DNA of 64,000 nucleotides from Poseidonia sp. (GTDB lineage: Archaea > Thermoplasmatota > Poseidoniia > Poseidoniales > Poseidoniaceae), in assembly GCA_049412325.1 (NCBI GenBank), contig JBMSEL010000006.1, positions 3,458-67,457 on the forward strand, read 5' to 3'. The notes below the pieces were generated by a model, which made no database searches, was not told the DNA's origin, and was given only the letters and a program-made list of their open reading frames with translations. The first letter of the stretch is position 1. Each line of letters begins with the position of its first letter. The position numbers and the translations under genes are program-made. Below are positions 1 through 64,000 of this stretch, piece by piece.

Positions 1-1127
1 ACTCGTCAACCGAAGCCCTTGTTTCATTGTTCAATCAACTTTCACCCGATTTGGTGGTCGTTGGGCCTGAAGCTCCGCTTTGTGATGGCTTGGCCGATGC
101 ATGTGCCGAAGCCGGTTTTGCGTGTTTTGGTCCAGTGGCGGCGCTTGCTCATCTGGAGGGCTCCAAACTCCATGCCAAACAAGCCATGCAGGCGGCGGGC
201 GTGCCGACGGCCAGCTACCTTCGCTTGGACAAAACGACCGACCTTGATGCTGCGTTGGACGCCTTTGCCGGCCAGCCATGGGTGGTGAAGCGCGATGTGC
301 TTGCAGGTGGAAAGGGCGTGGTGGTGACGAGCGATCGTGATGAAGCGAGAACCTTCATCGAATTCTCCATCAAAGCAGACGGCTATGTCTTGTTGGAAGC
401 CTTTCTTCCCGGTGAGGAAGCCAGCATGTTGGTGGTCATGGATGGAACAGCCTACCGAACATTGCCTGCGAGTCAAGACCACAAGCGGGCCTACGACGGT
501 GATGAGGGTCCAAACACCGGTGGCATGGGTGCCTATTGCCCGGCACCGGTCGTTTCCCCAGAGGTTCACGCCAAGGTTGTTGAACGGATTGTTGAGCCCA
601 TGCATGCTTACCTGTGTTCACAGCCCGACCCGTACCGTGGCGTGCTGTTCATCGGACTGATGATCGACGAACACGGTGATCCCTACGTTGTTGAATTCAA
701 CGTCCGATTCGGTGACCCCGAGTGCCAGGTCACGCTTCCGCTCGTCGCCACGGACATGTACGAATTGCTGCATGGTGCCGCCACCGACCGTCTTCACGAG
801 GTGGCCCTCGAAGTTCACCAGCAGGTTGCGCTGACCGTGGTGTTGGCTTCTGAAGGTTATCCTGCTTCCCCCATCAAGGGGCGATTGATCGTCGGTTTGT
901 CTGACCTGTTAGCCGAGGAAGTCTACGGTTCGTCATGGGTGAATTTCGCAGGCGTTTCGGTTGATGGTGACGGCCACTTCATCGCCTCCGGGGGTCGTGT
1001 TCTCTCATGCACCGCTCAGAGGGATGACCTCGCGTCTGCCCATGATGCTGCATATGAACTGCTGCAACAACTCACCCTCGAGGGGGGCCACCACCGCACC
1101 GATATCGGCCATCGTGCCATGGAATAA
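1..1127 (+). CDS. purD: Phosphoribosylamine--glycine ligase (5'-truncated by window edge)
   Basis: Frame is open from base 3. Motifs VVVGPEAPL, LEGSK, LAGGKGV, QDHKRAYDGDEGPNTGGMGAY, EFNVRFGDPE and GGRVL. Confidence 0.97.
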   Translation, partial: SSTEALVSLFNQLSPDLVVVGPEAPLCDGLADACAEAGFACFGPVAALAHLEGSKLHAKQAMQAAGVPTASYLRLDKTTDLDAALDAFAGQPWVVKRDVLAGGKGVVVTSDRDEARTFIEFSIKADGYVLLEAFLPGEEASMLVVMDGTAYRTLPASQDHKRAYDGDEGPNTGGMGAYCPAPVVSPEVHAKVVERIVEPMHAYLCSQPDPYRGVLFIGLMIDEHGDPYVVEFNVRFGDPECQVTLPLVATDMYELLHGAATDRLHEVALEVHQQVALTVVLASEGYPASPIKGRLIVGLSDLLAEEVYGSSWVNFAGVSVDGDGHFIASGGRVLSCTAQRDDLASAHDAAYELLQQLTLEGGHHRTDIGHRAME

Positions 1128-1234
1128 ATCGCAAAATTCCCCATGATTCTCTCTTAAGTAAAGAGGGACTGAGCCACATCGGTCTCGGTGGTAACCCGTT
1201 ATACCTAAAAGGGGTTCAGAAGTGGCCAACGACG

Positions 1235-1250
1235 CCAGCCTTGAGGCTGG
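1235..1250. other. Perfect 6-bp hairpin in the leader of the giant AglB gene
   Basis: CCAGCC-TTGA-GGCTGG, with ACCTAAAA direct repeats at 1203-1210 and 1251-1258. Function unknown. Confidence 0.4.
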
Positions 1251-1270
1251 ACCTAAAATGAGGGATACAA

Positions 1271-4200
1271 ATGGATGAACAAATGGATACGAAGGCGAAT
1301 CAGCCAAGTGCCGCAATGGGGTTGCTGCTCGCACCCTTGGCCGTGCTGCTCGCTCTTGCCACTACCCGAGTCGTGGGCATTGAATACGACTTGACGTTGA
1401 ACAACATGATGCCGATGCTGGTCGTCGCCATCGCAAGCATGCTGGCCGTTGCGCCACGCTTGGTTCTGGCTTCGCGACCCAACCTGTCCTCCACCACCGT
1501 TTCCCTCGGCGTGTTGGTGTTGGCCTTGGTCGGCGCCGAAGTGCTCTACATCGTGGCCGATGTCGACGCGTTGGCTGCGCTCATGTTTGCGCTCATCGTC
1601 GTGATCGGTTCGAACTTCGACCTTCGAGGTCGCCACGAATGGGTGACCGCCATGGCCTTTTCCGCTGTCGGATTTTGGCTGGCGATGGCGGCGGCTGGCG
1701 ATGCTTATGCAGCCTTGCCCTCCACCTATTCGATGGAAAGCGGTCAATTGGTTTCGACCATCAACCTCGAGCGTCAAGCCACCGCTTACGTCTTCTTTGC
1801 TTACTGGACGATGTCCACCGCTGCCGGTCTCCTTGCCGGCGTCCTTGCCCGTGGCACGCTCAACCCTGCTGGCTCCGAAGGTTGGTTTTCCTTCCTCGGT
1901 CAAACCAGCGGCTACAACCGTGCTGCGCTGCCGTTGATGGTGGCCTTTGGTGTGTGGGTCCTTGCCTTTGCCGGTTCGCTCTGGCATTTCAACAGCGTTG
2001 AGGTCTTCAATCAACTCGGCATCACCACCGAAGCCGGATACCACGGCTATGTTGGCTACTGGAGTGCCTTCCTGACCGGTGTGGTGGCACTCATTGTTGC
2101 AGGGATGGTCGCCGAGCGCTGGTACACCCGTGCGATGCTCGTCGCCTCGATGTGGACGCTCTACCAAGTTGCGGCTTGGTTCGAAGCTGGCATTTGGTAC
2201 ACCGAAGACCTCGACGGTACATGGGGCGCCTTGATCTGGCTCGCCATCACGTTCTTCATCGGTGTTGGAATTTATTCTCTCGGCAACCACGAGCGCTACG
2301 GTGGCTGGGCCAACCTTGGCGAGCACGAGCCCTCTCAGGCACGTCTCTTCCTCAGGGCTCATGGCGCCAGTATGATGGTCGGTTTGGCCTTCCTCGTCGG
2401 CTTGGCCATTCGTGTTCAGTGGTATGCTGTACCGTCAATGAACGCCTTTGGCACCGGCAACTGGGACATGACCGGTGGTTCCGACCCTTGGTACATGAAG
2501 CGAGTCGTCGACTACATCCTCGCCAACAACGCCCACCTTGTGATGGATGCTGACCGGTCCTACCCCCTCGGTGGAATCAACCCGCGTCCTCCACTCTTCT
2601 CGTGGTCCATGGCCATCGGGGCCATGGTGCTCGAGCCGTTCCTCAGCACACCTGAGGACGCCGTTTGGTGGAGCATGCTGGCCCTGCCAGCCGTGTACGG
2701 TGCTTTGACCGTGTTCCCCATCGCCTCCATGGCCAAGGATCAGTTTGGCAAGGGCGCTGGTGTCCTCGCCGCTTGGCTCATCGCTTTCATGCCGGCTCAC
2801 GTGACCCACTCGACGTGGGCTCTGGCTGACCACGATGCGTTTGTGATGCTGTTCCTTTCTGTCGGTTTCATGTATTGGCTACGTGCGGTCAAGTACGCTG
2901 GTTCGGCTCGAATTACCAAGACGACTTCGCCCCACCCAATGTCCTTTGTTCGTGCTTTCAACGACGTCGCTGCGCATCGTCAGGCCGCCATGGCTAACGC
3001 AGCCTTGGCTGGTGTTGCCTTCGGCATCGTGGCCCTTGGTTGGAAAGGGTTCGTCGTCGGGCCGTCCATCCTCTTCTTGGCCTACGCCTTGCAAGTGGCC
3101 CTGAACATGTTCCGTCGCCGTGATTCCACCTCGCTGAGCGTGATGTTCCTCGTCATGTTGACCACGACGTTCTTGATGGCCATTCCGTTCTACGCCCACC
3201 CACAACTCGACTTGGTGCTGGACGGTACCGGTCTGCAGCCCTTCTTGTTCATCTTTGTCTTCACGATTGCCATCGCCTTCGTGACGACCGGGTTCCGCGA
3301 CAAGCCCTGGCTGCTGGTGCTCGGTACGCTTGGCGGTGTTGCCCTGGTGTTCTTCCTCTTGCTCTACGTGCTCAAGACCCTCAACTTATCCGACGCCTGG
3401 GACGTGTTGTTCACTGGAGGTGGCTACTTTACCAAGACCAAGATTTTCGGTACTGTTGCTGAAGCAAATGCTCCAAACCGAGCCCAACTCTTTGCGTCGT
3501 TTGGACCCATCACCTTCCTGCTCGCCCTCATCATGGGAGGCGGCCTGCTGTGGCGAGGTCTTCGCCAGCGCAACGCTACCGCTTTGGTGTTCGGTGTTTG
3601 GGTCTTCACTGCCACGTTCATGGCTTGGAACGCTGCTCGTTTCATGTTCAACGCCACGCCCATCATGGCCATCCTCGGTGCCGCAGGCATTGTCGCCTTG
3701 TGGCAGTGGGCCAACTGGAGCGGCTTGGTTCGCTCGTGGAAGAAATATGGAATTCGCACGCCAGCAGACCGCATTTCCGGTGCACGGAAGGCCGTTTGGC
3801 GCTCGCCCCAATTCTCGGCCGTCTTCCTCGTGATGATCATGATTTTCGGTCAGCAAGCCACCTACGGTCTTGATTCGGCCATTCCCGGTACCTCGAACCA
3901 GGAATCGGAAATTGACGAGCGCATCTACAACATCGTTCCCGATATTCTCCGGTTTGACGGCCTTGGCTTCTCCGTTCTCGACAGCAGCACCTACGACGGC
4001 CGCTGGTACCTCGGAAGCTTCGGTTCATCGTTCAACGATAACGGTTGGAACGCTGCTTACGACTGGCTGGCCAATCAGGACGCCGACATGGGGTATTCTC
4101 ACAAGCCGGCCTTTGTCTCATGGTGGGATTATGGTTTCCAAGCCATGAGCACCGGTGACCACCCCTCGGTTTCAGACAACTTCCAGACCGGTATCCCGGC

Positions 4201-7200
4201 CACAGGAAACATGTTGCTCGCCCGCAACCAAGATGACTTGACGGCCATGTTCATTTGGCAACTGGCCGAGGGTGATCGGGTCTATGCGACCGAAGGCACG
4301 GACCATCAACTGACCCCGGCGTTCGCTGGTGCTGTTCAGAAGTACCTCAACGATGACCAGTGGTCTGACTTTGCGACTTTGCAGTTGAACTTTGGAGAGG
4401 AAATGGTTCCGTTCATCGAAGAGCGCTCATTCAGTGTCCTGAAGACCAACCGAGATGTTGTGATGGCCGAGGGTTACCTCCACACCGCTGGCGTTTTCAG
4501 CGGTGAGAAGGTCTACAAGATCTACAAGGATCAAGTCGCCATCCCGTGCACCGACGCTGTGTCCACGAGTTGTGTTGGTGATGCATGGAGTTCCATGGAC
4601 CAAGCCGACATCACCTTCAACAACAACATCCGAACCTCCGAGGAGACGGTCGAAAGCCGTACGCACATCATTATCGGAGACTACTGGTACACTGCAGACC
4701 TGCTTGACGAATACCTCTCGGTTTCAACGTCCATCCACCGGCACAACGCCCGTCTGGCCCTGGTGACGCAGTTGCTCACCGCTGCCTTTGACGCCCACCC
4801 CACCGCTACCATCCACGACCTCTACAACGACATCATCAACATGGAAAACTTGTACAGAGTACAAAACTACGAAGGCGCTCCTGGAGAAACGATCACCCGA
4901 AACCACGAAATCCGATACTTTGCGATCGATGACCGCCTCTACCCACGCGCTGGCCGCTACACGGCGGACGCCAACTACAACCGTGGACAACCCATGGGCA
5001 TTTTTGGTGCACCAACCATCCTCTCGGGCCAGGACATTGGCACCTACATGGACGAAGTGTACGAAACGGTCCGTGGCGACTTCCAAGACGAAATGACTCG
5101 CGAGGAAGTTGACGAAGCCATGCAGAAGGACTTCCTCAACCAGCAAGCCGGTGCTGACATCGACCTGCTGCAGATTGAGGATGTTCGTGTGGACCACAAC
5201 CCCGCCTTCTTCGACACCATGGTTGCCCGAACTTATGTCGGCTATGGCGCTTCAACGCTCGGCCTCAACGCTGGTTCCAGCAACCCACAACCATCGCAGC
5301 ATTTCGGTCAGTCCGGTTCTCCCGGGACCATCATGACCAATGCTCTGCCGTTGCCGGGTGCCATGATGAACCACTACGTTATTGCTAACTGGTACAGCGA
5401 ATCGCCTGAGGACCAGATTCAGTCGACCAACACCTTGGTCAAGATTCTGAAGTACTACCCCGGTGCAGAGATGACCGGTCAAGTCACGATGAGCGACAAC
5501 GGCGAGGGCCTTCCTGGTGTTCGATTGTTGATCGAGCGTGATGCCTTTTCCGGCGAAACAGGCGAGGACCTTGACGAGGACACGTACTGGGTCCCTATCG
5601 GCTTTGTTGACGCCGACGACGACGGACGCTACAGCTTCCTCGCTCCAGCCGGTAAGATTCGTGTCACGGCCTTCGCAGGTGTCTTTGACGCCAGTGCCGC
5701 ACGGGACAACATCCGAGATGGTTCCTATGGTGAGCGCCTCAGCGATATCCTGACCGAAACCAATGATGACCGTCAAATCAACGAAATCACGGCCATCCTC
5801 GGTCAAGTCGCCAACATGACCTGGTTAGGCGAGTCCCTCACCAACGTCACCGCTGACGAAGCAAACCGAGATGTTGCCATGGCCAGTACGGTGGACATCG
5901 CTGTCAAGAGCAGTGGTGTTTCCGGTACGGTCTCGTGGACCGGTGATGAAGCCTTCAACGGCGACCCCATCTCCGAAACGACCTTCATCTTGCGTAACAT
6001 TTGGTCCATGACCGACAACTACACCGTTGAAACCACGAGCGGCTCCTTTACCTCTGATGAATCCCGCATCCTCCAAGGAACGGGTGAAGCCACCTTGGTG
6101 GAAGAAGGTTCCTTTGACAGCGAAGGGATTGCCCTCGCCAGCAACTTCATCGGAAACTTCACCAGAGACATTGGCAATGAGCGAACATTCTTTGCCAATG
6201 GAACCTGGTCTGGCAACGGTGTCATCGAAGCTTCGTGGGTTGAACCCAGCGATGTGGTCAACTGTGAATTCGACAACGATTCCAACGCCGTGATGCCTAC
6301 CAACGAAACGTTCTGTCTGATCGACGACAGTGGTGACCTCCCCACCTACCGCCTTGAGGGGTCCGTTGACGCCATGGGCACCTTCACTTCAGAGGGCACC
6401 TCAACGTTGATTCGCAGCTACGGTGATGCCGAGGCTGGTCAAGGTGAAACCCTTGAGGGTGCTGGCCTGTTCGAAGGTACGGGTACCTTCAACGGCACGG
6501 GCCTGTTCATCGGTGTCGGTACCTTCTCCGGTCCCATGGTGGAACCCGGCTCGTTCTACAAGACTGGCCTCCTCCCGGGAACGTACAACATGATTGCCCA
6601 ACTGTCCAACGGGAAGGAGGTGCTCCTTCCAGACCCCGTTGAAATTGGTATCGAACCGAGTTATGACTTGGACATGACCATGCCGGGTGCTATCTTCAAG
6701 GACACCTTGAAGGACATGCACGGCGACGCACTCCCCAATCAGACGATTGAGTGGATTGACGTTCAACTCGGTGAGGACGCTGCTGTGTTGATCACGACCG
6801 ATGAGGAAGGAAACTTCTCCTACGGCCCGATTCCACCCGGTGAATACTACTACAGAGGCGATGTCGATGACGACGGTTGGTATGACTTCAACGAATCAAC
6901 CTTCGTCAATGATGATATCTCCAACATCACGTTGTCACTCAACGTCCCTGACACTGTTGACGTCACCCTCACGTTGGTCTCACCGGTTGACCCGTTGACC
7001 CAAGAGGCCTTGTTCGATGTGTCGAACCGCACCATCACGTTCCAGAACGAAGTTGAACTGTTGGAACCCATCAACGTGACCAGCGATGAGAACGGCGAAA
7101 TTTATGCTGAACTCTTGTTCGGTGTTTGGGACATTCGCGACGATGAGAACCCCGAGTTCGTGCTCTTCGACCAAATTGAACTCGAGCCGGGCACGGAAGA

Positions 7201-10200
7201 TCTGATTCAAGATGTGACCTACGCTCAAGCTGCTTACATCAACGGTTCCATGCGAAACTACCCCGGCGTTACCGTCGACGAGTGGAACACATGGGACGAT
7301 GAAACACCCGAAGAAAACCGTGAACAGACCACTCAACCTGCCACAGGCCTGACGGTGAACTTTGTTTCCGACGACCTTGCGTTCTCCGCTGTGACCAATA
7401 TCACTGGACACTTCTCCGTCAGGGTTCCGTCCGGTTTCACCTATCACATGACGACAGAAAGTGTTGTCACCAACCGTGGATACGGTGCCTTGGTGGCGGT
7501 TGAAACCGGCGTCGACGCCGATTTGGGCATGCTCTACATCGAGCCAACCAGTTTGGTGAACGGCGTTGTCCATCTTTACGACAACACCACACGTTGGGAC
7601 TCCTCGTTCCCGCTCTGGGAAGCACCCGAAGTCGTCGCCACCAACGCTGCCGGTTTGATGTGGACCACCACCACGAACGAACTTGGCGACTTTGCGTTTG
7701 ACCTGCCCAACGGTGTATGGACCATTTCGCTCACCGATGAACGATTGAATGCCACGGCGATTGAAGACTTGGCGGTGAACCGATCCAGCACGGAAAGCAT
7801 CTCCACCATGCTGGTCATTGCACACCCCGAGGCCGTTGATGTTGAGATGCATGTGTACCTCAACTCCGCTGAGGACGGCACCTTCGAGAACGGCACAGCC
7901 TCCACACCTGCCTTCACGCTGAAGCCCATTGCCGAGAACCGTGATCCAATTTACTACACGGCCGACGACTACAGCGAACCGGGCATCATCACCGTTTCCT
8001 TGACCCCTGGTGGGTACGACGTGATGTTCAACCGAACGGCTGCTTCCGATGAAAATGCTACCGATTACGACTTGGTTGGTGAGTCCTTCTTTGATGCGAT
8101 TCGCATCGGCCTTGACGCCGTGGATGAACCTTACGACGTGGCCCTCAAGAACACATACTTGGTGTCTGGGACCCTGTTTAACACCACGGACGATGGCATC
8201 GCGAACGACTTCCTGTTGTACAACGAGGCAGACGAAAAGTGGTTCAACATCGGTTCGGACGAAAACGGAAGCTTTGCAGCCTATGTTCCAGCAGGCGAGT
8301 GGCTCATCATCGTCGCTCCGTTCAGTAATGGTGACCACACCGAGACTCTACGACAACCATTGACGGTTGATGCCGATTCAGTTCGTACCGGTCTTGAGTT
8401 GACAACCAGCATAAGCGTCGAGGTTTCGATGCAACTCCTTGAGGCTGTCACGGAAACCGCCTTGAGCGACATGACGGTCACCGCTGTGAGCCACGATGGT
8501 TTTGGCAACATCACCTTTGAGCGAACCGATGCAGAGGGCAACGCCTCAGAATTGATCATGCCGGGTACATGGAGTTTCTACTTCAACCGAACCATTGGCA
8601 CAAAGTCTTGGTTCATGGACACCAGCGACAGTCCGTTCAACACGGAGGCCGCTGACGAGAACCATACGCTCGTCCTCGACCCTGTCTATGCCACGCTGGA
8701 GGTTGAAATCGGCGGCAAGGTCTACTGGGATCTTGACAACAACAGTGCCCCGAGTTTGGGTGAGGGTTTGCCTGAAATGAACGTCACCATCGTTGGAAAC
8801 AACAACTCTGAGGTCTCAACCACCGTTACCACCGACGATGAAGGTGTTTGGCGTGTCTTTGTGCCCATCCGTGATGTGTACAACGTGACCGTTGAGAAGG
8901 AAGGATTTGAGACGGTCTACTACGCAACTGAGGACCAGAATGGATACACCGTTCACGACAGTCCTGATTCCACGGACATTGAAGTCACGGCCGGCCTCGT
9001 TGAAGTTGAAGGAACGGTAACCGACCAGCTGGATGCTGACCGTTTGGTGGATGCCACCATCGTGTTGTACCCTGTTGCGGGTATTGAGCGAGATGCTGTC
9101 ACAGTGAGCGGCACCATGAACGACACCACACTGGAATGGTCCACCAGCGTCCAACCCGGTGATTGGGTCGTGGTGGTCTCCCAGAACAACCCTGGTCCCA
9201 ACGGTGGCGGCGTTGCCATCGGTCTGCTCGAGGCCTCTGTCGCCAACGGTGGAAACATCAGTTTGGTGATGGCCCTTGGCGGCTACGTTGACCTGACGAC
9301 GTCTTGGACTGACATTGATCAAAACGAGCACCACGCTGGTTCGGACGATGCAGGCTCGGACATGATCGAGGGCACCGTTGAACTGGAGGTTTCGTTTGAC
9401 GGCCAATCGTGGATGGTTGATGTTCCTGCGAGCGGTGAACTGCGAGATTTGTTCCCCGAGGGCAGCGTGTCCTTTGATGGTGAATTCATGACGGTTCAGC
9501 ATGCAACGGCGGTTGAGATGGAGTACTACGGTGGCCAAACCACCACCATCACGGCCGATTCGACCATTGCAGCCACGCTTCAATTCAACCGACGTGTGAA
9601 CTCTGCCCTTGACATCACGTTCAACGATGCGTCCCTCAGCGATGGGACCTTGTTGAACGCAGCCGATGGGGAGATTGAAGCCGTGGTGTCGTCCACCAAC
9701 GGGTCAGTGTACTCGACCATCACCTTTGATTACGACATCGCCTACAATGGCACTGAAATCATGGATGTCTTCACCGTTGAAGGCGAAATAGGTCTGGCCC
9801 AAGACTCCGATTTGTGGACGGTCCAATTCTGGAACGCCACCAGCGAGGCCTACGAAGACTCTGTCAGCGTTTCACTTGGTATTGGTGATGCTGATACCGA
9901 TGCTATCTTGAGCACTTCAGTGAAGGTCCAGATCACGCTACCAGAAGTGGCGGAGGCTTGGCACTTGGCCAACGGCCATCGCATGACCATGCGCCTCCAA
10001 ACAGATTTGGGCGAATCATCCCAAGCTTCGGTGAAGGTGTTCGTGCCTCAATCGTTTGACTTCACGGTGTCGGATGCGACCGAAGAACTGGGCATGTCAG
10101 CGTTGGTTGAACGCCAATTCTCCTTTGCCTTGACCAACAACGGCAACGGGCAAGACTCCTTCACGATTGAACTGCTTGAGAGCGGTGTTCCTGAAGGTTG

Positions 10201-10828
10201 GTCGGTTACGCCGATGATGTCCACTCTGACGCTGAACAAGGACGAAACCCGAACACAACAGTTCACTGTCTTCGCACCTGCGAGTTATTCTGACGAAGAT
10301 GGTGATTTCCCACTCACCGTTTACGTCAACAGCCAGGACGAAAACGTTGCACGTGAAGAGGTTGAAGTCACCATCAAGAAGGCTACCATCAAATTGACCA
10401 TTGACGAGGACCGTATCTCGACGGAATCTGACCAGATCGCTGGCCAAGCCGGGGCCGTTCGTGTTGTCGTGGTGAACGAGGGTCTTCTCGATGCACCGTC
10501 GGTCATTGTCTACCTGACGCCACCCGGTGGTGATGAACTCCAGCAATCCGTTGCCGTACCAGCTGGCGGCGAGGGCATGGCCGTGTTTGATGGCCTGACC
10601 TTTAGCCAAGGAAGTCAGCGGTTTGACTACCGAGTCGAGGTGGCAGGTGCTGAGGCTGAGAGCGTAGATTCTGTTCCCGATCCTGGTGATTTCAGCATTG
10701 AGTACAACCCTGAGTCGACAACAGACGGTGAATCCGCTTGGATGACCCTGCTCATCGCTCTGCTGGCCATTCTCGTGCTGTACGGCGGTGTTCGCACCGC
10801 TCGTAGCCGTGGCGGTTCCAAGTTCTGA
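1271..10828 (+). CDS. aglB: Giant oligosaccharyltransferase (AglB/STT3) with extra N-terminal membrane domain, long beta-sandwich-repeat tail and C-terminal TM anchor
   Basis: STT3 motifs GSDPWY (~aa 405), ADHD (DxD), TVAEA (TIxE-like) and WWDYG (nt 4121-4135, aa 951) followed by SDNF. Many TM helices in aa 1-~870. Acidic tail has repeated TD(E/D)xGx(F/W)-type motifs of carboxypeptidase-regulatory/CnaB-like domains. Ends in a hydrophobic helix plus RTARSRGGSKF. Confidence 0.9.
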   Translation: MDEQMDTKANQPSAAMGLLLAPLAVLLALATTRVVGIEYDLTLNNMMPMLVVAIASMLAVAPRLVLASRPNLSSTTVSLGVLVLALVGAEVLYIVADVDALAALMFALIVVIGSNFDLRGRHEWVTAMAFSAVGFWLAMAAAGDAYAALPSTYSMESGQLVSTINLERQATAYVFFAYWTMSTAAGLLAGVLARGTLNPAGSEGWFSFLGQTSGYNRAALPLMVAFGVWVLAFAGSLWHFNSVEVFNQLGITTEAGYHGYVGYWSAFLTGVVALIVAGMVAERWYTRAMLVASMWTLYQVAAWFEAGIWYTEDLDGTWGALIWLAITFFIGVGIYSLGNHERYGGWANLGEHEPSQARLFLRAHGASMMVGLAFLVGLAIRVQWYAVPSMNAFGTGNWDMTGGSDPWYMKRVVDYILANNAHLVMDADRSYPLGGINPRPPLFSWSMAIGAMVLEPFLSTPEDAVWWSMLALPAVYGALTVFPIASMAKDQFGKGAGVLAAWLIAFMPAHVTHSTWALADHDAFVMLFLSVGFMYWLRAVKYAGSARITKTTSPHPMSFVRAFNDVAAHRQAAMANAALAGVAFGIVALGWKGFVVGPSILFLAYALQVALNMFRRRDSTSLSVMFLVMLTTTFLMAIPFYAHPQLDLVLDGTGLQPFLFIFVFTIAIAFVTTGFRDKPWLLVLGTLGGVALVFFLLLYVLKTLNLSDAWDVLFTGGGYFTKTKIFGTVAEANAPNRAQLFASFGPITFLLALIMGGGLLWRGLRQRNATALVFGVWVFTATFMAWNAARFMFNATPIMAILGAAGIVALWQWANWSGLVRSWKKYGIRTPADRISGARKAVWRSPQFSAVFLVMIMIFGQQATYGLDSAIPGTSNQESEIDERIYNIVPDILRFDGLGFSVLDSSTYDGRWYLGSFGSSFNDNGWNAAYDWLANQDADMGYSHKPAFVSWWDYGFQAMSTGDHPSVSDNFQTGIPATGNMLLARNQDDLTAMFIWQLAEGDRVYATEGTDHQLTPAFAGAVQKYLNDDQWSDFATLQLNFGEEMVPFIEERSFSVLKTNRDVVMAEGYLHTAGVFSGEKVYKIYKDQVAIPCTDAVSTSCVGDAWSSMDQADITFNNNIRTSEETVESRTHIIIGDYWYTADLLDEYLSVSTSIHRHNARLALVTQLLTAAFDAHPTATIHDLYNDIINMENLYRVQNYEGAPGETITRNHEIRYFAIDDRLYPRAGRYTADANYNRGQPMGIFGAPTILSGQDIGTYMDEVYETVRGDFQDEMTREEVDEAMQKDFLNQQAGADIDLLQIEDVRVDHNPAFFDTMVARTYVGYGASTLGLNAGSSNPQPSQHFGQSGSPGTIMTNALPLPGAMMNHYVIANWYSESPEDQIQSTNTLVKILKYYPGAEMTGQVTMSDNGEGLPGVRLLIERDAFSGETGEDLDEDTYWVPIGFVDADDDGRYSFLAPAGKIRVTAFAGVFDASAARDNIRDGSYGERLSDILTETNDDRQINEITAILGQVANMTWLGESLTNVTADEANRDVAMASTVDIAVKSSGVSGTVSWTGDEAFNGDPISETTFILRNIWSMTDNYTVETTSGSFTSDESRILQGTGEATLVEEGSFDSEGIALASNFIGNFTRDIGNERTFFANGTWSGNGVIEASWVEPSDVVNCEFDNDSNAVMPTNETFCLIDDSGDLPTYRLEGSVDAMGTFTSEGTSTLIRSYGDAEAGQGETLEGAGLFEGTGTFNGTGLFIGVGTFSGPMVEPGSFYKTGLLPGTYNMIAQLSNGKEVLLPDPVEIGIEPSYDLDMTMPGAIFKDTLKDMHGDALPNQTIEWIDVQLGEDAAVLITTDEEGNFSYGPIPPGEYYYRGDVDDDGWYDFNESTFVNDDISNITLSLNVPDTVDVTLTLVSPVDPLTQEALFDVSNRTITFQNEVELLEPINVTSDENGEIYAELLFGVWDIRDDENPEFVLFDQIELEPGTEDLIQDVTYAQAAYINGSMRNYPGVTVDEWNTWDDETPEENREQTTQPATGLTVNFVSDDLAFSAVTNITGHFSVRVPSGFTYHMTTESVVTNRGYGALVAVETGVDADLGMLYIEPTSLVNGVVHLYDNTTRWDSSFPLWEAPEVVATNAAGLMWTTTTNELGDFAFDLPNGVWTISLTDERLNATAIEDLAVNRSSTESISTMLVIAHPEAVDVEMHVYLNSAEDGTFENGTASTPAFTLKPIAENRDPIYYTADDYSEPGIITVSLTPGGYDVMFNRTAASDENATDYDLVGESFFDAIRIGLDAVDEPYDVALKNTYLVSGTLFNTTDDGIANDFLLYNEADEKWFNIGSDENGSFAAYVPAGEWLIIVAPFSNGDHTETLRQPLTVDADSVRTGLELTTSISVEVSMQLLEAVTETALSDMTVTAVSHDGFGNITFERTDAEGNASELIMPGTWSFYFNRTIGTKSWFMDTSDSPFNTEAADENHTLVLDPVYATLEVEIGGKVYWDLDNNSAPSLGEGLPEMNVTIVGNNNSEVSTTVTTDDEGVWRVFVPIRDVYNVTVEKEGFETVYYATEDQNGYTVHDSPDSTDIEVTAGLVEVEGTVTDQLDADRLVDATIVLYPVAGIERDAVTVSGTMNDTTLEWSTSVQPGDWVVVVSQNNPGPNGGGVAIGLLEASVANGGNISLVMALGGYVDLTTSWTDIDQNEHHAGSDDAGSDMIEGTVELEVSFDGQSWMVDVPASGELRDLFPEGSVSFDGEFMTVQHATAVEMEYYGGQTTTITADSTIAATLQFNRRVNSALDITFNDASLSDGTLLNAADGEIEAVVSSTNGSVYSTITFDYDIAYNGTEIMDVFTVEGEIGLAQDSDLWTVQFWNATSEAYEDSVSVSLGIGDADTDAILSTSVKVQITLPEVAEAWHLANGHRMTMRLQTDLGESSQASVKVFVPQSFDFTVSDATEELGMSALVERQFSFALTNNGNGQDSFTIELLESGVPEGWSVTPMMSTLTLNKDETRTQQFTVFAPASYSDEDGDFPLTVYVNSQDENVAREEVEVTIKKATIKLTIDEDRISTESDQIAGQAGAVRVVVVNEGLLDAPSVIVYLTPPGGDELQQSVAVPAGGEGMAVFDGLTFSQGSQRFDYRVEVAGAEAESVDSVPDPGDFSIEYNPESTTDGESAWMTLLIALLAILVLYGGVRTARSRGGSKF

Positions 10829-10892
10829 TGTTCACTTTTGATTGAATTTTCAAACAAGGGTTGATGAGGACAAGGTAGGGGTAGCGATAGCC

Positions 10893-12101
10893 ATGGAAGG
10901 TCTCCGTGACGTTGAGTACCTTCCAGAGCCTTCTGACCGACGCATCGTTTCTGCGGTGGACCCGACGGTGATTGGCTTTCAGGATCAGTGGCGATCCGAA
11001 ACCATGGGTTGGGCTCCCTTGACCGTCGAGCCAGTTGTTCGGCATTCACGGCGTCGTTTCTCCATCTCTGGCGTGGTGGTGTTGGCGCTCTTGATTTCGG
11101 CCAGTGTGTTGATGTGGCAAAACCAATGGTTGGTGGTTGAACTCCCCCAGCCTACATCTGAGTGGGCGTTTGAGCAAACCGATTTGCGTGAAATTCAGGC
11201 GGCAGGCCTCTCTGGTGAAGGGGTGCGAGTCTGCATGGTTGACACCGGTGTTGATGCTCAACACGATGCCTTTTCGACCACTGAATTCACGTTCAAGGAT
11301 TTGATTGGTGCATCGAAGCTACCGGTTGACTACGGTGCGGTTGCTCACGGGACGCTGATGTCTGGCTTGCTTCTCTCAAACGATTCTAACCAACGCGGCG
11401 CAGCACCGAATGTTTCCTTTGCGATGGTGGCTGCCTTGAGCGATAACGGTGACGGGGAAAACACCGGATTGGATTCCGATGTTGCGGATGCCATTCGGTG
11501 GTGTCAGTTTGAATTCCAAGCCGACATCATCTCCCTCTCTTTGGGCGGGACGGAGGAATCCGACGCCACGGAGGGTGGTTCCTCTGCAGCCACTCGCCAA
11601 GCGACGGATGCGGGTATCTACGTGGTGGCTGCAGCCGGGAACGACGGTCTCGATGATGATGGTGACGTCGCTTCACCAGGTAGCGTGGATTTGGCCATTT
11701 CCGTTGGTGCAACCACCCGTGAGGGAACCGTATGGGCCAATTCCTCAACCGGGTCTTCAACCGACAGAAACGGTGAGGTTCGAGCCCACCCAAACATGAA
11801 GCCAGAAGTGGTGGCGCCGGGTGAGCGGATCATCAGCACGGGTGAGGACAACCTGTGGTACTCCAGCAGCGGTTCTTCCGATGCTACGGTCTTTGTTTCG
11901 GGGGCGTTGGCGTTGATCCTTGAGGATCAGCCTCGATTGAAGCCTCAACCGGGTGGTAACGCCTCGTGCCTTGTCGAGGTGAAACTGGCGCTTCTGGAAT
12001 CATTGGGGCCGGGCGATGGAGCGCATGATCTTCGCAACGGTTATGGCCTCCTCGATGCCTCGTCGTGGCTCAATGAAGCCCGCAAGATACCGAGCTGTTG
12101 A
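10893..12101 (+). CDS. Membrane-anchored S8 (subtilisin-like) serine peptidase
   Basis: VDTG, HGT, AAGND, KPEVVAPG and nucleophile region SGSSDAT. N-terminal TM helix. Start moved from the TTG at 10842 to the ATG at 10893. Confidence 0.85.
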   Translation: MEGLRDVEYLPEPSDRRIVSAVDPTVIGFQDQWRSETMGWAPLTVEPVVRHSRRRFSISGVVVLALLISASVLMWQNQWLVVELPQPTSEWAFEQTDLREIQAAGLSGEGVRVCMVDTGVDAQHDAFSTTEFTFKDLIGASKLPVDYGAVAHGTLMSGLLLSNDSNQRGAAPNVSFAMVAALSDNGDGENTGLDSDVADAIRWCQFEFQADIISLSLGGTEESDATEGGSSAATRQATDAGIYVVAAAGNDGLDDDGDVASPGSVDLAISVGATTREGTVWANSSTGSSTDRNGEVRAHPNMKPEVVAPGERIISTGEDNLWYSSSGSSDATVFVSGALALILEDQPRLKPQPGGNASCLVEVKLALLESLGPGDGAHDLRNGYGLLDASSWLNEARKIPSC

Positions 12102-12287
12102 GGCTTTTTCGCCTCTTTCTCGACGTAGAATACACCGCATTCATTGCGAAATATATCTGTTTGTCGTCGTTTTCCGATGTTTTTCTACCGTTTTTCGGCA
12201 GTCCTAATGATATTCTAAAGTGGAATTGATACATTTAGGGCGGCAAATGAGGCGCAGTATTATATTCGTGGCGTTCATGGACAGAGC

Positions 12288-12293
12288 AGGTGA
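12288..12293 (+). promoter_or_regulatory. Shine-Dalgarno-like AGGTGA
   Basis: AGGTGA ends 8 nt upstream of the ATG at 12301. The AT-rich intergenic region 12102-12270 contains TATTATAT at about 12258. Confidence 0.5.
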
Positions 12294-12300
12294 ATCGCCG

Positions 12301-15300
12301 ATGTCTCAAAAAAACCGAACAAAATCCGTATCGCTCGTGATGCTTTACATGATGTCCCTCATGTTGGCCATGGTGAGCGTTCCCTCGGCCATGGCCGTGA
12401 ACGAAACCACACAGGGCACCGTGACCGGTACCGAGACGTGGTCGGGCACCATGAACCTCCAGGACGATGTCACGGTGGCTGAGGGTTCCAAACTCATCAT
12501 CAATGCAGGTACGACCGTCAACATCCCGCACGGCAAGTTCATCGATGTTCAGGGCGCAATCTGCGTTGGCGATTCATCCTGTGGCGCAAGCGCTGGTTCG
12601 GCTTCCTCACAAGCCCGTTTCATCTGGTCCCTCCCAACGGATTACACCAAGACTGGTCGCTGTTTGAACACGCAGAGTAACGTTCTCAACAACCCCGATG
12701 CTGCGTGCGGTTCTGGCTTGATCATTCGAGACACCATCGACCAGTCCATCACCTCCATCAACTACGCTCACTTTGAGAATGCCTACGGTTACCCTATCTA
12801 CGTCGCTTCCCTTCAAGCCGTGCAGTATGGGGCATTGGTGTTTGACGGTTCAACCACCACCGCTCGTGGTCTTACGTTCACCGACATCAACACCTCGAAC
12901 GTCATTGCGGTGGATTATGCGGCCCCACTCCTTGAGGACTCAACCTTCGAGTTGGGTATTGACGGACAGGGTTACGACGCTGCCGCCGTGCGTGCGTACG
13001 ATGCAGGTGCGGGGATCCTCTCAACCTTCCGCGTCAAGAACTCCGTCTTCACTGGAAACGACGCTGATTGTGGTCAACAAGGCGGTGGCCGTGCCGTCCT
13101 CTACATCGAGAATTCTTACATCGATATGGATAACCTCGACATCAAGGACAACAGTTATGGGATTTTGATGAAATCCAGTTCTGGTAGTTTCACCAACTCC
13201 AAGGTCGATGTCAAGTGTAACGCCATTGACACCAACTCGCTGAAGACCACCGGCAACATTGAACACACGCTGGAGGTCACCGACAACGACATCACCACGG
13301 CCGAGGGTGCGGGCTTGACCGCTTACGACGGTGCCAAGGTGTACGCAGAAGGCAACATCATTTCCGGTGCGAGTGAAGGTTCAGGCGTCGGTATTCGCAG
13401 TTCAGTTGTTGAGCTTCACCGCAACACCATCGGTCCCATCGGTGGCTGGAACGGCTTGTGGATTTACGGAACCTCTGATGTCATTGCCGAAAACAACACC
13501 ATCCAGGACACGGGCAAGGAACCTGTGCTCATCGGTGAGTACCACTACCAAGACCAGGGTTGGCAGGTGCCAGCGCCCTCTGCGGCTCGCCTGTACCTGG
13601 CCAACAACGTGATTTCCAACAACTCTGGAACCTGCAACTCCCAAATGTACGGTGGCGATTTCCCCTGTCCCGCCGTTCACGTCTTCCGTTCCTCGGCCTC
13701 CATCCTCGACAACACCATTTCGGGCAACGCTGGCGATATCATCCGTGCCAAGGGTTCACTCATTAACGTCCAACGCAACACGGCAGATTCTCAAGATGGA
13801 TTCGCCGGCAACGTAACCCACCATGACGACAACTACGGCAACAAGTACGGTTCCGTGGCATACTTCTCTGGCAACTCATGGTCCGGTGTTTCGCAAGTCT
13901 ACAATGTGACCGAATCCCGTGTGACGGTCCAGTCTGAACAAATTCCATCCCCTGGCAACGGTGAGCTCTACCCAGTGAACATCCGTTGGTTGGGTGCCGA
14001 ATGTCCGTTCGTTCAGGACGAGTGTCTGCAACTTCCCGGTACCGTGGCTTTGCCACCGATCGGCATGCCGATGGCTCTCGAACTGGTCGAGAATGCAACC
14101 GTGTTCTCCTTTGCCGATCTTCAGAACTTTGATTCCTCAATGATTCACGTGCAAAACCAGAACACCGCTTGGGGCTCCCAAGTTCGAGAAGGTGAACTCG
14201 TTCGCTACCAAGTCAAGGCCAAGAACTCCAACGTTGAAGGCGCCACGGTCATCATCAAGGATTCCACTGGCCTCCCTCTTTACGATTTGACCACCGACGC
14301 CTTCGGCTTCACGCCTGAGGTTTCCCTGCCCTCGGATTTCCTCCTTGACCGAAACTGGAACCACGTGGTTGGCGACAAGAACGCTGCCATTCCCGGCACC
14401 AACGACGGCACCGGTCAACCCATCGTGGTCGACGAAGACTCGTGTGCAGACGGCATTGACAACGATGGCGACACGTTTGTCGACAAAGATGACACAGACT
14501 GCATTAACGGACGAGAGCGCCCGTTCTACACCGTTGAGGCGTTCAAGTTCGGCAGCGGTCGTGATGACTTCTCATACGTGCTTTCGGGCCCGATTGATGA
14601 CATCATCAACCTTGAGAACTTGCGCCCCGGCGTCAGCGTGACTGAGCCTGACGGCTACTCTTTCGCCACCACGGTTCGCATCACAGGCCAGGCATGGGAC
14701 GGCGCGAAGTGGCCCTATGCCAACGACAACACAGCACAACAAGCACAGTTTGGTTTGGTGAGCCGCGTTGAGATTCAACCCCCCGGTTCTTCGGATTGGT
14801 TCTATGCTTCAGATGCCTCCGGTTCAAGCGGCGACATCACCATGGAAAACCATCCGTTCAAGGACTGGGTCTACGAATGGGATGGCGCTGCTCATCCCGA
14901 GGGCGAAGGCGACATCACCTTCCGTATCCGTTCCTACGATGGTTTGGATTACTCTCCTGTTGAAGTCCGCCAGTACAAGCTCAACCTCGTTGCGCCTTCG
15001 CTCTTGGTCGATGTTCCAACAGCAGGAAGCGTCCACCAAACAGGCAAGGTGATGTTCCAAGGCACGGCCTCCGATCCCTATCAAGGCACAGCAGGAAGCG
15101 ATGTCAAGCAGATTTGGTTCTCCATCTCTGGACCCGACGGCTTTGCTCAGCAGTTCTTTATTCAAGGTTCAACAAGTTGGTCCTACGAATGGAACGTGGC
15201 TGAGTTGCCCTCTGGCGACTACACGGCCACGGTTTGGGCTGCTGACAGCGACTTCTGCATCGGTGAAGTCGTTGAAGCCGATGGCTGCGTGGCAGAAACC

Positions 15301-16704
15301 CGAACCATCACCATCAACAACGACAACATTCCACCCAACCTCCAACTCTCTTGGATTGGCGCTGAGGACCAATCTTCCGGCGGCATTGACGGTGATACGG
15401 TTCGTGCATCCACCGAAACGAAGATCATCGGTGTGGCTCGAGATATCGGTGGATTCGTGACCCGTGTGGAAATTGAAATCACCGATTTGGCGAACGGTAT
15501 CGTGCTCAATGACGGTCCGCTGCCGGTCACCGCCTTTGCCCAAGATGGCTCTTGGGTCGCCAACTGGGACACGTCCAAGTTGGTTCACGACAGCGTCTAT
15601 TCGGTCACCGTGCGTGCTTACGACGGTGATGATTACTCACAAGACGTGGTTTGGCGAATGACCATCAACAACCCACTCGATGCCGAGAACATCGATCCGG
15701 TGTTTAACGAAACAGGTTGGGTCGGTACATGGACGATCTTCTGTGACCAGAATTCCAACTCATTCGACCGCTGCGGCGGCGGTATTTCGTTTGACCTCGC
15801 TGAGTTCTTCAACGACCCTGATGGAACCGGTTCACCAGGTGATGACCTTGAGTTCTATGTCTACGATGATGACACGACGATTGAGGATGATTTCTACGAC
15901 GACTTCATCACCATCACGCCGTTTGGTGTGCTGACCTACGACCCAATGTCGTACATGGCCCAAACCACCAGCAGCATCCCCGATTGGTCGCTCAATGGCG
16001 TCGTTGTTTACGCCCAGGACGACCAAGAATCCAAGGCGTACTCGTTGAAAGTCAACTTCCTGGTCCGTGCTGTAGCCTTCACCGTTGAGCGAACAGATAC
16101 CGGCGACATCACCGTAGCCGACCCGGCTGAGTTCCAAGGAGAAGGTCTTCCAGGCAGCCTTGTCATCGCTCGCTTCGCCGAAGGAAACGCTAAGTTGAAT
16201 TCGACTCGTGTGCTTTCAGATGGGTCGTGGAACATGCAACTCACGGCTGGCCAGCTCAGCGGCATCGAGGGCTCATCTGATGTCATCTTCGAAATGGACG
16301 GTCAAATCTTCAAGTTTGCCGGACAGACCGAGAACGCCGAGTTTGCTGTTACTGTATCCAGCGGCGACGACGGTGGTTCAGGCATGGTGGGTATCATTCT
16401 CATCGTCCTGGCCGTCCTCGTTCTGTTGGGTGCAGGCGCCTTCTTCTTCATCGAATTCGAAGAAATGCCGGACGAAGATGAGTTGACGGGGGATGATTCC
16501 CCTGAGGAAGAAGATCCGTATGCATGGGCCAAGGCCAAGCAGACTCCAGCCATACCACAACAGGATGCAGTGGTGCCTGCCCAGGCAGCCCCTGTTGCAC
16601 AGGAAACCGCCGCACCGGCCGCATCCCAGCATCCTGGTTGGTTGTGGGACCAAGCATCCAACCAGTGGGTGCCTGACCCGAACTACCAACAGCCGCCACA
16701 ATGA
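12301..16704 (+). CDS. Secreted, TM-anchored surface protein: right-handed parallel beta-helix plus Ig-like domains and a Trp-rich cytoplasmic tail
   Basis: Signal peptide (…VPSAMA). Beta-helix repeats (NTI/NNTI/NNVI/DNTI). CADGIDNDGDTFVDKDDTDC motif. Ig-like units (GTASD…W.YEW…Y.V.VRAYDG). TM helix near the C-terminus, then an acidic/Pro-Ala linker and HPGWLWDQASNQWVPDP. Confidence 0.8.
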   Translation: MSQKNRTKSVSLVMLYMMSLMLAMVSVPSAMAVNETTQGTVTGTETWSGTMNLQDDVTVAEGSKLIINAGTTVNIPHGKFIDVQGAICVGDSSCGASAGSASSQARFIWSLPTDYTKTGRCLNTQSNVLNNPDAACGSGLIIRDTIDQSITSINYAHFENAYGYPIYVASLQAVQYGALVFDGSTTTARGLTFTDINTSNVIAVDYAAPLLEDSTFELGIDGQGYDAAAVRAYDAGAGILSTFRVKNSVFTGNDADCGQQGGGRAVLYIENSYIDMDNLDIKDNSYGILMKSSSGSFTNSKVDVKCNAIDTNSLKTTGNIEHTLEVTDNDITTAEGAGLTAYDGAKVYAEGNIISGASEGSGVGIRSSVVELHRNTIGPIGGWNGLWIYGTSDVIAENNTIQDTGKEPVLIGEYHYQDQGWQVPAPSAARLYLANNVISNNSGTCNSQMYGGDFPCPAVHVFRSSASILDNTISGNAGDIIRAKGSLINVQRNTADSQDGFAGNVTHHDDNYGNKYGSVAYFSGNSWSGVSQVYNVTESRVTVQSEQIPSPGNGELYPVNIRWLGAECPFVQDECLQLPGTVALPPIGMPMALELVENATVFSFADLQNFDSSMIHVQNQNTAWGSQVREGELVRYQVKAKNSNVEGATVIIKDSTGLPLYDLTTDAFGFTPEVSLPSDFLLDRNWNHVVGDKNAAIPGTNDGTGQPIVVDEDSCADGIDNDGDTFVDKDDTDCINGRERPFYTVEAFKFGSGRDDFSYVLSGPIDDIINLENLRPGVSVTEPDGYSFATTVRITGQAWDGAKWPYANDNTAQQAQFGLVSRVEIQPPGSSDWFYASDASGSSGDITMENHPFKDWVYEWDGAAHPEGEGDITFRIRSYDGLDYSPVEVRQYKLNLVAPSLLVDVPTAGSVHQTGKVMFQGTASDPYQGTAGSDVKQIWFSISGPDGFAQQFFIQGSTSWSYEWNVAELPSGDYTATVWAADSDFCIGEVVEADGCVAETRTITINNDNIPPNLQLSWIGAEDQSSGGIDGDTVRASTETKIIGVARDIGGFVTRVEIEITDLANGIVLNDGPLPVTAFAQDGSWVANWDTSKLVHDSVYSVTVRAYDGDDYSQDVVWRMTINNPLDAENIDPVFNETGWVGTWTIFCDQNSNSFDRCGGGISFDLAEFFNDPDGTGSPGDDLEFYVYDDDTTIEDDFYDDFITITPFGVLTYDPMSYMAQTTSSIPDWSLNGVVVYAQDDQESKAYSLKVNFLVRAVAFTVERTDTGDITVADPAEFQGEGLPGSLVIARFAEGNAKLNSTRVLSDGSWNMQLTAGQLSGIEGSSDVIFEMDGQIFKFAGQTENAEFAVTVSSGDDGGSGMVGIILIVLAVLVLLGAGAFFFIEFEEMPDEDELTGDDSPEEEDPYAWAKAKQTPAIPQQDAVVPAQAAPVAQETAAPAASQHPGWLWDQASNQWVPDPNYQQPPQ

Positions 16705-16724
16705 TGGAACCTGAGGGTTGATTC

Positions 16725-19250
16725 ATGGCCGCACAGGCGAAACCGGGCGTACAGGAACGCATCCTGCTCCATTTGCTGGATTATTCCGACTTCAAGGACA
16801 GCATTGAGGTGCCGTTTGCCCTTTCGCAAATGGGGATTGCCAATGCAGTAGCGATTGCTCGGTCAAACGTCCCGCGGGCCATTGCCGGACTCAAAGACCA
16901 GAACATTTTGGTGGAGCGACAGGCTCACGTGAAAGGGGTCTCTCGAAAGCGGAAGGCCTACTTTCTTACCGACAGTGGTGTAACCCTCGCAAGTGAGACG
17001 TGGGACCGACTTTCTGATTGGCCCGTTCGAATCATCCTTGACGACAAACCCGCCATCGCTTCCACCCTTGGTGGTGCGAAAGGGGTGCTGCCGTTTGAGA
17101 TGAGACCGGTCGACATCATTCGCTACATCGATGAGCACAACTGCCTTGATGTTCGTAACCTCTCTGCAGACTTGGTAGAACGAGACCTCTCAAAGCACGT
17201 CGAAAAGCAACTCGTCACTTCGCTGGCAGACCTGCCTCGTCTCCGCCATTTCTACGGGCGTGCTACCGAACTCGATAACATGGTCAATTTGCTTGAGGCC
17301 CGTGCGACCACCCTGCTCGTGCCTGGCATCGCTGGAATTGGGAAGACCACAGTGGCCTCCAAATTGATTGAGCGCTTCATGCATCGCAGAAATCTGCTGT
17401 ATCACCGTTGTCAAGACTGGGAGGGGTCTCGTTCCTTTTTCGAATCGGTGGCCGATTGGCTTTCCAGCATGGGCAACGCTGATTTTTCGGATTATCTCGC
17501 AGCGACGCCCGTCCCGCAACCCGCCGATGCTGCTCGCTTGTTGGTTGAGGCGCTGGAAGGAACACCCTCCCTCCTGGTCATCGACGATTTCCACAAGGTG
17601 TCGGACATGGTTCTTCACCAAACCTTCCAAGCGATGTCCCTTGCGTTGCTTGGCAGTGAAGAAAAAATTGGCCTCGTCATCTTCTCTCGGTCGTTCAAGC
17701 CTGTCGTGCCCACGAAGGATGCAGAAGGTCGAATTGCAAGTTTGGTGCTACCCTTGGACGGTCTCGATCCCGATTCTGGTCGCAAACTTCTCACGAGCTT
17801 CGATTCCATGGCGGATGAACAATGGCTTCACATCCACGGTCTTTCCCGTGGCCATCCGTTGGTGTTGGAACTCATCAACAGGGGTGCATCGGCCGGAGCT
17901 TTCCATGAGACGCTGGAGAACTATGTCACGGTGGAAATTTTCTCCAAGTTGAGCGCAGAACAGAAGCGTGTGCTGTCCGCCCTGTCCATTTTTAGGGAGC
18001 CTGTAAAATTGGAGGCCCTCGCACAACAGGGCCTCAACACAGACGAACTTGACAGTCTGGTTGAATCAGGTCTTGCTCGCCAGGCTGACGCTGACACTTA
18101 TGACGTGCACGATTTGATTCGAGAATTCCTGCTTCGAAGCCTCTCAATGGCGCTCCGTGAAGAGTTCCACGGCAAGTGCGTGGAGTATTACCAAAAGCAA
18201 TCACCATCGCACGAATTGCAAATTGAACTGATCTATCACACCATCAAATCAAGTCAATTTGAATCGGCTTCGAACCTCATCGTCAGCGAAGGGCGTCAAC
18301 TCGTTTCACAAGGCTACATGGAATTGCTCGGGCTGATTGAACAGGTGGAGACCACCGACCTGAACGCTAGTGTTGTTGTCCGCATGGCACAAATCCAAGG
18401 CGATATTCTTGCCTTGTTGGGTCGTTTGGCAGAAGCAGAAGAGATCCTGAACGCTACGCTTGAGCGTGCTACCTCATCTGCTGATGAACTTGTGCAAGCA
18501 GAAATTCTCTCATCACTGGCCGATGTGAGCAGAAAACAAGGGAACAGCGATGTATCACTCTCTCGTCACAAGAAGGCCCTCAAGCACTACATTTCGCTTG
18601 GAAACGCCCGATGGGCCGCCCGAACCTACAACAACATCGGGTACCTCCTTCGCAGAAAAAACGAACGAAGCAAAGCGTTGGAAGCCTACGGCGAGGTGGA
18701 AGCCATCCTCGCAAGTTCAGACGACGATGACCTGATTTACAGCCAGATTACCCTTGCCCGTTCCCTCATCGAATTGGGGGAGGTTGACCGAGCGAGGGAT
18801 CATGCCATTGCGTCCCACGAACGTACATCCGAACTTGGCGACGGCATCCTCCACGCACGCGCTCAAGCCGTCTTGGGTAGGTACTATTCCAAGGTCGAAC
18901 AATCGGAGCTGGCGCTGTTCCACTATTCCGAAGCGCTGAACGCCATGAACGATGCCGGTGACGTGCAGTCATTGGTTGAGATCACCATGCTGCTTGGGGA
19001 AGTCTTGCACGATGCAGGCCGCACCGAAGATGCTGTGGAACACTACAGCCAAGCCTTGGTTCTCGCAGAAGCCAACGACCTCCGCATGCAAATCGGTGAA
19101 TTACTCACGCGGCTGGGCGGTGTGGACCCCGACAAACAAGGCCGGATGGAGTACCTCCAACGAGCCCTAACGGTGTTCAGAGAACTTGGGGCAAAGAGTC
19201 GAATGCGTGAGGTTCAGGCCATGGTTCATCGAGCCGTGATGAGTCGATGA
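16725..19250 (+). CDS. wHTH-STAND (NB-ARC-like) ATPase-TPR protein
   Basis: N-terminal HTH (SQMGIANAVAIARSNVPRAIAGLK…YFLT). FYGRATEL, Walker A GIAGIGKT, Walker B LLVIDDFH, GHPL (GxP), VHDLIR (MHD-like). C-terminal TPR-like helices. Confidence 0.88.
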   Translation: MAAQAKPGVQERILLHLLDYSDFKDSIEVPFALSQMGIANAVAIARSNVPRAIAGLKDQNILVERQAHVKGVSRKRKAYFLTDSGVTLASETWDRLSDWPVRIILDDKPAIASTLGGAKGVLPFEMRPVDIIRYIDEHNCLDVRNLSADLVERDLSKHVEKQLVTSLADLPRLRHFYGRATELDNMVNLLEARATTLLVPGIAGIGKTTVASKLIERFMHRRNLLYHRCQDWEGSRSFFESVADWLSSMGNADFSDYLAATPVPQPADAARLLVEALEGTPSLLVIDDFHKVSDMVLHQTFQAMSLALLGSEEKIGLVIFSRSFKPVVPTKDAEGRIASLVLPLDGLDPDSGRKLLTSFDSMADEQWLHIHGLSRGHPLVLELINRGASAGAFHETLENYVTVEIFSKLSAEQKRVLSALSIFREPVKLEALAQQGLNTDELDSLVESGLARQADADTYDVHDLIREFLLRSLSMALREEFHGKCVEYYQKQSPSHELQIELIYHTIKSSQFESASNLIVSEGRQLVSQGYMELLGLIEQVETTDLNASVVVRMAQIQGDILALLGRLAEAEEILNATLERATSSADELVQAEILSSLADVSRKQGNSDVSLSRHKKALKHYISLGNARWAARTYNNIGYLLRRKNERSKALEAYGEVEAILASSDDDDLIYSQITLARSLIELGEVDRARDHAIASHERTSELGDGILHARAQAVLGRYYSKVEQSELALFHYSEALNAMNDAGDVQSLVEITMLLGEVLHDAGRTEDAVEHYSQALVLAEANDLRMQIGELLTRLGGVDPDKQGRMEYLQRALTVFRELGAKSRMREVQAMVHRAVMSR

Positions 19251-19730
19251 TCATTGGACCGCCTGCGGCCTGTCAAGTGAAAGGAAGGTCGTCCCATCAT
19301 CATGCACGACCCAAAGCCGTTCCACACCGGCCAGGGGTATTCGACCTTCATGAGTTCCCGCACCGGTCCCCGACAGCGAAACCGTCGTGTCAAGGGGTCC
19401 TCCTTCGTCGATCAGCACGAGTTCTGTTTCGAGGAGTTCCAGCCAAAACAGGGACTCATCGGCTTCTGTCGGTCGCCAAGCGATCTCCTCGGCATACGAT
19501 ACATTTCCGCCGAAACGGCTGGCTTCATCGGCTCGTTCAACAGCAGCAGCAATGTCGTCCATGTTGGCCTGGATTGCTTCCTCGTTCCATCGCAGGCGGG
19601 TGTTGGTCTCAATGTCCCACGCCCACACACTGAACATGCTCATGAGGAGCACACCCAACAGGAAGGTGAAGATGTAGCCCAATTCAGTGGCCGCTGCGCG
19701 GGTATCGTGAACCAAGCGTTGTCGCTTCAC
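19251..19730 (-). CDS. Small archaeal type IV pilin-like protein (class III signal peptide)
   Basis: MKRQRLVHDTRA/AATELGYIFTFLLGVLL: basic leader, RA cleavage-type site, hydrophobic helix. Start overlaps the upstream stop by 4 nt. Confidence 0.7.
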   Translation of the reverse strand: MKRQRLVHDTRAAATELGYIFTFLLGVLLMSMFSVWAWDIETNTRLRWNEEAIQANMDDIAAAVERADEASRFGGNVSYAEEIAWRPTEADESLFWLELLETELVLIDEGGPLDTTVSLSGTGAGTHEGRIPLAGVERLWVVHDDGTTFLSLDRPQAVQ

Positions 19731-21961
19731 AACAACACCTCCCGTGTCGTGACGTCCAACGAAGCCAACTGCAATGTGAATTCGATGACCTCACCGTTGG
19801 TGTGCCACACCGCTTCCGACGTGCCATAGGTTGGGTCAGGAACCCATCCAACATAATCGGTCAACAAATCAAGGCGGCCAGGGTAGACCGTCCAGTCTTC
19901 ACTTGTCTCAAGGCCAACGCCGGCGTCATCCGCAATGGCTGTCCCGTACGGTGCTGACCAACCACGCCGAACCTCGTACGCCGGTGTAGAGGCCAGTGAG
20001 GTGCGATGAACCATTTCGATGTCAAGTTCCAACTCACCCGCACCCGTTTCGCTTGAAGCGGTCGGGTGCAGTGAGGGAATGGTCGCTGCAAAGCGAGGGC
20101 CGGGTCCACCACGGTCAGAGGGTGGAACGACCACATAGGGCTTGAATTCTGGGTGGTTGGTCACCACGGCCCCGCCGCTAAAGGCCACCTCCATCCCGTC
20201 GATGGAGGACGAGAACTGGTAGGCAAGGCGGGAGAGGTGGAATGCCCAAACATTGCCGATGGAGGCGTGGCTGGAGACGCCATCGCTCCCCAAGACATCG
20301 ATGCTCATGCTGGCAGGGTGCCGTCCTTCTACCCATGCTGCTTTGGTATCAATTTCTCCCCGGCCACCCATGCGCTCCCATGGCAGGTCAGTCGTGATCC
20401 AACCACTGGCTTGGGTGCCAACTCGAGTGCAACGTTCTGCCCCATCATGGGGGAGGTGGAGGAGGCCTGCATCACCCGAGGTTCGGAGAACGCGGAGGGG
20501 GTGGCCAGACTCAACCAGTAGGCTGGTGTTTCCTTCCCCGAGGGTCGTTGAGGCGTGGTTGTTTGTGTCGAGGAAGACACCGTTCGCCACTGTTGACCCC
20601 GTCATGTTCCATGTGGTGGTGTACCCTGCCAATCGCACAACAAGGGATTCTTCTGTGGTGTTGTCGAGGTTGGCGTAGGTGAATTCGCCTCCGGACAGAC
20701 CACCCGTGTCATCGGCAGGCAGGTACATCATCCCCGGGACGGCGTCGGTGGTGGTCTCATCTTCGGCGGGAACCCACGTGAGAAACACATCGCCGTCGCC
20801 GTCAATGGTGGCGGCTCCGTCTTCGTAAGATGGTGGCCAAGCGACGTGTTCAACCCCTCCTGCAGCGACAGAAATACCGCCGCCGCGCCATGTGAGTGTG
20901 ACCACAGTATCACCGGGGTTTGTCATGCGCAAGGTGCCGTTCATGTGAGGGGGAAGAAAAGCATGGCCGAGGTAAGCTCCGTTCGTGGATGGCCAGGCCG
21001 TAGAACCGACCTCTGCATCCGGGTTTGAGACGAGCATCAAACGGGAAGGTGCGCTGGTGGTGATGTGGGCCACCGTGCTTTGGTCAACGGTGACTTCGTG
21101 GGTCAAGGCCACACCGGTTCGTGCGAGGCCGGTTGGAGTAGCGTAGTGGATGGACGTCTCGCCGTCCAGGGTGATGTGAATTTGGTTGGCGGTGTCACTG
21201 AGCAGGTGGAGGGCCGTTGTTCCTGGACGAAGTGGGATGGACCACGCATGGCCTCGCTTGTCGGAGGGCTCTGGAGCGTTGGGCATGACGTAGGTGGCGC
21301 CGCCTTCTCCGATGGAACCGAACACGGTGAGTTCATGACTTGAAGAGAGGACCGCTTCGCCTCTGTTTTGCAAGTCGAGGGTGGCCATCTCGTCAACACG
21401 AAGAGAGGTTGTTTCCACTTCAACACCGTTCTCTACGAGATGGATGTCAATGGGGCCAAGGGGCATAGCCAAGCCAGGTGTCACCGTCAGGCTCACGTGT
21501 TCAAGCCCAGCTTCGAGTGTGTAGTGGAACGGACGATCGGGTCCAAGACGGAGGTCCGTAATGCAGACCGATTCGATGAAACTCTCGGGGTGTCGAATCT
21601 CGAGTTCGTCGTCGAAATCCAAGGCGCCTCTGGCTCGAAGGCTCATGTCTTCAATCCACGTGGCAGAATACCACATTCCACCTCGTAGGCTGTCCCAAAT
21701 CAATTCACCGTCCACGGGAATCAGGGTGGCTTGGGCCGAATCTCCTGGCATGCCTCGTTCAGAAAGCGTTGAGGTTTGCTGGGCGAGTAACGTCATTTGG
21801 GACGACATGTCGTGGCGCTCCACCGAACCCTCCATTTCTTCGATGACCGGCATCATCGACACCATCATCAAACCGATGATGGACAAGACACCTCCAAACA
21901 GCAGCACGGTCGCCACCGCTGCGGAAACACCGTCTTCATCACGGCGAAGTGCTCCCCTCAT
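19727..21961 (-). CDS. Large pilin-like protein (class III signal peptide), 744 aa
   Basis: MRGALRRDEDG/VSAAVATVLLFGGVLSIIG followed by a beta-rich extracellular body. 4-nt overlaps with both neighbours. Confidence 0.75.
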   Translation of the reverse strand: MRGALRRDEDGVSAAVATVLLFGGVLSIIGLMMVSMMPVIEEMEGSVERHDMSSQMTLLAQQTSTLSERGMPGDSAQATLIPVDGELIWDSLRGGMWYSATWIEDMSLRARGALDFDDELEIRHPESFIESVCITDLRLGPDRPFHYTLEAGLEHVSLTVTPGLAMPLGPIDIHLVENGVEVETTSLRVDEMATLDLQNRGEAVLSSSHELTVFGSIGEGGATYVMPNAPEPSDKRGHAWSIPLRPGTTALHLLSDTANQIHITLDGETSIHYATPTGLARTGVALTHEVTVDQSTVAHITTSAPSRLMLVSNPDAEVGSTAWPSTNGAYLGHAFLPPHMNGTLRMTNPGDTVVTLTWRGGGISVAAGGVEHVAWPPSYEDGAATIDGDGDVFLTWVPAEDETTTDAVPGMMYLPADDTGGLSGGEFTYANLDNTTEESLVVRLAGYTTTWNMTGSTVANGVFLDTNNHASTTLGEGNTSLLVESGHPLRVLRTSGDAGLLHLPHDGAERCTRVGTQASGWITTDLPWERMGGRGEIDTKAAWVEGRHPASMSIDVLGSDGVSSHASIGNVWAFHLSRLAYQFSSSIDGMEVAFSGGAVVTNHPEFKPYVVVPPSDRGGPGPRFAATIPSLHPTASSETGAGELELDIEMVHRTSLASTPAYEVRRGWSAPYGTAIADDAGVGLETSEDWTVYPGRLDLLTDYVGWVPDPTYGTSEAVWHTNGEVIEFTLQLASLDVTTREVLL

Positions 21962-23043
21962 CGGCTGACCTCCACTCGCTGGATGTCAACCTCAAAGTAC
22001 AGCGGAAGGTTCAGCGATGATACGCTGAGGCCGTCGGCTCCGCTCGCTCGTTCGTAAGGTGCAAATCCGATGTAGGTGTCAAGGGTGCCCGCAGCACGTT
22101 GAACGGTGTAATCTGACAGCCAGTTGTTGTTGTACTGGGGTGTGATGACGTCGTGAAGTGCATTGAAGACGTTGAAATTCACATTGTAGGCCTGTCCGGT
22201 GAAAAGGGTCATCGGTCCTTGTGAAACGAACTGCATGCCGACATTGGAGCCCGAGCCGATGCTACCGTTGGACACCACATCGGTGAGGAGAATGGAGAGG
22301 CGCAATTCGTCGTTCGCCATTCGGTCAAATTCGACCAACGGCATGGCGCTTACACTCCATGCTTCGTTGGGAAAGCGCTCAGCACGTGCATTGTTCATCA
22401 GCACGATTTGATGCTCGCCCTGCCCCAGCGATGTCGTGATTTGCAAACCGGAGAGCGTCCACATCACCTGGCGATGAAGCGGTTCGCCATCGGCGCCATA
22501 GACGGTGGTGATCATCCAGTGCGGGGAGCTTGCATTGTGCGAAACGAACACCTCTTGGTGGCTGACCGGTAGGTCGCTTTCGTAGGTCGTGTCCGGCGAT
22601 TGAATGGAAATGCTACGTGCTGTTTCGTTGGCGGCGAGCACGGCGATGGTCGATTGGTTGACATGTCGAATGCTGATGGCTTCGCTGTTCGTAAGGTCAG
22701 CGCTGATGGTCCAATGTTCAACGTTCTGAACAGACCTGATGGCCGTTGATTGGATGGCCAAGGTGTTGCGGAATCCGGTTCCATCCGGCGCGTTCCCGGC
22801 TACCTCAAGCCTGTCTTCAATGCGGTCGGCCAGTCCAGTGGCTGAATTCCAGTTGGTGTTGTCTTCAAAATCAGACAGGTAAGGGTTCAGGAACACCCAC
22901 ACGCCACCCATGATGGTGATGACCATGGCGAGGAGCATGACCACGCCAAGAACTTCGCTCACTGCTCGTTCGTCATCGCATCGGCGATGAGAAGCAAACG
23001 GTGCGGGGCCTCGGTCCACAAGGTTGACACAACCCCGTATCAT
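21958..23043 (-). CDS. Pilin-like protein (class III signal peptide); true start may be the GTG at 23019
   Basis: DDERA/VSEVLGVVMLLAMVITIMGG, a typical archaeal pilin N-terminus. Confidence 0.78.
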   Translation of the reverse strand: MIRGCVNLVDRGPAPFASHRRCDDERAVSEVLGVVMLLAMVITIMGGVWVFLNPYLSDFEDNTNWNSATGLADRIEDRLEVAGNAPDGTGFRNTLAIQSTAIRSVQNVEHWTISADLTNSEAISIRHVNQSTIAVLAANETARSISIQSPDTTYESDLPVSHQEVFVSHNASSPHWMITTVYGADGEPLHRQVMWTLSGLQITTSLGQGEHQIVLMNNARAERFPNEAWSVSAMPLVEFDRMANDELRLSILLTDVVSNGSIGSGSNVGMQFVSQGPMTLFTGQAYNVNFNVFNALHDVITPQYNNNWLSDYTVQRAAGTLDTYIGFAPYERASGADGLSVSSLNLPLYFEVDIQRVEVSR

Positions 23044-23075
23044 TTAGCCATTGACCTCAAAGAGTCGGAAAGGGT

Positions 23076-23888
23076 TCAGTTGGCTGTGTTGTTGGTCAGC
23101 GAGACGGTCTCGTCTTCTGAACCGATATAATGAGAAAAATCTGGTCCATTTTGAGCCGAAATTCGCAAGTCGCCCGTGAAGACCTCGTCGATATAATACA
23201 ACACGGTCGATTCGGCCAGGTGGGGGGCGTTGTTTTTCTCACTCAGGTGTGTGAGGGTAATGCTTCTGGTCGTCTCCGTGCACACTTCGGCCAAAAAGCG
23301 TCCTGTTTGCTCATTCGAAAGGTGACCGCCCCGTCCTGAAATCCGATCCTTCAGTGAGTAAGGGTAGGGGCCGTACATCAGTTTGTTGTGGTCGTAGTTG
23401 GCTTCGATGGAGATGTGCTCGCAACCCCGAACGTGTGCGACGAGTTCATCGGTCCAGGACCCCAAATCGGTGATGATCGCCGCCCGTTCGCCACCATGGC
23501 TGGCCACAAAGGCTACGTTGTCGGAACCGGCGTGCGGAACCGGGACGGGAAGAATCGACAAATCGTCCCCAACACGAACCAAATCAAGGGCCTCAAAATA
23601 GGTGGTCAACTCCGGGACCAAATCCAATTCCAAGGCGGTGCGTTCGTTGGCGAGCACGGGGATGCTCCACTTGGTTTGGACCACCTTGGCTCCTCCGCCG
23701 TGGTCGCCATGGTGATGGCTGATGAAGACGCAGTCGATATCTTCTGGTGTCAGTTGGAGGCGTGCGAGTCGTTTGGCGAGTTGAGTCCCGCTGAATCCTT
23801 GGTCGATGAGGACCTTGACCTGGGGTGTTTCAAGCAGGGTCGAGTTGCCTCGGCTGCCTGTTCCCAAATGCGTGATGGTCATGGTCAT
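23076..23888 (-). CDS. MBL-fold metallo-hydrolase (YycJ/WalJ-like)
   Basis: LGTGSRGN, HHHGDH (HxHxDH), VPH, ITDLG, EANYD, GHLSN, THLSEKNN. Confidence 0.88.
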   Translation of the reverse strand: MTMTITHLGTGSRGNSTLLETPQVKVLIDQGFSGTQLAKRLARLQLTPEDIDCVFISHHHGDHGGGAKVVQTKWSIPVLANERTALELDLVPELTTYFEALDLVRVGDDLSILPVPVPHAGSDNVAFVASHGGERAAIITDLGSWTDELVAHVRGCEHISIEANYDHNKLMYGPYPYSLKDRISGRGGHLSNEQTGRFLAEVCTETTRSITLTHLSEKNNAPHLAESTVLYYIDEVFTGDLRISAQNGPDFSHYIGSEDETVSLTNNTAN

Positions 23889-23898
23889 GCGAACATCC

Positions 23899-23951
23899 CA
23901 CCTCGGTCGCGGGAGGGACTTGAAGCCACCGGGTGAGCGACGACCGAGGTG
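23899..23951. repeat. Perfect 11-bp inverted repeat in a divergent promoter region
   Basis: CACCTCGGTCG (23899-23909) and CGACCGAGGTG (23941-23951) with a 31-nt spacer. Confidence 0.7.
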
Positions 23952-24075
23952 CAGATTCTTCGGGATAAACGGTCATCGCAACGGGCATTTGTATGAACAA
24001 TGTTCCATCACCCTCATAAGCAATCTTGCAGGAATAAAAAACGAGCGAGGCGGAGGCTTTGCAAACGGTGATTCC

Positions 24076-27000
24076 ATGCGAAGAAGTCAAACGACCATTC
24101 TGACCACCCTCGCCGTGATTGCGAGCCTCCTCTTCATGTCTCAATTTCCTGCGGTCTCCAACGTCGCCAACATCCATCCAGATCAGACCGATGGAACACC
24201 GCCGCCGAACACCGACACCGACGGTGATTTGATTCCCGATGTCCACGAAACTCTGTTTGAAGAATGGGTGAACTGGACGGCTGTTGACGGCCGAGAAGTC
24301 GTCCTGAAAGGCCTTGACAAAAACAACGCATCAGATGCCTCAACCGACCGAGACCGCGACGGATTGAACGCTACCGAGGAGTTCTGTTGGCCTTATCCTG
24401 CCAACTGTACTGCACCAGGGTTTCCGCGCGGATTGACGGGCGAACTGGACGAGAACAGTGACCGGGTTTACCTCGACCCCCGTGTATCCGACACCGACGG
24501 CGACGGTATGCCGGACGGATACGAAGCGTACATGTGTGCTCGGATGGGTGGATTCGATACAATCTCCCTGCGATACATTTGTCCTGCATTTAACCCGTTG
24601 AATGGCAGTGATTTGACCCTTGATGGGGACAACGACGGTTTTGACGTTGACCGCGATGGCATCCTCAGTGATGCTGAACGATTCACGGCACCCGAGGAAT
24701 ACGCCCACGGAACCCCTTCGAATTTCACCGCAGAACTCGATGGATTGTGGTGTCATGCCACGCTCCCCGAGGGCGCTGTCCTCAAGAATTGGCCTTACCT
24801 TCCTTCCGGCACCAACGCCACCTTCCACAATTTGTTGCCCGCCTGTACCTCGCGGGCGGTGAACCCCGTGGGTGAGGACCTTTGGCTGGGCACTGACCCG
24901 CTGCTGGATGATTCGGACCGATATCTTTGGGATGGATTCTCCATTCGCCCACTGTATCCTTCTTTCGGTGATGGCATTCCCGACGGATGGGAAGTTCACT
25001 TTGGCCTCGACCCCTTAAATCGGTCAAACGCTCTTCAGGACCCTGACAGCGACGGGTGGGACACCAACCGTGATGGTGGTATTTCCAGCGATGTCTCACG
25101 AACGCTCACAGCACTGAAAGTTGGCGAGGCCCTCTCCACGCTTGAGGAATACCTCGTCCATTATGACGATGGCAACACGGTGTATCCTGGCCTCAAGTCC
25201 ACGTTGGTCGGGGAAGAGGTCGGCTTCACGACGCTGCCACTGGTTTACGATGCACCCGAGGATACGCTGGCGGTGATGCACCACGATGTGAGGTCGCTTG
25301 CCGAACACGATGGCGTCCTCTATGCCATGACAAAATACGGTGTCAGCGTGTTGAATCTTGATGCTTCAGCGCAGAGTCATCATTCCATGCCGCAAGGTGT
25401 TGTTCTTCATGACGGGTTCCTTGCAGAAGCTGGCGGCACGCCCTATGGGGTGGTCATGGGCACCAACATTGGTTTCGCTGTTGCGCCCTTGCAGGCTGAT
25501 GGCGGTTTAGGCTCCATCGGCACGTGGACATGGAGTCTTTCTGAGGCCATTCATGCAGTGGCGCCGCTCGGAGGAGAAGACGTCAACCTCCACGCCATTG
25601 GCTTGGGCCATGCTGGCGAAGGCCAAATCGTCGAAATCGACGAAGGTGCAAGCATCGTTTCGACCTTTGAACTCGGCGCAGGCATTGTTGCTGGCCTCAG
25701 CGAGGCCAATGCGTCGGTGTCTTCGATTGAGCACGGTCTTGCTGGTGGAACGACGTTTCACTTGTTCATCGGTACGGACCGGGGCTTGTTCATCGTTGAT
25801 ACCGTCTCAGCGAGGGACGATGCACCTGGATCATGGCGATTTTTCTACACGCCAGAAGACAATCCAAATCCTACGGATGTTGACGAACTTCGAAGCCTCC
25901 CCTTGGGGTCAAACGACAACCCTGCTACCATCCGTGCCATGGTGTTGGATGGACCATCGTCCTCAAACGCCCAAGCCCTTTGGTTTGGAACGCCGTCCGG
26001 ATTGCACAAATTGGACTTGAACGATGATTTCATTGAACACAGCGGGCTTTACGTTCATCCCGGGGTGGATGGGAAACTTTCCACGGAGACCAACAATATT
26101 CATGCCATTCACCCAACCGGTGATGAATTGCTGATCGGCTCGGAATGGGGCCTTTGGGCTTTGGCAGGCGATTACACCGCCGTCTACGGTGTTCAGGACC
26201 AAACTCGTCTCCCCGGTGAAATCGTCGCCATTGCAACCTCGGTGGGCGAGGGGAACGTCTCGGTCTTTGGGGCAGCATCGCCAGGGCGTTATGCCAACTT
26301 GCAACTCATGGACCCTGGTGCCAATGATTCGGATGCCGATGGCATGCCAGACGGTTGGGAGGTTGTTCACGGACTGGACCCCACCGATCCGTGGGATGCC
26401 CTGTTTGACAACGACGCCGACGGCTTGGATTTGGATCAATCAGGAGACATGAACCTCGAACGTTTGTGGACCAACCTTGACGAATATCGCTACGTTAAAC
26501 TCACCCCGGAAGGTTACAACGCCACCGACCCACGCCTTGGCGATACGGACGGCGACGGTGTGGGAGACGGTTCGGAATACTACGGTTTCTTCTATGAACA
26601 AAGCACGCTTTGGTGCTACTATACGGTTCAACTGGACTACATTTGTGATAGCGTCAAAGGCGAAGCAGCCAACGCCACCTACCTCGCCCTGGCCAACATC
26701 GACACGGCAACGGACCCCACCAACCCGGATACCGACGGTGATGGCATGCCAGATGGTTGGGAGATTCAGCACCGCCGCTGGGTCGGTGATACCTTCACGG
26801 GTGGTAACAACTGGAGCCTCGACCCACTGCGTGCTGATGACGCCAATTGGGACGCCGACGGCGACGGTCTGCCCAACCTTTGCGAATACCAATGGTCGGT
26901 GGTCCGAACCATGGGGCTGAACGGAGATTTGTTCGAAGATTACGGGGAGACTCCCGAAGCGGTTGAGGCATGGGCTGTAGCCGATCCGAACCTCATCGAT

Positions 27001-29826
27001 TCAGACGGCGACACACTGCCTGATGGCTGGGAATCCAAGGGCTTGTGTTCTTGGGACCCATCACGTCTTGGCGTCAACCCACTCAACGGTTCAGACGCCT
27101 TTGAGAATCCCGACGGCGACGGCTATGACATCAATCGTGATGGCGTTCTTTCCCAAGATGAGGCCTTCGTGAATTACCTCGAATACCACATCCGTTCGGA
27201 CCTCTTCAACGGCAACCAAACGCTTGATGGTGTCCCACTACCGGGGAACTTTACCACGAAACTGTTCGATCACATCGGGGATTTGGGTGCTCCCGACGAC
27301 TCCTTTGCAGACCGAGCATCTGGTTCGGTTACGGCGGGCCTTTCAGCCTACAGCGTAGGCGCCGCTGACCCGTTGAGTGCGGATACTGATGATGATGGTA
27401 TGCCGGATGGATGGGAAATTTGGTTTGCCCGATGGAACCTGCTCGACGATGCATGGACCCTCAATCCGTTGGATTCCACCGACCGCTGGCAAGATGCTGA
27501 CGATGACGGAATGACCAATTGGGAGGAATACAATGTGATTTCACCCCTTTACTCAGAGACAGACTCGAACCGTTCATCACCGCAATGGTTCGTAACCACC
27601 ATCGGGGTGGCCTTCGCTCTTCAGCAGTGGCCCGGCATCCCGACCACGGCTTCGTTCGGTGATTTCCTGACGGAAAATCAAACCAACCTCACGGGTCTGA
27701 CGGCCGACCCGAACAATGTAGATACGGACGGCGACGGGATGCTCGATGGTGTGGAGTTGCTCTTCACCGCCTGGAACGTTTCGGCTGCGACCTGGACACT
27801 GAATCCGCTGGTGGCGGGGGATGGCGACTTTGACGGGGACGAGGACGGTCTCATCGACCGCCAAGAGTTCGCGCTGGCAAGTGAACAACCAGATAACGGC
27901 ATTGACCATCCCAGCGATGCTCCTTTGTTGCATGTGGACGGTGATCTCCAGCAACCCACCGAGAAAGCACAACGCGTCTTTAACATCCTCATCTCCAAGG
28001 AAACGCGTGGCAAGCGTCTGTTGAACGACTTCAACGCTTGGCAACAAGGCGAGCCACCCAATGCGTTCATCGAAGTCGTCCTCGGCATGACCGATCCGAC
28101 CATCCCTGACACCGATGGTGACGGTATGTACGACGGTTTCGAATACTGGTTCACGTCATGGGACCTGGATGAAAATCGCTGGGCCATCAATCCACTGATC
28201 GACGGCGATGTCAACCTTGATTCGGATCAAGACAGTTTTGACTGCAACGGCGACGGCGATATTGATGCCAACGAGACGTTCAGCAACCTTCGTGAATGGG
28301 AGTCCAGAACATGGGGTAAATTCCTCACCAGGAACACCGTGCCAGCCAACTTGGGTATCATCGATTTCGGTGAAGATGCGATGGCAGCCTACCAAGAAGA
28401 ACTCGGGTTTTCCGCTCTTCAAGCCCAACAGGCACTCTATCAGGACTTCATCAAGAAGGGGCCCGAATCCGTGGAACGAATGGAGAAAATCAACGAACTT
28501 GAGAGCGAGAACTTCAATCGAAGCTTGCGCGGTGTCGCTGACCCAACCCACCCTGATTCCGACAGCGATGGTATTCCAGACGGCTGGGAGTACTGCTATG
28601 CCACCTACGGCATGGACGACGTCACCACGGAGAACCACTGGGCATCCAACCCGCTCAATCCATGGGATGTGAACTACGATGGTGACCATGACGGTTGGTA
28701 TGACCGTACGAGTTTCGATATCCCCGCAACCCAAGGGTCATGGGAAGACCGCACCTTCACGCCGTCGGGCATCGTGGTGCAGAACGGCGTTGGCAACCTC
28801 CCGTTCACGAACTTCATGGAGTATGATAATCAAACTCGCCCCGACCTCAACGACAGTGATGGCGACAGCATCACCTACCTTACAACGGTCGAAAACGGAG
28901 CCGTCGTCTCCCACGTCCGAGATTACAACTATTCCGACGGACGAGAAGTGTTCAAGTACGGTTCAAACCCCAGCGATAACGACACCGATGGAGACATGCT
29001 CCCTGACTGGTACGAATACAAATTGGCCTGGAACGAAAGCCACGACAACTTCTCCTCTTACCTTGACATTCGTGTGGTGTGGATCGATGTCGGAACAGGC
29101 GGGCCGTGCACGACGGACACCAACTCTTGTTTGCCCCTCTCACAAGATGGCTCCGGTGGGACCTTGGCTCGGCCGGATACGGAATTCACATGGTTCACGC
29201 TTGATCCTGCCGACCCGAATGATGCCAATCTTGACCCAGACCAAGACGGGAATTGGGATTGTTCTGGGGCCGGATGTGTCTACGAATCCTACACCAACTT
29301 CCAGGAATTCTACGCCATCACGTCCAGCGAATACGCCTCTCCAAACGCTGTTCGCCTCAGCGGATTAACCTACGATGGGATGCCGGTCACCGAAGGCTGG
29401 CAGTTCCGTGCAGCCCTACTCGGCCTCGGCCAGCCGAACGAATTGGTTCTCAACTATCTCAAACTCGATAAATTCGGGGGTCCTGACAATCAATACGGGT
29501 ACATCGTTGATGACAAGGACACCAACTTCCTTATTGTCGATCCGTCCGATGATGTCGTATTGATGGCAGGAAACCGTACAGATGCTTGGGAAATTTACTA
29601 CCAAGGTTCCCCCAACACGGCACCCGTTCGCAATGTGGGTGAACATGAATTTGGTTGGTACTTGCTCGACTTTGACGACGACCATCTTGCCGAAGGCAGC
29701 AATCCGATGAATTGGGACACGGACGGCGATTGGATGAACGATTGGTTCGAGGTTCGCGATGACGAAGAAGATGGCGTGCGTGGGGATTCATCTCCCATTC
29801 GATACGACTCACGGCAAACAAGCTGA
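24076..29826 (+). CDS. Large secreted Ca-binding repeat protein (TSP3-like DxDxDG loops) with central beta-propeller-like region
   Basis: N-terminal signal/TM segment (MRRSQTTILTTLAVIASLLF). About 25 D(T/S)DxDGxPDGWE / DxDxDG…N..EY loops by hand count. GGTGA lies upstream of the ATG at 24076. Confidence 0.85.
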   Translation: MRRSQTTILTTLAVIASLLFMSQFPAVSNVANIHPDQTDGTPPPNTDTDGDLIPDVHETLFEEWVNWTAVDGREVVLKGLDKNNASDASTDRDRDGLNATEEFCWPYPANCTAPGFPRGLTGELDENSDRVYLDPRVSDTDGDGMPDGYEAYMCARMGGFDTISLRYICPAFNPLNGSDLTLDGDNDGFDVDRDGILSDAERFTAPEEYAHGTPSNFTAELDGLWCHATLPEGAVLKNWPYLPSGTNATFHNLLPACTSRAVNPVGEDLWLGTDPLLDDSDRYLWDGFSIRPLYPSFGDGIPDGWEVHFGLDPLNRSNALQDPDSDGWDTNRDGGISSDVSRTLTALKVGEALSTLEEYLVHYDDGNTVYPGLKSTLVGEEVGFTTLPLVYDAPEDTLAVMHHDVRSLAEHDGVLYAMTKYGVSVLNLDASAQSHHSMPQGVVLHDGFLAEAGGTPYGVVMGTNIGFAVAPLQADGGLGSIGTWTWSLSEAIHAVAPLGGEDVNLHAIGLGHAGEGQIVEIDEGASIVSTFELGAGIVAGLSEANASVSSIEHGLAGGTTFHLFIGTDRGLFIVDTVSARDDAPGSWRFFYTPEDNPNPTDVDELRSLPLGSNDNPATIRAMVLDGPSSSNAQALWFGTPSGLHKLDLNDDFIEHSGLYVHPGVDGKLSTETNNIHAIHPTGDELLIGSEWGLWALAGDYTAVYGVQDQTRLPGEIVAIATSVGEGNVSVFGAASPGRYANLQLMDPGANDSDADGMPDGWEVVHGLDPTDPWDALFDNDADGLDLDQSGDMNLERLWTNLDEYRYVKLTPEGYNATDPRLGDTDGDGVGDGSEYYGFFYEQSTLWCYYTVQLDYICDSVKGEAANATYLALANIDTATDPTNPDTDGDGMPDGWEIQHRRWVGDTFTGGNNWSLDPLRADDANWDADGDGLPNLCEYQWSVVRTMGLNGDLFEDYGETPEAVEAWAVADPNLIDSDGDTLPDGWESKGLCSWDPSRLGVNPLNGSDAFENPDGDGYDINRDGVLSQDEAFVNYLEYHIRSDLFNGNQTLDGVPLPGNFTTKLFDHIGDLGAPDDSFADRASGSVTAGLSAYSVGAADPLSADTDDDGMPDGWEIWFARWNLLDDAWTLNPLDSTDRWQDADDDGMTNWEEYNVISPLYSETDSNRSSPQWFVTTIGVAFALQQWPGIPTTASFGDFLTENQTNLTGLTADPNNVDTDGDGMLDGVELLFTAWNVSAATWTLNPLVAGDGDFDGDEDGLIDRQEFALASEQPDNGIDHPSDAPLLHVDGDLQQPTEKAQRVFNILISKETRGKRLLNDFNAWQQGEPPNAFIEVVLGMTDPTIPDTDGDGMYDGFEYWFTSWDLDENRWAINPLIDGDVNLDSDQDSFDCNGDGDIDANETFSNLREWESRTWGKFLTRNTVPANLGIIDFGEDAMAAYQEELGFSALQAQQALYQDFIKKGPESVERMEKINELESENFNRSLRGVADPTHPDSDSDGIPDGWEYCYATYGMDDVTTENHWASNPLNPWDVNYDGDHDGWYDRTSFDIPATQGSWEDRTFTPSGIVVQNGVGNLPFTNFMEYDNQTRPDLNDSDGDSITYLTTVENGAVVSHVRDYNYSDGREVFKYGSNPSDNDTDGDMLPDWYEYKLAWNESHDNFSSYLDIRVVWIDVGTGGPCTTDTNSCLPLSQDGSGGTLARPDTEFTWFTLDPADPNDANLDPDQDGNWDCSGAGCVYESYTNFQEFYAITSSEYASPNAVRLSGLTYDGMPVTEGWQFRAALLGLGQPNELVLNYLKLDKFGGPDNQYGYIVDDKDTNFLIVDPSDDVVLMAGNRTDAWEIYYQGSPNTAPVRNVGEHEFGWYLLDFDDDHLAEGSNPMNWDTDGDWMNDWFEVRDDEEDGVRGDSSPIRYDSRQTS

Positions 29827-29886
29827 CCAATTGCGAACTGACGCTGAACCGCATGGTTCAAATGATGTGTGAAGCGTGTCAGCGTC

Positions 29887-32800
29887 ATGCAAGGTCGCGA
29901 CCAGCAACACTTCAGTTCACGGGCCGTGTTCTTCCTGCTCGTTTTCGTGATGGTCTTCACGCCACTGAGCCCCATGGCTGGGCTGTTCGTTTCGGAGGCT
30001 GAAGCAGCGCCGGGGACGCGCCATGTGTACGAATTCAGCGATGGGTCCGTTGAGCACATCGCGTTGTACCAAGGGGCCAATCCCGATATGGGTGCTTCCG
30101 TCTCCCTTCCACGTGGTGCCTTGGTTACAGACGTAAGCATGACCCTCTCGGGTGCTTCTGCCACAGGATGGTCCCAAGTTGTCGCCGATGATCGAGTGCA
30201 TTGGATTCGAGGTGCAGAAAGCAACGTGGACGACCGGAGTGGTGACCTGACGCTGGCCATGGATAACATCAGCAGAAATTTCCTTCCTCACGGTGACGAT
30301 GCATACGTCAACCCGAACTCCGATGCGTGGCTTGACAACGGCTCCTACGCCCTGCGCCAACCCCACACATCAAACACCACCGAGACGCTCTATTCTCAGC
30401 AATTGACGAAGACGTCGTCAAGTTTCATGGCTCAAAGCCAAGGTGCGATTTTGAAACATCACGACTGGCTGTTTTTGTCAACGTGGTCGTCTTCATCTTT
30501 CCACAATGTGGTTGAGCGCCTTTACCCTAACAACGCCACTCGTGAATCCGTGATCACGCTTGACCAAGCCTCGTGTACCCTCCCGCAGAAACACTCATCC
30601 TCCTATTACGGATACTACGGCTTCCGAGACTGGACGGTGACCGATGATGAACGTCTCTTCGGCATTCTCTCTGGCTACCGCTACACCTATGGTTCCACGG
30701 CGCCGGTGAACTACCACCGTGTGCTCGAGATGGACATCTCCAGGGACGATACATGGACTTGCCTTGATTCCTACGACATCTCGCCGTCCGTGGGTGAATA
30801 CACGGGCATTGCTTACGACCGAGATACCGGTCAAGTTTGGGTGGCGCACAACGCTATGAATCGTTTGTATTCCTACGAATTCGCAGGCGACGGCACAGGT
30901 ACCTACACACGCAGCCAAGACTTCTACAGCTACACTTCAGCCGCTGGTTCGAGTTGGGAATGCGGTGGTACTTACAGCGGAAGCCAAAAGCAGATGGTTC
31001 GCGGCCTGGAGGTCAACGGCTCGACCTTCTACATGCGATGTCAAGAGGATTCACCCTACAACGACCGTGACCAACTGGAAGCATGGACGGTCTCCGGCAG
31101 TTCTTCTGCTCTGATTCCTGAATCGAACACCCGCCAGATTTCACGGCTTGGCTACGGCTTGCAATTCGATGGTGAGCGATTTGTCACCGTGGACTGTGGA
31201 TACTCGACGTGGTCGGGTGCAACCCTTTACTATCGTGAATTTGGAACCGGCTGGACGTACGAGACCACCCCGGCACCCGGTACGACAACGTGGTACGGCG
31301 AAGTGATCCAAACCGGAGATGATGTTCTCTCAGCCAACGTTCAGACCTATTGGTCTGCTGCCTCTATCGGCGACCGCGTGGACTACTGGATTTCAGCCGA
31401 CAACGGAACGCACTGGGAGGAGGTTGAATCTGAAGCGACCATTCACTTTGATCATCCCGGCACCGAACTCGTATGGAAAGCACAACTCATCGGATCAACA
31501 GCCGTCTCATGGTGGGTTGACATTGAGTACGCCACCGACTACAAAGTTTCAGGCGACTGGACCTCGCCCTACTTCAATACCGGCACCAAGGTCGGGAAGG
31601 TCCGCCCCTCGTGGACAGCAGATGTTCCGGCTGGAACGACCCTTGATGTCGTGGTTTCCAACGATAACGGTAGCACATGGCTGGACGCCTCCAACAATCA
31701 AGAGACCAGTTTCTCGACGGAAGCGGCGGGAAACACGCTTCGCTACGCCGTGTTCTTTTCCAGTTCAAACAACGATGTTTCGCCGAGCATTGACCAATTT
31801 GTATTGGAATACGAGGAGGGCTATCCCGACCGACCCATGCTCGATATCGGTGGTGACGGAACCTACGACTGGGAGTCGGACATTTTCCTCAACGAATCCT
31901 CTGTGGTCGCCAGCGATGACTCCCCAGTGGGTCCAATCGTCAAGAAAGCCCCCACTCTGGTGGATGCATTCAACGACCACATCCCTGAAAACGGCGACGG
32001 TATGGTTACCATCCCCATCGCTGTCAAGGCGGCCAGTTCAGGCCGGGTAAAGATTTCCAACATCGACGTCACCTATGCGATGCAAACCCGTGCTGTTGAT
32101 GCCTCGTTTGAGGGTGGCTTGGCTGCCCCCGATGGTTTGTTCCGCAATTTCATCACACGTGTCGCCCCGGGCGATGAGGTTGACCACGTCACCAAGGCGG
32201 TCGTTGCCATTGAGCACACCCACGGGGATAACCCGACCTTTACGTGGTTGCGAGGTGATGCATGTTCCGTCAATTCTGATGCCGGGGGCATCGTGGTGTT
32301 TGATGCAGCGAACTGCACCTCTACCGTTGATGCCAATGGTGTGGTCTCGATTTGGATGCCGACCAAGATGAACTGGTCTTGGGACGATGAGAGCAGCACG
32401 GAAGCGGTGATCACCGTTGAGGATGACTTCGGTGTGGCCGTCAGTCAGTGGGTCACTTCGGACATGGAATTGGTCGTTGAAAATGACATCCAACTTGACG
32501 GACTGCGCGTCTGGGAGGAAACCGGTCGTCAACTGTATCCCATGGACTGGGTGCGGGGAGGATTCAACTTGAGTTTCAGTGGCTCGATGCATTTCCAAGA
32601 TTCACAACTCATGCCACCTGCCGGAAGCTTTTCCATCCGTGTCATCGGACAGAACGTGACGTTTGACGGGGACCCACTTGGCGAACCGATGGTGCTCTAC
32701 GAAGAGGTCAACCCAGCATTCGGTGCTTACAACATGACGTTCATGTCACCGATTGAATCGGCTCCAGGCGGCATGATCTTCTATGTCCAAGCGGTGAACC

Positions 32801-35310
32801 TCGAGAACGGCTCGACCTTCACCAACCCGAATTACAATTCCATTCGACTCATTCTTGACGGTAATTCTCCCCTTGTGTTGAGTGCCACGCCCATGGACAG
32901 TGAAGAACGGCATGCAGGTGCGCCTGGTGCCGGCCAAGCCGTCTCCATCGTTGTGCAGGATTCTGTCGACCCACCACGACAGTTGAACCTTCACTATTGG
33001 GTTGGGTGCAAAGCCAGCGATGCCATCGGATGCACCGATTACAACTTTGACGGTTTGCCAAACGAGGACGAATATGAGGTGAAGACCCTTTCGTCCCCCG
33101 AAACCCGAGCGGGTGGACTCAACATCTTTGAAGGCCTCATTGACGATTCCATGCTCCTTCACAAGCAGCGTGTTTCCTTCTACGTCTCTGGTGAGGACGA
33201 GCAAAACAACGAGATTGCGATGGGTCGTGGTCCCGTTTGCCCGACATCCACCATCACGTGTGGCTACCGTCCCGGTGAGGTTCTTCCCGATTGGGATGCA
33301 GACCTGGTGACCTATGTTATTCGTCAGGAGTTCGAGCCGGCGGTTGACCTCGGGAACTCTTCCATCTTGGGGCACGATGACTACGAGCCACTCCATCCTG
33401 GCGTCCCCTACACGGCGCAGATCAAACTCAGCGACATCAACGGCTGGCAAGATATCCAATATGTCCAGGTTGCTCTCAGCGGAGACTTTGACGACGACGA
33501 ATCGTCAATGTTCATCTCCCTCGCAGAGGGCGCTGACGGTCATCCTGTGGCCGTGATGACCTCCGGTTCTGACAACATCGCCGTGTCCAACCTCTATTCA
33601 ACCGTCAGTCTTGAAGAAGGCAACGAGTCGGTCATCATCATTCAAGCCCGATTCCAACTGACATGGATGTTCCCCGAAGCCTACGACACCAACGGTGAAT
33701 CGCACTTCTTGCCTCGGGTCAGGGTCACCGATATGCCATGCAACGACAATGAAATGACTCCTTGTTTCGAAGTCGAGGAAGGAATGGGAGATGATTGGTG
33801 GAGCCTCGATAACGATTTCCGATTTGATACCCAACCCGGTAAAATTCGTGCGATTGAACTGCGCAACAGTGAGAACCACTACAACGATGAGAATTTCGAG
33901 ACCATCATCGGTGCAGGTCAAGCCCTTCGTGTCTCCGGCCGAGTCCTGTTTTCGGAGGACGAGACGCCCGCACCTGCTGGTGCCTTTGACGTGGTCTTTG
34001 GGGACTTTGAAAACAACTGGAGAACATCGACAAGGGACGACGGAGAATTCAGCCTTGACCTCTTGGTTCCGGCCGTTCGCTCCGGTCGTCTTGACCTCCG
34101 ACTGAGCATGGATGACTTGCCCGGTATTGCCCTTGACGAGACCGCCTTCTCCCCGCGCGTCCGCTTGGCTGTGGACAGCGCCCGCCCCACGATCGACAGC
34201 ATCACGCTCAACGGTGTTCCTGAGGGCTCACCGCTTTCAATCGGCGATGCCAGCGACATCGAAGTGATTCTGATCACGAACGACGAGAACGGCTTTGATA
34301 CCAACGAAGCCGCCGTGCTGCACTACCGTGTGAAGGCTGGTGAAGCTGAAATTTCTCGGGGCAGCGTGCTGTTGCCTGACATCACGCCGTTTGGTCAGCA
34401 GTACTTCTGGAGCGGTTCTCTCGATCTCACGGACTCCGGTGCAACGACGCTTCTGCCGACTTACACGGTCGACGTTTGGGTGTCCGGCTCCGACGAAGCA
34501 GGTAACCCCTACGACACCGATAGCAACGCAATGAGCGACCCCTTCGCCTCTTGGCCGATGGCCCTTGTTGGCCCACGCGTCGATCTGCAGCACGAAGCGA
34601 CCTCGCTTCAGTGGGATGTTCCAAGTCCCTATGAGGGCGAAACCGCCAAGATGATGGTGAAGGTCGACAATTTGGGAGGTAGCGGTAAAGTGGCCTTTGC
34701 TCTCCAAGAACTCGTCGACGGAGGCTTTTGGGCGACTGTGTCCACAGTGGAGCTTGATGCTTCACCCGGAGACCAACTCATGACCTCACTTTCCGTTGTT
34801 GCGAACGAACCCGCCGGCTCCAGCCTTGACTATCGCGTGGTCGTGCTCGTGGACGGTGTAGAGATGGACCGGCGCAGTGTGGATTCTTTGCTCGTCAAGG
34901 AAGAAACGGTTCGAGACGGTGCAGCGCTCTCCCAACAACTTTCCACCGATGTGTTCAGTGTCACGCTGTTCATCATTGCGTTGGCTTCGGTTTCCTTTGG
35001 ACTCTACGCCATGGTGCTTCGCCGACGTCTGCTCGCCCCTGAAACCGAAGAGGAACTGGCCGACCAAACCGACGTGGTCGCAGAGGAGATGAACGCTGGA
35101 AAATCCGTGCCGGCCTTGGCTTCCGTCCCTCCTGCACCGACCAGTCCTGTTCCCCCTCCACCAAGCAGCGCCGTCCCTCCTCCGCCCATGGCAGGACCCG
35201 ACCGCTCTCAACCCGCTCCGGTTCCACCAACCGGCCTTCCCGATGGTTGGACACAAGAGCAGTGGAATTCCTACGGATGGCAGTACATCGATGCACTTTC
35301 CAAGAAGTGA
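29887..35310 (+). CDS. Large secreted TM-anchored surface protein with Asp-box motifs and a Pro-rich, GW-x-x-EQW cytoplasmic tail
   Basis: Signal peptide. Asp-boxes SADNGTHW and SNDNGSTW. Beta-rich acidic domains. TM helix, poly-Pro linker, then GLPDGWTQEQWNSYGWQY. Confidence 0.8.
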   Translation: MQGRDQQHFSSRAVFFLLVFVMVFTPLSPMAGLFVSEAEAAPGTRHVYEFSDGSVEHIALYQGANPDMGASVSLPRGALVTDVSMTLSGASATGWSQVVADDRVHWIRGAESNVDDRSGDLTLAMDNISRNFLPHGDDAYVNPNSDAWLDNGSYALRQPHTSNTTETLYSQQLTKTSSSFMAQSQGAILKHHDWLFLSTWSSSSFHNVVERLYPNNATRESVITLDQASCTLPQKHSSSYYGYYGFRDWTVTDDERLFGILSGYRYTYGSTAPVNYHRVLEMDISRDDTWTCLDSYDISPSVGEYTGIAYDRDTGQVWVAHNAMNRLYSYEFAGDGTGTYTRSQDFYSYTSAAGSSWECGGTYSGSQKQMVRGLEVNGSTFYMRCQEDSPYNDRDQLEAWTVSGSSSALIPESNTRQISRLGYGLQFDGERFVTVDCGYSTWSGATLYYREFGTGWTYETTPAPGTTTWYGEVIQTGDDVLSANVQTYWSAASIGDRVDYWISADNGTHWEEVESEATIHFDHPGTELVWKAQLIGSTAVSWWVDIEYATDYKVSGDWTSPYFNTGTKVGKVRPSWTADVPAGTTLDVVVSNDNGSTWLDASNNQETSFSTEAAGNTLRYAVFFSSSNNDVSPSIDQFVLEYEEGYPDRPMLDIGGDGTYDWESDIFLNESSVVASDDSPVGPIVKKAPTLVDAFNDHIPENGDGMVTIPIAVKAASSGRVKISNIDVTYAMQTRAVDASFEGGLAAPDGLFRNFITRVAPGDEVDHVTKAVVAIEHTHGDNPTFTWLRGDACSVNSDAGGIVVFDAANCTSTVDANGVVSIWMPTKMNWSWDDESSTEAVITVEDDFGVAVSQWVTSDMELVVENDIQLDGLRVWEETGRQLYPMDWVRGGFNLSFSGSMHFQDSQLMPPAGSFSIRVIGQNVTFDGDPLGEPMVLYEEVNPAFGAYNMTFMSPIESAPGGMIFYVQAVNLENGSTFTNPNYNSIRLILDGNSPLVLSATPMDSEERHAGAPGAGQAVSIVVQDSVDPPRQLNLHYWVGCKASDAIGCTDYNFDGLPNEDEYEVKTLSSPETRAGGLNIFEGLIDDSMLLHKQRVSFYVSGEDEQNNEIAMGRGPVCPTSTITCGYRPGEVLPDWDADLVTYVIRQEFEPAVDLGNSSILGHDDYEPLHPGVPYTAQIKLSDINGWQDIQYVQVALSGDFDDDESSMFISLAEGADGHPVAVMTSGSDNIAVSNLYSTVSLEEGNESVIIIQARFQLTWMFPEAYDTNGESHFLPRVRVTDMPCNDNEMTPCFEVEEGMGDDWWSLDNDFRFDTQPGKIRAIELRNSENHYNDENFETIIGAGQALRVSGRVLFSEDETPAPAGAFDVVFGDFENNWRTSTRDDGEFSLDLLVPAVRSGRLDLRLSMDDLPGIALDETAFSPRVRLAVDSARPTIDSITLNGVPEGSPLSIGDASDIEVILITNDENGFDTNEAAVLHYRVKAGEAEISRGSVLLPDITPFGQQYFWSGSLDLTDSGATTLLPTYTVDVWVSGSDEAGNPYDTDSNAMSDPFASWPMALVGPRVDLQHEATSLQWDVPSPYEGETAKMMVKVDNLGGSGKVAFALQELVDGGFWATVSTVELDASPGDQLMTSLSVVANEPAGSSLDYRVVVLVDGVEMDRRSVDSLLVKEETVRDGAALSQQLSTDVFSVTLFIIALASVSFGLYAMVLRRRLLAPETEEELADQTDVVAEEMNAGKSVPALASVPPAPTSPVPPPPSSAVPPPPMAGPDRSQPAPVPPTGLPDGWTQEQWNSYGWQYIDALSKK

Positions 35311-35319
35311 GGGACAACC

Positions 35320-35760
35320 TTGGCAGACGAGTCGGTTGATGGGCTGGTGACGCTCACAGAGCGAACCGTCAATCTGGTCAATCAACTTAACATGCCACTC
35401 GTGGAGGTTTCATTGGTCATTCAGAAACACCTCAACCAACTCATGAAGACGCTCACACAACATCTCGACAACACCGGTGAGACCGTGAACGAGCGGGTTC
35501 ATTCGCCTTGGCCGATCGAGACTGTTTCGCCCACCACAAGCGCCTCCTTCGACCTCGAGAAAGTGATGAACATCGTTGACAATCAACGCATGGACATTCT
35601 TGATACGTTGATTCGCGTGACTTTGGTCGAAATCAACACCTCCATCATCGACGCTATTCTTGCCCTGCGCCAGTGGGAACATCTTGCGCGGACTCAGCTC
35701 GCTCTTGCCACGGGACCCGGGCAATTGTTTTCACCTCTTGACATTCCTGATGACTGGTAG
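35320..35760 (+). CDS. Hypothetical helical protein
   Basis: 146-aa ORF starting at TTG 9 nt after the upstream stop, preceded by GAGG. Fills the gap between genes. Confidence 0.65.
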   Translation: MADESVDGLVTLTERTVNLVNQLNMPLVEVSLVIQKHLNQLMKTLTQHLDNTGETVNERVHSPWPIETVSPTTSASFDLEKVMNIVDNQRMDILDTLIRVTLVEINTSIIDAILALRQWEHLARTQLALATGPGQLFSPLDIPDDW

Positions 35761-35797
35761 GCAGATGTTCAAAAGTGGAGGTTCGTGTGTGATGGTC

Positions 35798-36583
35798 ATG
35801 GCAAAGCGAAATCTGGCGATTATGCTGGTCGTCTTTGTGATGAGCAGTTCCATGGCTGGGTGCCTTGGAAGCGACGGCTTGGATGTCTTACCCGAGAAAA
35901 AAGGGGTTCCAGGAGGTCTCACACTGGCCTGTCTGCGCAGCAGCATGTACACCTCGATGGTGATCGAAATTGACCATGAACCAGGCTATCGACCTTTCTC
36001 AAGCAGCGTCGACCTCCTGATCGACAGGTTGGAAAGCGTCTGCGACAAGCCATCCGGCATTTCTGTTGAGTACGATGAGGTTGATTTCGGGCACGATGGC
36101 GCCTGGTCAGCTCAGGATGTTCGAGACAAAGGCTGGGAGCAAAAAGACACCTCACCACGAGACGGCACCACGTTGTACTGGCAAATCCTCTTCCCTGCAG
36201 GTACGTACGATTCGGACTCGGTGCTCGGTGTGGCCGTGGACGCCTCGACCGTCGCCCTGTTCAGCGATTCCATTGACGAGGCGGACGGCCCGTTTGGACG
36301 GCCATCGGTTGAGGATGTAGAAAACAGCGTGTTGGTTCACGAAGTCGGCCATCTTCTCGGTTTGGTTAATTTGGTGTATGAATCGCCCGTTGACCACGAA
36401 GATCCGGAACACCCTGGTCATTCGAGCAACGATGATTCAGTGATGTATTGGGCCATTGAATCCGCTGACGTTGCGAACGTCATCTTCGGGAGTTTACCAA
36501 GTGACTTTGACGACGACGACCGCGCAGATTTGGCGGGGCTTGCCGACGGCTCCATTCCGATTCGTGATCAACTCTGGTCCTGA
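35798..36583 (+). CDS. Lipoprotein zinc metallopeptidase (metzincin-like)
   Basis: Lipobox-like MAGC. HEVGHLLGL…PGH and Met-turn SVMY. Start reassigned to the ATG at 35798. Confidence 0.8.
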   Translation: MAKRNLAIMLVVFVMSSSMAGCLGSDGLDVLPEKKGVPGGLTLACLRSSMYTSMVIEIDHEPGYRPFSSSVDLLIDRLESVCDKPSGISVEYDEVDFGHDGAWSAQDVRDKGWEQKDTSPRDGTTLYWQILFPAGTYDSDSVLGVAVDASTVALFSDSIDEADGPFGRPSVEDVENSVLVHEVGHLLGLVNLVYESPVDHEDPEHPGHSSNDDSVMYWAIESADVANVIFGSLPSDFDDDDRADLAGLADGSIPIRDQLWS

Positions 36584-36909
36584 GGCCCGCCCATCGCACT
36601 GACGGCGTCCCTCCATGCGTCAAAAATCGACCACAAATAGAGCCCGAACCACAGGATAATGGTGAGGGCCAACGGGATTTGCAGAAATCCCCATTCAAGC
36701 CCACGCCGATGTTGTCGGTTGAAATGCTGTCCGAGGAAAAGGAACGGCACAGCCGCCAAGGCTGCGGCAATCAAGGGACGCAACGCCCCCCATGTCCCCA
36801 CGCCAAAGGTGATTTCACGCCAAATCTCTTTGACGATTCGCACGGGGAAGATGCCCTCTTTGGGTGGGGAGGATTCGGGAGCCAATTGGACCACGAGTTC
36901 CTCTTCCAT
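36568..36909 (-). CDS. Small hypothetical membrane protein (2 TM)
   Basis: Two hydrophobic helices; LYLWSIFDAWRDA end motif. Confidence 0.65.
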   Translation of the reverse strand: MEEELVVQLAPESSPPKEGIFPVRIVKEIWREITFGVGTWGALRPLIAAALAAVPFLFLGQHFNRQHRRGLEWGFLQIPLALTIILWFGLYLWSIFDAWRDAVSAMGGPQDQS

Positions 36910-36994
36910 GGCGGAGGCTGGCGTCTCATGTTTGTGAAGATGACGCCGATGTTGAGGGCGGATGAATCAAAAACCTGCCTTCTCATCTGTGCCC

Positions 36995-38026
36995 ATGGAG
37001 CCTGTGCAACGTGTACTGGTGACCGGGTTTGAACCGTTTGGCGGGAACGACACCAACATCAGTCAACAGGTGGTGAATCGCCTCCATCCTTCTCATGAAC
37101 TGGTGGACCCTTGGACACAGCACGTGTTCCCCGTTCGAGTCGAAACCGATGTGTTGACTGTTGACGCCCGAGGCGCCCAACGCACAGCAGCGCTCGTCCG
37201 AAACGGGATGAACTGGGATGCCATTCTCCATGTGGGTTTGTGCGAATCTTGTGAACATCCCCGCTTGGAACAACTCGCTCAAGACCGACTTGATATGCGA
37301 ATTCCGGACAACGAAGGACGTCAGATCAACGGTGGCCGATTGGATGGAGAGGGTCATCGCGGTTGTTGGTTGGACCTCTCGTTGTGGCAGGCTGAACACT
37401 TCCCCGTCCCGTTCACACGCTCAACGGATGCAGGTGCGTATCTATGCAACGAGACTTACCACGCCACCATGAAGGCCGTCTGTGAGCAGCCTTCAGAAGA
37501 TCCGGTCCCTCCGCCGGTGTTGTTTCTGCATCTCCCCGGCGAAGGGAAGTTTTCGGTTGAACAAGGCGTGGCGACGGTTGATGCGTGTTTGGCTTACATG
37601 CTTCGTCCTTATCCTGTGGCACCACAGCATGTGGTCGCTGCCGCGATTTCATCGCCATCTGGCGAGGTGCTTGTCGCCCAACGGTCTGCAGGCGAGGCCG
37701 ATGCGCTCCAATGGGAATTTCCGGGTGGAAAATGCGAGGCTGGAGAACCTTGGTCGAAGGCTCTTGAACGTGAACTGCGCGAAGAATTGGCGCTTGATGT
37801 AAGGGCGGGCCACCCCCTTGGCTCTTGGTACAGGCGCCGGGGAACAGAGGCCTTTGTCATTCACTTGATTCATTCCTCTGTGGAGGATGGCCAGAGAGAC
37901 GTATCGCTGAATGTCCATCAAGCCATTCAATGGTTGAATCCGAGCCTTGATTCAGGGTTGGAGTGGGCTGGTCGTGATGGGGAAATGCTGGCCTTCCTGA
38001 GTAAGGTGTTCAAACCCACGTTGTAG
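36995..38026 (+). CDS. Pyroglutamyl-peptidase I (C15)-Nudix hydrolase fusion
   Basis: VLVTGFEPFGG, RLE, PDNEG, STDAGAYLCN and FLHLP, then WEFPGGKCEAGE…RELREEL (Nudix box). Confidence 0.9.
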   Translation: MEPVQRVLVTGFEPFGGNDTNISQQVVNRLHPSHELVDPWTQHVFPVRVETDVLTVDARGAQRTAALVRNGMNWDAILHVGLCESCEHPRLEQLAQDRLDMRIPDNEGRQINGGRLDGEGHRGCWLDLSLWQAEHFPVPFTRSTDAGAYLCNETYHATMKAVCEQPSEDPVPPPVLFLHLPGEGKFSVEQGVATVDACLAYMLRPYPVAPQHVVAAAISSPSGEVLVAQRSAGEADALQWEFPGGKCEAGEPWSKALERELREELALDVRAGHPLGSWYRRRGTEAFVIHLIHSSVEDGQRDVSLNVHQAIQWLNPSLDSGLEWAGRDGEMLAFLSKVFKPTL

Positions 38027-38525
38027 GCTCGCCGTCTTCGGTCATGGAGTGGTCGTCGTCGATATGGCGCGGTATTTGTGTTCGTCCTGCATGCCATGTT
38101 GCTGCCTGAAGCCAATCCTCCAGGCCATCTCCGGTGATCGTGATGGAAAACACGCCTCCCAAGGGGTCATCACCGGGTATTGGAAAAGCGATTTTCCCAG
38201 CGACGGCGGCCTGTCGTGCAATCTGGAAGGTGGTGGTGTTTCCATCCATGTCCATTGACATAGCATCCAGGGCCGTGTCCAGAATTCGTTGCTCGTGGAG
38301 TTGCTGAAGAAACAAAGCAAGTGAAACATCATCGAACACCCATGTCGCGCTGATTGGATGGCCCAACGAAGGTTCGCTTTCAAGTTCCTGTGGCGCGACC
38401 TCAGGGAAGAGGTTTTGAAGCGCTTCCAGCACCTTGGTGGGTGAATCAACCCCCGAGAGTGTGGTGGTGATTCGGGTCGAGAACCCCTCGCCCACACCGG
38501 TGAGCCGCAAGCGTGAACCATCCAT
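38010..38525 (-). CDS. Probable UPF0201/DUF54-like RNA-binding-fold protein
   Basis: KVLEALQNLFP, QRILDTA, RQAAVAGKI and PLG resemble the archaeal DUF54 consensus (from recall). Confidence 0.6.
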   Translation of the reverse strand: MDGSRLRLTGVGEGFSTRITTTLSGVDSPTKVLEALQNLFPEVAPQELESEPSLGHPISATWVFDDVSLALFLQQLHEQRILDTALDAMSMDMDGNTTTFQIARQAAVAGKIAFPIPGDDPLGGVFSITITGDGLEDWLQAATWHAGRTQIPRHIDDDHSMTEDGEPTTWV

Positions 38526-38614
38526 GGACGAGGGAGGCGGTTGACCTCAAAGAACATACCGTGGGTGAGCACATGAGACGAAGAGGTGAAAACCGACTCC
38601 CATGACCACCTCAC

Positions 38615-39652
38615 ATGGATGGGGCTGAAGGTCCGGAACTGGCGACCGTCATCCCCGTTTACAACGAAGTTGAACACATTGAAGCCTGCTTGTTGTCGCT
38701 GCTCAAGCAAACCACCGAACCTACCCGACACATGATTTTGGTGCTCGACGGCGGTTCCACCGACGGTACACAAAGGGTGGTGGAGCGCATCATTGAAGCG
38801 CATCAAGGTGAGGAGTGGCCTTCCCTTTCCTTGATGAAAAACCCGAATCGCACCGTTGCTCATGCTCGAAACCTGGCTCTTCAAACACTGCCGGACAGCG
38901 TGGAGTTTCTGGTTGAGATGATTGGTCATGCCACCGTTGCTCCTGACCATCTTGAACGACGCTTTCAGGCATGGGCCGCGTGTGAGGTTGAAGCTGGCGC
39001 AGACCTTTCGGGTGTTGGTGTGCGGGTGCTTCCTGCTCAACAATCAACTACCCGAACAGCACGTTGGATCGACGGTGCTTTGGCATCACCCCTCGGGCGA
39101 AGCGGTGGACAATTCAGTCAATTCCGTGGTCGAGAACCAACAAAGGTCCCAGCTTTTGTCATGCATCGACGCTCTTCGTTGAGCGCCGTCGGCGGTTGGG
39201 ATGAATCGTTCATCACAAGTCAGGACAGTGAACTCTCCATGCGCTTGCTGAAATCAGGATACATTCTGTACAGGGATGGTGGCCCGACGGTCCACATGCA
39301 CAAACGAACCTCCCTGGTCAACTGGTGGAAAATGGGGCACAGGTATGGGTTTTGGCGGACGAAGGTCCTGATGAAGCACCCCCGGCGTGCGACATGGCAG
39401 GAATTTCTCCCTCTGCTTGGCCTTCTCGTGACCTTGGCCATGGTGGCCACAGGTGAGCCACGTTGGTGGGGACTTGCTGCCTGCTACGGGGCAGTCCTTG
39501 GATTGGCTGGTCTCGATCGTACTGCACGTGGCGACGGATGGTTGGCCCTGTTGGGGGTGCCGCTTTGTTTGCTGATGCTTCACACCAGTTTTACGTTGGG
39601 ATTGGTGGATGGACTGGTTCGCCGTGGGCGAATACCAAGCGACCGTTCATAG
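38615..39652 (+). CDS. Glycosyltransferase family 2 with C-terminal TM helices
   Basis: VIPVYNE, DGGSTDGT, ARN, VGGWDE, QDSEL. Confidence 0.9.
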   Translation: MDGAEGPELATVIPVYNEVEHIEACLLSLLKQTTEPTRHMILVLDGGSTDGTQRVVERIIEAHQGEEWPSLSLMKNPNRTVAHARNLALQTLPDSVEFLVEMIGHATVAPDHLERRFQAWAACEVEAGADLSGVGVRVLPAQQSTTRTARWIDGALASPLGRSGGQFSQFRGREPTKVPAFVMHRRSSLSAVGGWDESFITSQDSELSMRLLKSGYILYRDGGPTVHMHKRTSLVNWWKMGHRYGFWRTKVLMKHPRRATWQEFLPLLGLLVTLAMVATGEPRWWGLAACYGAVLGLAGLDRTARGDGWLALLGVPLCLLMLHTSFTLGLVDGLVRRGRIPSDRS

Positions 39653-39707
39653 AAACATTCAGCCAATAGATACATCAGGTAATCACCAAAACGGGAGGCT
39701 GAGCACG

Positions 39708-40643
39708 ATGGCTGAATCACGTGGTGTCACAAACCGCAGCCTCAGCGTGTTGCCACTTCTCGTGATGGGTGCCTCCCACTTTTCGCTCCCGCCGCTGCAG
39801 ACCATGTTTGAACTCGAACCACGATTGATGTACGGTTGGTACGGTGTGGCCTTGCTGCTCGGTGTGGTGGTCTATCGTCGCTCAGGCGTGGTCAAAGACC
39901 ATGAATACAACCGGGCAAAGGCCATGAGAAAAATCAAACATGTCTATGAGGCAGAAGAACGAGGTGTTTGGGCAACCGATGCACACCTCGATGGGACCTT
40001 GAACCCGGTGGACAAGCATGGCCTGAATCGTTCGGTTTCAGAAATTTCAGGAGAGGCTCCGGAAATGGAATTGGGCGACGAGGCCAAGGTGGAGGTCCAA
40101 ATGCTCAGTGAAGCGTCTCATATCGTCAAGGCCAACGCCCGCGTCACCGGTAGCGCTACCTTGGACGACGAAACCGTTGTCGGAACGATGGGTGCGAGCA
40201 GAAAAAGCGGTCCTATGGACCGTTTTTTAGACACGCTTTTCGGTTTCTTTGGGATTGATAGCAAGGCCGAGCGTGAAGCCCAACGGCAGGCAAGATTGCG
40301 ACAAGCTGCCTCAGCAGCCCCGGTTACGGCACAACGCCCTGTGGCTCCGCTTCGTCTCAACAAAGGAGAGGATGATTCGGAGGTCAACATCACCTCGATG
40401 AGCGATTCGGGCGGGGTTGAAACCGTGATGACCACATCAGGACAAGTTCGGGGCGGCGCTCAAGCATCGCCCGTTGGGAAGACCGTGCCGGCTGTTTCCG
40501 AATCACTGGAAAGCATGGCCATGATGGGTCAACCTCCCTCGTCGTCCAGTCCTATAGCCACCACGGGCCCGACATGCCGAGGTTGCGCTGCACCCGTGTC
40601 TCCCTCTGAGCGATTCTGCCCGCATTGTGGCTTGGACCTTTGA
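39708..40643 (+). CDS. Membrane protein with C-terminal zinc ribbon
   Basis: N-terminal TM segment; ends CRGC-x10-CPHCG. Start uncertain. Confidence 0.7.
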   Translation: MAESRGVTNRSLSVLPLLVMGASHFSLPPLQTMFELEPRLMYGWYGVALLLGVVVYRRSGVVKDHEYNRAKAMRKIKHVYEAEERGVWATDAHLDGTLNPVDKHGLNRSVSEISGEAPEMELGDEAKVEVQMLSEASHIVKANARVTGSATLDDETVVGTMGASRKSGPMDRFLDTLFGFFGIDSKAEREAQRQARLRQAASAAPVTAQRPVAPLRLNKGEDDSEVNITSMSDSGGVETVMTTSGQVRGGAQASPVGKTVPAVSESLESMAMMGQPPSSSSPIATTGPTCRGCAAPVSPSERFCPHCGLDL

Positions 40644-40699
40644 AGGACAAGCGTGAGGTTCAAAGCAGGTCCCCCGTCGTCTTGAACGAGGACGCCAAG

Positions 40700-41815
40700 A
40701 TGAGTGAGAAGCGAGACTACTACGACGTCCTTGACGTTGAGAAGTCGGCTTCGGCCAGTGACCTGAAGAACGCCTTCCGTCGCTTGGCTCGAAAATATCA
40801 CCCTGACCGGAGTACCGAAGAGGATGCGGAGGATCGCTTCAAAGAAATCCAAGAAGCCTATGCCGTCCTTTCAGACGACCAAAAGCGTGCTCAATACGAC
40901 CGATTTGGGCACAGCGGGCCCCAAGGTTCACCCTTCGGTGGAGGTGGCTTCAACATCAATCTCGAGGACATCCTCGGCGGTGATTTCTTTTCCTCGTTTT
41001 TTGGAGGTGGCTCACGCCGTAGTTCTGCACGTCGTGGTTCAGATATTCTCATTCGACACTCCATCTCGCTCCGTGATGTATTCCTCGGTTCAGACCAAGA
41101 GGTGGTTGTTGACCTCCCTGAACCGTGCACAACGTGCGATGGAACAGGTGCAGAAGGTGGTGCCTTGACCTCATGCGACAGGTGCGCTGGAAGAGGACAA
41201 GTCCGTGTTCGACAACAAGTGGGGCCGTTCATTCAAGAAGCGGTTCAGGCCTGCCAAGATTGTGGTGGGCGAGGGAAAGTGGCCGACCATCCGTGTACCG
41301 ATTGTTCGGGTCGCGGCCAACAACTTAAATCAAGCACGCTTCGATTCAGCGTCCCAGAAGGCGCTGAGGATGGCACCCGAATGAGGATGCGAGGGAAAGG
41401 TGAACCCGCTCCGCAAGGTGTAGGTGAACCCGGTGACTTGTTCATTGAGCTCGAAGTCGACCAGCACGATTGGTTCGAACGTTCTGGTTCCGACCTTATC
41501 ATGTCCCTGCCGCTTGGCTATGCCGATTTGGTCCTGGGAACCACGGTGGAGTTGGAGCATCTCGACGGTAAACCGCTGGTGATCAAGATTCCAGCTCTCT
41601 CCAACTCCGGTGAGACCATCGAATTGCGAAAGCGCGGACTTCCCAGGCAGCGAGGTGGAGGCCGAGGTGATGTGGTGGTGCTTTTGAAACTCCACATGCC
41701 GAAGAAAGTCCCCAAAGCCACACGGAAGGGTTTGGATGCTATGCGAGCGGACCTTGCCCCCGGCGATGTTGAGGCCAGCATCCTCGAAGATGCGAAAGAG
41801 CGCCGTCGTGGTTGA
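40700..41815 (+). CDS. dnaJ: Chaperone DnaJ
   Basis: J domain (RDYYDVL…HPD), G/F region, four CxxCxGxG repeats, C-terminal domain. Confidence 0.96.
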   Translation: MSEKRDYYDVLDVEKSASASDLKNAFRRLARKYHPDRSTEEDAEDRFKEIQEAYAVLSDDQKRAQYDRFGHSGPQGSPFGGGGFNINLEDILGGDFFSSFFGGGSRRSSARRGSDILIRHSISLRDVFLGSDQEVVVDLPEPCTTCDGTGAEGGALTSCDRCAGRGQVRVRQQVGPFIQEAVQACQDCGGRGKVADHPCTDCSGRGQQLKSSTLRFSVPEGAEDGTRMRMRGKGEPAPQGVGEPGDLFIELEVDQHDWFERSGSDLIMSLPLGYADLVLGTTVELEHLDGKPLVIKIPALSNSGETIELRKRGLPRQRGGGRGDVVVLLKLHMPKKVPKATRKGLDAMRADLAPGDVEASILEDAKERRRG

Positions 41816-41823
41816 CCGGCTGG

Positions 41824-44025
41824 TCATCGTTCGAGGGTTTCGGGAACTCGAGCAGCGAACGGTTGACCGTCCATACGGCCATTGAGTTCAACGTCAACTC
41901 GCTGTGCGGGTCCCACCAATTCGACGATGAGGTAGGTGCGGTGGCCAGGCCCCATGGTGTCAAGGAAGACTTCCTCGCCTTGGAAAAGGAAGCGTGGCTC
42001 TACATGAGCGACTTCAAAGCCTTGTCCTTCGGGAGCATCAAATCGGAGAGCAGCAAGATCCCATGTACCATTCAGGACATGAACGCCTACCACGACCGGC
42101 CAAGCCTCCTCCTGCGTTGCTAAGCGATTGTCGACACTCCAAATAGCGAGTGCGATGTCTTCGGTTCGATGTTCCAACCGCTTCGGCCCCCAAGCCTCCA
42201 GGCCTTCGTTCCAATCAAGTTCAGCGACGGCTCGCAAGGCCTTGCTCATGTCCATTCGCGCTTGCTTTGGGGTGCTTTCACCGCTGTCCAGCCTTGTGAT
42301 GTACCATGATAACCTCTCTTTCTTGGCAGCCACGGAGGCTGCAAAGGCTTGGGACCGTTTGATGTGGACCATCAGGTAAACCACGGGCAATAAGAACAGA
42401 AGCCCCATGAACCAACGTGCTACTCCACCCCAGAAAACAGCGTCTTCGCTGGGTGGGTACCATGGCTCATCGCCTTCATCGATCAGCGTGTAGGCGGGTC
42501 GCAGGGTGTAGGTTCTCGAAGGCACCTCTTCTCCCCAGAGGTGTGGCGTGGCTTCAGATGCATTTTGGAACCGGAGTTGGAGGTAATGCGTACCACGGCC
42601 GACTTGCAAACCGATTCGGAGTTGTTCGCCTACCGGGCGGGTGATATCTGTCGCCAACACTTCACCGGTGTTTTGATCGATGTCCCATAGTTGAATCTCA
42701 AGTCCTGTTACATCGCCCTCAACGACGAACTGAACGAAATGGATGGATTCGCTCCAGCCATCAACCACCAAACGGTAGGTGTCTGTTGTGTCATGAACCG
42801 CCAGGGTCAGTTCCCCGGGTGTGGCTTTTGTGAGGTTGATTACAGGCCATGATGCATTATCTGAGGCAAAGTCCGTTGGTCGATAGGAGGGTGCTTCAAG
42901 TCCGGAGAGATCATCAAAGGAACGAATGGATGCTTCGAGCATGAAGACGGGGGCATCGGTCACCTTGATTCGACCTGCACTCACGTCTGGATAGGGATAG
43001 ACCTTCATCGGTGCTCCGGGTTGGAGGATCTGGGTCGAACCGTCCACCCAAGCACCGTTGAGCAATTGGTCAACGGAGAACGCCAGAGGGTGGTGAACCG
43101 CCTTCACGGTCAGTTCGTGGACATCATCCCAGGAAAACGGGGCCGTGATGTTCTCGTGGCCGAGGATGACAGCGCCGGATGTGAGGTTGCTTTCCATCAA
43201 GGATTGGACCGATACAAGCGGGTGGTGAACGACATGGGCGACCCAAAATGCGGTGGGGGCCTGCGTCGTAAGGCGAGCGATAAACCGCCCGTCAGCAGGT
43301 GCTGTCCAGTGTTCTCCATGCGGAGCTGACGCTGACCAAACCGTGGGTGCATCGGTGTTGTGGACGACATCGATGAGCGTTTCACTCGTCTCGGTTTGGT
43401 GGAAGAACTCGACGGTCAGGGCATTGGTGGTCGCCATCCACTGCCACTCGATGGTGTCGCCCAGTGAGACGTTGAACGCCACGTGATGATGGGTGTTGGC
43501 TTTCACCATGCCACTTATTGTGGCCAGTTCATTGGTTCCTGGGACGGCAAAGAGGTGCTGGTCATTGGCCGTCAAGCATGCCATGGCTGAGGCGCACTCA
43601 ACGGGAGTGGCAACCTCAGTGGGTGCACCCGGGGCAGGACGTTGGGTGTTCATCGACGTGCTGACATTGTTGAACAGCAGCACTTCGACGTCTTCGCTTG
43701 AATCGGCCGTGAAGGTCAGTGTGAGGATGTCGCTTTGGTTGGCCTGAACACTGAGCATTCTGTCCCCGTGGGCCTCAATGACAAGATCGGCATCATGTTC
43801 GTCCACCTCAACATCGCAAGATGCACACGACCACGACAGGACCGCCGCCGTTTGAGGTGCCAAGGTGAATTGCACCTGCTGCACCTGACCTGAGGTGAGC
43901 TCAATGACGGACGCCCCCTCATCGAGTTGGATGGGTTGATTCGTCTGGGCGCCGGCAGGGACCCCAAGAAGCAGCAGAAGGAGAACGAGCACCACGGCTC
44001 GGCGCTCACCTTTGCCCCATCCCAT
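41824..44025 (-). CDS. Hypothetical single-pass membrane protein (large extracellular beta domains, ~180-aa cytoplasmic domain)
   Basis: Signal peptide (…LLGVPAGA) and one TM helix (WFMGLLFLLPVVYLMV). Long ORF with no competing gene. Confidence 0.75.
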   Translation of the reverse strand: MGWGKGERRAVVLVLLLLLLGVPAGAQTNQPIQLDEGASVIELTSGQVQQVQFTLAPQTAAVLSWSCASCDVEVDEHDADLVIEAHGDRMLSVQANQSDILTLTFTADSSEDVEVLLFNNVSTSMNTQRPAPGAPTEVATPVECASAMACLTANDQHLFAVPGTNELATISGMVKANTHHHVAFNVSLGDTIEWQWMATTNALTVEFFHQTETSETLIDVVHNTDAPTVWSASAPHGEHWTAPADGRFIARLTTQAPTAFWVAHVVHHPLVSVQSLMESNLTSGAVILGHENITAPFSWDDVHELTVKAVHHPLAFSVDQLLNGAWVDGSTQILQPGAPMKVYPYPDVSAGRIKVTDAPVFMLEASIRSFDDLSGLEAPSYRPTDFASDNASWPVINLTKATPGELTLAVHDTTDTYRLVVDGWSESIHFVQFVVEGDVTGLEIQLWDIDQNTGEVLATDITRPVGEQLRIGLQVGRGTHYLQLRFQNASEATPHLWGEEVPSRTYTLRPAYTLIDEGDEPWYPPSEDAVFWGGVARWFMGLLFLLPVVYLMVHIKRSQAFAASVAAKKERLSWYITRLDSGESTPKQARMDMSKALRAVAELDWNEGLEAWGPKRLEHRTEDIALAIWSVDNRLATQEEAWPVVVGVHVLNGTWDLAALRFDAPEGQGFEVAHVEPRFLFQGEEVFLDTMGPGHRTYLIVELVGPAQRVDVELNGRMDGQPFAARVPETLER

Positions 44026-44110
44026 GACATGGCGTGAGAGGGCGTCTTTCAAAACCCTCCCCCCGGTTTGGGTTCAAACTCTTCAAGAAGATACGGCCGC
44101 AGGGCATGGT

Positions 44111-45886
44111 ATGGCCGATGCCCTTGGGCGAACCGTTTTGCATCGCGACCGCTACGGCCGTGTTTGGGGTCTGGGTGACCGAAAATCACCAACGGCCAAG
44201 ACACCAGCGCTGGTGTTGATGCAAGACGACCCCCTTCTTCCTGTAGACTATGCACCGTTTTCCTCAACCTCCTCAGCATCGTTACCCTCGGTCTTGAGCA
44301 TCACATCTCGAGGTGCGTTCTCCCCACCTGAATTCACTGTCGAAGGACCAACGTATTCAGTCAACGTCGGACACGTCCTTCCTCCATCACTCGAAGATGC
44401 GAATGCAGGGGAGGCGCAAGGAACATCCTCCCTGTTGCCGGTCTCTTGGCAGCGGATGAATCACGATGATGCACTGACCGACCCATCGCTTGCTCCCGAA
44501 ATCGTGGTGTTGACCGATGCAGTTCAATTGGCCAGCCAACCGGGTAAATTACCCTTGGCGGTGATGACCCTCAAACATCGATTCCCTGGTGCCCTTCTCT
44601 GGACACCCGGCCTTGGTGGCCCGGACAACCTCAGCGTGCTCGTGTCCATGGGCGTCGATTTGTTTGACCTTGCTCGATGCAGAGAGGCGTCGGCTAACAA
44701 TGTCATGTTGACCGCATGGGGTCCACGCCTTCCTCTTGAACACGAAGTGACGAGCATCGAGGCTCAAGCCTATCACATGGTCAAAGCACTTGATGAGGTC
44801 CGAGCAGCTGTTATGTCCGGTTCCCTGCGGTCGCTGGCCGTCCAGCAAAGTCAGTCAAGTCCTCGCCTCGTGGAACACCTTCGACGGCATCAGGAACTGG
44901 CCGCTCAGCACGAGGGAGTCTTGGCTTCACACATGCCTGCCACGACCGAGTTTGCTTGTTTTTCGCCCAACGCCTTGCGCGATCCGCTGGTGGTTGATTG
45001 GGAACGGTTCATGACGGAGGCTTACGAGGCACCCTTGCCTGTTCGCACCGTGATGATTCTCTTACCTTGTTCGGCGAGAAAGCCATACAGGCTTTCAAAA
45101 TCACACAGCCAATTCCTGCGCGCCATCGCCACAACGGGTTGTCATGAGGTGATGATGACCTCACCTCTGGGTCTTGTACCAAGGGACCTTGAGGATGCTT
45201 GGCCCGCCGCCAACTACGATGTACCGGTGACAGGAGATTGGTCGTCGGATGAACTTGACCGTGTCCGAAGGATGTTGACAGCCTTGGTGCAGCGCGTCGG
45301 CTACAAGGAGATCATCAATCACACGGACATGGATTTGTCCTTCCTTTCCGTTAACGTTGTGAATACTCGTGAGGGTCAAGGTTCGACGAATTTCGATGCC
45401 TTGGCTCGATTGAGCGCAGCGGTCAAGGACGCCCGAGAGCGCTATGAATTAAAGAATCAAAAGAACAACCTTCGACTCAAGGAGCATTTCAAAAGCCTCG
45501 CCCGCAAGGTGACAGGCACCGATTCATGGTGTGAGGATTTGGTCGTCCGTGGCAAACTTCCTCGCTGGCGACTTGAACTCAATGGGACACAAATAGCTGT
45601 TTGGTCCATCGATCGCAATGGATTCTCGTTTTCGAGAGCGGCAGTGGAGCACCTCCATCAACATCAGGCGCTCAAAGTTGTTGTTTTGCATGGCGATGTG
45701 GTTTGGAAAGGTGACGTCTTTGCCCAGTTGGTCAAAGAGGCGGACCCGACCATCCGAATGGGCGATGACCTCAGGATTCTTCAGGGCGGAGATTGCATTG
45801 GTTTGGCCCGCGCGGTTGCTGCAGGTTGGGAATGGGGTGGTACGCCCGGAACCCTTGCGAAATCACACCAACGAAAGAAGAAGTGA
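44111..45886 (+). CDS. arcS: Archaeosine synthase alpha subunit-like (degenerate TGT domain + DUF5591-type domain + PUA-like C-terminus)
   Basis: MGVDLFD, LLPCSARKPYRLSKSH, TSPLGLVPRDLE, YDVPVTGDW, ADPTIRMGD. Confidence 0.85.
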   Translation: MADALGRTVLHRDRYGRVWGLGDRKSPTAKTPALVLMQDDPLLPVDYAPFSSTSSASLPSVLSITSRGAFSPPEFTVEGPTYSVNVGHVLPPSLEDANAGEAQGTSSLLPVSWQRMNHDDALTDPSLAPEIVVLTDAVQLASQPGKLPLAVMTLKHRFPGALLWTPGLGGPDNLSVLVSMGVDLFDLARCREASANNVMLTAWGPRLPLEHEVTSIEAQAYHMVKALDEVRAAVMSGSLRSLAVQQSQSSPRLVEHLRRHQELAAQHEGVLASHMPATTEFACFSPNALRDPLVVDWERFMTEAYEAPLPVRTVMILLPCSARKPYRLSKSHSQFLRAIATTGCHEVMMTSPLGLVPRDLEDAWPAANYDVPVTGDWSSDELDRVRRMLTALVQRVGYKEIINHTDMDLSFLSVNVVNTREGQGSTNFDALARLSAAVKDARERYELKNQKNNLRLKEHFKSLARKVTGTDSWCEDLVVRGKLPRWRLELNGTQIAVWSIDRNGFSFSRAAVEHLHQHQALKVVVLHGDVVWKGDVFAQLVKEADPTIRMGDDLRILQGGDCIGLARAVAAGWEWGGTPGTLAKSHQRKKK

Positions 45887-45963
45887 TGAGCCTACAGCAC
45901 GCCAGTGAATGGCGGAGTGATTAAGAAGGGGAGATAAGTCGGAAGGCCGCTTGGTGTTGTGAT

Positions 45964-46422
45964 ATGGCACGTATGTACAAGTCCCGAAAAGGCCAGAGTG
46001 GCTCAACCCGTCCTCACGTTTCCGAGGCACCTGAGTGGTCCAACACCGACAAAGATGCTGTTCAGTCCCTCATTCTTGACTTGGCCAAGGCCGGACACTC
46101 CACCGCCGAAATCGGCACCATCCTCCGTGACAAGCACGCCGTCCCGAACGTCCGTCTTGTCCTCGGCAAGCGCATTGGCCAAGTTCTCGCAGAGAACAAC
46201 ATGACCGGCAGCTACCCTGAAGACATGATGAACCTCATGCGTCAGGCTGTCGCCATCATCAACCACCTTGGCTCCGGCAACCACAAGGACATTCACAACA
46301 AGCGAGCCCTCGAAATCACCGAAGCTAAAATCCGCCGTCTTGCCTCTTACTACATCAGTGAAAACCGCCTCCCTAGCGACTGGCGCTACAAGCGAGACGA
46401 ACTCCGCCTCATGGTCGAGTGA
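45964..46422 (+). CDS. rps15: 30S ribosomal protein S15 (uS15, archaeal/S13e type)
   Basis: MARMY…GQSGSTRP, IGTILRD, PED, KIRRLASYY. Confidence 0.97.
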   Translation: MARMYKSRKGQSGSTRPHVSEAPEWSNTDKDAVQSLILDLAKAGHSTAEIGTILRDKHAVPNVRLVLGKRIGQVLAENNMTGSYPEDMMNLMRQAVAIINHLGSGNHKDIHNKRALEITEAKIRRLASYYISENRLPSDWRYKRDELRLMVE

Positions 46423-46449
46423 TTGAGCCACTGGCACGAACACCTTCAT

Positions 46450-46468
46450 GAGGAACGCAACGTTCCTC
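46450..46468 (+). terminator. Perfect 8-bp hairpin after rps15 (possible terminator or processing signal)
   Basis: GAGGAACG-CAA-CGTTCCTC followed by CGGTTTGTT. Confidence 0.4.
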
Positions 46469-46481
46469 CGGTTTGTTCACA

Positions 46482-47405
46482 ATGCGCGACCTCCTTGCAA
46501 CACCGATGTTCGTTTCGTCCAGGGCGATGTTGGAAGCACACGGTCTCGCCATCAAATCGGCAGAGATGGTTCACCTGACCGCTCCTGCCACACCAGAAGG
46601 TGTCCTCGCCATCGGTCAACTCGAAGCTGCCTTGCTCGATGTCGGCGTTCGGTACCGTCGCCGATTGTTCACTCCTCGACATCACCTTCCTCGAGATGCT
46701 CCTCCTGCATGGTCGGTTGAAACCAACGGTCTCACCGTGGTGTTGGACGTCGAAGAGGCCACATGGTCGGTGGACGAACTCGCCTCGTCCGAACACCTTC
46801 ATCTTGTTCCATTGATGGCCACGGTGGAGATGGGTGCCAAACACCGGGCCTTTTCCGGTGCCATTGATCCTGTCCTCCAAGCCGCCGCGCTGGCAGCCTT
46901 CATCGCACCCAACGGGCGTAGGGTCCGTAAGCTCCGGCCATTCATTACCCTCGGTCTCTGGTCTCGTTCATCTCTTGAAACCAACATGGACCCCATTCAC
47001 ACCACCGTGTTGAACCATCTCAAGGAGGAAGGCACGCTTCGAGTTGTCCCCCTTCCCGAGGTCCCATCACCTGCCGCAGGCATGATGTCTGGCCTCTCGG
47101 AGCGACAATTGAAACGTTTGGCCAAGGTTTGGCCAACGATGGATGTCGATCAGCGAAGCATGGCGATCAGCGAACTTCTCCTTCCCTGCCTCACCCATCC
47201 AGAATTGTCAACGCCACGACTTGAGGAACTGACATGGCACCGAATGTTGGTCGGTGATGACCGTCATGATTTGGCCAGCCAGTTGTACATGGTCAAACAG
47301 GCTTGGCCAGAGGCGGCTGATGCGGGTCGTTTGTTTGCCTCCACTTTGCTCGACCAATGGCTTGGAACGGGTCGTTTTTGGGCTGAAGGTCAAGCGACGG
47401 ATTGA
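46482..47405 (+). CDS. Hypothetical protein, probable degenerate DHH/RecJ-family (GAN-like) homologue
   Basis: Lies directly after rps15. N-terminal VHLTAPATPEGVLAIGQLEAALLDVGVRY resembles DHH motif I without its acidic residues. Confidence 0.55.
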   Translation: MRDLLATPMFVSSRAMLEAHGLAIKSAEMVHLTAPATPEGVLAIGQLEAALLDVGVRYRRRLFTPRHHLPRDAPPAWSVETNGLTVVLDVEEATWSVDELASSEHLHLVPLMATVEMGAKHRAFSGAIDPVLQAAALAAFIAPNGRRVRKLRPFITLGLWSRSSLETNMDPIHTTVLNHLKEEGTLRVVPLPEVPSPAAGMMSGLSERQLKRLAKVWPTMDVDQRSMAISELLLPCLTHPELSTPRLEELTWHRMLVGDDRHDLASQLYMVKQAWPEAADAGRLFASTLLDQWLGTGRFWAEGQATD

Positions 47406-47430
47406 AACCGTAGGAGCCCTTAGGACGGTC

Positions 47431-47781
47431 ATGGCGATTGAGCGTCTGTTGACCGGAAGCATCCAAAGTCAACTCCAAGAGTTGATGTCCACCGAAGATT
47501 TGGTGATTGAAGCCTTTCGGGACCTCGTGAAGGATGAACTCAAGAGTCATATTCGGGCCAAGGTCGAGGAAGACCCTGATTTGAAGGCTGAAATCAAAGA
47601 GGCTGTTGCGTATTATTTCCAGTCCAAAGCTCGCAGTATCTATGCGGAACTGAAAGCCACTCGAGCCGCCACCCGCCTCGGCCTTCGATTGCTTCCCGAT
47701 GAACTTCAAGGCGAGGTTGGCGAAGCGCTCGTCACGTTGTTTGAAAAAGAACTTGGTGCTCTTCTCGAGAAGGCACTTTGA
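47431..47781 (+). CDS. Hypothetical alpha-helical protein (116 aa)
   Basis: Charged helical ORF with a TTGAAA box 29 nt upstream of the ATG at 47431. Confidence 0.75.
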   Translation: MAIERLLTGSIQSQLQELMSTEDLVIEAFRDLVKDELKSHIRAKVEEDPDLKAEIKEAVAYYFQSKARSIYAELKATRAATRLGLRLLPDELQGEVGEALVTLFEKELGALLEKAL

Positions 47782-47788
47782 ACCTGTT

Positions 47789-47805
47789 CTCCTCACGATG
47801 AGGAG
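47789..47805 (+). terminator. 7-bp hairpin after stop codon
   Basis: CTCCTCA-CGA-TGAGGAG starting 8 nt after the stop. No clear U-tract. Confidence 0.3.
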
Positions 47806-47847
47806 TTCAAGTTATGAGCCACTGTTGACTGGAGGAAGTCGGGAACC

Positions 47848-49869
47848 ATGCGCCGTGCTCTTTTTCTGTGTGCGATTTTCCTCGCGACCTTTGCGTCGCC
47901 TTTCATCGCCACCAGTCAAGCTTCGGCCTCCGATGACATCTTGGTGTGCTGTGATGCAACCCCGGTTGAACTCTACTTGATCGGGAGCGATAGCAACAAG
48001 CGGCTCACACCGTTTTCTGCCGACCTGGCTGAAGAGCCCCAAAGCCTGAGCGTTGAAACTTCCATTTCCTCGCAGGAAACCATCGGTCGCTGGCTCCTCC
48101 CCAATACATGGGGCGGAGACGTACCATCATCCACCTGGACTTTTTCCATCAATTACGAGGTGGCCAATGCTGCTGGTGTCCAAATCAACGCCACAGCCAC
48201 CGTCAGCGTGGGCTCGAAGAGTTTCAGTGCGGCCACCGAACCAGGGTCCTCTTTCCTCGCTCAGGGGGCTGGCTCGCTGACCTTTGACATCGATGTCGAA
48301 TCGTTCACCACGAGCGGCTCATCAAACATTGAAATCGAACTCACCGCTCAAGCGGTTTTGTTCAGCGTTCCTGCCGCTGACGCTAAACTGGAATTTTTCT
48401 GGGGCAGTGAGGATGAGGCTTCTTCGCTTGAAGCGACCATTCCCGTGATGGACATTTTCATGGTTGAGCCCGAGGTTGAAGGCTCGGATGTGTACCTGGG
48501 CGTTCGTCTTGATTCACCTTGGGGCTTGTCCACCCTGGCCATGGCTGAATCCATTACGCTGAAGGTCAACGGCGTCCCTGTATCGGGCGACCCCATCGAA
48601 ACTGCGGTGGGCGATACCGTGCGCGTCACGTGGACGTGGACGGATGCATCCGGTGGAATTGAAACGATCAATGTCGAGGTTGAATTGGAGTTCCAACCTG
48701 GTCAACCTTCCTTGCGAGGCTCAACCACTTACGAGGTTGAAACCTTTGACACCGGCGGTGGCACCGGCACGTATTACCCTCCCGATGAGCCACTACGAAC
48801 CGACGGTACTGGCAGCAGCATGATGCTGGAGATCAGCATGGACCTCACCTCCCAGGACGGCGGTTTGATGCTCGAGCGTGTCACCACCATCACGATTCAC
48901 GATGAAATGGCGTTTTGGATGCGATGGGGGATGGACCACATCGGGGATGATAACCCAGCGCTTTCTCAAACACTACGTGCTTTTTCTGCAGGTGCGGTAT
49001 CCGATGAGGACCGCATCAGCCGCTTCATTGAAGACGTCGAGCGTTCAGAGTTCGAGCGTCAGATGGTGACCCTTGGCCCCATGTACATGAACACCGGTTT
49101 GGGGTTGGACACAGAAGAATTGCTCGGTGATTTCCGAGCGTTTAACGAACTCAAGGTCGAGGTTGACCTCAACGGCCAAGATGCGGTCATCAATCATCCT
49201 GTATCGCTTCGCTTTTCGACCACTGAGCTCGTTGAGGATGGCAGTCGTATCGACCTCCTTCGCAATTTCATCGTCGTTCAACCAGCCCCACTTTGGAGTG
49301 ATTATTCCCTCGACTTGACCGCCCGCTCCTCTGCGCTCACCGCCCTGAGTAACAGCATCATACGCGAATCTGACGCCTTTGATTTCTCCGTTCTCCGCAT
49401 GCCTTGGGGCGACCTCATCACGATGGAAGGAGAGAGCATTGACCAAAGCGAAACATTCAGCTTTGAAGCGCTCCCCACCGCCTCCCTTGCTTATGCACCG
49501 TTGACCCTGAGTATTCTCACCTTGGCTGGGTTGCTGGGAGCCTTCATCATCGGCTTACGTCTGACTCGCAACCGGCGTCGTACCTACCTTTACCTCGAAT
49601 TGGTCTTGGTACCCATTGCCCTCGCCGTGACCGTCATTGGTTACCCCGTGGCCTTCATCGGTATTGCCTTGGGGGCTGTTGCTCTCATCTGGGTCGTCAC
49701 CGCGATGGCCAGCCCTCGTTTGGTCGGTGCTGCACGTCGTTCTGCAACGCCTCAGTATCCGATGATTCCTTGTCCAGCGTGTCAAAGCGCTAACGCCATC
49801 ACAACGAATGCACGCCCGCACCGATTCAACTGCGCTGGTTGCGGGCGTGTCATCAAACTGGTCGCTTGA
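47848..49869 (+). CDS. Secreted/membrane protein with ~3 C-terminal TM helices and a terminal zinc ribbon
   Basis: Signal peptide, acidic ectodomain, TM helices, CPAC…CAGC. Confidence 0.78.
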   Translation: MRRALFLCAIFLATFASPFIATSQASASDDILVCCDATPVELYLIGSDSNKRLTPFSADLAEEPQSLSVETSISSQETIGRWLLPNTWGGDVPSSTWTFSINYEVANAAGVQINATATVSVGSKSFSAATEPGSSFLAQGAGSLTFDIDVESFTTSGSSNIEIELTAQAVLFSVPAADAKLEFFWGSEDEASSLEATIPVMDIFMVEPEVEGSDVYLGVRLDSPWGLSTLAMAESITLKVNGVPVSGDPIETAVGDTVRVTWTWTDASGGIETINVEVELEFQPGQPSLRGSTTYEVETFDTGGGTGTYYPPDEPLRTDGTGSSMMLEISMDLTSQDGGLMLERVTTITIHDEMAFWMRWGMDHIGDDNPALSQTLRAFSAGAVSDEDRISRFIEDVERSEFERQMVTLGPMYMNTGLGLDTEELLGDFRAFNELKVEVDLNGQDAVINHPVSLRFSTTELVEDGSRIDLLRNFIVVQPAPLWSDYSLDLTARSSALTALSNSIIRESDAFDFSVLRMPWGDLITMEGESIDQSETFSFEALPTASLAYAPLTLSILTLAGLLGAFIIGLRLTRNRRRTYLYLELVLVPIALAVTVIGYPVAFIGIALGAVALIWVVTAMASPRLVGAARRSATPQYPMIPCPACQSANAITTNARPHRFNCAGCGRVIKLVA

Positions 49870-50280
49870 TCAAAGGCTCAATCCTTTCAGGTTGGCCACC
49901 ATTTGAACCGCCTCTTGGTAGTCGCCCGGGGAGAAGTAGCCGACAAATTCCCCGTGTTCGTCAACGGCCACGACGGCTTGTGGGCTTCGCTTACGGATGT
50001 CAGCGAGCACGCCTTTGAGACTGTCTGACAGACTCACCTGCATGAAATCCATTTCCATGTGCTCGTGACATTGAGCCGTGGAGGCGTCAACACCTTCACT
50101 CAACGCTTTGATGAGTTGTCGCTGACCGATGACGCCTTTGACCCGTCCTTCTCCATCAAGAACGACCATGATTCCACTCGAGATGGTGAGCAACCGCTTT
50201 GCGGCTTCTTGCAGGGAATCCTCCGTCCCAACGGTCATGTGTTCATCGTCAAGGGTGAGGTCGGCCACTGTCTTTCCCAT
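49870..50280 (-). CDS. Stand-alone CBS-domain protein
   Basis: Two CBS-like units (VVLDGEGRVKGVI; VAVDEHGEFVGYFS). Confidence 0.85.
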   Translation of the reverse strand: MGKTVADLTLDDEHMTVGTEDSLQEAAKRLLTISSGIMVVLDGEGRVKGVIGQRQLIKALSEGVDASTAQCHEHMEMDFMQVSLSDSLKGVLADIRKRSPQAVVAVDEHGEFVGYFSPGDYQEAVQMVANLKGLSL

Positions 50281-50321
50281 GGACCGACGACCAACGCCGC
50301 AGGTTTTGGTTCTTGCTTAGT

Positions 50322-52058
50322 TCAGTTGTCGTTGAGTTCCTCATGGCAAAGCATCAATGTGGTCTCGTCCATGATCTTTGCATACCCCACGCGTTCGAGT
50401 TGGACGATGGTTCCTACAGGATGCTTGTGGTTCTCCAAACGCCCTTCGATGTTGAACACCGTGTTGTCTTTTGTCCCTGTCAGCACGGCTTCTTTTGCGT
50501 TGTTCTCCGGCAGCCAGTGGACGATGGGGCGTTTGTCTGTCCGTTCCATACGTTCAATGCGGGCGGAACGGTCGTGAAGCCCTACATCAGCGAATTCCTT
50601 CAGACGCAGGTCCATTTTTTCGAGGTCTTCGCTTTCGAGCCAAATGTTTCCACCCGTGAGTTTCCATGTTCGTTGGCCCATGGATTCATGGTTTGGATGG
50701 ACGGGGATGGTCAGCGAATCGGGGTGTTCTCCCTCGAGGGTGAACGCTGCTGGATGACGAACAAAAGTCAGCCGTGGGGCGTCATCGTCGATCACCCGCG
50801 TGTTGTGTGCGTACAACGTGGCGAGGGGTACGGAGATGTCTTTCTGGGTGATGCCGAGTTCCAACCAGAAGTTTCTCAGCGCTTCTGCTTGCGTGCCCCG
50901 GAGTTTCAATCCCGCCAGCGTTGGAAGTCGCGGGTCGTTCCATCCACTGTAGGTGCCTGCTTCGATGTCAGCCCGCATCTGCGAGGTGGAAAAGCCACCC
51001 CATTCGTGAACCTTTACGCGCCCCCAATACATGGTTTCAGGGTACGTCCAACCAAAATGGTCGTACAGCAGCGTTTGCTTTCGGGTTGAATCCATCAGGT
51101 CTTTTCCTCGAATGATGTGAGTTACTCCCTGGAGATGGTCCTCGACAGCGCTCTGGAAATCCAAGAGGGGCCACACGATGTGGTTCGATCCGATTTCGGG
51201 GCGGGGATGCGGATGGGCCGCTGTGTCCTGCAACCGCAAGGCTGGCCAATCCCGAAGAGCAGGGTTCTTCAGGGTCATGTCGGTTTTCACCCGAACAACC
51301 GCCTCACCGGGCTTGAATTTCCCGTTGAGCATGCGCTTCCAGAACACCAAATTGTCTTGAGGGGTTTGCGTGCGACACGGGCAAGCGGTTTTTCCAACTC
51401 GATGCTCCTTGAAGTCCTCAGCACTGCATCGACAAACATAACCAAATCCAGCTTCAAGCATCATCTCGGCATGTCGGTGGTATTCCTCAATACGGTCGGA
51501 GGCAATGATCACACGGTCGGGTTTTCGGCCGGTAAGCCACTCCGTTTCTTGTTGAATGGTGTCGTACGCTTCGAGCATGGGTGGTTTGACTTTCGTGTCG
51601 GTGTCGTCAAACCTCAGGATGAACTCGCCGTCGTACATTTCTCTGTAGGTGCTGTTGATGACGAGACCTCGGGCGTGACCAAACGACAGCGGGCCGTTTG
51701 GGTTCGGAGCAAAGCGGAGAACGACCTTTCCTTTCTCGGCGTTCTTTAATTCCGGTAAACCCTCCCTCCTCGCCTTGGTTTCTCTTTTCTCCAAAAGGTG
51801 CGGAGCCTCCTCTTGGAGCAGGGTTCTCACCGCATCCAGCCCTTCTTCCGCCGCCATTGCGTTGGCGGCGTTGACCTGCATGGCCACAAGCCCGGTCACA
51901 GCCTTTCCGTGTTCCCGTAAATCGCCCCGCATCGCCATGATGCGGCCGATGACCGAACCCATGGCTGCTTTGCCCTCATACTCGAGTGCGTTTTGAAGGG
52001 CGACATGACGAATCAGGGCTTCTGTTTCCACATCGGGTTGCCATGTCATGTCGCTCAT
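50322..52058 (-). CDS. gltX: Glutamate--tRNA ligase (archaeal type)
   Basis: RFAPNPNGPLSFGH, LRFDDTD, CRC…CPCR, THIIRGKD, GWNDPRLPT, QLERVGY. Confidence 0.97.
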   Translation of the reverse strand: MSDMTWQPDVETEALIRHVALQNALEYEGKAAMGSVIGRIMAMRGDLREHGKAVTGLVAMQVNAANAMAAEEGLDAVRTLLQEEAPHLLEKRETKARREGLPELKNAEKGKVVLRFAPNPNGPLSFGHARGLVINSTYREMYDGEFILRFDDTDTKVKPPMLEAYDTIQQETEWLTGRKPDRVIIASDRIEEYHRHAEMMLEAGFGYVCRCSAEDFKEHRVGKTACPCRTQTPQDNLVFWKRMLNGKFKPGEAVVRVKTDMTLKNPALRDWPALRLQDTAAHPHPRPEIGSNHIVWPLLDFQSAVEDHLQGVTHIIRGKDLMDSTRKQTLLYDHFGWTYPETMYWGRVKVHEWGGFSTSQMRADIEAGTYSGWNDPRLPTLAGLKLRGTQAEALRNFWLELGITQKDISVPLATLYAHNTRVIDDDAPRLTFVRHPAAFTLEGEHPDSLTIPVHPNHESMGQRTWKLTGGNIWLESEDLEKMDLRLKEFADVGLHDRSARIERMERTDKRPIVHWLPENNAKEAVLTGTKDNTVFNIEGRLENHKHPVGTIVQLERVGYAKIMDETTLMLCHEELNDN

Positions 52059-52097
52059 TGCACGCTGTGGGTTGCCCTTCAAGAAATGCGTGATACA

Positions 52098-52817
52098 TCA
52101 TGAATGGAAAAGGCGTTGTTGGGTGGTTCGTTGAACGCCTCGAACCGGCACGTCCCCCTCTCGATGTTGATTCCAAAACCGTTCCACTGTGGCCCATCCC
52201 CAACGGACATCTGGGTCAATGCCACCTTGTTCCACCAACCCATGCAAGGCCTTCTTGGTGGTCGGGTCAGAAGGGTAGCCCGAGCCGACGTTAAACCCCA
52301 CTCGTGTGGACATCGCTTCCATCCTTCGGTCTCGTTCCTCCTTGGCAAGAATGCTGGCCATGGCCACCACTGGGTGGCGTTGATCGGCTTTATGTTCCGA
52401 TATCATGCTCGATCGGGGATACGGCCAACCATCGAGTCCGGCTGTGATTCGTTGCGTGAACCGTTCGGGGTTAACATCACAAGCATCGGCGATAATGGAG
52501 AGGTCGCGGCGATGCGGGACCTTCTGCAATGCTTCTTGAAAACCTTCGACGCCAAGCCAATTGAGGCCTTGTTGCTGCAAGGCTCGATCAATTCGTTCGG
52601 CTTGGATGACCACGGTTGTTCCAAACCACCCATCTCGCTCACATTGTTCCCAAAACCAGGATTCAATGTGATGGCGTTTTTTGGGCGAGAGGTCTTTGGA
52701 ATCTTTGACCCCCATCGAGACCAACAACGGTTCGGCGTCTTCGGGCACGACGCAAAGGCCAGTGACGAGGGGACCGAACACCGGACCACGCCCTGCCTCA
52801 TCGATTCCAACCAACAT
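52098..52817 (-). CDS. rnhB: Ribonuclease HII
   Basis: GIDEAGRGPVFGPL, DSK, EHKAD, ASILAK, GSGYPSDP. Confidence 0.96.
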   Translation of the reverse strand: MLVGIDEAGRGPVFGPLVTGLCVVPEDAEPLLVSMGVKDSKDLSPKKRHHIESWFWEQCERDGWFGTTVVIQAERIDRALQQQGLNWLGVEGFQEALQKVPHRRDLSIIADACDVNPERFTQRITAGLDGWPYPRSSMISEHKADQRHPVVAMASILAKEERDRRMEAMSTRVGFNVGSGYPSDPTTKKALHGLVEQGGIDPDVRWGWATVERFWNQHREGDVPVRGVQRTTQQRLFHS

Positions 52818-52826
52818 GACCTTTCC

Positions 52827-55241
52827 TCAGAATTCCAAGTCGTCAACTGGCGAGGGATGGACCTCATCGTTGGATGGGAGTGGAACCGACGGTGTCGTTG
52901 GCTCTAGCAAGGTCTGATTCGCCGCAAGTTGTTCCACCGATTCAGTCAATTGCAGGTCAGCGAGCATCTCGTTGGCCTCGTTTTTGTTGGCATCTTCCGT
53001 CCGTTGGTCAAGGACCAGGGTCGCAGCGGAGACGAGCCCTGAATCCACTTTGGGCTGTGCCACCTCGGCCGAACCGTGCTGGTGCCGGAACATGGCTTCG
53101 TAGGTCGCTTTCGGGACCTCTTGGAGTGGTGGCACAGACCCGGCCAACTTCTTCGCTTCATCGGGTTCCTTCTGATATTGACTCATCCAATCTTCTGCTT
53201 GTTTTTCGGCCTCTTGATAGGGGAGGGTCTGTGATTCATCCAACCGGCGTTGACGGTCGACCACGGCCTTGTACAGGATAACCGAGGCCAGCAAGATACT
53301 GAACATGACACCCGACCACGCCTTCGCGTACTCAACGGCGGTGCTGGCCATGCCTCCCCAATCAATCCCCTCATCCACTTCGTCATCTGGCTGCCAGGGC
53401 ACACCGAGGTAATTCCCTGTGGTGGTATGAACAAAGGGAAGCTCAGGGGCGAATCGGGACCGAATCGTGGTGTTGATGTAGACCGTTCCATTGCTGGTTT
53501 GGTCCTGTGGTAATTGGACCCAGGCTCGGATCGTGAAATTTGAATTCAGCGGAATATCATTCACTTCAAACGAACGTGGGAACTCAACCCCTTCCTCGTA
53601 AACAGCGATGTCGGGAGGGATGAATCCCATGTCAACCGAATGGCTGGACCGCAATTGAACGATGAGGCCGTCGACGGCATTTCCTTCGTTTCTCACCTCC
53701 ATTGCAATGGAGAGTCGCCCTTTGGCGTTGACCTGTTCAGCGACGTTTCTGAATGACCATTTAATCTCAGGTGCGACCTTGAGTTCAACGGTGGTGCTGT
53801 CAACGACTTGGCCGGTGTCGTCCAACAATTCGAAGGTGGTCTCTCCCACCGTGAACGCCAAGGCATCGGCGGGCGCGGTGATGGTGATGTTGTCAAAACG
53901 AGCGCCTTGGTTGGGCTGGAGAAGAAGGCCGGTGGCAGGAATGATGACTTCGAAGTCTCCTGTGGTGTTGGTCTCACGGAGCACGAACGTGTTGTAGGCG
54001 TTTCCGGTGTTCAGAACATCAAGGCCCACCGTGCAAGATTCGTTTGGCAAAATCGCAAGGCACCCTACCGGTTCAGGGGCTACTTCACCCGTTGAGATTC
54101 GGTTGATGGTGGCGACCGCGCGAGCGGTTTTGATGCTCGAGGCTGCACCAACGGCAAACACCTGTAACTCGACATGCATCGTTCCTTGGAAGGTGTTGGG
54201 GGCTTGGAAGCCGATTTCAATGACCCTGGACTCGTTTGGTTCGAGGACGATGTTTTCCAATCCACCAAACAGGGCCACAACCCAACCGCTGGCGTTGAAT
54301 CGGTCCGCCCTTGGCGTTCCAGGCAGAGGGGTACCTTCGGGTGTGAGCCCTTGGAGTGTGATGTTGAGCGTATTGGGGGTGTTGCCAACATTTCGAACCA
54401 CGGCTTGCAAGCGGCCATCTTGATTGGGTGCGACACTGAGGTTGGTCTCCAGGCTGTCAATGCTGGCGTTTTTCTTTGCGTTCATCAAGAGGTCAAAGGT
54501 CCAAGTGGTGACAGCCTTGTCAAGGCCAGAAATGGCTGAAAGGATGAATCGAGGGCCCGTTTCTGCGAGTGGAGCGCCGTTTTCAACCGCGGGCACATCG
54601 ATCCAAAGATAGACGTAGGCAAGGGTGTCCGGCGCCAATGACGTGTAGGCTTCACTTCCGTTGACATCGGGCATGTTCCAGCCCCAAGACCAATCCGAAT
54701 TCGTGTAGAGGTTGAAGGTGATATCATCGCTCGAGGAGGCATTGTTGGTGATGTTAACGGCCACTGCTGTTCGGACCAATTCGTCCACGGTGAACGCTGC
54801 AAAATTATCCACGCCGAAATTGAGATTCGATTGAGGTACGATGGCCACACTCATCTCAACGGTTTCGTTCAATTCTGGATTGAGGTCGCTGGTGATGGAA
54901 AATGAAACGGTAAGGTCCTGATAGGCTGCACTTTGCGGTGCACGGATGCCGAATGAAACTTGTTTGAGATGGTTTGGTACAAGAAGTTCCGTGACGGGGA
55001 GGCCCACGGTCGAAAGAGGGGCAGGAATGGAAAGGGGTGCAATCGTGAAGGCTTGATTTTCGTCTGCCTTGTTGTGGAGCGTGATGTAGGTGCTCACGGT
55101 TTCGTTCTGATGAACGTAAATCTCGTCGGGAGCCGTCCACTCAACCCATGCTCCATCCCGTCCAACGGCCTCTGCCCACCCTCCACTGAGCGGGATGGCC
55201 ATCGGGAGGAGGAACACCATCAGAAGAAGTGCCCACCGCAT
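52827..55241 (-). CDS. Membrane-anchored protein with repeated Ig-like (COG1470/NEW3-type) domains
   Basis: Signal peptide. Repeated VRNVGN/LNTGN/VRNEGN…D motifs. One TM helix and an acidic cytoplasmic tail ending DDLEF. Confidence 0.78.
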   Translation of the reverse strand: MRWALLLMVFLLPMAIPLSGGWAEAVGRDGAWVEWTAPDEIYVHQNETVSTYITLHNKADENQAFTIAPLSIPAPLSTVGLPVTELLVPNHLKQVSFGIRAPQSAAYQDLTVSFSITSDLNPELNETVEMSVAIVPQSNLNFGVDNFAAFTVDELVRTAVAVNITNNASSSDDITFNLYTNSDWSWGWNMPDVNGSEAYTSLAPDTLAYVYLWIDVPAVENGAPLAETGPRFILSAISGLDKAVTTWTFDLLMNAKKNASIDSLETNLSVAPNQDGRLQAVVRNVGNTPNTLNITLQGLTPEGTPLPGTPRADRFNASGWVVALFGGLENIVLEPNESRVIEIGFQAPNTFQGTMHVELQVFAVGAASSIKTARAVATINRISTGEVAPEPVGCLAILPNESCTVGLDVLNTGNAYNTFVLRETNTTGDFEVIIPATGLLLQPNQGARFDNITITAPADALAFTVGETTFELLDDTGQVVDSTTVELKVAPEIKWSFRNVAEQVNAKGRLSIAMEVRNEGNAVDGLIVQLRSSHSVDMGFIPPDIAVYEEGVEFPRSFEVNDIPLNSNFTIRAWVQLPQDQTSNGTVYINTTIRSRFAPELPFVHTTTGNYLGVPWQPDDEVDEGIDWGGMASTAVEYAKAWSGVMFSILLASVILYKAVVDRQRRLDESQTLPYQEAEKQAEDWMSQYQKEPDEAKKLAGSVPPLQEVPKATYEAMFRHQHGSAEVAQPKVDSGLVSAATLVLDQRTEDANKNEANEMLADLQLTESVEQLAANQTLLEPTTPSVPLPSNDEVHPSPVDDLEF

Positions 55242-55333
55242 GCTCATGTGCAGGCGTTATCCCCTATCAATGACTCCCTGCGTTGAATCCCGTCGGTCGT
55301 AGCATTCTAATGGTGCACGGGCGTGGTTTGACC

Positions 55334-55762
55334 ATGCCTCCCATCTGGCCGTTCAAGAAGAAGAAGGAATTGGACCAAGAAATCGATGAGGCGCCTCCTG
55401 CACCTGTTGTTTACAAGCGGGGCGAAGATCCGAACGCAAGGGCTGCCGTGGAAACGGATGTTGCTGCGTACAAGGATGCATTGGCGTTGTTTGGCGGTGG
55501 CTCGTCAGACGTTGCTGCTGCCACTGACCAATCGGTGCATTACGACGGTGTGTCGGCCTCAAGTGATGAAGCCCCATCCGCTCAAGAAGATGAAACGAAC
55601 GCCACCAAAGATCATACTCCATCAGCAAGTTCTGAGCCTGCATCATCCCACACGTGGGTCCATCACACGGATGGCTATCATTACAAACAGCATGCCGATG
55701 GTTCGTTTGAACCCACGCCCCACGTCAAACAAAATGACGGAACCTACGCTCCGTATTCCTGA
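55334..55762 (+). CDS. Hypothetical protein: basic N-terminus, disordered linker, small aromatic/His-rich C-terminal domain
   Basis: MPPIWPFKKKK…WVHHTDGYHYKQHADGSF…KQNDGTY. Confidence 0.65.
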   Translation: MPPIWPFKKKKELDQEIDEAPPAPVVYKRGEDPNARAAVETDVAAYKDALALFGGGSSDVAAATDQSVHYDGVSASSDEAPSAQEDETNATKDHTPSASSEPASSHTWVHHTDGYHYKQHADGSFEPTPHVKQNDGTYAPYS

Positions 55763-56430
55763 TCAAACAATCGTGGAATTGGCCGTATCAGGCCGGGATG
55801 GTCCTCACCAACTCGGTTGACTGCCCTGTCCACTGGATGGCGGTCAAACAGTCCTGATTCGGGTGTGGAAGGAAGTAAGCCCAGCTCGAGCCAATCGTCC
55901 ATCCGGTCGTGTTCGATGATGACGGGCATGCGGTCATGAACATCCTTGCAATCTTCGTTCGCTTCCTGCGTCAACAAGACGCACGATTCCACATGCTGTT
56001 GTCCGTCAGTCCAACGGTCCCAGAGGACGCCCATCAAGCAAGGGCGTCCATCGGTTCGTTGATGATACCAGGGCGTTTTTCCTTGTGGTGTGGTCATCCA
56101 TTCGTACCAACCATCCGCAGGAAGAACACCACGACGGCGCTGGGCAGCAGCACGAAACATCGGCTTTTCCAGCATGGTCTCGCTTCTTGCGTTGATGGGT
56201 TCACGATTCGAGGCTTTGGCCCACGAGGGGCGAAATCCCCACCGCATCAATCGAAAGTGTCGTGGCACCTCGTCGAGAGCCTCCACGCCGACTTGAGTCG
56301 CCACGGGAACGTAGGTTTGTGGAGCCACATTCCAAGAAGGTTTGAACGGAGTCAAATCAGAGAGGGGCTCGGCCTCTATTTCTGCTGCCACATCATGGAG
56401 GGGTGTTGCAAGGGCAAATCGTCCGCACAT
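55744..56430 (-). CDS. SRAP-family (YedK/HMCES) abasic-site-processing protein
   Basis: N-terminal MCGRF, WNVAP, MRWG, INARSET, GWYEW, VHDRMP. Confidence 0.94.
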   Translation of the reverse strand: MCGRFALATPLHDVAAEIEAEPLSDLTPFKPSWNVAPQTYVPVATQVGVEALDEVPRHFRLMRWGFRPSWAKASNREPINARSETMLEKPMFRAAAQRRRGVLPADGWYEWMTTPQGKTPWYHQRTDGRPCLMGVLWDRWTDGQQHVESCVLLTQEANEDCKDVHDRMPVIIEHDRMDDWLELGLLPSTPESGLFDRHPVDRAVNRVGEDHPGLIRPIPRLFDQEYGA

Positions 56431-56439
56431 GCCACTGCC

Positions 56440-58197
56440 TCATACCGGGTCTTGAACGGCGGCCATCAAGGCTTCAACATCAAATTCGGCACCGTTCAGC
56501 GGCACACGGAGGTCGAAAAGGGAAGCCACCGCCGGGTCGAGTTCGCCGAAGCAACCGACCCACGTTCCGCCAACGATGACTTTTGAGGCTCGCCCCGCAA
56601 GCCATGGGCCCACACCAGCATCAAGGGGTTCTGCACGCCACTCTTCAACGCCAAGATCCCTGCACAGGGCTTGAATTCGGCCGCGGACTGCTGCGAAACC
56701 ACCGCTTCGTTCGGCTGTGATGAAGGCAAGCCGCTCAGCGTTTTGGTGGTCTCTGACAACCGTGCCCAACTCGTACACCGACTGGGGTAAGTCGTGATGT
56801 CGGTTCCCTGCTAAGAGTTTCAACAACCCTGGAAGGAGGTGTTGTCGCAACATGGTGTGGTCAACGGTGATCGGATTGGTGATGACGGTTACCTCATGGG
56901 CTGGTGTCCATCGCATGTTCTCGAATTGGTCGGTTTGGTTGGAGAGCGTGAGTGATTGAATTTGCATCATTCCCATGCCTTGCATTGAGGTGCGAAGTCG
57001 GCGGCGAAGATGATGGTCTGGCCGAGGTTGAGCGGTAAGGGTTGCTTTTGGAACGTCGGTCCCGAGGTCTTCGTAGCCGTGGCCAATGGCCAACTCTTCA
57101 ACGAGATCCACTGGATGCAAGAGGTCAAATCGCCAGCGTGGCATCGTGAAGATCAGTTCTTGTGTTCCTGCACTGGCGACGGCCATCGAGGCGGATTGGT
57201 TCGGAGCGTCATTGGGAGCGGGTTGTCGCCCCTCAAAGCGTCCGCCCATGCGATGAATCGCTTGCTGGATTTCTTCGTCGGTGAAGGTTCTGCCCAGAAG
57301 GTTCTGGACGAGTTCTTCAGGAACGAAGTGAGTTTTTCCATCTCCGATTGGGGTGGTGATTTGTTCGCCCTTGCAAGTGGTGATCTCAACGGATTCAACT
57401 TTTCCTCCCCGTTGTGCAAGTTGGAGACAAATCAGCATCAAGGCTGCTTCGCAAGCACGTTCATCCCACCCGGTTACATCCACAAAGAAATCCCTGGTGG
57501 CGTGCGTGACCGTGGTGTGGTCGCCGTTGATGATGGGCGGGAATGAAAGGACATCGTCGTTCTTATCAAGAATCAATGGGTATCTTGCCATCCCCTCGAG
57601 AAGGTGGGCGTAATCCAGACCCTTGGGGTGCTTGAGGAGAATGTCGTCAACACTCATGGCTTGGTCGTAAGCAAGAGGCACAAATTCGTGTGTTCCATCA
57701 ACGGCGACCACACGAAATGGAGGAGCGAGCTTGGCGAAATCATGCACGCCGATGGAGGCGCGTTGTCGCCCTCTTCCCAGGGCAAAATGGAGTTTCTCTT
57801 GGTGGTCCATCAGGCCTTTGATGAACGCCTCAACTTCTTCCTCATCATCGGGCACGGCGACGTTGCGGACAAGCGCACCGTAGATCACCGGTCGAACGGT
57901 TGCTAATTCCGCATCAACGGTCATCGTGATGCCACTTGGTTGAACCTCGAGGTCGGGCGAAGCCGGTGCATCATGGAGGAAATTCGCCATGGCGAAGGCC
58001 AGCGTTTCACCGCTCAGTAAATCCGGTCGGTCGGGGAAGATTTCGATGTCGAGTTGATCTTCAGTGCAGGCATCGATGTCCGTTCCAAGTAAGGGAAGTT
58101 CATCGTTGAGTCGCTCGATGTCGTGTTCAAATCCCAAGTCTTCCATCAAACTGCGGAGCAGCGATTGTGGAACGGAAATCGTTGGCAATGTGATCAC
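56440..58197 (-). CDS. pheT: Phenylalanine--tRNA ligase beta subunit (archaeal type)
   Basis: PDRPDLLS, QEKLH, PPIIN, RFDLLHPVDLVEELAIGHGY, NPIT…LR. Confidence 0.96.
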   Translation of the reverse strand: MITLPTISVPQSLLRSLMEDLGFEHDIERLNDELPLLGTDIDACTEDQLDIEIFPDRPDLLSGETLAFAMANFLHDAPASPDLEVQPSGITMTVDAELATVRPVIYGALVRNVAVPDDEEEVEAFIKGLMDHQEKLHFALGRGRQRASIGVHDFAKLAPPFRVVAVDGTHEFVPLAYDQAMSVDDILLKHPKGLDYAHLLEGMARYPLILDKNDDVLSFPPIINGDHTTVTHATRDFFVDVTGWDERACEAALMLICLQLAQRGGKVESVEITTCKGEQITTPIGDGKTHFVPEELVQNLLGRTFTDEEIQQAIHRMGGRFEGRQPAPNDAPNQSASMAVASAGTQELIFTMPRWRFDLLHPVDLVEELAIGHGYEDLGTDVPKATLTAQPRPDHHLRRRLRTSMQGMGMMQIQSLTLSNQTDQFENMRWTPAHEVTVITNPITVDHTMLRQHLLPGLLKLLAGNRHHDLPQSVYELGTVVRDHQNAERLAFITAERSGGFAAVRGRIQALCRDLGVEEWRAEPLDAGVGPWLAGRASKVIVGGTWVGCFGELDPAVASLFDLRVPLNGAEFDVEALMAAVQDPV

Positions 58198-59768
58198 CTC
58201 GCAAACCAGTGCGGAAGTGGGCGCTCGTATCCTGCAAGACGCAGACCACTGACGGCCGCTGTTTCATGGTTCAGCGCACGTAGGTGCTTTCGTTCAAGCA
58301 TGTCAATGCTGTTGATGCCAATTCGTCGAAGTTCCCCTGACAAGTCCTCTTGTGTACCTTGAAGCCAGTAGGCGATGTCTTCCGTGTCAGCCATGGGAAC
58401 CGCACACCCAACGATATCGACGCCTGAAGCCACCAGTACAGCGAGGTCATGGCCACTGGCGGCAAAACCGAGAAGGAAACCGGTTTGTGTTGACCCGTTT
58501 GAGAGATGTTCTTTCTTTGAGCGGCCGGTCATCGGGAGCGCAGCGGCTTCTGAAATCCCCGAGCCATCCTCAATCCTGGCCATGGCAAGGTCGAGTCCAT
58601 GATGAGCCGCTCTGGCATGGAGGGCTTGGACTCGTCCGATGGCGTCGACCAACCCCGCCGGTGCGTTCGCAATGGCCATGGAACGCAAGGCCACCAACAA
58701 GCCATCGAGTTGCTCGGCATTCAGCGGAGGAAGGTTGCCAAGGTCGATGATGAAACCACCTGCATTGGGAAGGGCTTCGCTCGTTCGAAGCAAGTTCGCT
58801 CGGCTGACGAGCAAGACATCAACGGCCCGTGGGTCTTCAGTGACCAAAGCCGGGTGTCGAAGCAGGATATGACGAACCGTGTCGTCCACCTCGGATGCTG
58901 GTGTCATCGTCGTTCCAGATGAAAGGCATGGGAGGAGAGGGAGGGGGAGAGCGAGTGATTGAACCTGATCAGCCAACCCCAGAAGCGCCACTGTGTCAAC
59001 GGTTTCGTAAGGGCGCAGTTGTTGTGCTTCACTGGTCAATCCAATGGTGGAGAGGTCGTCAGTGGATACAGCGTAACTTGTCCGCTCAATGTTGAGTCCC
59101 TCTTGGGCCATCAAACAGACGGCATCAGAGGGGACATGCATGGTCTCATCTTCGAGCAAGTCGTTGATTTCCTTGAGTTCTTTCTTCTCCAGTGGCCGAA
59201 GGACAACCCCGGGTGGCGGTGAGGGGCATCGTCCATTCACGACGATGCGCCCGCCGATCATTCCGGCGCCTGGGTCGGGCCCGACATCACCATGGACGAC
59301 GATCAAACCGTCCTCCATTCCTCCGCCGATTCGGGCGCCAGCCGCACCACGGATGAAGAGGTGGCCGCCGGACATTTCCGCACCAGCATCGTTGCCACAT
59401 CCGTCGAGAACGGTGATGCTGCCGTCAGACATTCGATATCCGACAAAATCCCCAGCCATGCGTTCACAAACGATGGTGGTGCCGCGGTTTGCCGCACCGA
59501 GGAATCCACCTGCGTCGCCTTGGAGTGTGAAGGTACCACCCACGCCGAAGGCGGCAACCCACGAGCCCAGCACGCCGAGTGCCCGGAGCCTCGCCCCTTC
59601 GGGCAATCCGGGGCACAAGCCCAATTCACCGTTCTTGGGAACAGGGTCACCAGCATTGGTCCAGCCGATGCGGAGGATGGCGTTTTGTTCGGCCGCCGCC
59701 ATCAGACGAGGTCCAAGTTTCTCGTTGATGTTCAGCGAGCGCTGGACGACCTCGGAAACATCCGCCAT
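58194..59768 (-). CDS. GXGXG (GltB domain 3/FwdC-like) beta-helix fused to a degenerate FMN-glutamate-synthase-like domain
   Basis: Repeats GDAGGFLG, AGDFVG.RM..G, GARIGGGM..G. C-terminus LRALNHETAAVSGLRLAG resembles the end of the GltB FMN domain. Start reassigned to the ATG at 59768. Confidence 0.75.
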   Translation of the reverse strand: MADVSEVVQRSLNINEKLGPRLMAAAEQNAILRIGWTNAGDPVPKNGELGLCPGLPEGARLRALGVLGSWVAAFGVGGTFTLQGDAGGFLGAANRGTTIVCERMAGDFVGYRMSDGSITVLDGCGNDAGAEMSGGHLFIRGAAGARIGGGMEDGLIVVHGDVGPDPGAGMIGGRIVVNGRCPSPPPGVVLRPLEKKELKEINDLLEDETMHVPSDAVCLMAQEGLNIERTSYAVSTDDLSTIGLTSEAQQLRPYETVDTVALLGLADQVQSLALPLPLLPCLSSGTTMTPASEVDDTVRHILLRHPALVTEDPRAVDVLLVSRANLLRTSEALPNAGGFIIDLGNLPPLNAEQLDGLLVALRSMAIANAPAGLVDAIGRVQALHARAAHHGLDLAMARIEDGSGISEAAALPMTGRSKKEHLSNGSTQTGFLLGFAASGHDLAVLVASGVDIVGCAVPMADTEDIAYWLQGTQEDLSGELRRIGINSIDMLERKHLRALNHETAAVSGLRLAGYERPLPHWFAR

Positions 59769-59904
59769 GGAACAGGGTTGTGCCTCCCCCACAAATAGAC
59801 TGCTGTTTGCCAAGGGTGAGCGAGGGTCTTTGCTTGGAGCGTTGGATTTGGTGGACTTGAGAAGCCTTATTGACGGCCTTTGTGAGCAAAGCATGGAGAA
59901 GGTC

Positions 59905-60942
59905 ATGACCATCAAAGTGGCAATTAACGGATACGGCACCATTGGAAAGCGTGTCGCAGACGCAGTGGATGCGCAAGACGACATGGAAATTATTGGCGTG
60001 ACCAAAACTCGCCCGTCCTTTGGTTGCGATCTGGCGGTGAGAAAGGACTACCCCCTGTATTGTACTTACAACGATCCGGAGAAAATTGCAGCTTTTGCTC
60101 CTGCTGGCTACACCTGCCACGGGGGTCTTGACGACCTTTTGGCCGTCGCTGACATCGTCATCGATTGTTCACCTGGCAACGTCGGAGCAGCCAACAAGGA
60201 AGCCTATGTCAAGGCCGGCGTGAAGTACATCTTTCAGGGTGGAGAAAAGCATGCCATGGCTGAGTTGTCTTACACGTCGTCAGCCAACCACGCAGAAAAC
60301 ATGAACGCAGCCGGCACACGTGTGGTCTCGTGCAACACCACCGGTTTGTCCCGAACCTTGGTCCCCTTGTACGAGCACTGCGGTTCGCTCAAAGTAGAGT
60401 GCACCATGATTCGAAGGGCCGCCGACCCCGGCGATTCGAAGAAAGGTCCCATCAACGCCATCAAGCCTGTGCTGAAGGTACCCTCGCACCATGGCCCTGA
60501 CGTGATGACGGTCAAGCCCGAAATTGACATCAATTCCATGGCCGTTGCCGTTCCAACCACGCTCATGCATTGCCATTCCATCGTGGCCTTCCTTCCAGAG
60601 GGCCATGGTTTGACCACCGAGAAGGTCCTCGCCCTATGGGGTGAACAACCCCGCATCATCATCATGAACGGCGCAGAAACCAACATCACCACAACAGCCG
60701 AGGTCATGGAGTACGCTCGAGACATTGGTCGAAAATGGGGCGACCTGCACGAAATTTTCGTTTGGGAAGACGGTGTAAAACTGGACGGCGACACGCTCTA
60801 CTACTTCCAGGCCATTCACCAAGAGTCCGATGTGATTCCCGAAAACGTGGATGCCATCCGCGCTTTAATGGGGACTGAAGCCGATTGGCGTGTGTCCGTT
60901 GCGAAAACGGATGCGGCTATTTCTGCCTACAATGGATTGTGA
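59905..60942 (+). CDS. gap: Glyceraldehyde-3-phosphate dehydrogenase, archaeal type II
   Basis: VAINGYGTIGKRVA, FQGGE, VVSCNTTGL, PSHHGPDV, HQES…PENVDAIRA. Alternative start at 59893. Confidence 0.96.
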   Translation: MTIKVAINGYGTIGKRVADAVDAQDDMEIIGVTKTRPSFGCDLAVRKDYPLYCTYNDPEKIAAFAPAGYTCHGGLDDLLAVADIVIDCSPGNVGAANKEAYVKAGVKYIFQGGEKHAMAELSYTSSANHAENMNAAGTRVVSCNTTGLSRTLVPLYEHCGSLKVECTMIRRAADPGDSKKGPINAIKPVLKVPSHHGPDVMTVKPEIDINSMAVAVPTTLMHCHSIVAFLPEGHGLTTEKVLALWGEQPRIIIMNGAETNITTTAEVMEYARDIGRKWGDLHEIFVWEDGVKLDGDTLYYFQAIHQESDVIPENVDAIRALMGTEADWRVSVAKTDAAISAYNGL

Positions 60943-61009
60943 GTCTCGACGAAGTCCTGTAGGCACAGGCAAGAGCGACCTTCAAAAGCCCTTGACCGGT
61001 CCGCAGACC

Positions 61010-64000
61010 ATGGTTTCACGAGCCTCGCTCTTGCTCGTTCTTCTCCTGCTGGTTTCGGCACCGTTGTCTGTCCTTGCCGAAGGGGTGGGCAACGATGGTG
61101 CACACAGCCTTGATGCAGAAACGGAAGCACCCCTCACTGAAGAAGAACGATTGGTGCTCGCTTCATCCCATTGGAACATGATGCCAGCGGCCAAGATGGT
61201 GCCCGTGCCATTGAGTCCAGCAACGGGTGTTCTTCACCTCGCTCTTGGGTCGTTTGACCCCTTGTTGGGGGATGGCCCCGAAGTACCTGAGGGGTTTACC
61301 CGTAGCAATGATGTTGCCCATACCGGGATGGTGATGGTCCAGCTTGAGGCTCCCGACGGCACCGTTCTTGACCGTTTGGTCAACCAGTATGATTTGACCG
61401 TGCTGGATGTGTTGCATGACGAGGGGTGGCTGGTTCGTCTCCCCGCTGAAAACTCAGCCGTTTTCGATGCGCTGCAGCATGAAGAGGGCGTTCGCTGGGT
61501 TGGTCAATACCAGCCCGGTTGGCGGGTGGCTCCCACCCTGTTGATGCAACCCGCCGCTGCCAAGGCGCTGGCCGTTATACCCACGCCGGATTTGGGTGTG
61601 GGAGGATACGCAGCCTTGGCCACAGACATGATTCGCTACGGCGCTTTTGAAGCGTCGTGCGATGCTTGGATGTGCTACGCTGCTGCTGAGCCTTCATCCA
61701 TGAAAACGGTCGTGCAACACCTGGCCCATGATGGTCGGGTTTTGTGGGCCGAACCCACCTCTGAGTTGCGCGTTCACAACGCCTTGGCGTGGTCGATTGC
61801 AGGCGTCCAAAACGTGGCCAACAACGCTACGTTCACCCTCGACGGTTCGGGTGAAATGATCGCCATTGCCGACACCGGGCTCGACCTAAATCATCCCGAC
61901 TTGACCGGCAGGGTCGCCGCCACCTCAACCCAGTTTGGTCTCGATCCTTCTCCCGCAGACAGCAACAGCGGTCACGGCACGCACATCGCTATCTCCGTGC
62001 TTGGCAATGGCTCTGGCGACGCCGATGCTCGTGGCGTTGCGCCGGCTGCAAATCTCGTCATGTACGCCCTCGAGCACGACCCTACGGGAACCTTTGGCCG
62101 CATTGGCTCGATTTACGACATGCTTCGTGATGCTGAACAGCTAACGGCTCGTATTTCGGTCAACGCGTGGGGACTCAACGGCAACTACGGTCAATACACA
62201 GCAGATGCTCGCTCAGTGGACTCCTTTGTCCACGACCGGAAGGACTTGACGCCAGTGTTTTCGATTGGCGACAGGGGAACATTTGGCGCATCTCAAGTCT
62301 CTTCGCCGGCCACTGCCAAGAACGTTCTCGCTGTTGGTGCTTCTACAACAGGAGCGAGTGGGACTCCCAATGCTGGTGCGGTGGTGAATTTCTCCTCGCT
62401 CGGCCCGAGTTTGGACGGACGCATCAAACCCGACATCGTGGCACCGGGCGTTGGAATTTGCTCAGGGCTGGCCGAAGAGGCGAAGAATCCAGCTGGTCCG
62501 TCCTGTCTGACCGGGACACACGCCGGTGGCAATGCCTACTACATGACGCTCAGCGGCACATCGCAGGCCACGGCGATTGCATCAGGTGTTACCGGACTGA
62601 CCCGAGAATTCATCCGCGAGCAGGTCGGGGTATCCTCTCCTTCCAGTTCATTGGTGAAAGCTGCGCTCATCAACGGTGCTCGTGATCTCGGAACGCCGGA
62701 TATCCCCAATGCCGCCGAGGGTTGGGGGGAAGTGAATTTGGAGCGAACCGTGCTACCCATGGATGGGACGACGGCTCTTGACACCTTCATGGATGACAAA
62801 AAAGTCCTGTCGCCTGGTTTCGGCCTTCTGTATTCGTTTTCTATTGACCCCTCCCACGGTCTCGACATCACCCTCGCATGGACCGATGAGGCCGGAAGCG
62901 CCAACGCACCCCAAAGTGAAGCACGACTTGTCAACAATCTCGACCTGGTGCTGGTCGGGCCGGACGGGACGGAATGGCTCGGTAATGACTTCAGTCAGGG
63001 GTTCACAACCACGGGCGGAACAGCCGATGATGTCAACAATGTCGAGCGCATTCGTGTCGCGCCAGGCGTCCTTCCGTCGGGGGCGGACGATTACGTGCTC
63101 AAAGTTCTCCATCGAGGTGGAACCCAACAGGATTTTGCTCTGGTGATGAGCGCTGTCGCTACGCCCACCCCACAACCTGATTTGGCGGTCTTTGATGGGA
63201 GCATCGTTTCTTCGTCGGAAAATCCCCTCAAAGACGATCTGGTGTCCATTCGCCTCGCTTGGGTCAATCAAGGCACCAGCACGACGGCACCGTTTGACAT
63301 CATCCTGGAGGACACCACCACTCAAACCGTTCTTGCTACCTCGACCCGTCCGGCTCTTGGTCCGGGGATGCTCGATTCGTATTCCATTTTCCATCAGTTC
63401 ACGACAACAGGCGTCCACACCTTGCGTCTCTCGGTCGACACCGGGGGCGTGGTGAACGAAATGAACGACGCTACAACGGGCACGGACAACAACATTTGGA
63501 TTCAAGATGTTGAAGTGATGGCACTCGGCGTCCGTGTGGTGGTTGAAAACGACGATGGGAGTATTCCAGAAACGTCAGAGGAACGAACCTCCAACGCCCA
63601 GATGGTGTTGGATGTACGAAACGATTCTGGTATTGATGTCCCGCTTTCAATTTTGCATGAAGGAACTGGAAATCAGTCCGTGAAGGTGTCGGCTACCATG
63701 GTCCAAATTCCAGCTCCTGGCCGAGATGATTTCTTTTTGCCAAGTCCCGATATGTGGACCCGCACCTTTGACGGAAGCACCACGTTCACCCTGACGGCCC
63801 AAGGAACAGTGGATGCAAACAAATCGCTCAATTTGCGGCTCGAAGACATTGATGCAGATTTGACGACCGACCCCAACAACCCCAGGTATGTTCGTTCTGG
63901 TACGTACGTTCTCGAAATCACCGCTCGGTACGAGTATCAACCGACGGTGGCCCACACTCAGCGAATCACCATTGAGGTCGAGCAACTCGACCAAGTGCAA
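61010..64000 (+). CDS. Secreted Kp43-like S8 serine protease with C-terminal beta-sandwich and CARDB-like domains (3'-truncated; absent from ORF track)
   Basis: Hand-translated from the ATG at 61010: MVSRASLLLVLLLLVSAPLSVLA…IADTG (~61865)…SGHGTH…SPATAKNVLAVGA…GRIKPDIVAPG…SGTSQAT…GWG…LAWTD…NNLDL…NNVE…PDLAV. No in-frame stop seen in the stretches translated. Confidence 0.92.
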   Translation, partial: MVSRASLLLVLLLLVSAPLSVLAEGVGNDGAHSLDAETEAPLTEEERLVLASSHWNMMPAAKMVPVPLSPATGVLHLALGSFDPLLGDGPEVPEGFTRSNDVAHTGMVMVQLEAPDGTVLDRLVNQYDLTVLDVLHDEGWLVRLPAENSAVFDALQHEEGVRWVGQYQPGWRVAPTLLMQPAAAKALAVIPTPDLGVGGYAALATDMIRYGAFEASCDAWMCYAAAEPSSMKTVVQHLAHDGRVLWAEPTSELRVHNALAWSIAGVQNVANNATFTLDGSGEMIAIADTGLDLNHPDLTGRVAATSTQFGLDPSPADSNSGHGTHIAISVLGNGSGDADARGVAPAANLVMYALEHDPTGTFGRIGSIYDMLRDAEQLTARISVNAWGLNGNYGQYTADARSVDSFVHDRKDLTPVFSIGDRGTFGASQVSSPATAKNVLAVGASTTGASGTPNAGAVVNFSSLGPSLDGRIKPDIVAPGVGICSGLAEEAKNPAGPSCLTGTHAGGNAYYMTLSGTSQATAIASGVTGLTREFIREQVGVSSPSSSLVKAALINGARDLGTPDIPNAAEGWGEVNLERTVLPMDGTTALDTFMDDKKVLSPGFGLLYSFSIDPSHGLDITLAWTDEAGSANAPQSEARLVNNLDLVLVGPDGTEWLGNDFSQGFTTTGGTADDVNNVERIRVAPGVLPSGADDYVLKVLHRGGTQQDFALVMSAVATPTPQPDLAVFDGSIVSSSENPLKDDLVSIRLAWVNQGTSTTAPFDIILEDTTTQTVLATSTRPALGPGMLDSYSIFHQFTTTGVHTLRLSVDTGGVVNEMNDATTGTDNNIWIQDVEVMALGVRVVVENDDGSIPETSEERTSNAQMVLDVRNDSGIDVPLSILHEGTGNQSVKVSATMVQIPAPGRDDFFLPSPDMWTRTFDGSTTFTLTAQGTVDANKSLNLRLEDIDADLTTDPNNPRYVRSGTYVLEITARYEYQPTVAHTQRITIEVEQLDQVQ

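Follow-up and report, generated by a model that had tools for sequence, protein, structure and literature searches.

A giant AglB oligosaccharyltransferase of the Poseidoniales joins an STT3 enzyme to a sequon-rich surface tail, a C-terminal anchor, and a ten-helix membrane module

A 64,000-nucleotide stretch of Poseidonia sp. DNA (referred to here as the window) encodes an oligosaccharyltransferase of 3185 aa, a real, conserved AglB of the Poseidoniales and not an assembly artifact. We consider it probable that this protein of the Poseidoniales (Marine Group II) is an AglB that carries an inherited, doubly anchored, very probably glycosylated tail together with a ten-helix module. Direct computation established that the gene is intact, that it encodes an STT3 enzyme, that its motifs are conserved, and that its sequons are under selection; it also gave the fold class of each addition and the distribution of the family. 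Among the enzymes of archaeal N-glycosylation, AglB alone is universal. It transfers a preassembled glycan from dolichol phosphate to the Asn of N-x-S/T outside the cell, and the examples studied so far have fewer than about 1000 aa.

The gene was defined from the open reading frame list and its translation.

1271..10828, + strand: whole gene, AglB/STT3 oligosaccharyltransferase; stop codon at 10826-10828

The frame opens with ATG and has no internal stops. A sequence search returned 317 relatives of the 3185-aa protein at E <= 0.001. Among the relatives listed, 113 of 120 are 3125-3227 aa long, with identity down to 48%, and these lengths, from many assemblies, agree within about 3%. Members of the giant family align collinearly, and no 100-aa block has a gap fraction above 0.05. 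A pattern search of species genomes gave 826 matches, 820 of which encode relatives. From the best 80 of these 820, 54 genome loci were kept (names mostly Poseidoniales), and an unbroken stop-free frame of at least 3100 codons was found in 39 of the 54. These results uphold the claim of an earlier note on this DNA that the gene is an intact, very long oligosaccharyltransferase. Supplementary files 3 and 5 of PMC9723583 list a 9538-nt gene annotated aglB, with metatranscriptome counts, in a Thalassarchaeaceae metagenome-assembled genome.

Residues ~356 to 1390 form, as their motifs indicate, an ordinary STT3 catalytic module whose predicted metal- and sequon-binding residues are intact. The features of this part are as follows.

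2336..3850, + strand: STT3 membrane domain, aa 356-860, with both DXD motifs and TIXE (Pfam STT3, TIGR04154, alignment to AfAglB-L)
2477..2485, + strand: first DXD-type motif, G403-S404-D405; D405 invariant in 25/25 relatives; aligns with GND/D47 of AfAglB-L
2828..2836, + strand: second DXD motif, D520-H521-D522; invariant in 25/25; aligns with D161-H162-H163 of AfAglB-L
3452..3463, + strand: TIXE motif, T728-V-A-E731; T728 and E731 invariant in 25/25; placed by eye
3851..5440, + strand: extracellular catalytic globular domain, aa 861-1390, sequon-free (WWDYG; profile matches)

Pfam PF02516 (STT3; CAZy GT66) matched residues 376-663 with 47.1 bits against a cut-off of 24.5. The best solved relative was Archaeoglobus fulgidus AglB-L (AfAglB-L; 3waj), at E 1.3e-6 with the single sequence and 6.2e-13 with the family profile; its residues 5-294 and 38-444 align with the STT3 membrane domain. 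The core was placed from about residue 356, earlier than the ~380 first proposed, given that BLASTP alignments to relatives begin at 367-368 and the profile begins to align at 351. Hydropathy marks about 12-13 hydrophobic segments between 356 and 860; STT3 catalytic membrane domains have thirteen transmembrane helices. The model TIGR04154 (archaeosortase A system-associated archaeal STT3) covers 369-987 with 168.9 bits, far below its curated cut-off of 450, and membership in that subfamily was rejected. The PGF motif is absent from the C terminus as read from the translation. In the tree, a long stem (1.89 changes per column) leads to the giant family; together with the low TIGR04154 score, it shows that the enzyme part has diverged a good deal.

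Motif conservation was scored in an alignment of 25 relatives with as little as 34% identity to the window protein. WWDYG at 951-955 (nucleotides 4121-4135) is invariant in 25/25 and aligns with AfAglB-L 550-554. At TIXE, HMMER sets AfAglB-L a few residues out of register. In STT3 enzymes the first and second DXD motifs lie in external loops 1 and 2, and TIXE (archaea, bacteria) or SVSE in external loop 5. Two AglB C-terminal domains, 3vgp and 3vu0, are also matched by the family profile (E about 3e-6), while an AglB_core-like match is weak (16.8 bits against 27). The best conserved blocks of the protein are the catalytic parts (0.74-0.81). The DK/MI motif, which forms the Ser/Thr pocket, was not located, and no solved-structure alignment extends to this part of the protein; an invariant D1002 is followed there by x-x-Y, not x-x-K. 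The claim that all STT3 motifs are intact thus stands for GSD, DHD, TVAE, and WWDYG and does not extend to DK/MI.

Like the giant protein, AfAglB-L (3WAJ, 5GMY, 7E9S) consists of an STT3 membrane domain and a C-terminal globular domain, and four motif elements align between the two: the acidic residue of the first DXD, the second DXD, TIXE, and WWDYG (roles as metal ligand and sequon binding motifs from PMC8342417). In contrast, the AfAglB-L chain in the PDB has 875 aa, against 3185 here, and is without the ten-helix module, the beta-sandwich tail, or the second anchor; the sequence likeness between the two is weak, as the E values above indicate.

Downstream of the catalytic module lies a long tail.

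5441..10720, + strand: tail, aa 1391-3150, acidic divergent beta-sandwich domains with 37 sequons (Pfam, AlphaFold2, Foldseek)

The tail contains 17.3% D+E and 3.9% K+R. Residues 1381-2580 were modeled by AlphaFold2 with a pLDDT of 85.7, and 619 of the 1200 residues are in strands and 64 in helices. About 12 beta-sandwich domains are seen in the modeled 1200 aa, and about 17-18 are estimated for the whole tail. Since the pTM of 0.41 means that the model does not fix the arrangement of domains, the words "arch" and "rod" as used below are a picture and not a result. CarboxypepD_reg (PF13620) scored, as STT3 did, above its cut-off (64.3 bits against 32.3) in two stretches of the tail, and weak segment matches were to CarboxypepD_reg, NPCBM_assoc, and FixG_C. 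In the PDB, Foldseek found 246 matches at E <= 0.001, in pilins, adhesins, and macroglobulins. In fold class and beads-on-a-string build the tail resembles the Bacillus anthracis TIE protein 6FWV, SdrD and Cna B repeats, RrgB, BcpA, and SpaC, as well as the MG domains of alpha-2-macroglobulin and NOMO-like domains. TM-scores to these proteins are low (<=0.12 over the query) because only single domains superpose. Unlike the giant, they are anchored at a single end and are not fused to such an enzyme.

Comparison of the tail with itself gave 9 off-diagonal profile matches with a probability of at least 70%, between 1555-1743, 1767-1991, and 2235-2532. As these link few domains, a regular tandem repeat was dropped. 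The description of the tail as acidic beta-sandwich repeats therefore holds for the acidity and, in the modeled 1381-2580, for the fold, and the domains are divergent rather than tandem repeats. An ESM Atlas search with a glycine-rich, long-strand region (1590-1760) gave no usable match. The tail has an invariant D1864-x-D1866-x-D1868-G1869 loop that, judged by eye, looks like a calcium site, as well as a C1665/C1682 pair in the 25-relative alignment. Conservation at the junction, 1301-1500, is among the highest in the protein (0.71-0.77), and this stretch models as a continuous fold.

Sequons (N-x-S/T, where x is not P) were counted against expectations from shuffled sequences. The whole protein has 42, and 37 of these are in the tail, all within 1441-3150, compared with 16.1 +/- 3.5 in shuffles. 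The soluble catalytic domain has none where 4.2 +/- 1.9 are expected; of the remaining five, the STT3 membrane domain has four and the N-terminal block one. These counts agree with the earlier tally, made by hand, of more than 30 in the tail and few in the catalytic domain. Across the tails of 25 relatives, N-x-S/T occurs 1136 times, 2.49-fold the 456.8 expected (mean z, 7.3), and enrichment is present in 25/25. The control motifs were near expectation: 1.02-fold for the reversed motif, 1.14 for D-x-S/T, and 1.09 for Q-x-S/T. N-x-T is enriched 3.0-fold and N-x-S 1.9-fold, and N-P-S/T is rarer than expected (4 versus 16.6). At least 13 of the 25 relatives share a sequon at 33 alignment columns; examples of conserved sequons are N1525, N1741, N2262, and N2855. 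In the tail model the sequon Asn residues are only mildly loop biased, with 18 of 32 in coil. Sequons in the tail are under selection. The proposal that the enzyme may glycosylate its own stalk is in keeping with this result, which strongly suggests that the tail is glycosylated.

A second addition precedes the enzyme.

1271..2335, + strand: N-terminal module, aa 1-355, ten predicted transmembrane helices (AlphaFold2; giant family only; N terminus probably inside)

The AlphaFold2 model of this module (pLDDT, 82.0; pTM, 0.82) places helices 1 to 5 at 14-35, 43-68, 74-94, 100-118, and 122-148 and helices 6 to 10 at 164-193, 217-242, 263-281, 285-305, and 317-339. An extra multihelix block ahead of the core, as noted earlier, is thus confirmed by a confident structural model. 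Its basic residues lie on loops predicted to be inside, and the even number of helices would keep the topology of STT3. Residues E123, R194, G195, E282, W284, and R358 are invariant and lie at predicted helix ends. No Pfam family matched the module at E <= 10, and no PDB fold was found by Foldseek at E <= 0.001 (best E, 0.19; TM-scores, <=0.23). Although the solved yeast and human oligosaccharyltransferase (OST) complexes are in the PDB library searched, none of their chains was matched, and the best ESM Atlas score was 0.83, with no family. The module was rejected as a copy of the STT3 membrane domain (hhalign probability, 0.3%) and as an internal duplication (two halves against each other, 0.2%). 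With no Pfam match, no PDB fold, and no STT3 likeness at these thresholds, the suggestion that it is a fused accessory subunit was not borne out.

All 8 full-length representatives found carry the module ahead of the enzyme, and none of 58 matches in 1.84 billion representatives is free-standing. It is absent from Thermoplasmatota relatives of ~2100 aa. We take it to be a lineage-specific membrane partner that packs against the enzyme. In eukaryotic OST, accessory subunits (ribophorins/Ost1, Swp1) place luminal beta-rich domains with a C-terminal anchor beside STT3, and extra helices pack on STT3. The fused parts of the giant resemble these subunits by analogy only: homology was not found, the top 50 fold matches of the tail are pilins and adhesins and not ribophorins, and the giant is one polypeptide whereas eukaryotic OST is a multisubunit complex.

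The protein ends in a second hydrophobic element.

10721..10825, + strand: C-terminal anchor, aa 3151-3185 (hydropathy 2.31; helix, basic stub, last Phe)

A hydrophobic helix at 3156-3174 is followed by RTARSRGGSKF, in line with the second, C-terminal anchor proposed earlier. A helix, basic stub, and KF/RF/PF ending occur in 25/25 aligned relatives, and F3185 is invariant in 25/25. This ending was not shared as a sorting signal, since 0 of 14 other open reading frames in the window end in helix, stub, and Phe. The ten helices, the predicted outside location of the STT3 C-terminal domain, and the basic stub fit a protein tethered at both ends, as had been suggested. The tail would lie outside the cell and return to the membrane via the final helix, so that the protein would be held there at both ends. 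In a separate complex prediction, run without controls, the C-terminal helix (3131-3185) and the membrane region (1-870) scored 0.00, which speaks neither for nor against docking.

Shorter AglBs indicate which of these parts are old. Other Thermoplasmatota AglBs are 2030-2186 aa long; the search reached 2186 aa, and longer forms outside the giant family may exist. Database names of the ~2100-aa AglBs include Aciduliprofundum sp. MAR08-339, Cuniculiplasma sp. SKW3, and Methanomassiliicoccales archaeon. The giant profile is collinear over 351-3043 with 3-2119 of a 2168-aa group (probability, 100%; E 2e-188). Sequon-enriched tails were found in 11/11 examined relatives of 2030-2184 aa and a C-terminal hydrophobic helix in 9/11 at the threshold used. 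Like the giant, the ~2100-aa AglBs follow their STT3 core with a sequon-rich CarboxypepD_reg-like array; toward the end comes a CARDB/NEW3-like domain, and a C-terminal helix and basic stub close the chain. Unlike the giant, they start directly with STT3 (WWDYG at about 570-600 rather than 951), their tails have about 1000-1150 aa rather than 1760 aa, and their C-terminal stubs are variable and without the invariant final Phe. Core identity between the two groups is 31-33%.

We define informally a long-tailed AglB group by an STT3 module collinear with a sequon-enriched beta-sandwich tail and a membrane helix, and the giant falls within it. The fused tail with a second anchor appears to be the common AglB form across the Thermoplasmatota, cultured genera included, and is not a peculiarity of one gene. 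Since other Thermoplasmatota AglBs have the same layout at ~2100 aa, the tail and anchor are, on this comparison, inherited; by the same comparison, the N-terminal module and the roughly 650 aa by which the tail is longer are Poseidoniales specific. Relatives encoding the parts as separate genes were not found: none of the 58 matches to the N-terminal module is free-standing, and the distant relatives keep STT3 and tail fused. Full-text literature searches yielded no description of this architecture, in either the giant or the ~2100-aa form; one broad survey, Nikolayev et al. 2020 (Mol Phylogenet Evol), lies outside that coverage and may list such lengths. The available portions of PMC9723583, PMC3750248, PMC5155288, PMC8342417, and PMC11407970 make no mention of AglB length or fused parts.

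According to the reading we prefer, the STT3 module, by its predicted activity, would transfer a lipid-linked glycan to sequon Asn residues outside the cell. The tail of ~1760 aa would extend outside and come back to the membrane by the last helix. It is very probably N-glycosylated, most simply by its own enzyme or by neighboring copies, and would then form an arch or rod clad in glycans at the cell surface, with a possible structural or coat role.

Other explanations were weighed against this reading. That assembly or gene calling joined separate genes has a negligible probability. Many shorter database entries exist and the frame is interrupted in 2 of the 54 loci, but the shorter entries are incomplete, coming from short contigs or carrying a "partial" flag, and 13 of the 15 loci lacking a full frame stop inside the gene at a contig end. 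The near-equal lengths of 113 of the 120 listed relatives, from many assemblies, likewise argue against misassembly. It is also very improbable that the enzyme is inactive and the protein is solely a structural surface protein on an old STT3 anchor. The long family stem, the low score against the curated archaeal STT3 model, and the missing DK/MI motif would fit such a loss. However, all alignable metal- and sequon-binding residues are invariant in 25 relatives with identity down to 34%, and the catalytic blocks are the best conserved. Other secreted proteins in the window are also enriched in sequons (observed versus expected, 30 versus 15.2, 17 versus 6.8, and 9 versus 2.8), which suggests that the cell needs an OST.

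The neighborhood of the gene bears on a further alternative, in which proteolysis of the finished polypeptide separates tail and enzyme.

10893..12101, + strand: neighboring membrane-anchored subtilisin-like protease (S8; Peptidase_S8 E 2.2e-33); listed as a neighbor, with membership in the system not implied

Such a polyprotein, perhaps cleaved by the downstream subtilisin, would release a C-terminally anchored coat or S-layer-like glycoprotein and leave an AglB of ordinary size. The S8 gene begins 65 nt downstream on the same strand and directly follows in 43 of 54 loci, the remaining 11 ending inside the AglB gene. Its product has one hydrophobic helix (residues 56-74) with the catalytic domain after it, so the protease would lie at the outer face of the membrane, on the same side as the tail, and the tail resembles surface adhesins and pilins. 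However, the housekeeping gene purD is equally constant upstream (46/54 loci), so a fixed gene order in Poseidoniales need not mean shared function; no cleavage motif was identified, and the junction at 1301-1500 is highly conserved and continuous in the model. We regard cleavage as unlikely. A different proposal concerns the N-terminal module, which might be a fused partner handling the lipid-linked glycan (as a flippase or in carrier recycling or handover) and feeding the enzyme. We know of no firmly identified protein for lipid-linked glycan flipping or carrier handling in Archaea, and gene fusions often unite consecutive pathway steps. A conserved polytopic module ahead of the enzyme in 8/8 full-length representatives found, with its six invariant residues at predicted helix ends, is what this proposal would predict. 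In contrast, the module has no likeness to a known transporter or flippase (Pfam, E <= 10; PDB best E, 0.19), no internal repeat was found, and other Thermoplasmatota AglBs work without it; we judge this role decidedly unlikely. A broader reading, in which the Thermoplasmatota AglB is both enzyme and main coat glycoprotein, a self-built, doubly anchored arch helping to replace a wall or S-layer, and the Poseidoniales module hands over the lipid-linked glycan, is as a whole quite unlikely.

The preferred reading, an AglB with an inherited, doubly anchored tail and a ten-helix module, would mean that an enzyme is permanently joined to its own apparent substrate, and the whole phylum appears to carry an AglB two to three times longer than the studied examples. 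Poseidoniales are among the most abundant planktonic archaea, and we know of no culture or cell-surface description for them. If the tail is a coat component, it would provide a handle on the Poseidoniales surface, through antibodies, glycoproteomics, and cryo-tomography landmarks, and an example from nature of an enzyme that stays tethered to its product. With its confident fold, its lack of a Pfam or PDB match, and a well-understood active site next to it, the ten-helix module is a practical place to look for a new function in glycan-lipid handling. Because ~2100-aa relatives occur in the cultured genera Aciduliprofundum and Cuniculiplasma, the role of the tail is testable now.

The 3185-aa protein is encoded by an open reading frame at 1271..10828 (+) that begins with ATG and runs unbroken in a single frame for 3185 codons; no break in base composition was seen along it. 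Two Pfam families scored above their cut-offs, STT3 (residues 376-663; 47.1 bits versus 24.5) and CarboxypepD_reg (two stretches; 64.3 bits versus 32.3), and further beta-sandwich families (NOMO1-like, SpaA, SdrD_B, and NPCBM_assoc) matched below theirs. The NCBIfam archaeal STT3 model covered residues 369-987 (E = 1.8e-49), with a score of 168.9 bits that is far under its cut-off of 450. The closest solved structure was Archaeoglobus fulgidus AglB-L (AfAglB-L; PDB 3waj), matched at an E value of 1.3e-6 by the single sequence and 6.2e-13 by the family profile. The STT3 membrane domain ends near residue 860 and is followed by a globular catalytic domain to about residue 1390. Catalytic motifs, as defined in PMC8342417, were placed as follows.

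Catalytic motifs of the window protein
Residues 403-405: GSD, first DXD-type motif, aligned with G-N-D47 of AfAglB-L
Residues 520-522: DHD, second DXD motif, aligned with D161-H-H163 of AfAglB-L
Residues 728-731: TVAE, the TIXE motif
Residues 951-955: WWDYG

D405, D520, H521, D522, T728, E731, and W951-G955 were invariant in all 25 aligned relatives, whose identity to the window protein goes down to 34%. The earlier note had called every STT3 motif intact; this holds for these four, but no position for the DK/MI motif was found in the window protein.

The giant AglB gene is both genuine and conserved. Searching among proteins of similar length gave 317 relatives at an E value of ≤0.001; among the 120 matches listed, 113 were 3125 to 3227 aa long (median, 3185), with identity down to 48%, and the other 7 were partial. 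The 25-sequence alignment was collinear (gap fraction, ≤0.05 in each 100-residue block). Conservation, taken as the mean share of sequences with a column's commonest residue, peaked in the STT3 and globular parts (0.70 to 0.81) and was lower yet clear in the tail (0.46 to 0.71). With each species represented by one genome, 826 pattern matches were obtained, of which 820 encoded relatives, and 54 loci were retained from the best 80 of these 820 matches. Their records were titled Poseidonia sp. (15 loci), Candidatus Poseidoniales archaeon (13), Methanobacteriota archaeon (12), Candidatus Poseidoniaceae archaeon (5), uncultured euryarchaeote (4), Euryarchaeota archaeon (2), Poseidonia alphae (1), Thermoplasmatota archaeon (1), and Verrucomicrobiales bacterium (1). 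Four loci (L001 to L004) were 93 to 94% identical to the window. At 39 of the 54 loci, the frame stays free of stops for at least 3100 codons; 13 stop inside the AglB gene at a contig end, and two (L006 and L016) are interrupted. With 113 of 120 listed matches at full size and 39 full frames, the misassembly that the earlier note had considered is not what was found.

Two cases stand apart. The Verrucomicrobiales locus, L013 (NZEQ01000036.1), carries purD, the giant AglB, an S8 protease, a beta-helix protein, and a STAND protein, with 74 to 89% identity to the window, and is most likely a Poseidoniales contig in the wrong bin. In MAG SAT1329 (PAWY01), the giant AglB lies on two contigs with purD upstream of each: L017 holds the full gene (84%) and L014 the first 720 residues (88%) at a contig end. 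Strain mixing within the bin, and not a genuine duplication, may account for this.

These sequences carry generic database names ("STT3 domain-containing protein," "carboxypeptidase regulatory-like domain-containing protein," and "glycosyltransferase family 39 protein"). The label aglB was found for the gene in the supplement of one MAG paper (PMC9723583), where file 3 annotates a 9538-nt Thalassarchaeaceae MAG gene (contig positions 27778-37315) as aglB/GT66 and file 5 reports for it, in metatranscriptomes from the field, a log2 change of 2.05 (adjusted p, 0.062); the main text, where it names that gene, calls it an oligosaccharyltransferase without mention of size. Thalassarchaeaceae is also the name on one partial giant-family entry. 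A full-text literature search, outside which the AglB survey of Nikolayev et al. (2020) lay, found no published description of the length, tail, or N-terminal module, so the architecture did not prove to be already characterized.

The giants were compared with AglBs of other Thermoplasmatota. A search from P0269, a 1249-aa STT3 protein outside the giant family (31% identity), with an upper length limit of 2186 aa, yielded 152 relatives, most of them 2030 to 2186 aa long with STT3 and many CarboxypepD_reg-type domains. Among the named sources are Aciduliprofundum sp. MAR08-339 (2081 aa; 1.44-Mb contig), Cuniculiplasma sp. SKW3 (2111 aa), a Methanomassiliicoccales archaeon (2168 aa), and many sources named "Thermoplasmata archaeon." Eleven of these (2030 to 2184 aa) were inspected more closely. 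Their WWDYG lies at about 570 to 660, so they have no added module in front. All 11 tails were sequon enriched (e.g., 26 versus 13.2, 56 versus 27.3, and 42 versus 11.8 expected), and 9 of 11 passed the applied threshold for a hydrophobic helix at the C terminus; of the other two, P0338 shows a weaker stretch by eye and P0304 none. In BLASTP, residue 367-368 of the window protein pairs with residue 17-21 of the ~2100-aa relatives, and the giant-family profile, over its positions 351-3043, matched 3-2119 in the 2168-aa group collinearly across 2037 columns (probability, 100%; E = 2e-188). The collinear alignment and shared tail features indicate that a fused, anchored, sequon-rich tail is the general AglB form in the phylum, and what the giant family has added is, from these alignments, the N-terminal module plus some 650 tail residues. 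In an unrooted STT3-core tree (40 rows), the 16 giant sequences formed one side of a branch (SH-aLRT, 100) with a stem of 1.89 changes per column.

The earlier note had the STT3 core begin near residue 380 after an extra membrane domain. Ten helices do precede it within residues 1-375, by hydropathy and an AlphaFold2 model (32-sequence alignment; pLDDT, 82.0; pTM, 0.82), but the first STT3 helix is already at 356-374. Since the number of added helices is even, the known STT3 topology would be kept, with R119, R121, R194, R283, R287, R342, and R358 on loops predicted to face the cytoplasm. A full HMMER scan of residues 1-370 against 1.84 billion representatives gave 58 matches: 8 full-length giant-family members (3146 to 3194 aa), 5 of 848 to 1992 aa (3 giant-family pieces and 2 weak, in many stretches), and 45 of ≤322 aa, each spanning part of the module only. 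No whole-module protein of roughly 350 to 400 aa was among them; with no stand-alone module and the STT3-tail fusion kept in the ~2100-aa relatives, the parts were not found as separate genes. The suggestion of a fused accessory subunit gained no support, as the module had no Pfam match at an E value of ≤10, no PDB chain at ≤0.001 in Foldseek (best E, 0.19; TM-scores, ≤0.23), and no ESM Atlas family. These blank comparisons leave the module as a confidently modeled fold for which no relative is known. Comparison with the STT3 membrane domain gave no likeness, and no internal duplication was found.

The tail (1391-3150) is acidic (D+E, 17.3%; K+R, 3.9%). The model of 1381-2580 (pLDDT, 85.7; pTM, 0.41) comprises about twelve domains, with strands taking up 619 of the 1200 residues and helices 64; its 246 PDB matches in Foldseek (E ≤ 0.001) were all proteins built as strings of beta-sandwich domains (pilins, SdrD and Cna B repeats, alpha-2-macroglobulins, and large adhesins). 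Residues 2581-3150 weakly matched CarboxypepD_reg, NPCBM_assoc/NEW3, FixG_C, and choice-of-anchor-T. The acidic beta-sandwiches of the earlier note were thus borne out, but as repeats they are divergent: profile comparison of tail windows with the tail gave just nine off-diagonal matches at ≥70% probability. An invariant D-x-D-x-D-G loop (residues 1864-1869; window 6860..6877) looks like a putative calcium-binding site. A glycine-rich region (about 1599-1753) with unusually long modeled strands contains the invariant pair C1665/C1682 and had no Pfam or Atlas match. The second, C-terminal anchor was confirmed as a hydrophobic helix (3156-3174), with Y-G-G inside it in most giant-family members, followed by the stub RTARSRGGSKF. 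Whereas the C-terminal ends of the ~2100-aa relatives vary, all 25 giant relatives end in KF, RF, or PF behind a basic stub; the terminal Phe (window 10823..10825) may act as a contact or sorting signal peculiar to the family.

Of 42 N-x-S/T sites (x not Pro), 37 lie in residues 1441-3150 (16.1 ± 3.5 expected from shuffles) and none in the soluble catalytic domain, 831-1440 (4.2 ± 1.9 expected), in agreement with the earlier hand count of more than 30 in the tail and few in the catalytic domain. The tail excess recurred in 25 of 25 relatives (31 to 64 versus 12 to 26 expected) and is motif specific.

Motif counts summed over 25 tails (seen; expected; ratio)
N-x-S/T: 1136; 456.8; 2.49
S/T-x-N (reversed): 469; 458.4; 1.02
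D-x-S/T: 725; 634.2; 1.14
Q-x-S/T: 232; 212.9; 1.09
N-x-T: 713; 236.6; 3.01
N-x-S: 423; 220.2; 1.92
N-P-S/T: 4; 16.6; 0.24

Sequon columns common to at least 13 of the 25 relatives numbered 33, of which 31 were in the tail. Selection for N-glycosylation would give this pattern, and the tail sites are predicted glycosylation sites. In the tail model, 18 of 32 sequon Asn residues were in coil and 14 in strands, a mild bias only. Three further predicted surface proteins of the window were enriched (30 versus 15.2, 17 versus 6.8, and 9 versus 2.8 expected), the first being the 2006-aa ORF below.

Genes near AglB in the window
10893..12101, + strand: S8 subtilisin-like protease, 65 nt downstream of AglB
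12220..16704, + strand: 1494-aa protein, right-handed beta-helix and Big_7
19727..23043, - strand: adjacent 744-aa and 361-aa genes, N-terminal hydrophobic segments
23806..29826 and 29869..35310, + strand: two giant ORFs, 2006 aa and 1813 aa
36962..38026, + strand: one ORF joining a pyroglutamyl peptidase (C15) and a NUDIX hydrolase domain
38615..39652: GT2 glycosyltransferase

No other STT3 gene or typical agl cluster was found within the 64-kb window. The 2006- and 1813-aa ORFs, with hardly any family matches (one weak TSP3/CglD-like repeat), are probably surface proteins. The 744/361-aa pair is a possible surface-filament locus because its second gene weakly matches DUF7289 (26.1 bits versus a cut-off of 27), which we take to be an archaeal pilin-like family. 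The 1494-aa protein has hydrophobic helices close to its two ends, at about residues 36 and 1392, and its C-terminal stub is rich in Pro, Gln, and Trp. In the purD-AglB spacer, the A/T-rich stretch TTATACCTAAAAGG (1199..1212; 59-72 nt ahead of the AglB ATG) is, by eye, a possible archaeal promoter element.

The order purD, AglB, S8 subtilisin, 1494-aa protein, and STAND/TPR protein is kept (purD at 46, subtilisin at 43, beta-helix/Big_7 at 38, and STAND/TPR at 33 of 54 loci); every locus without the subtilisin breaks off within AglB, and the 1494-aa protein lies beside the protease at 38 loci (49 to 97% identity). The protease has a predicted ~55-aa cytoplasmic stub, one helix (56-74), and a catalytic domain with several sequons. 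With its single helix ahead of the catalytic domain, it should lie at the outer face of the membrane, where a processing role is possible. Cleavage of the product into two proteins, AglB and tail, is nevertheless unlikely in our estimate; purD is equally constant, so the fixed gene order alone proves little. We give still less weight to the N-terminal module handling the glycan-lipid, its fold having no known relative to point that way. A dead enzyme is very improbable given the conserved catalytic residues, and an artefact, against the conserved full-length frames, is barely credible.

The window protein is an AglB with lineage-specific fused parts, and its conserved catalytic residues make the core most likely an active enzyme. 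Its fold, topology, and sequon statistics suggest that the tail would lie outside the cell, held at one end by the enzyme and at the other by the last helix, and that N-glycans added by its own or neighboring active sites would cover it. The tail would then be a glycan-clad arch or rod, which might either add to the cell coat or fix how far the active site stands from other surface layers.
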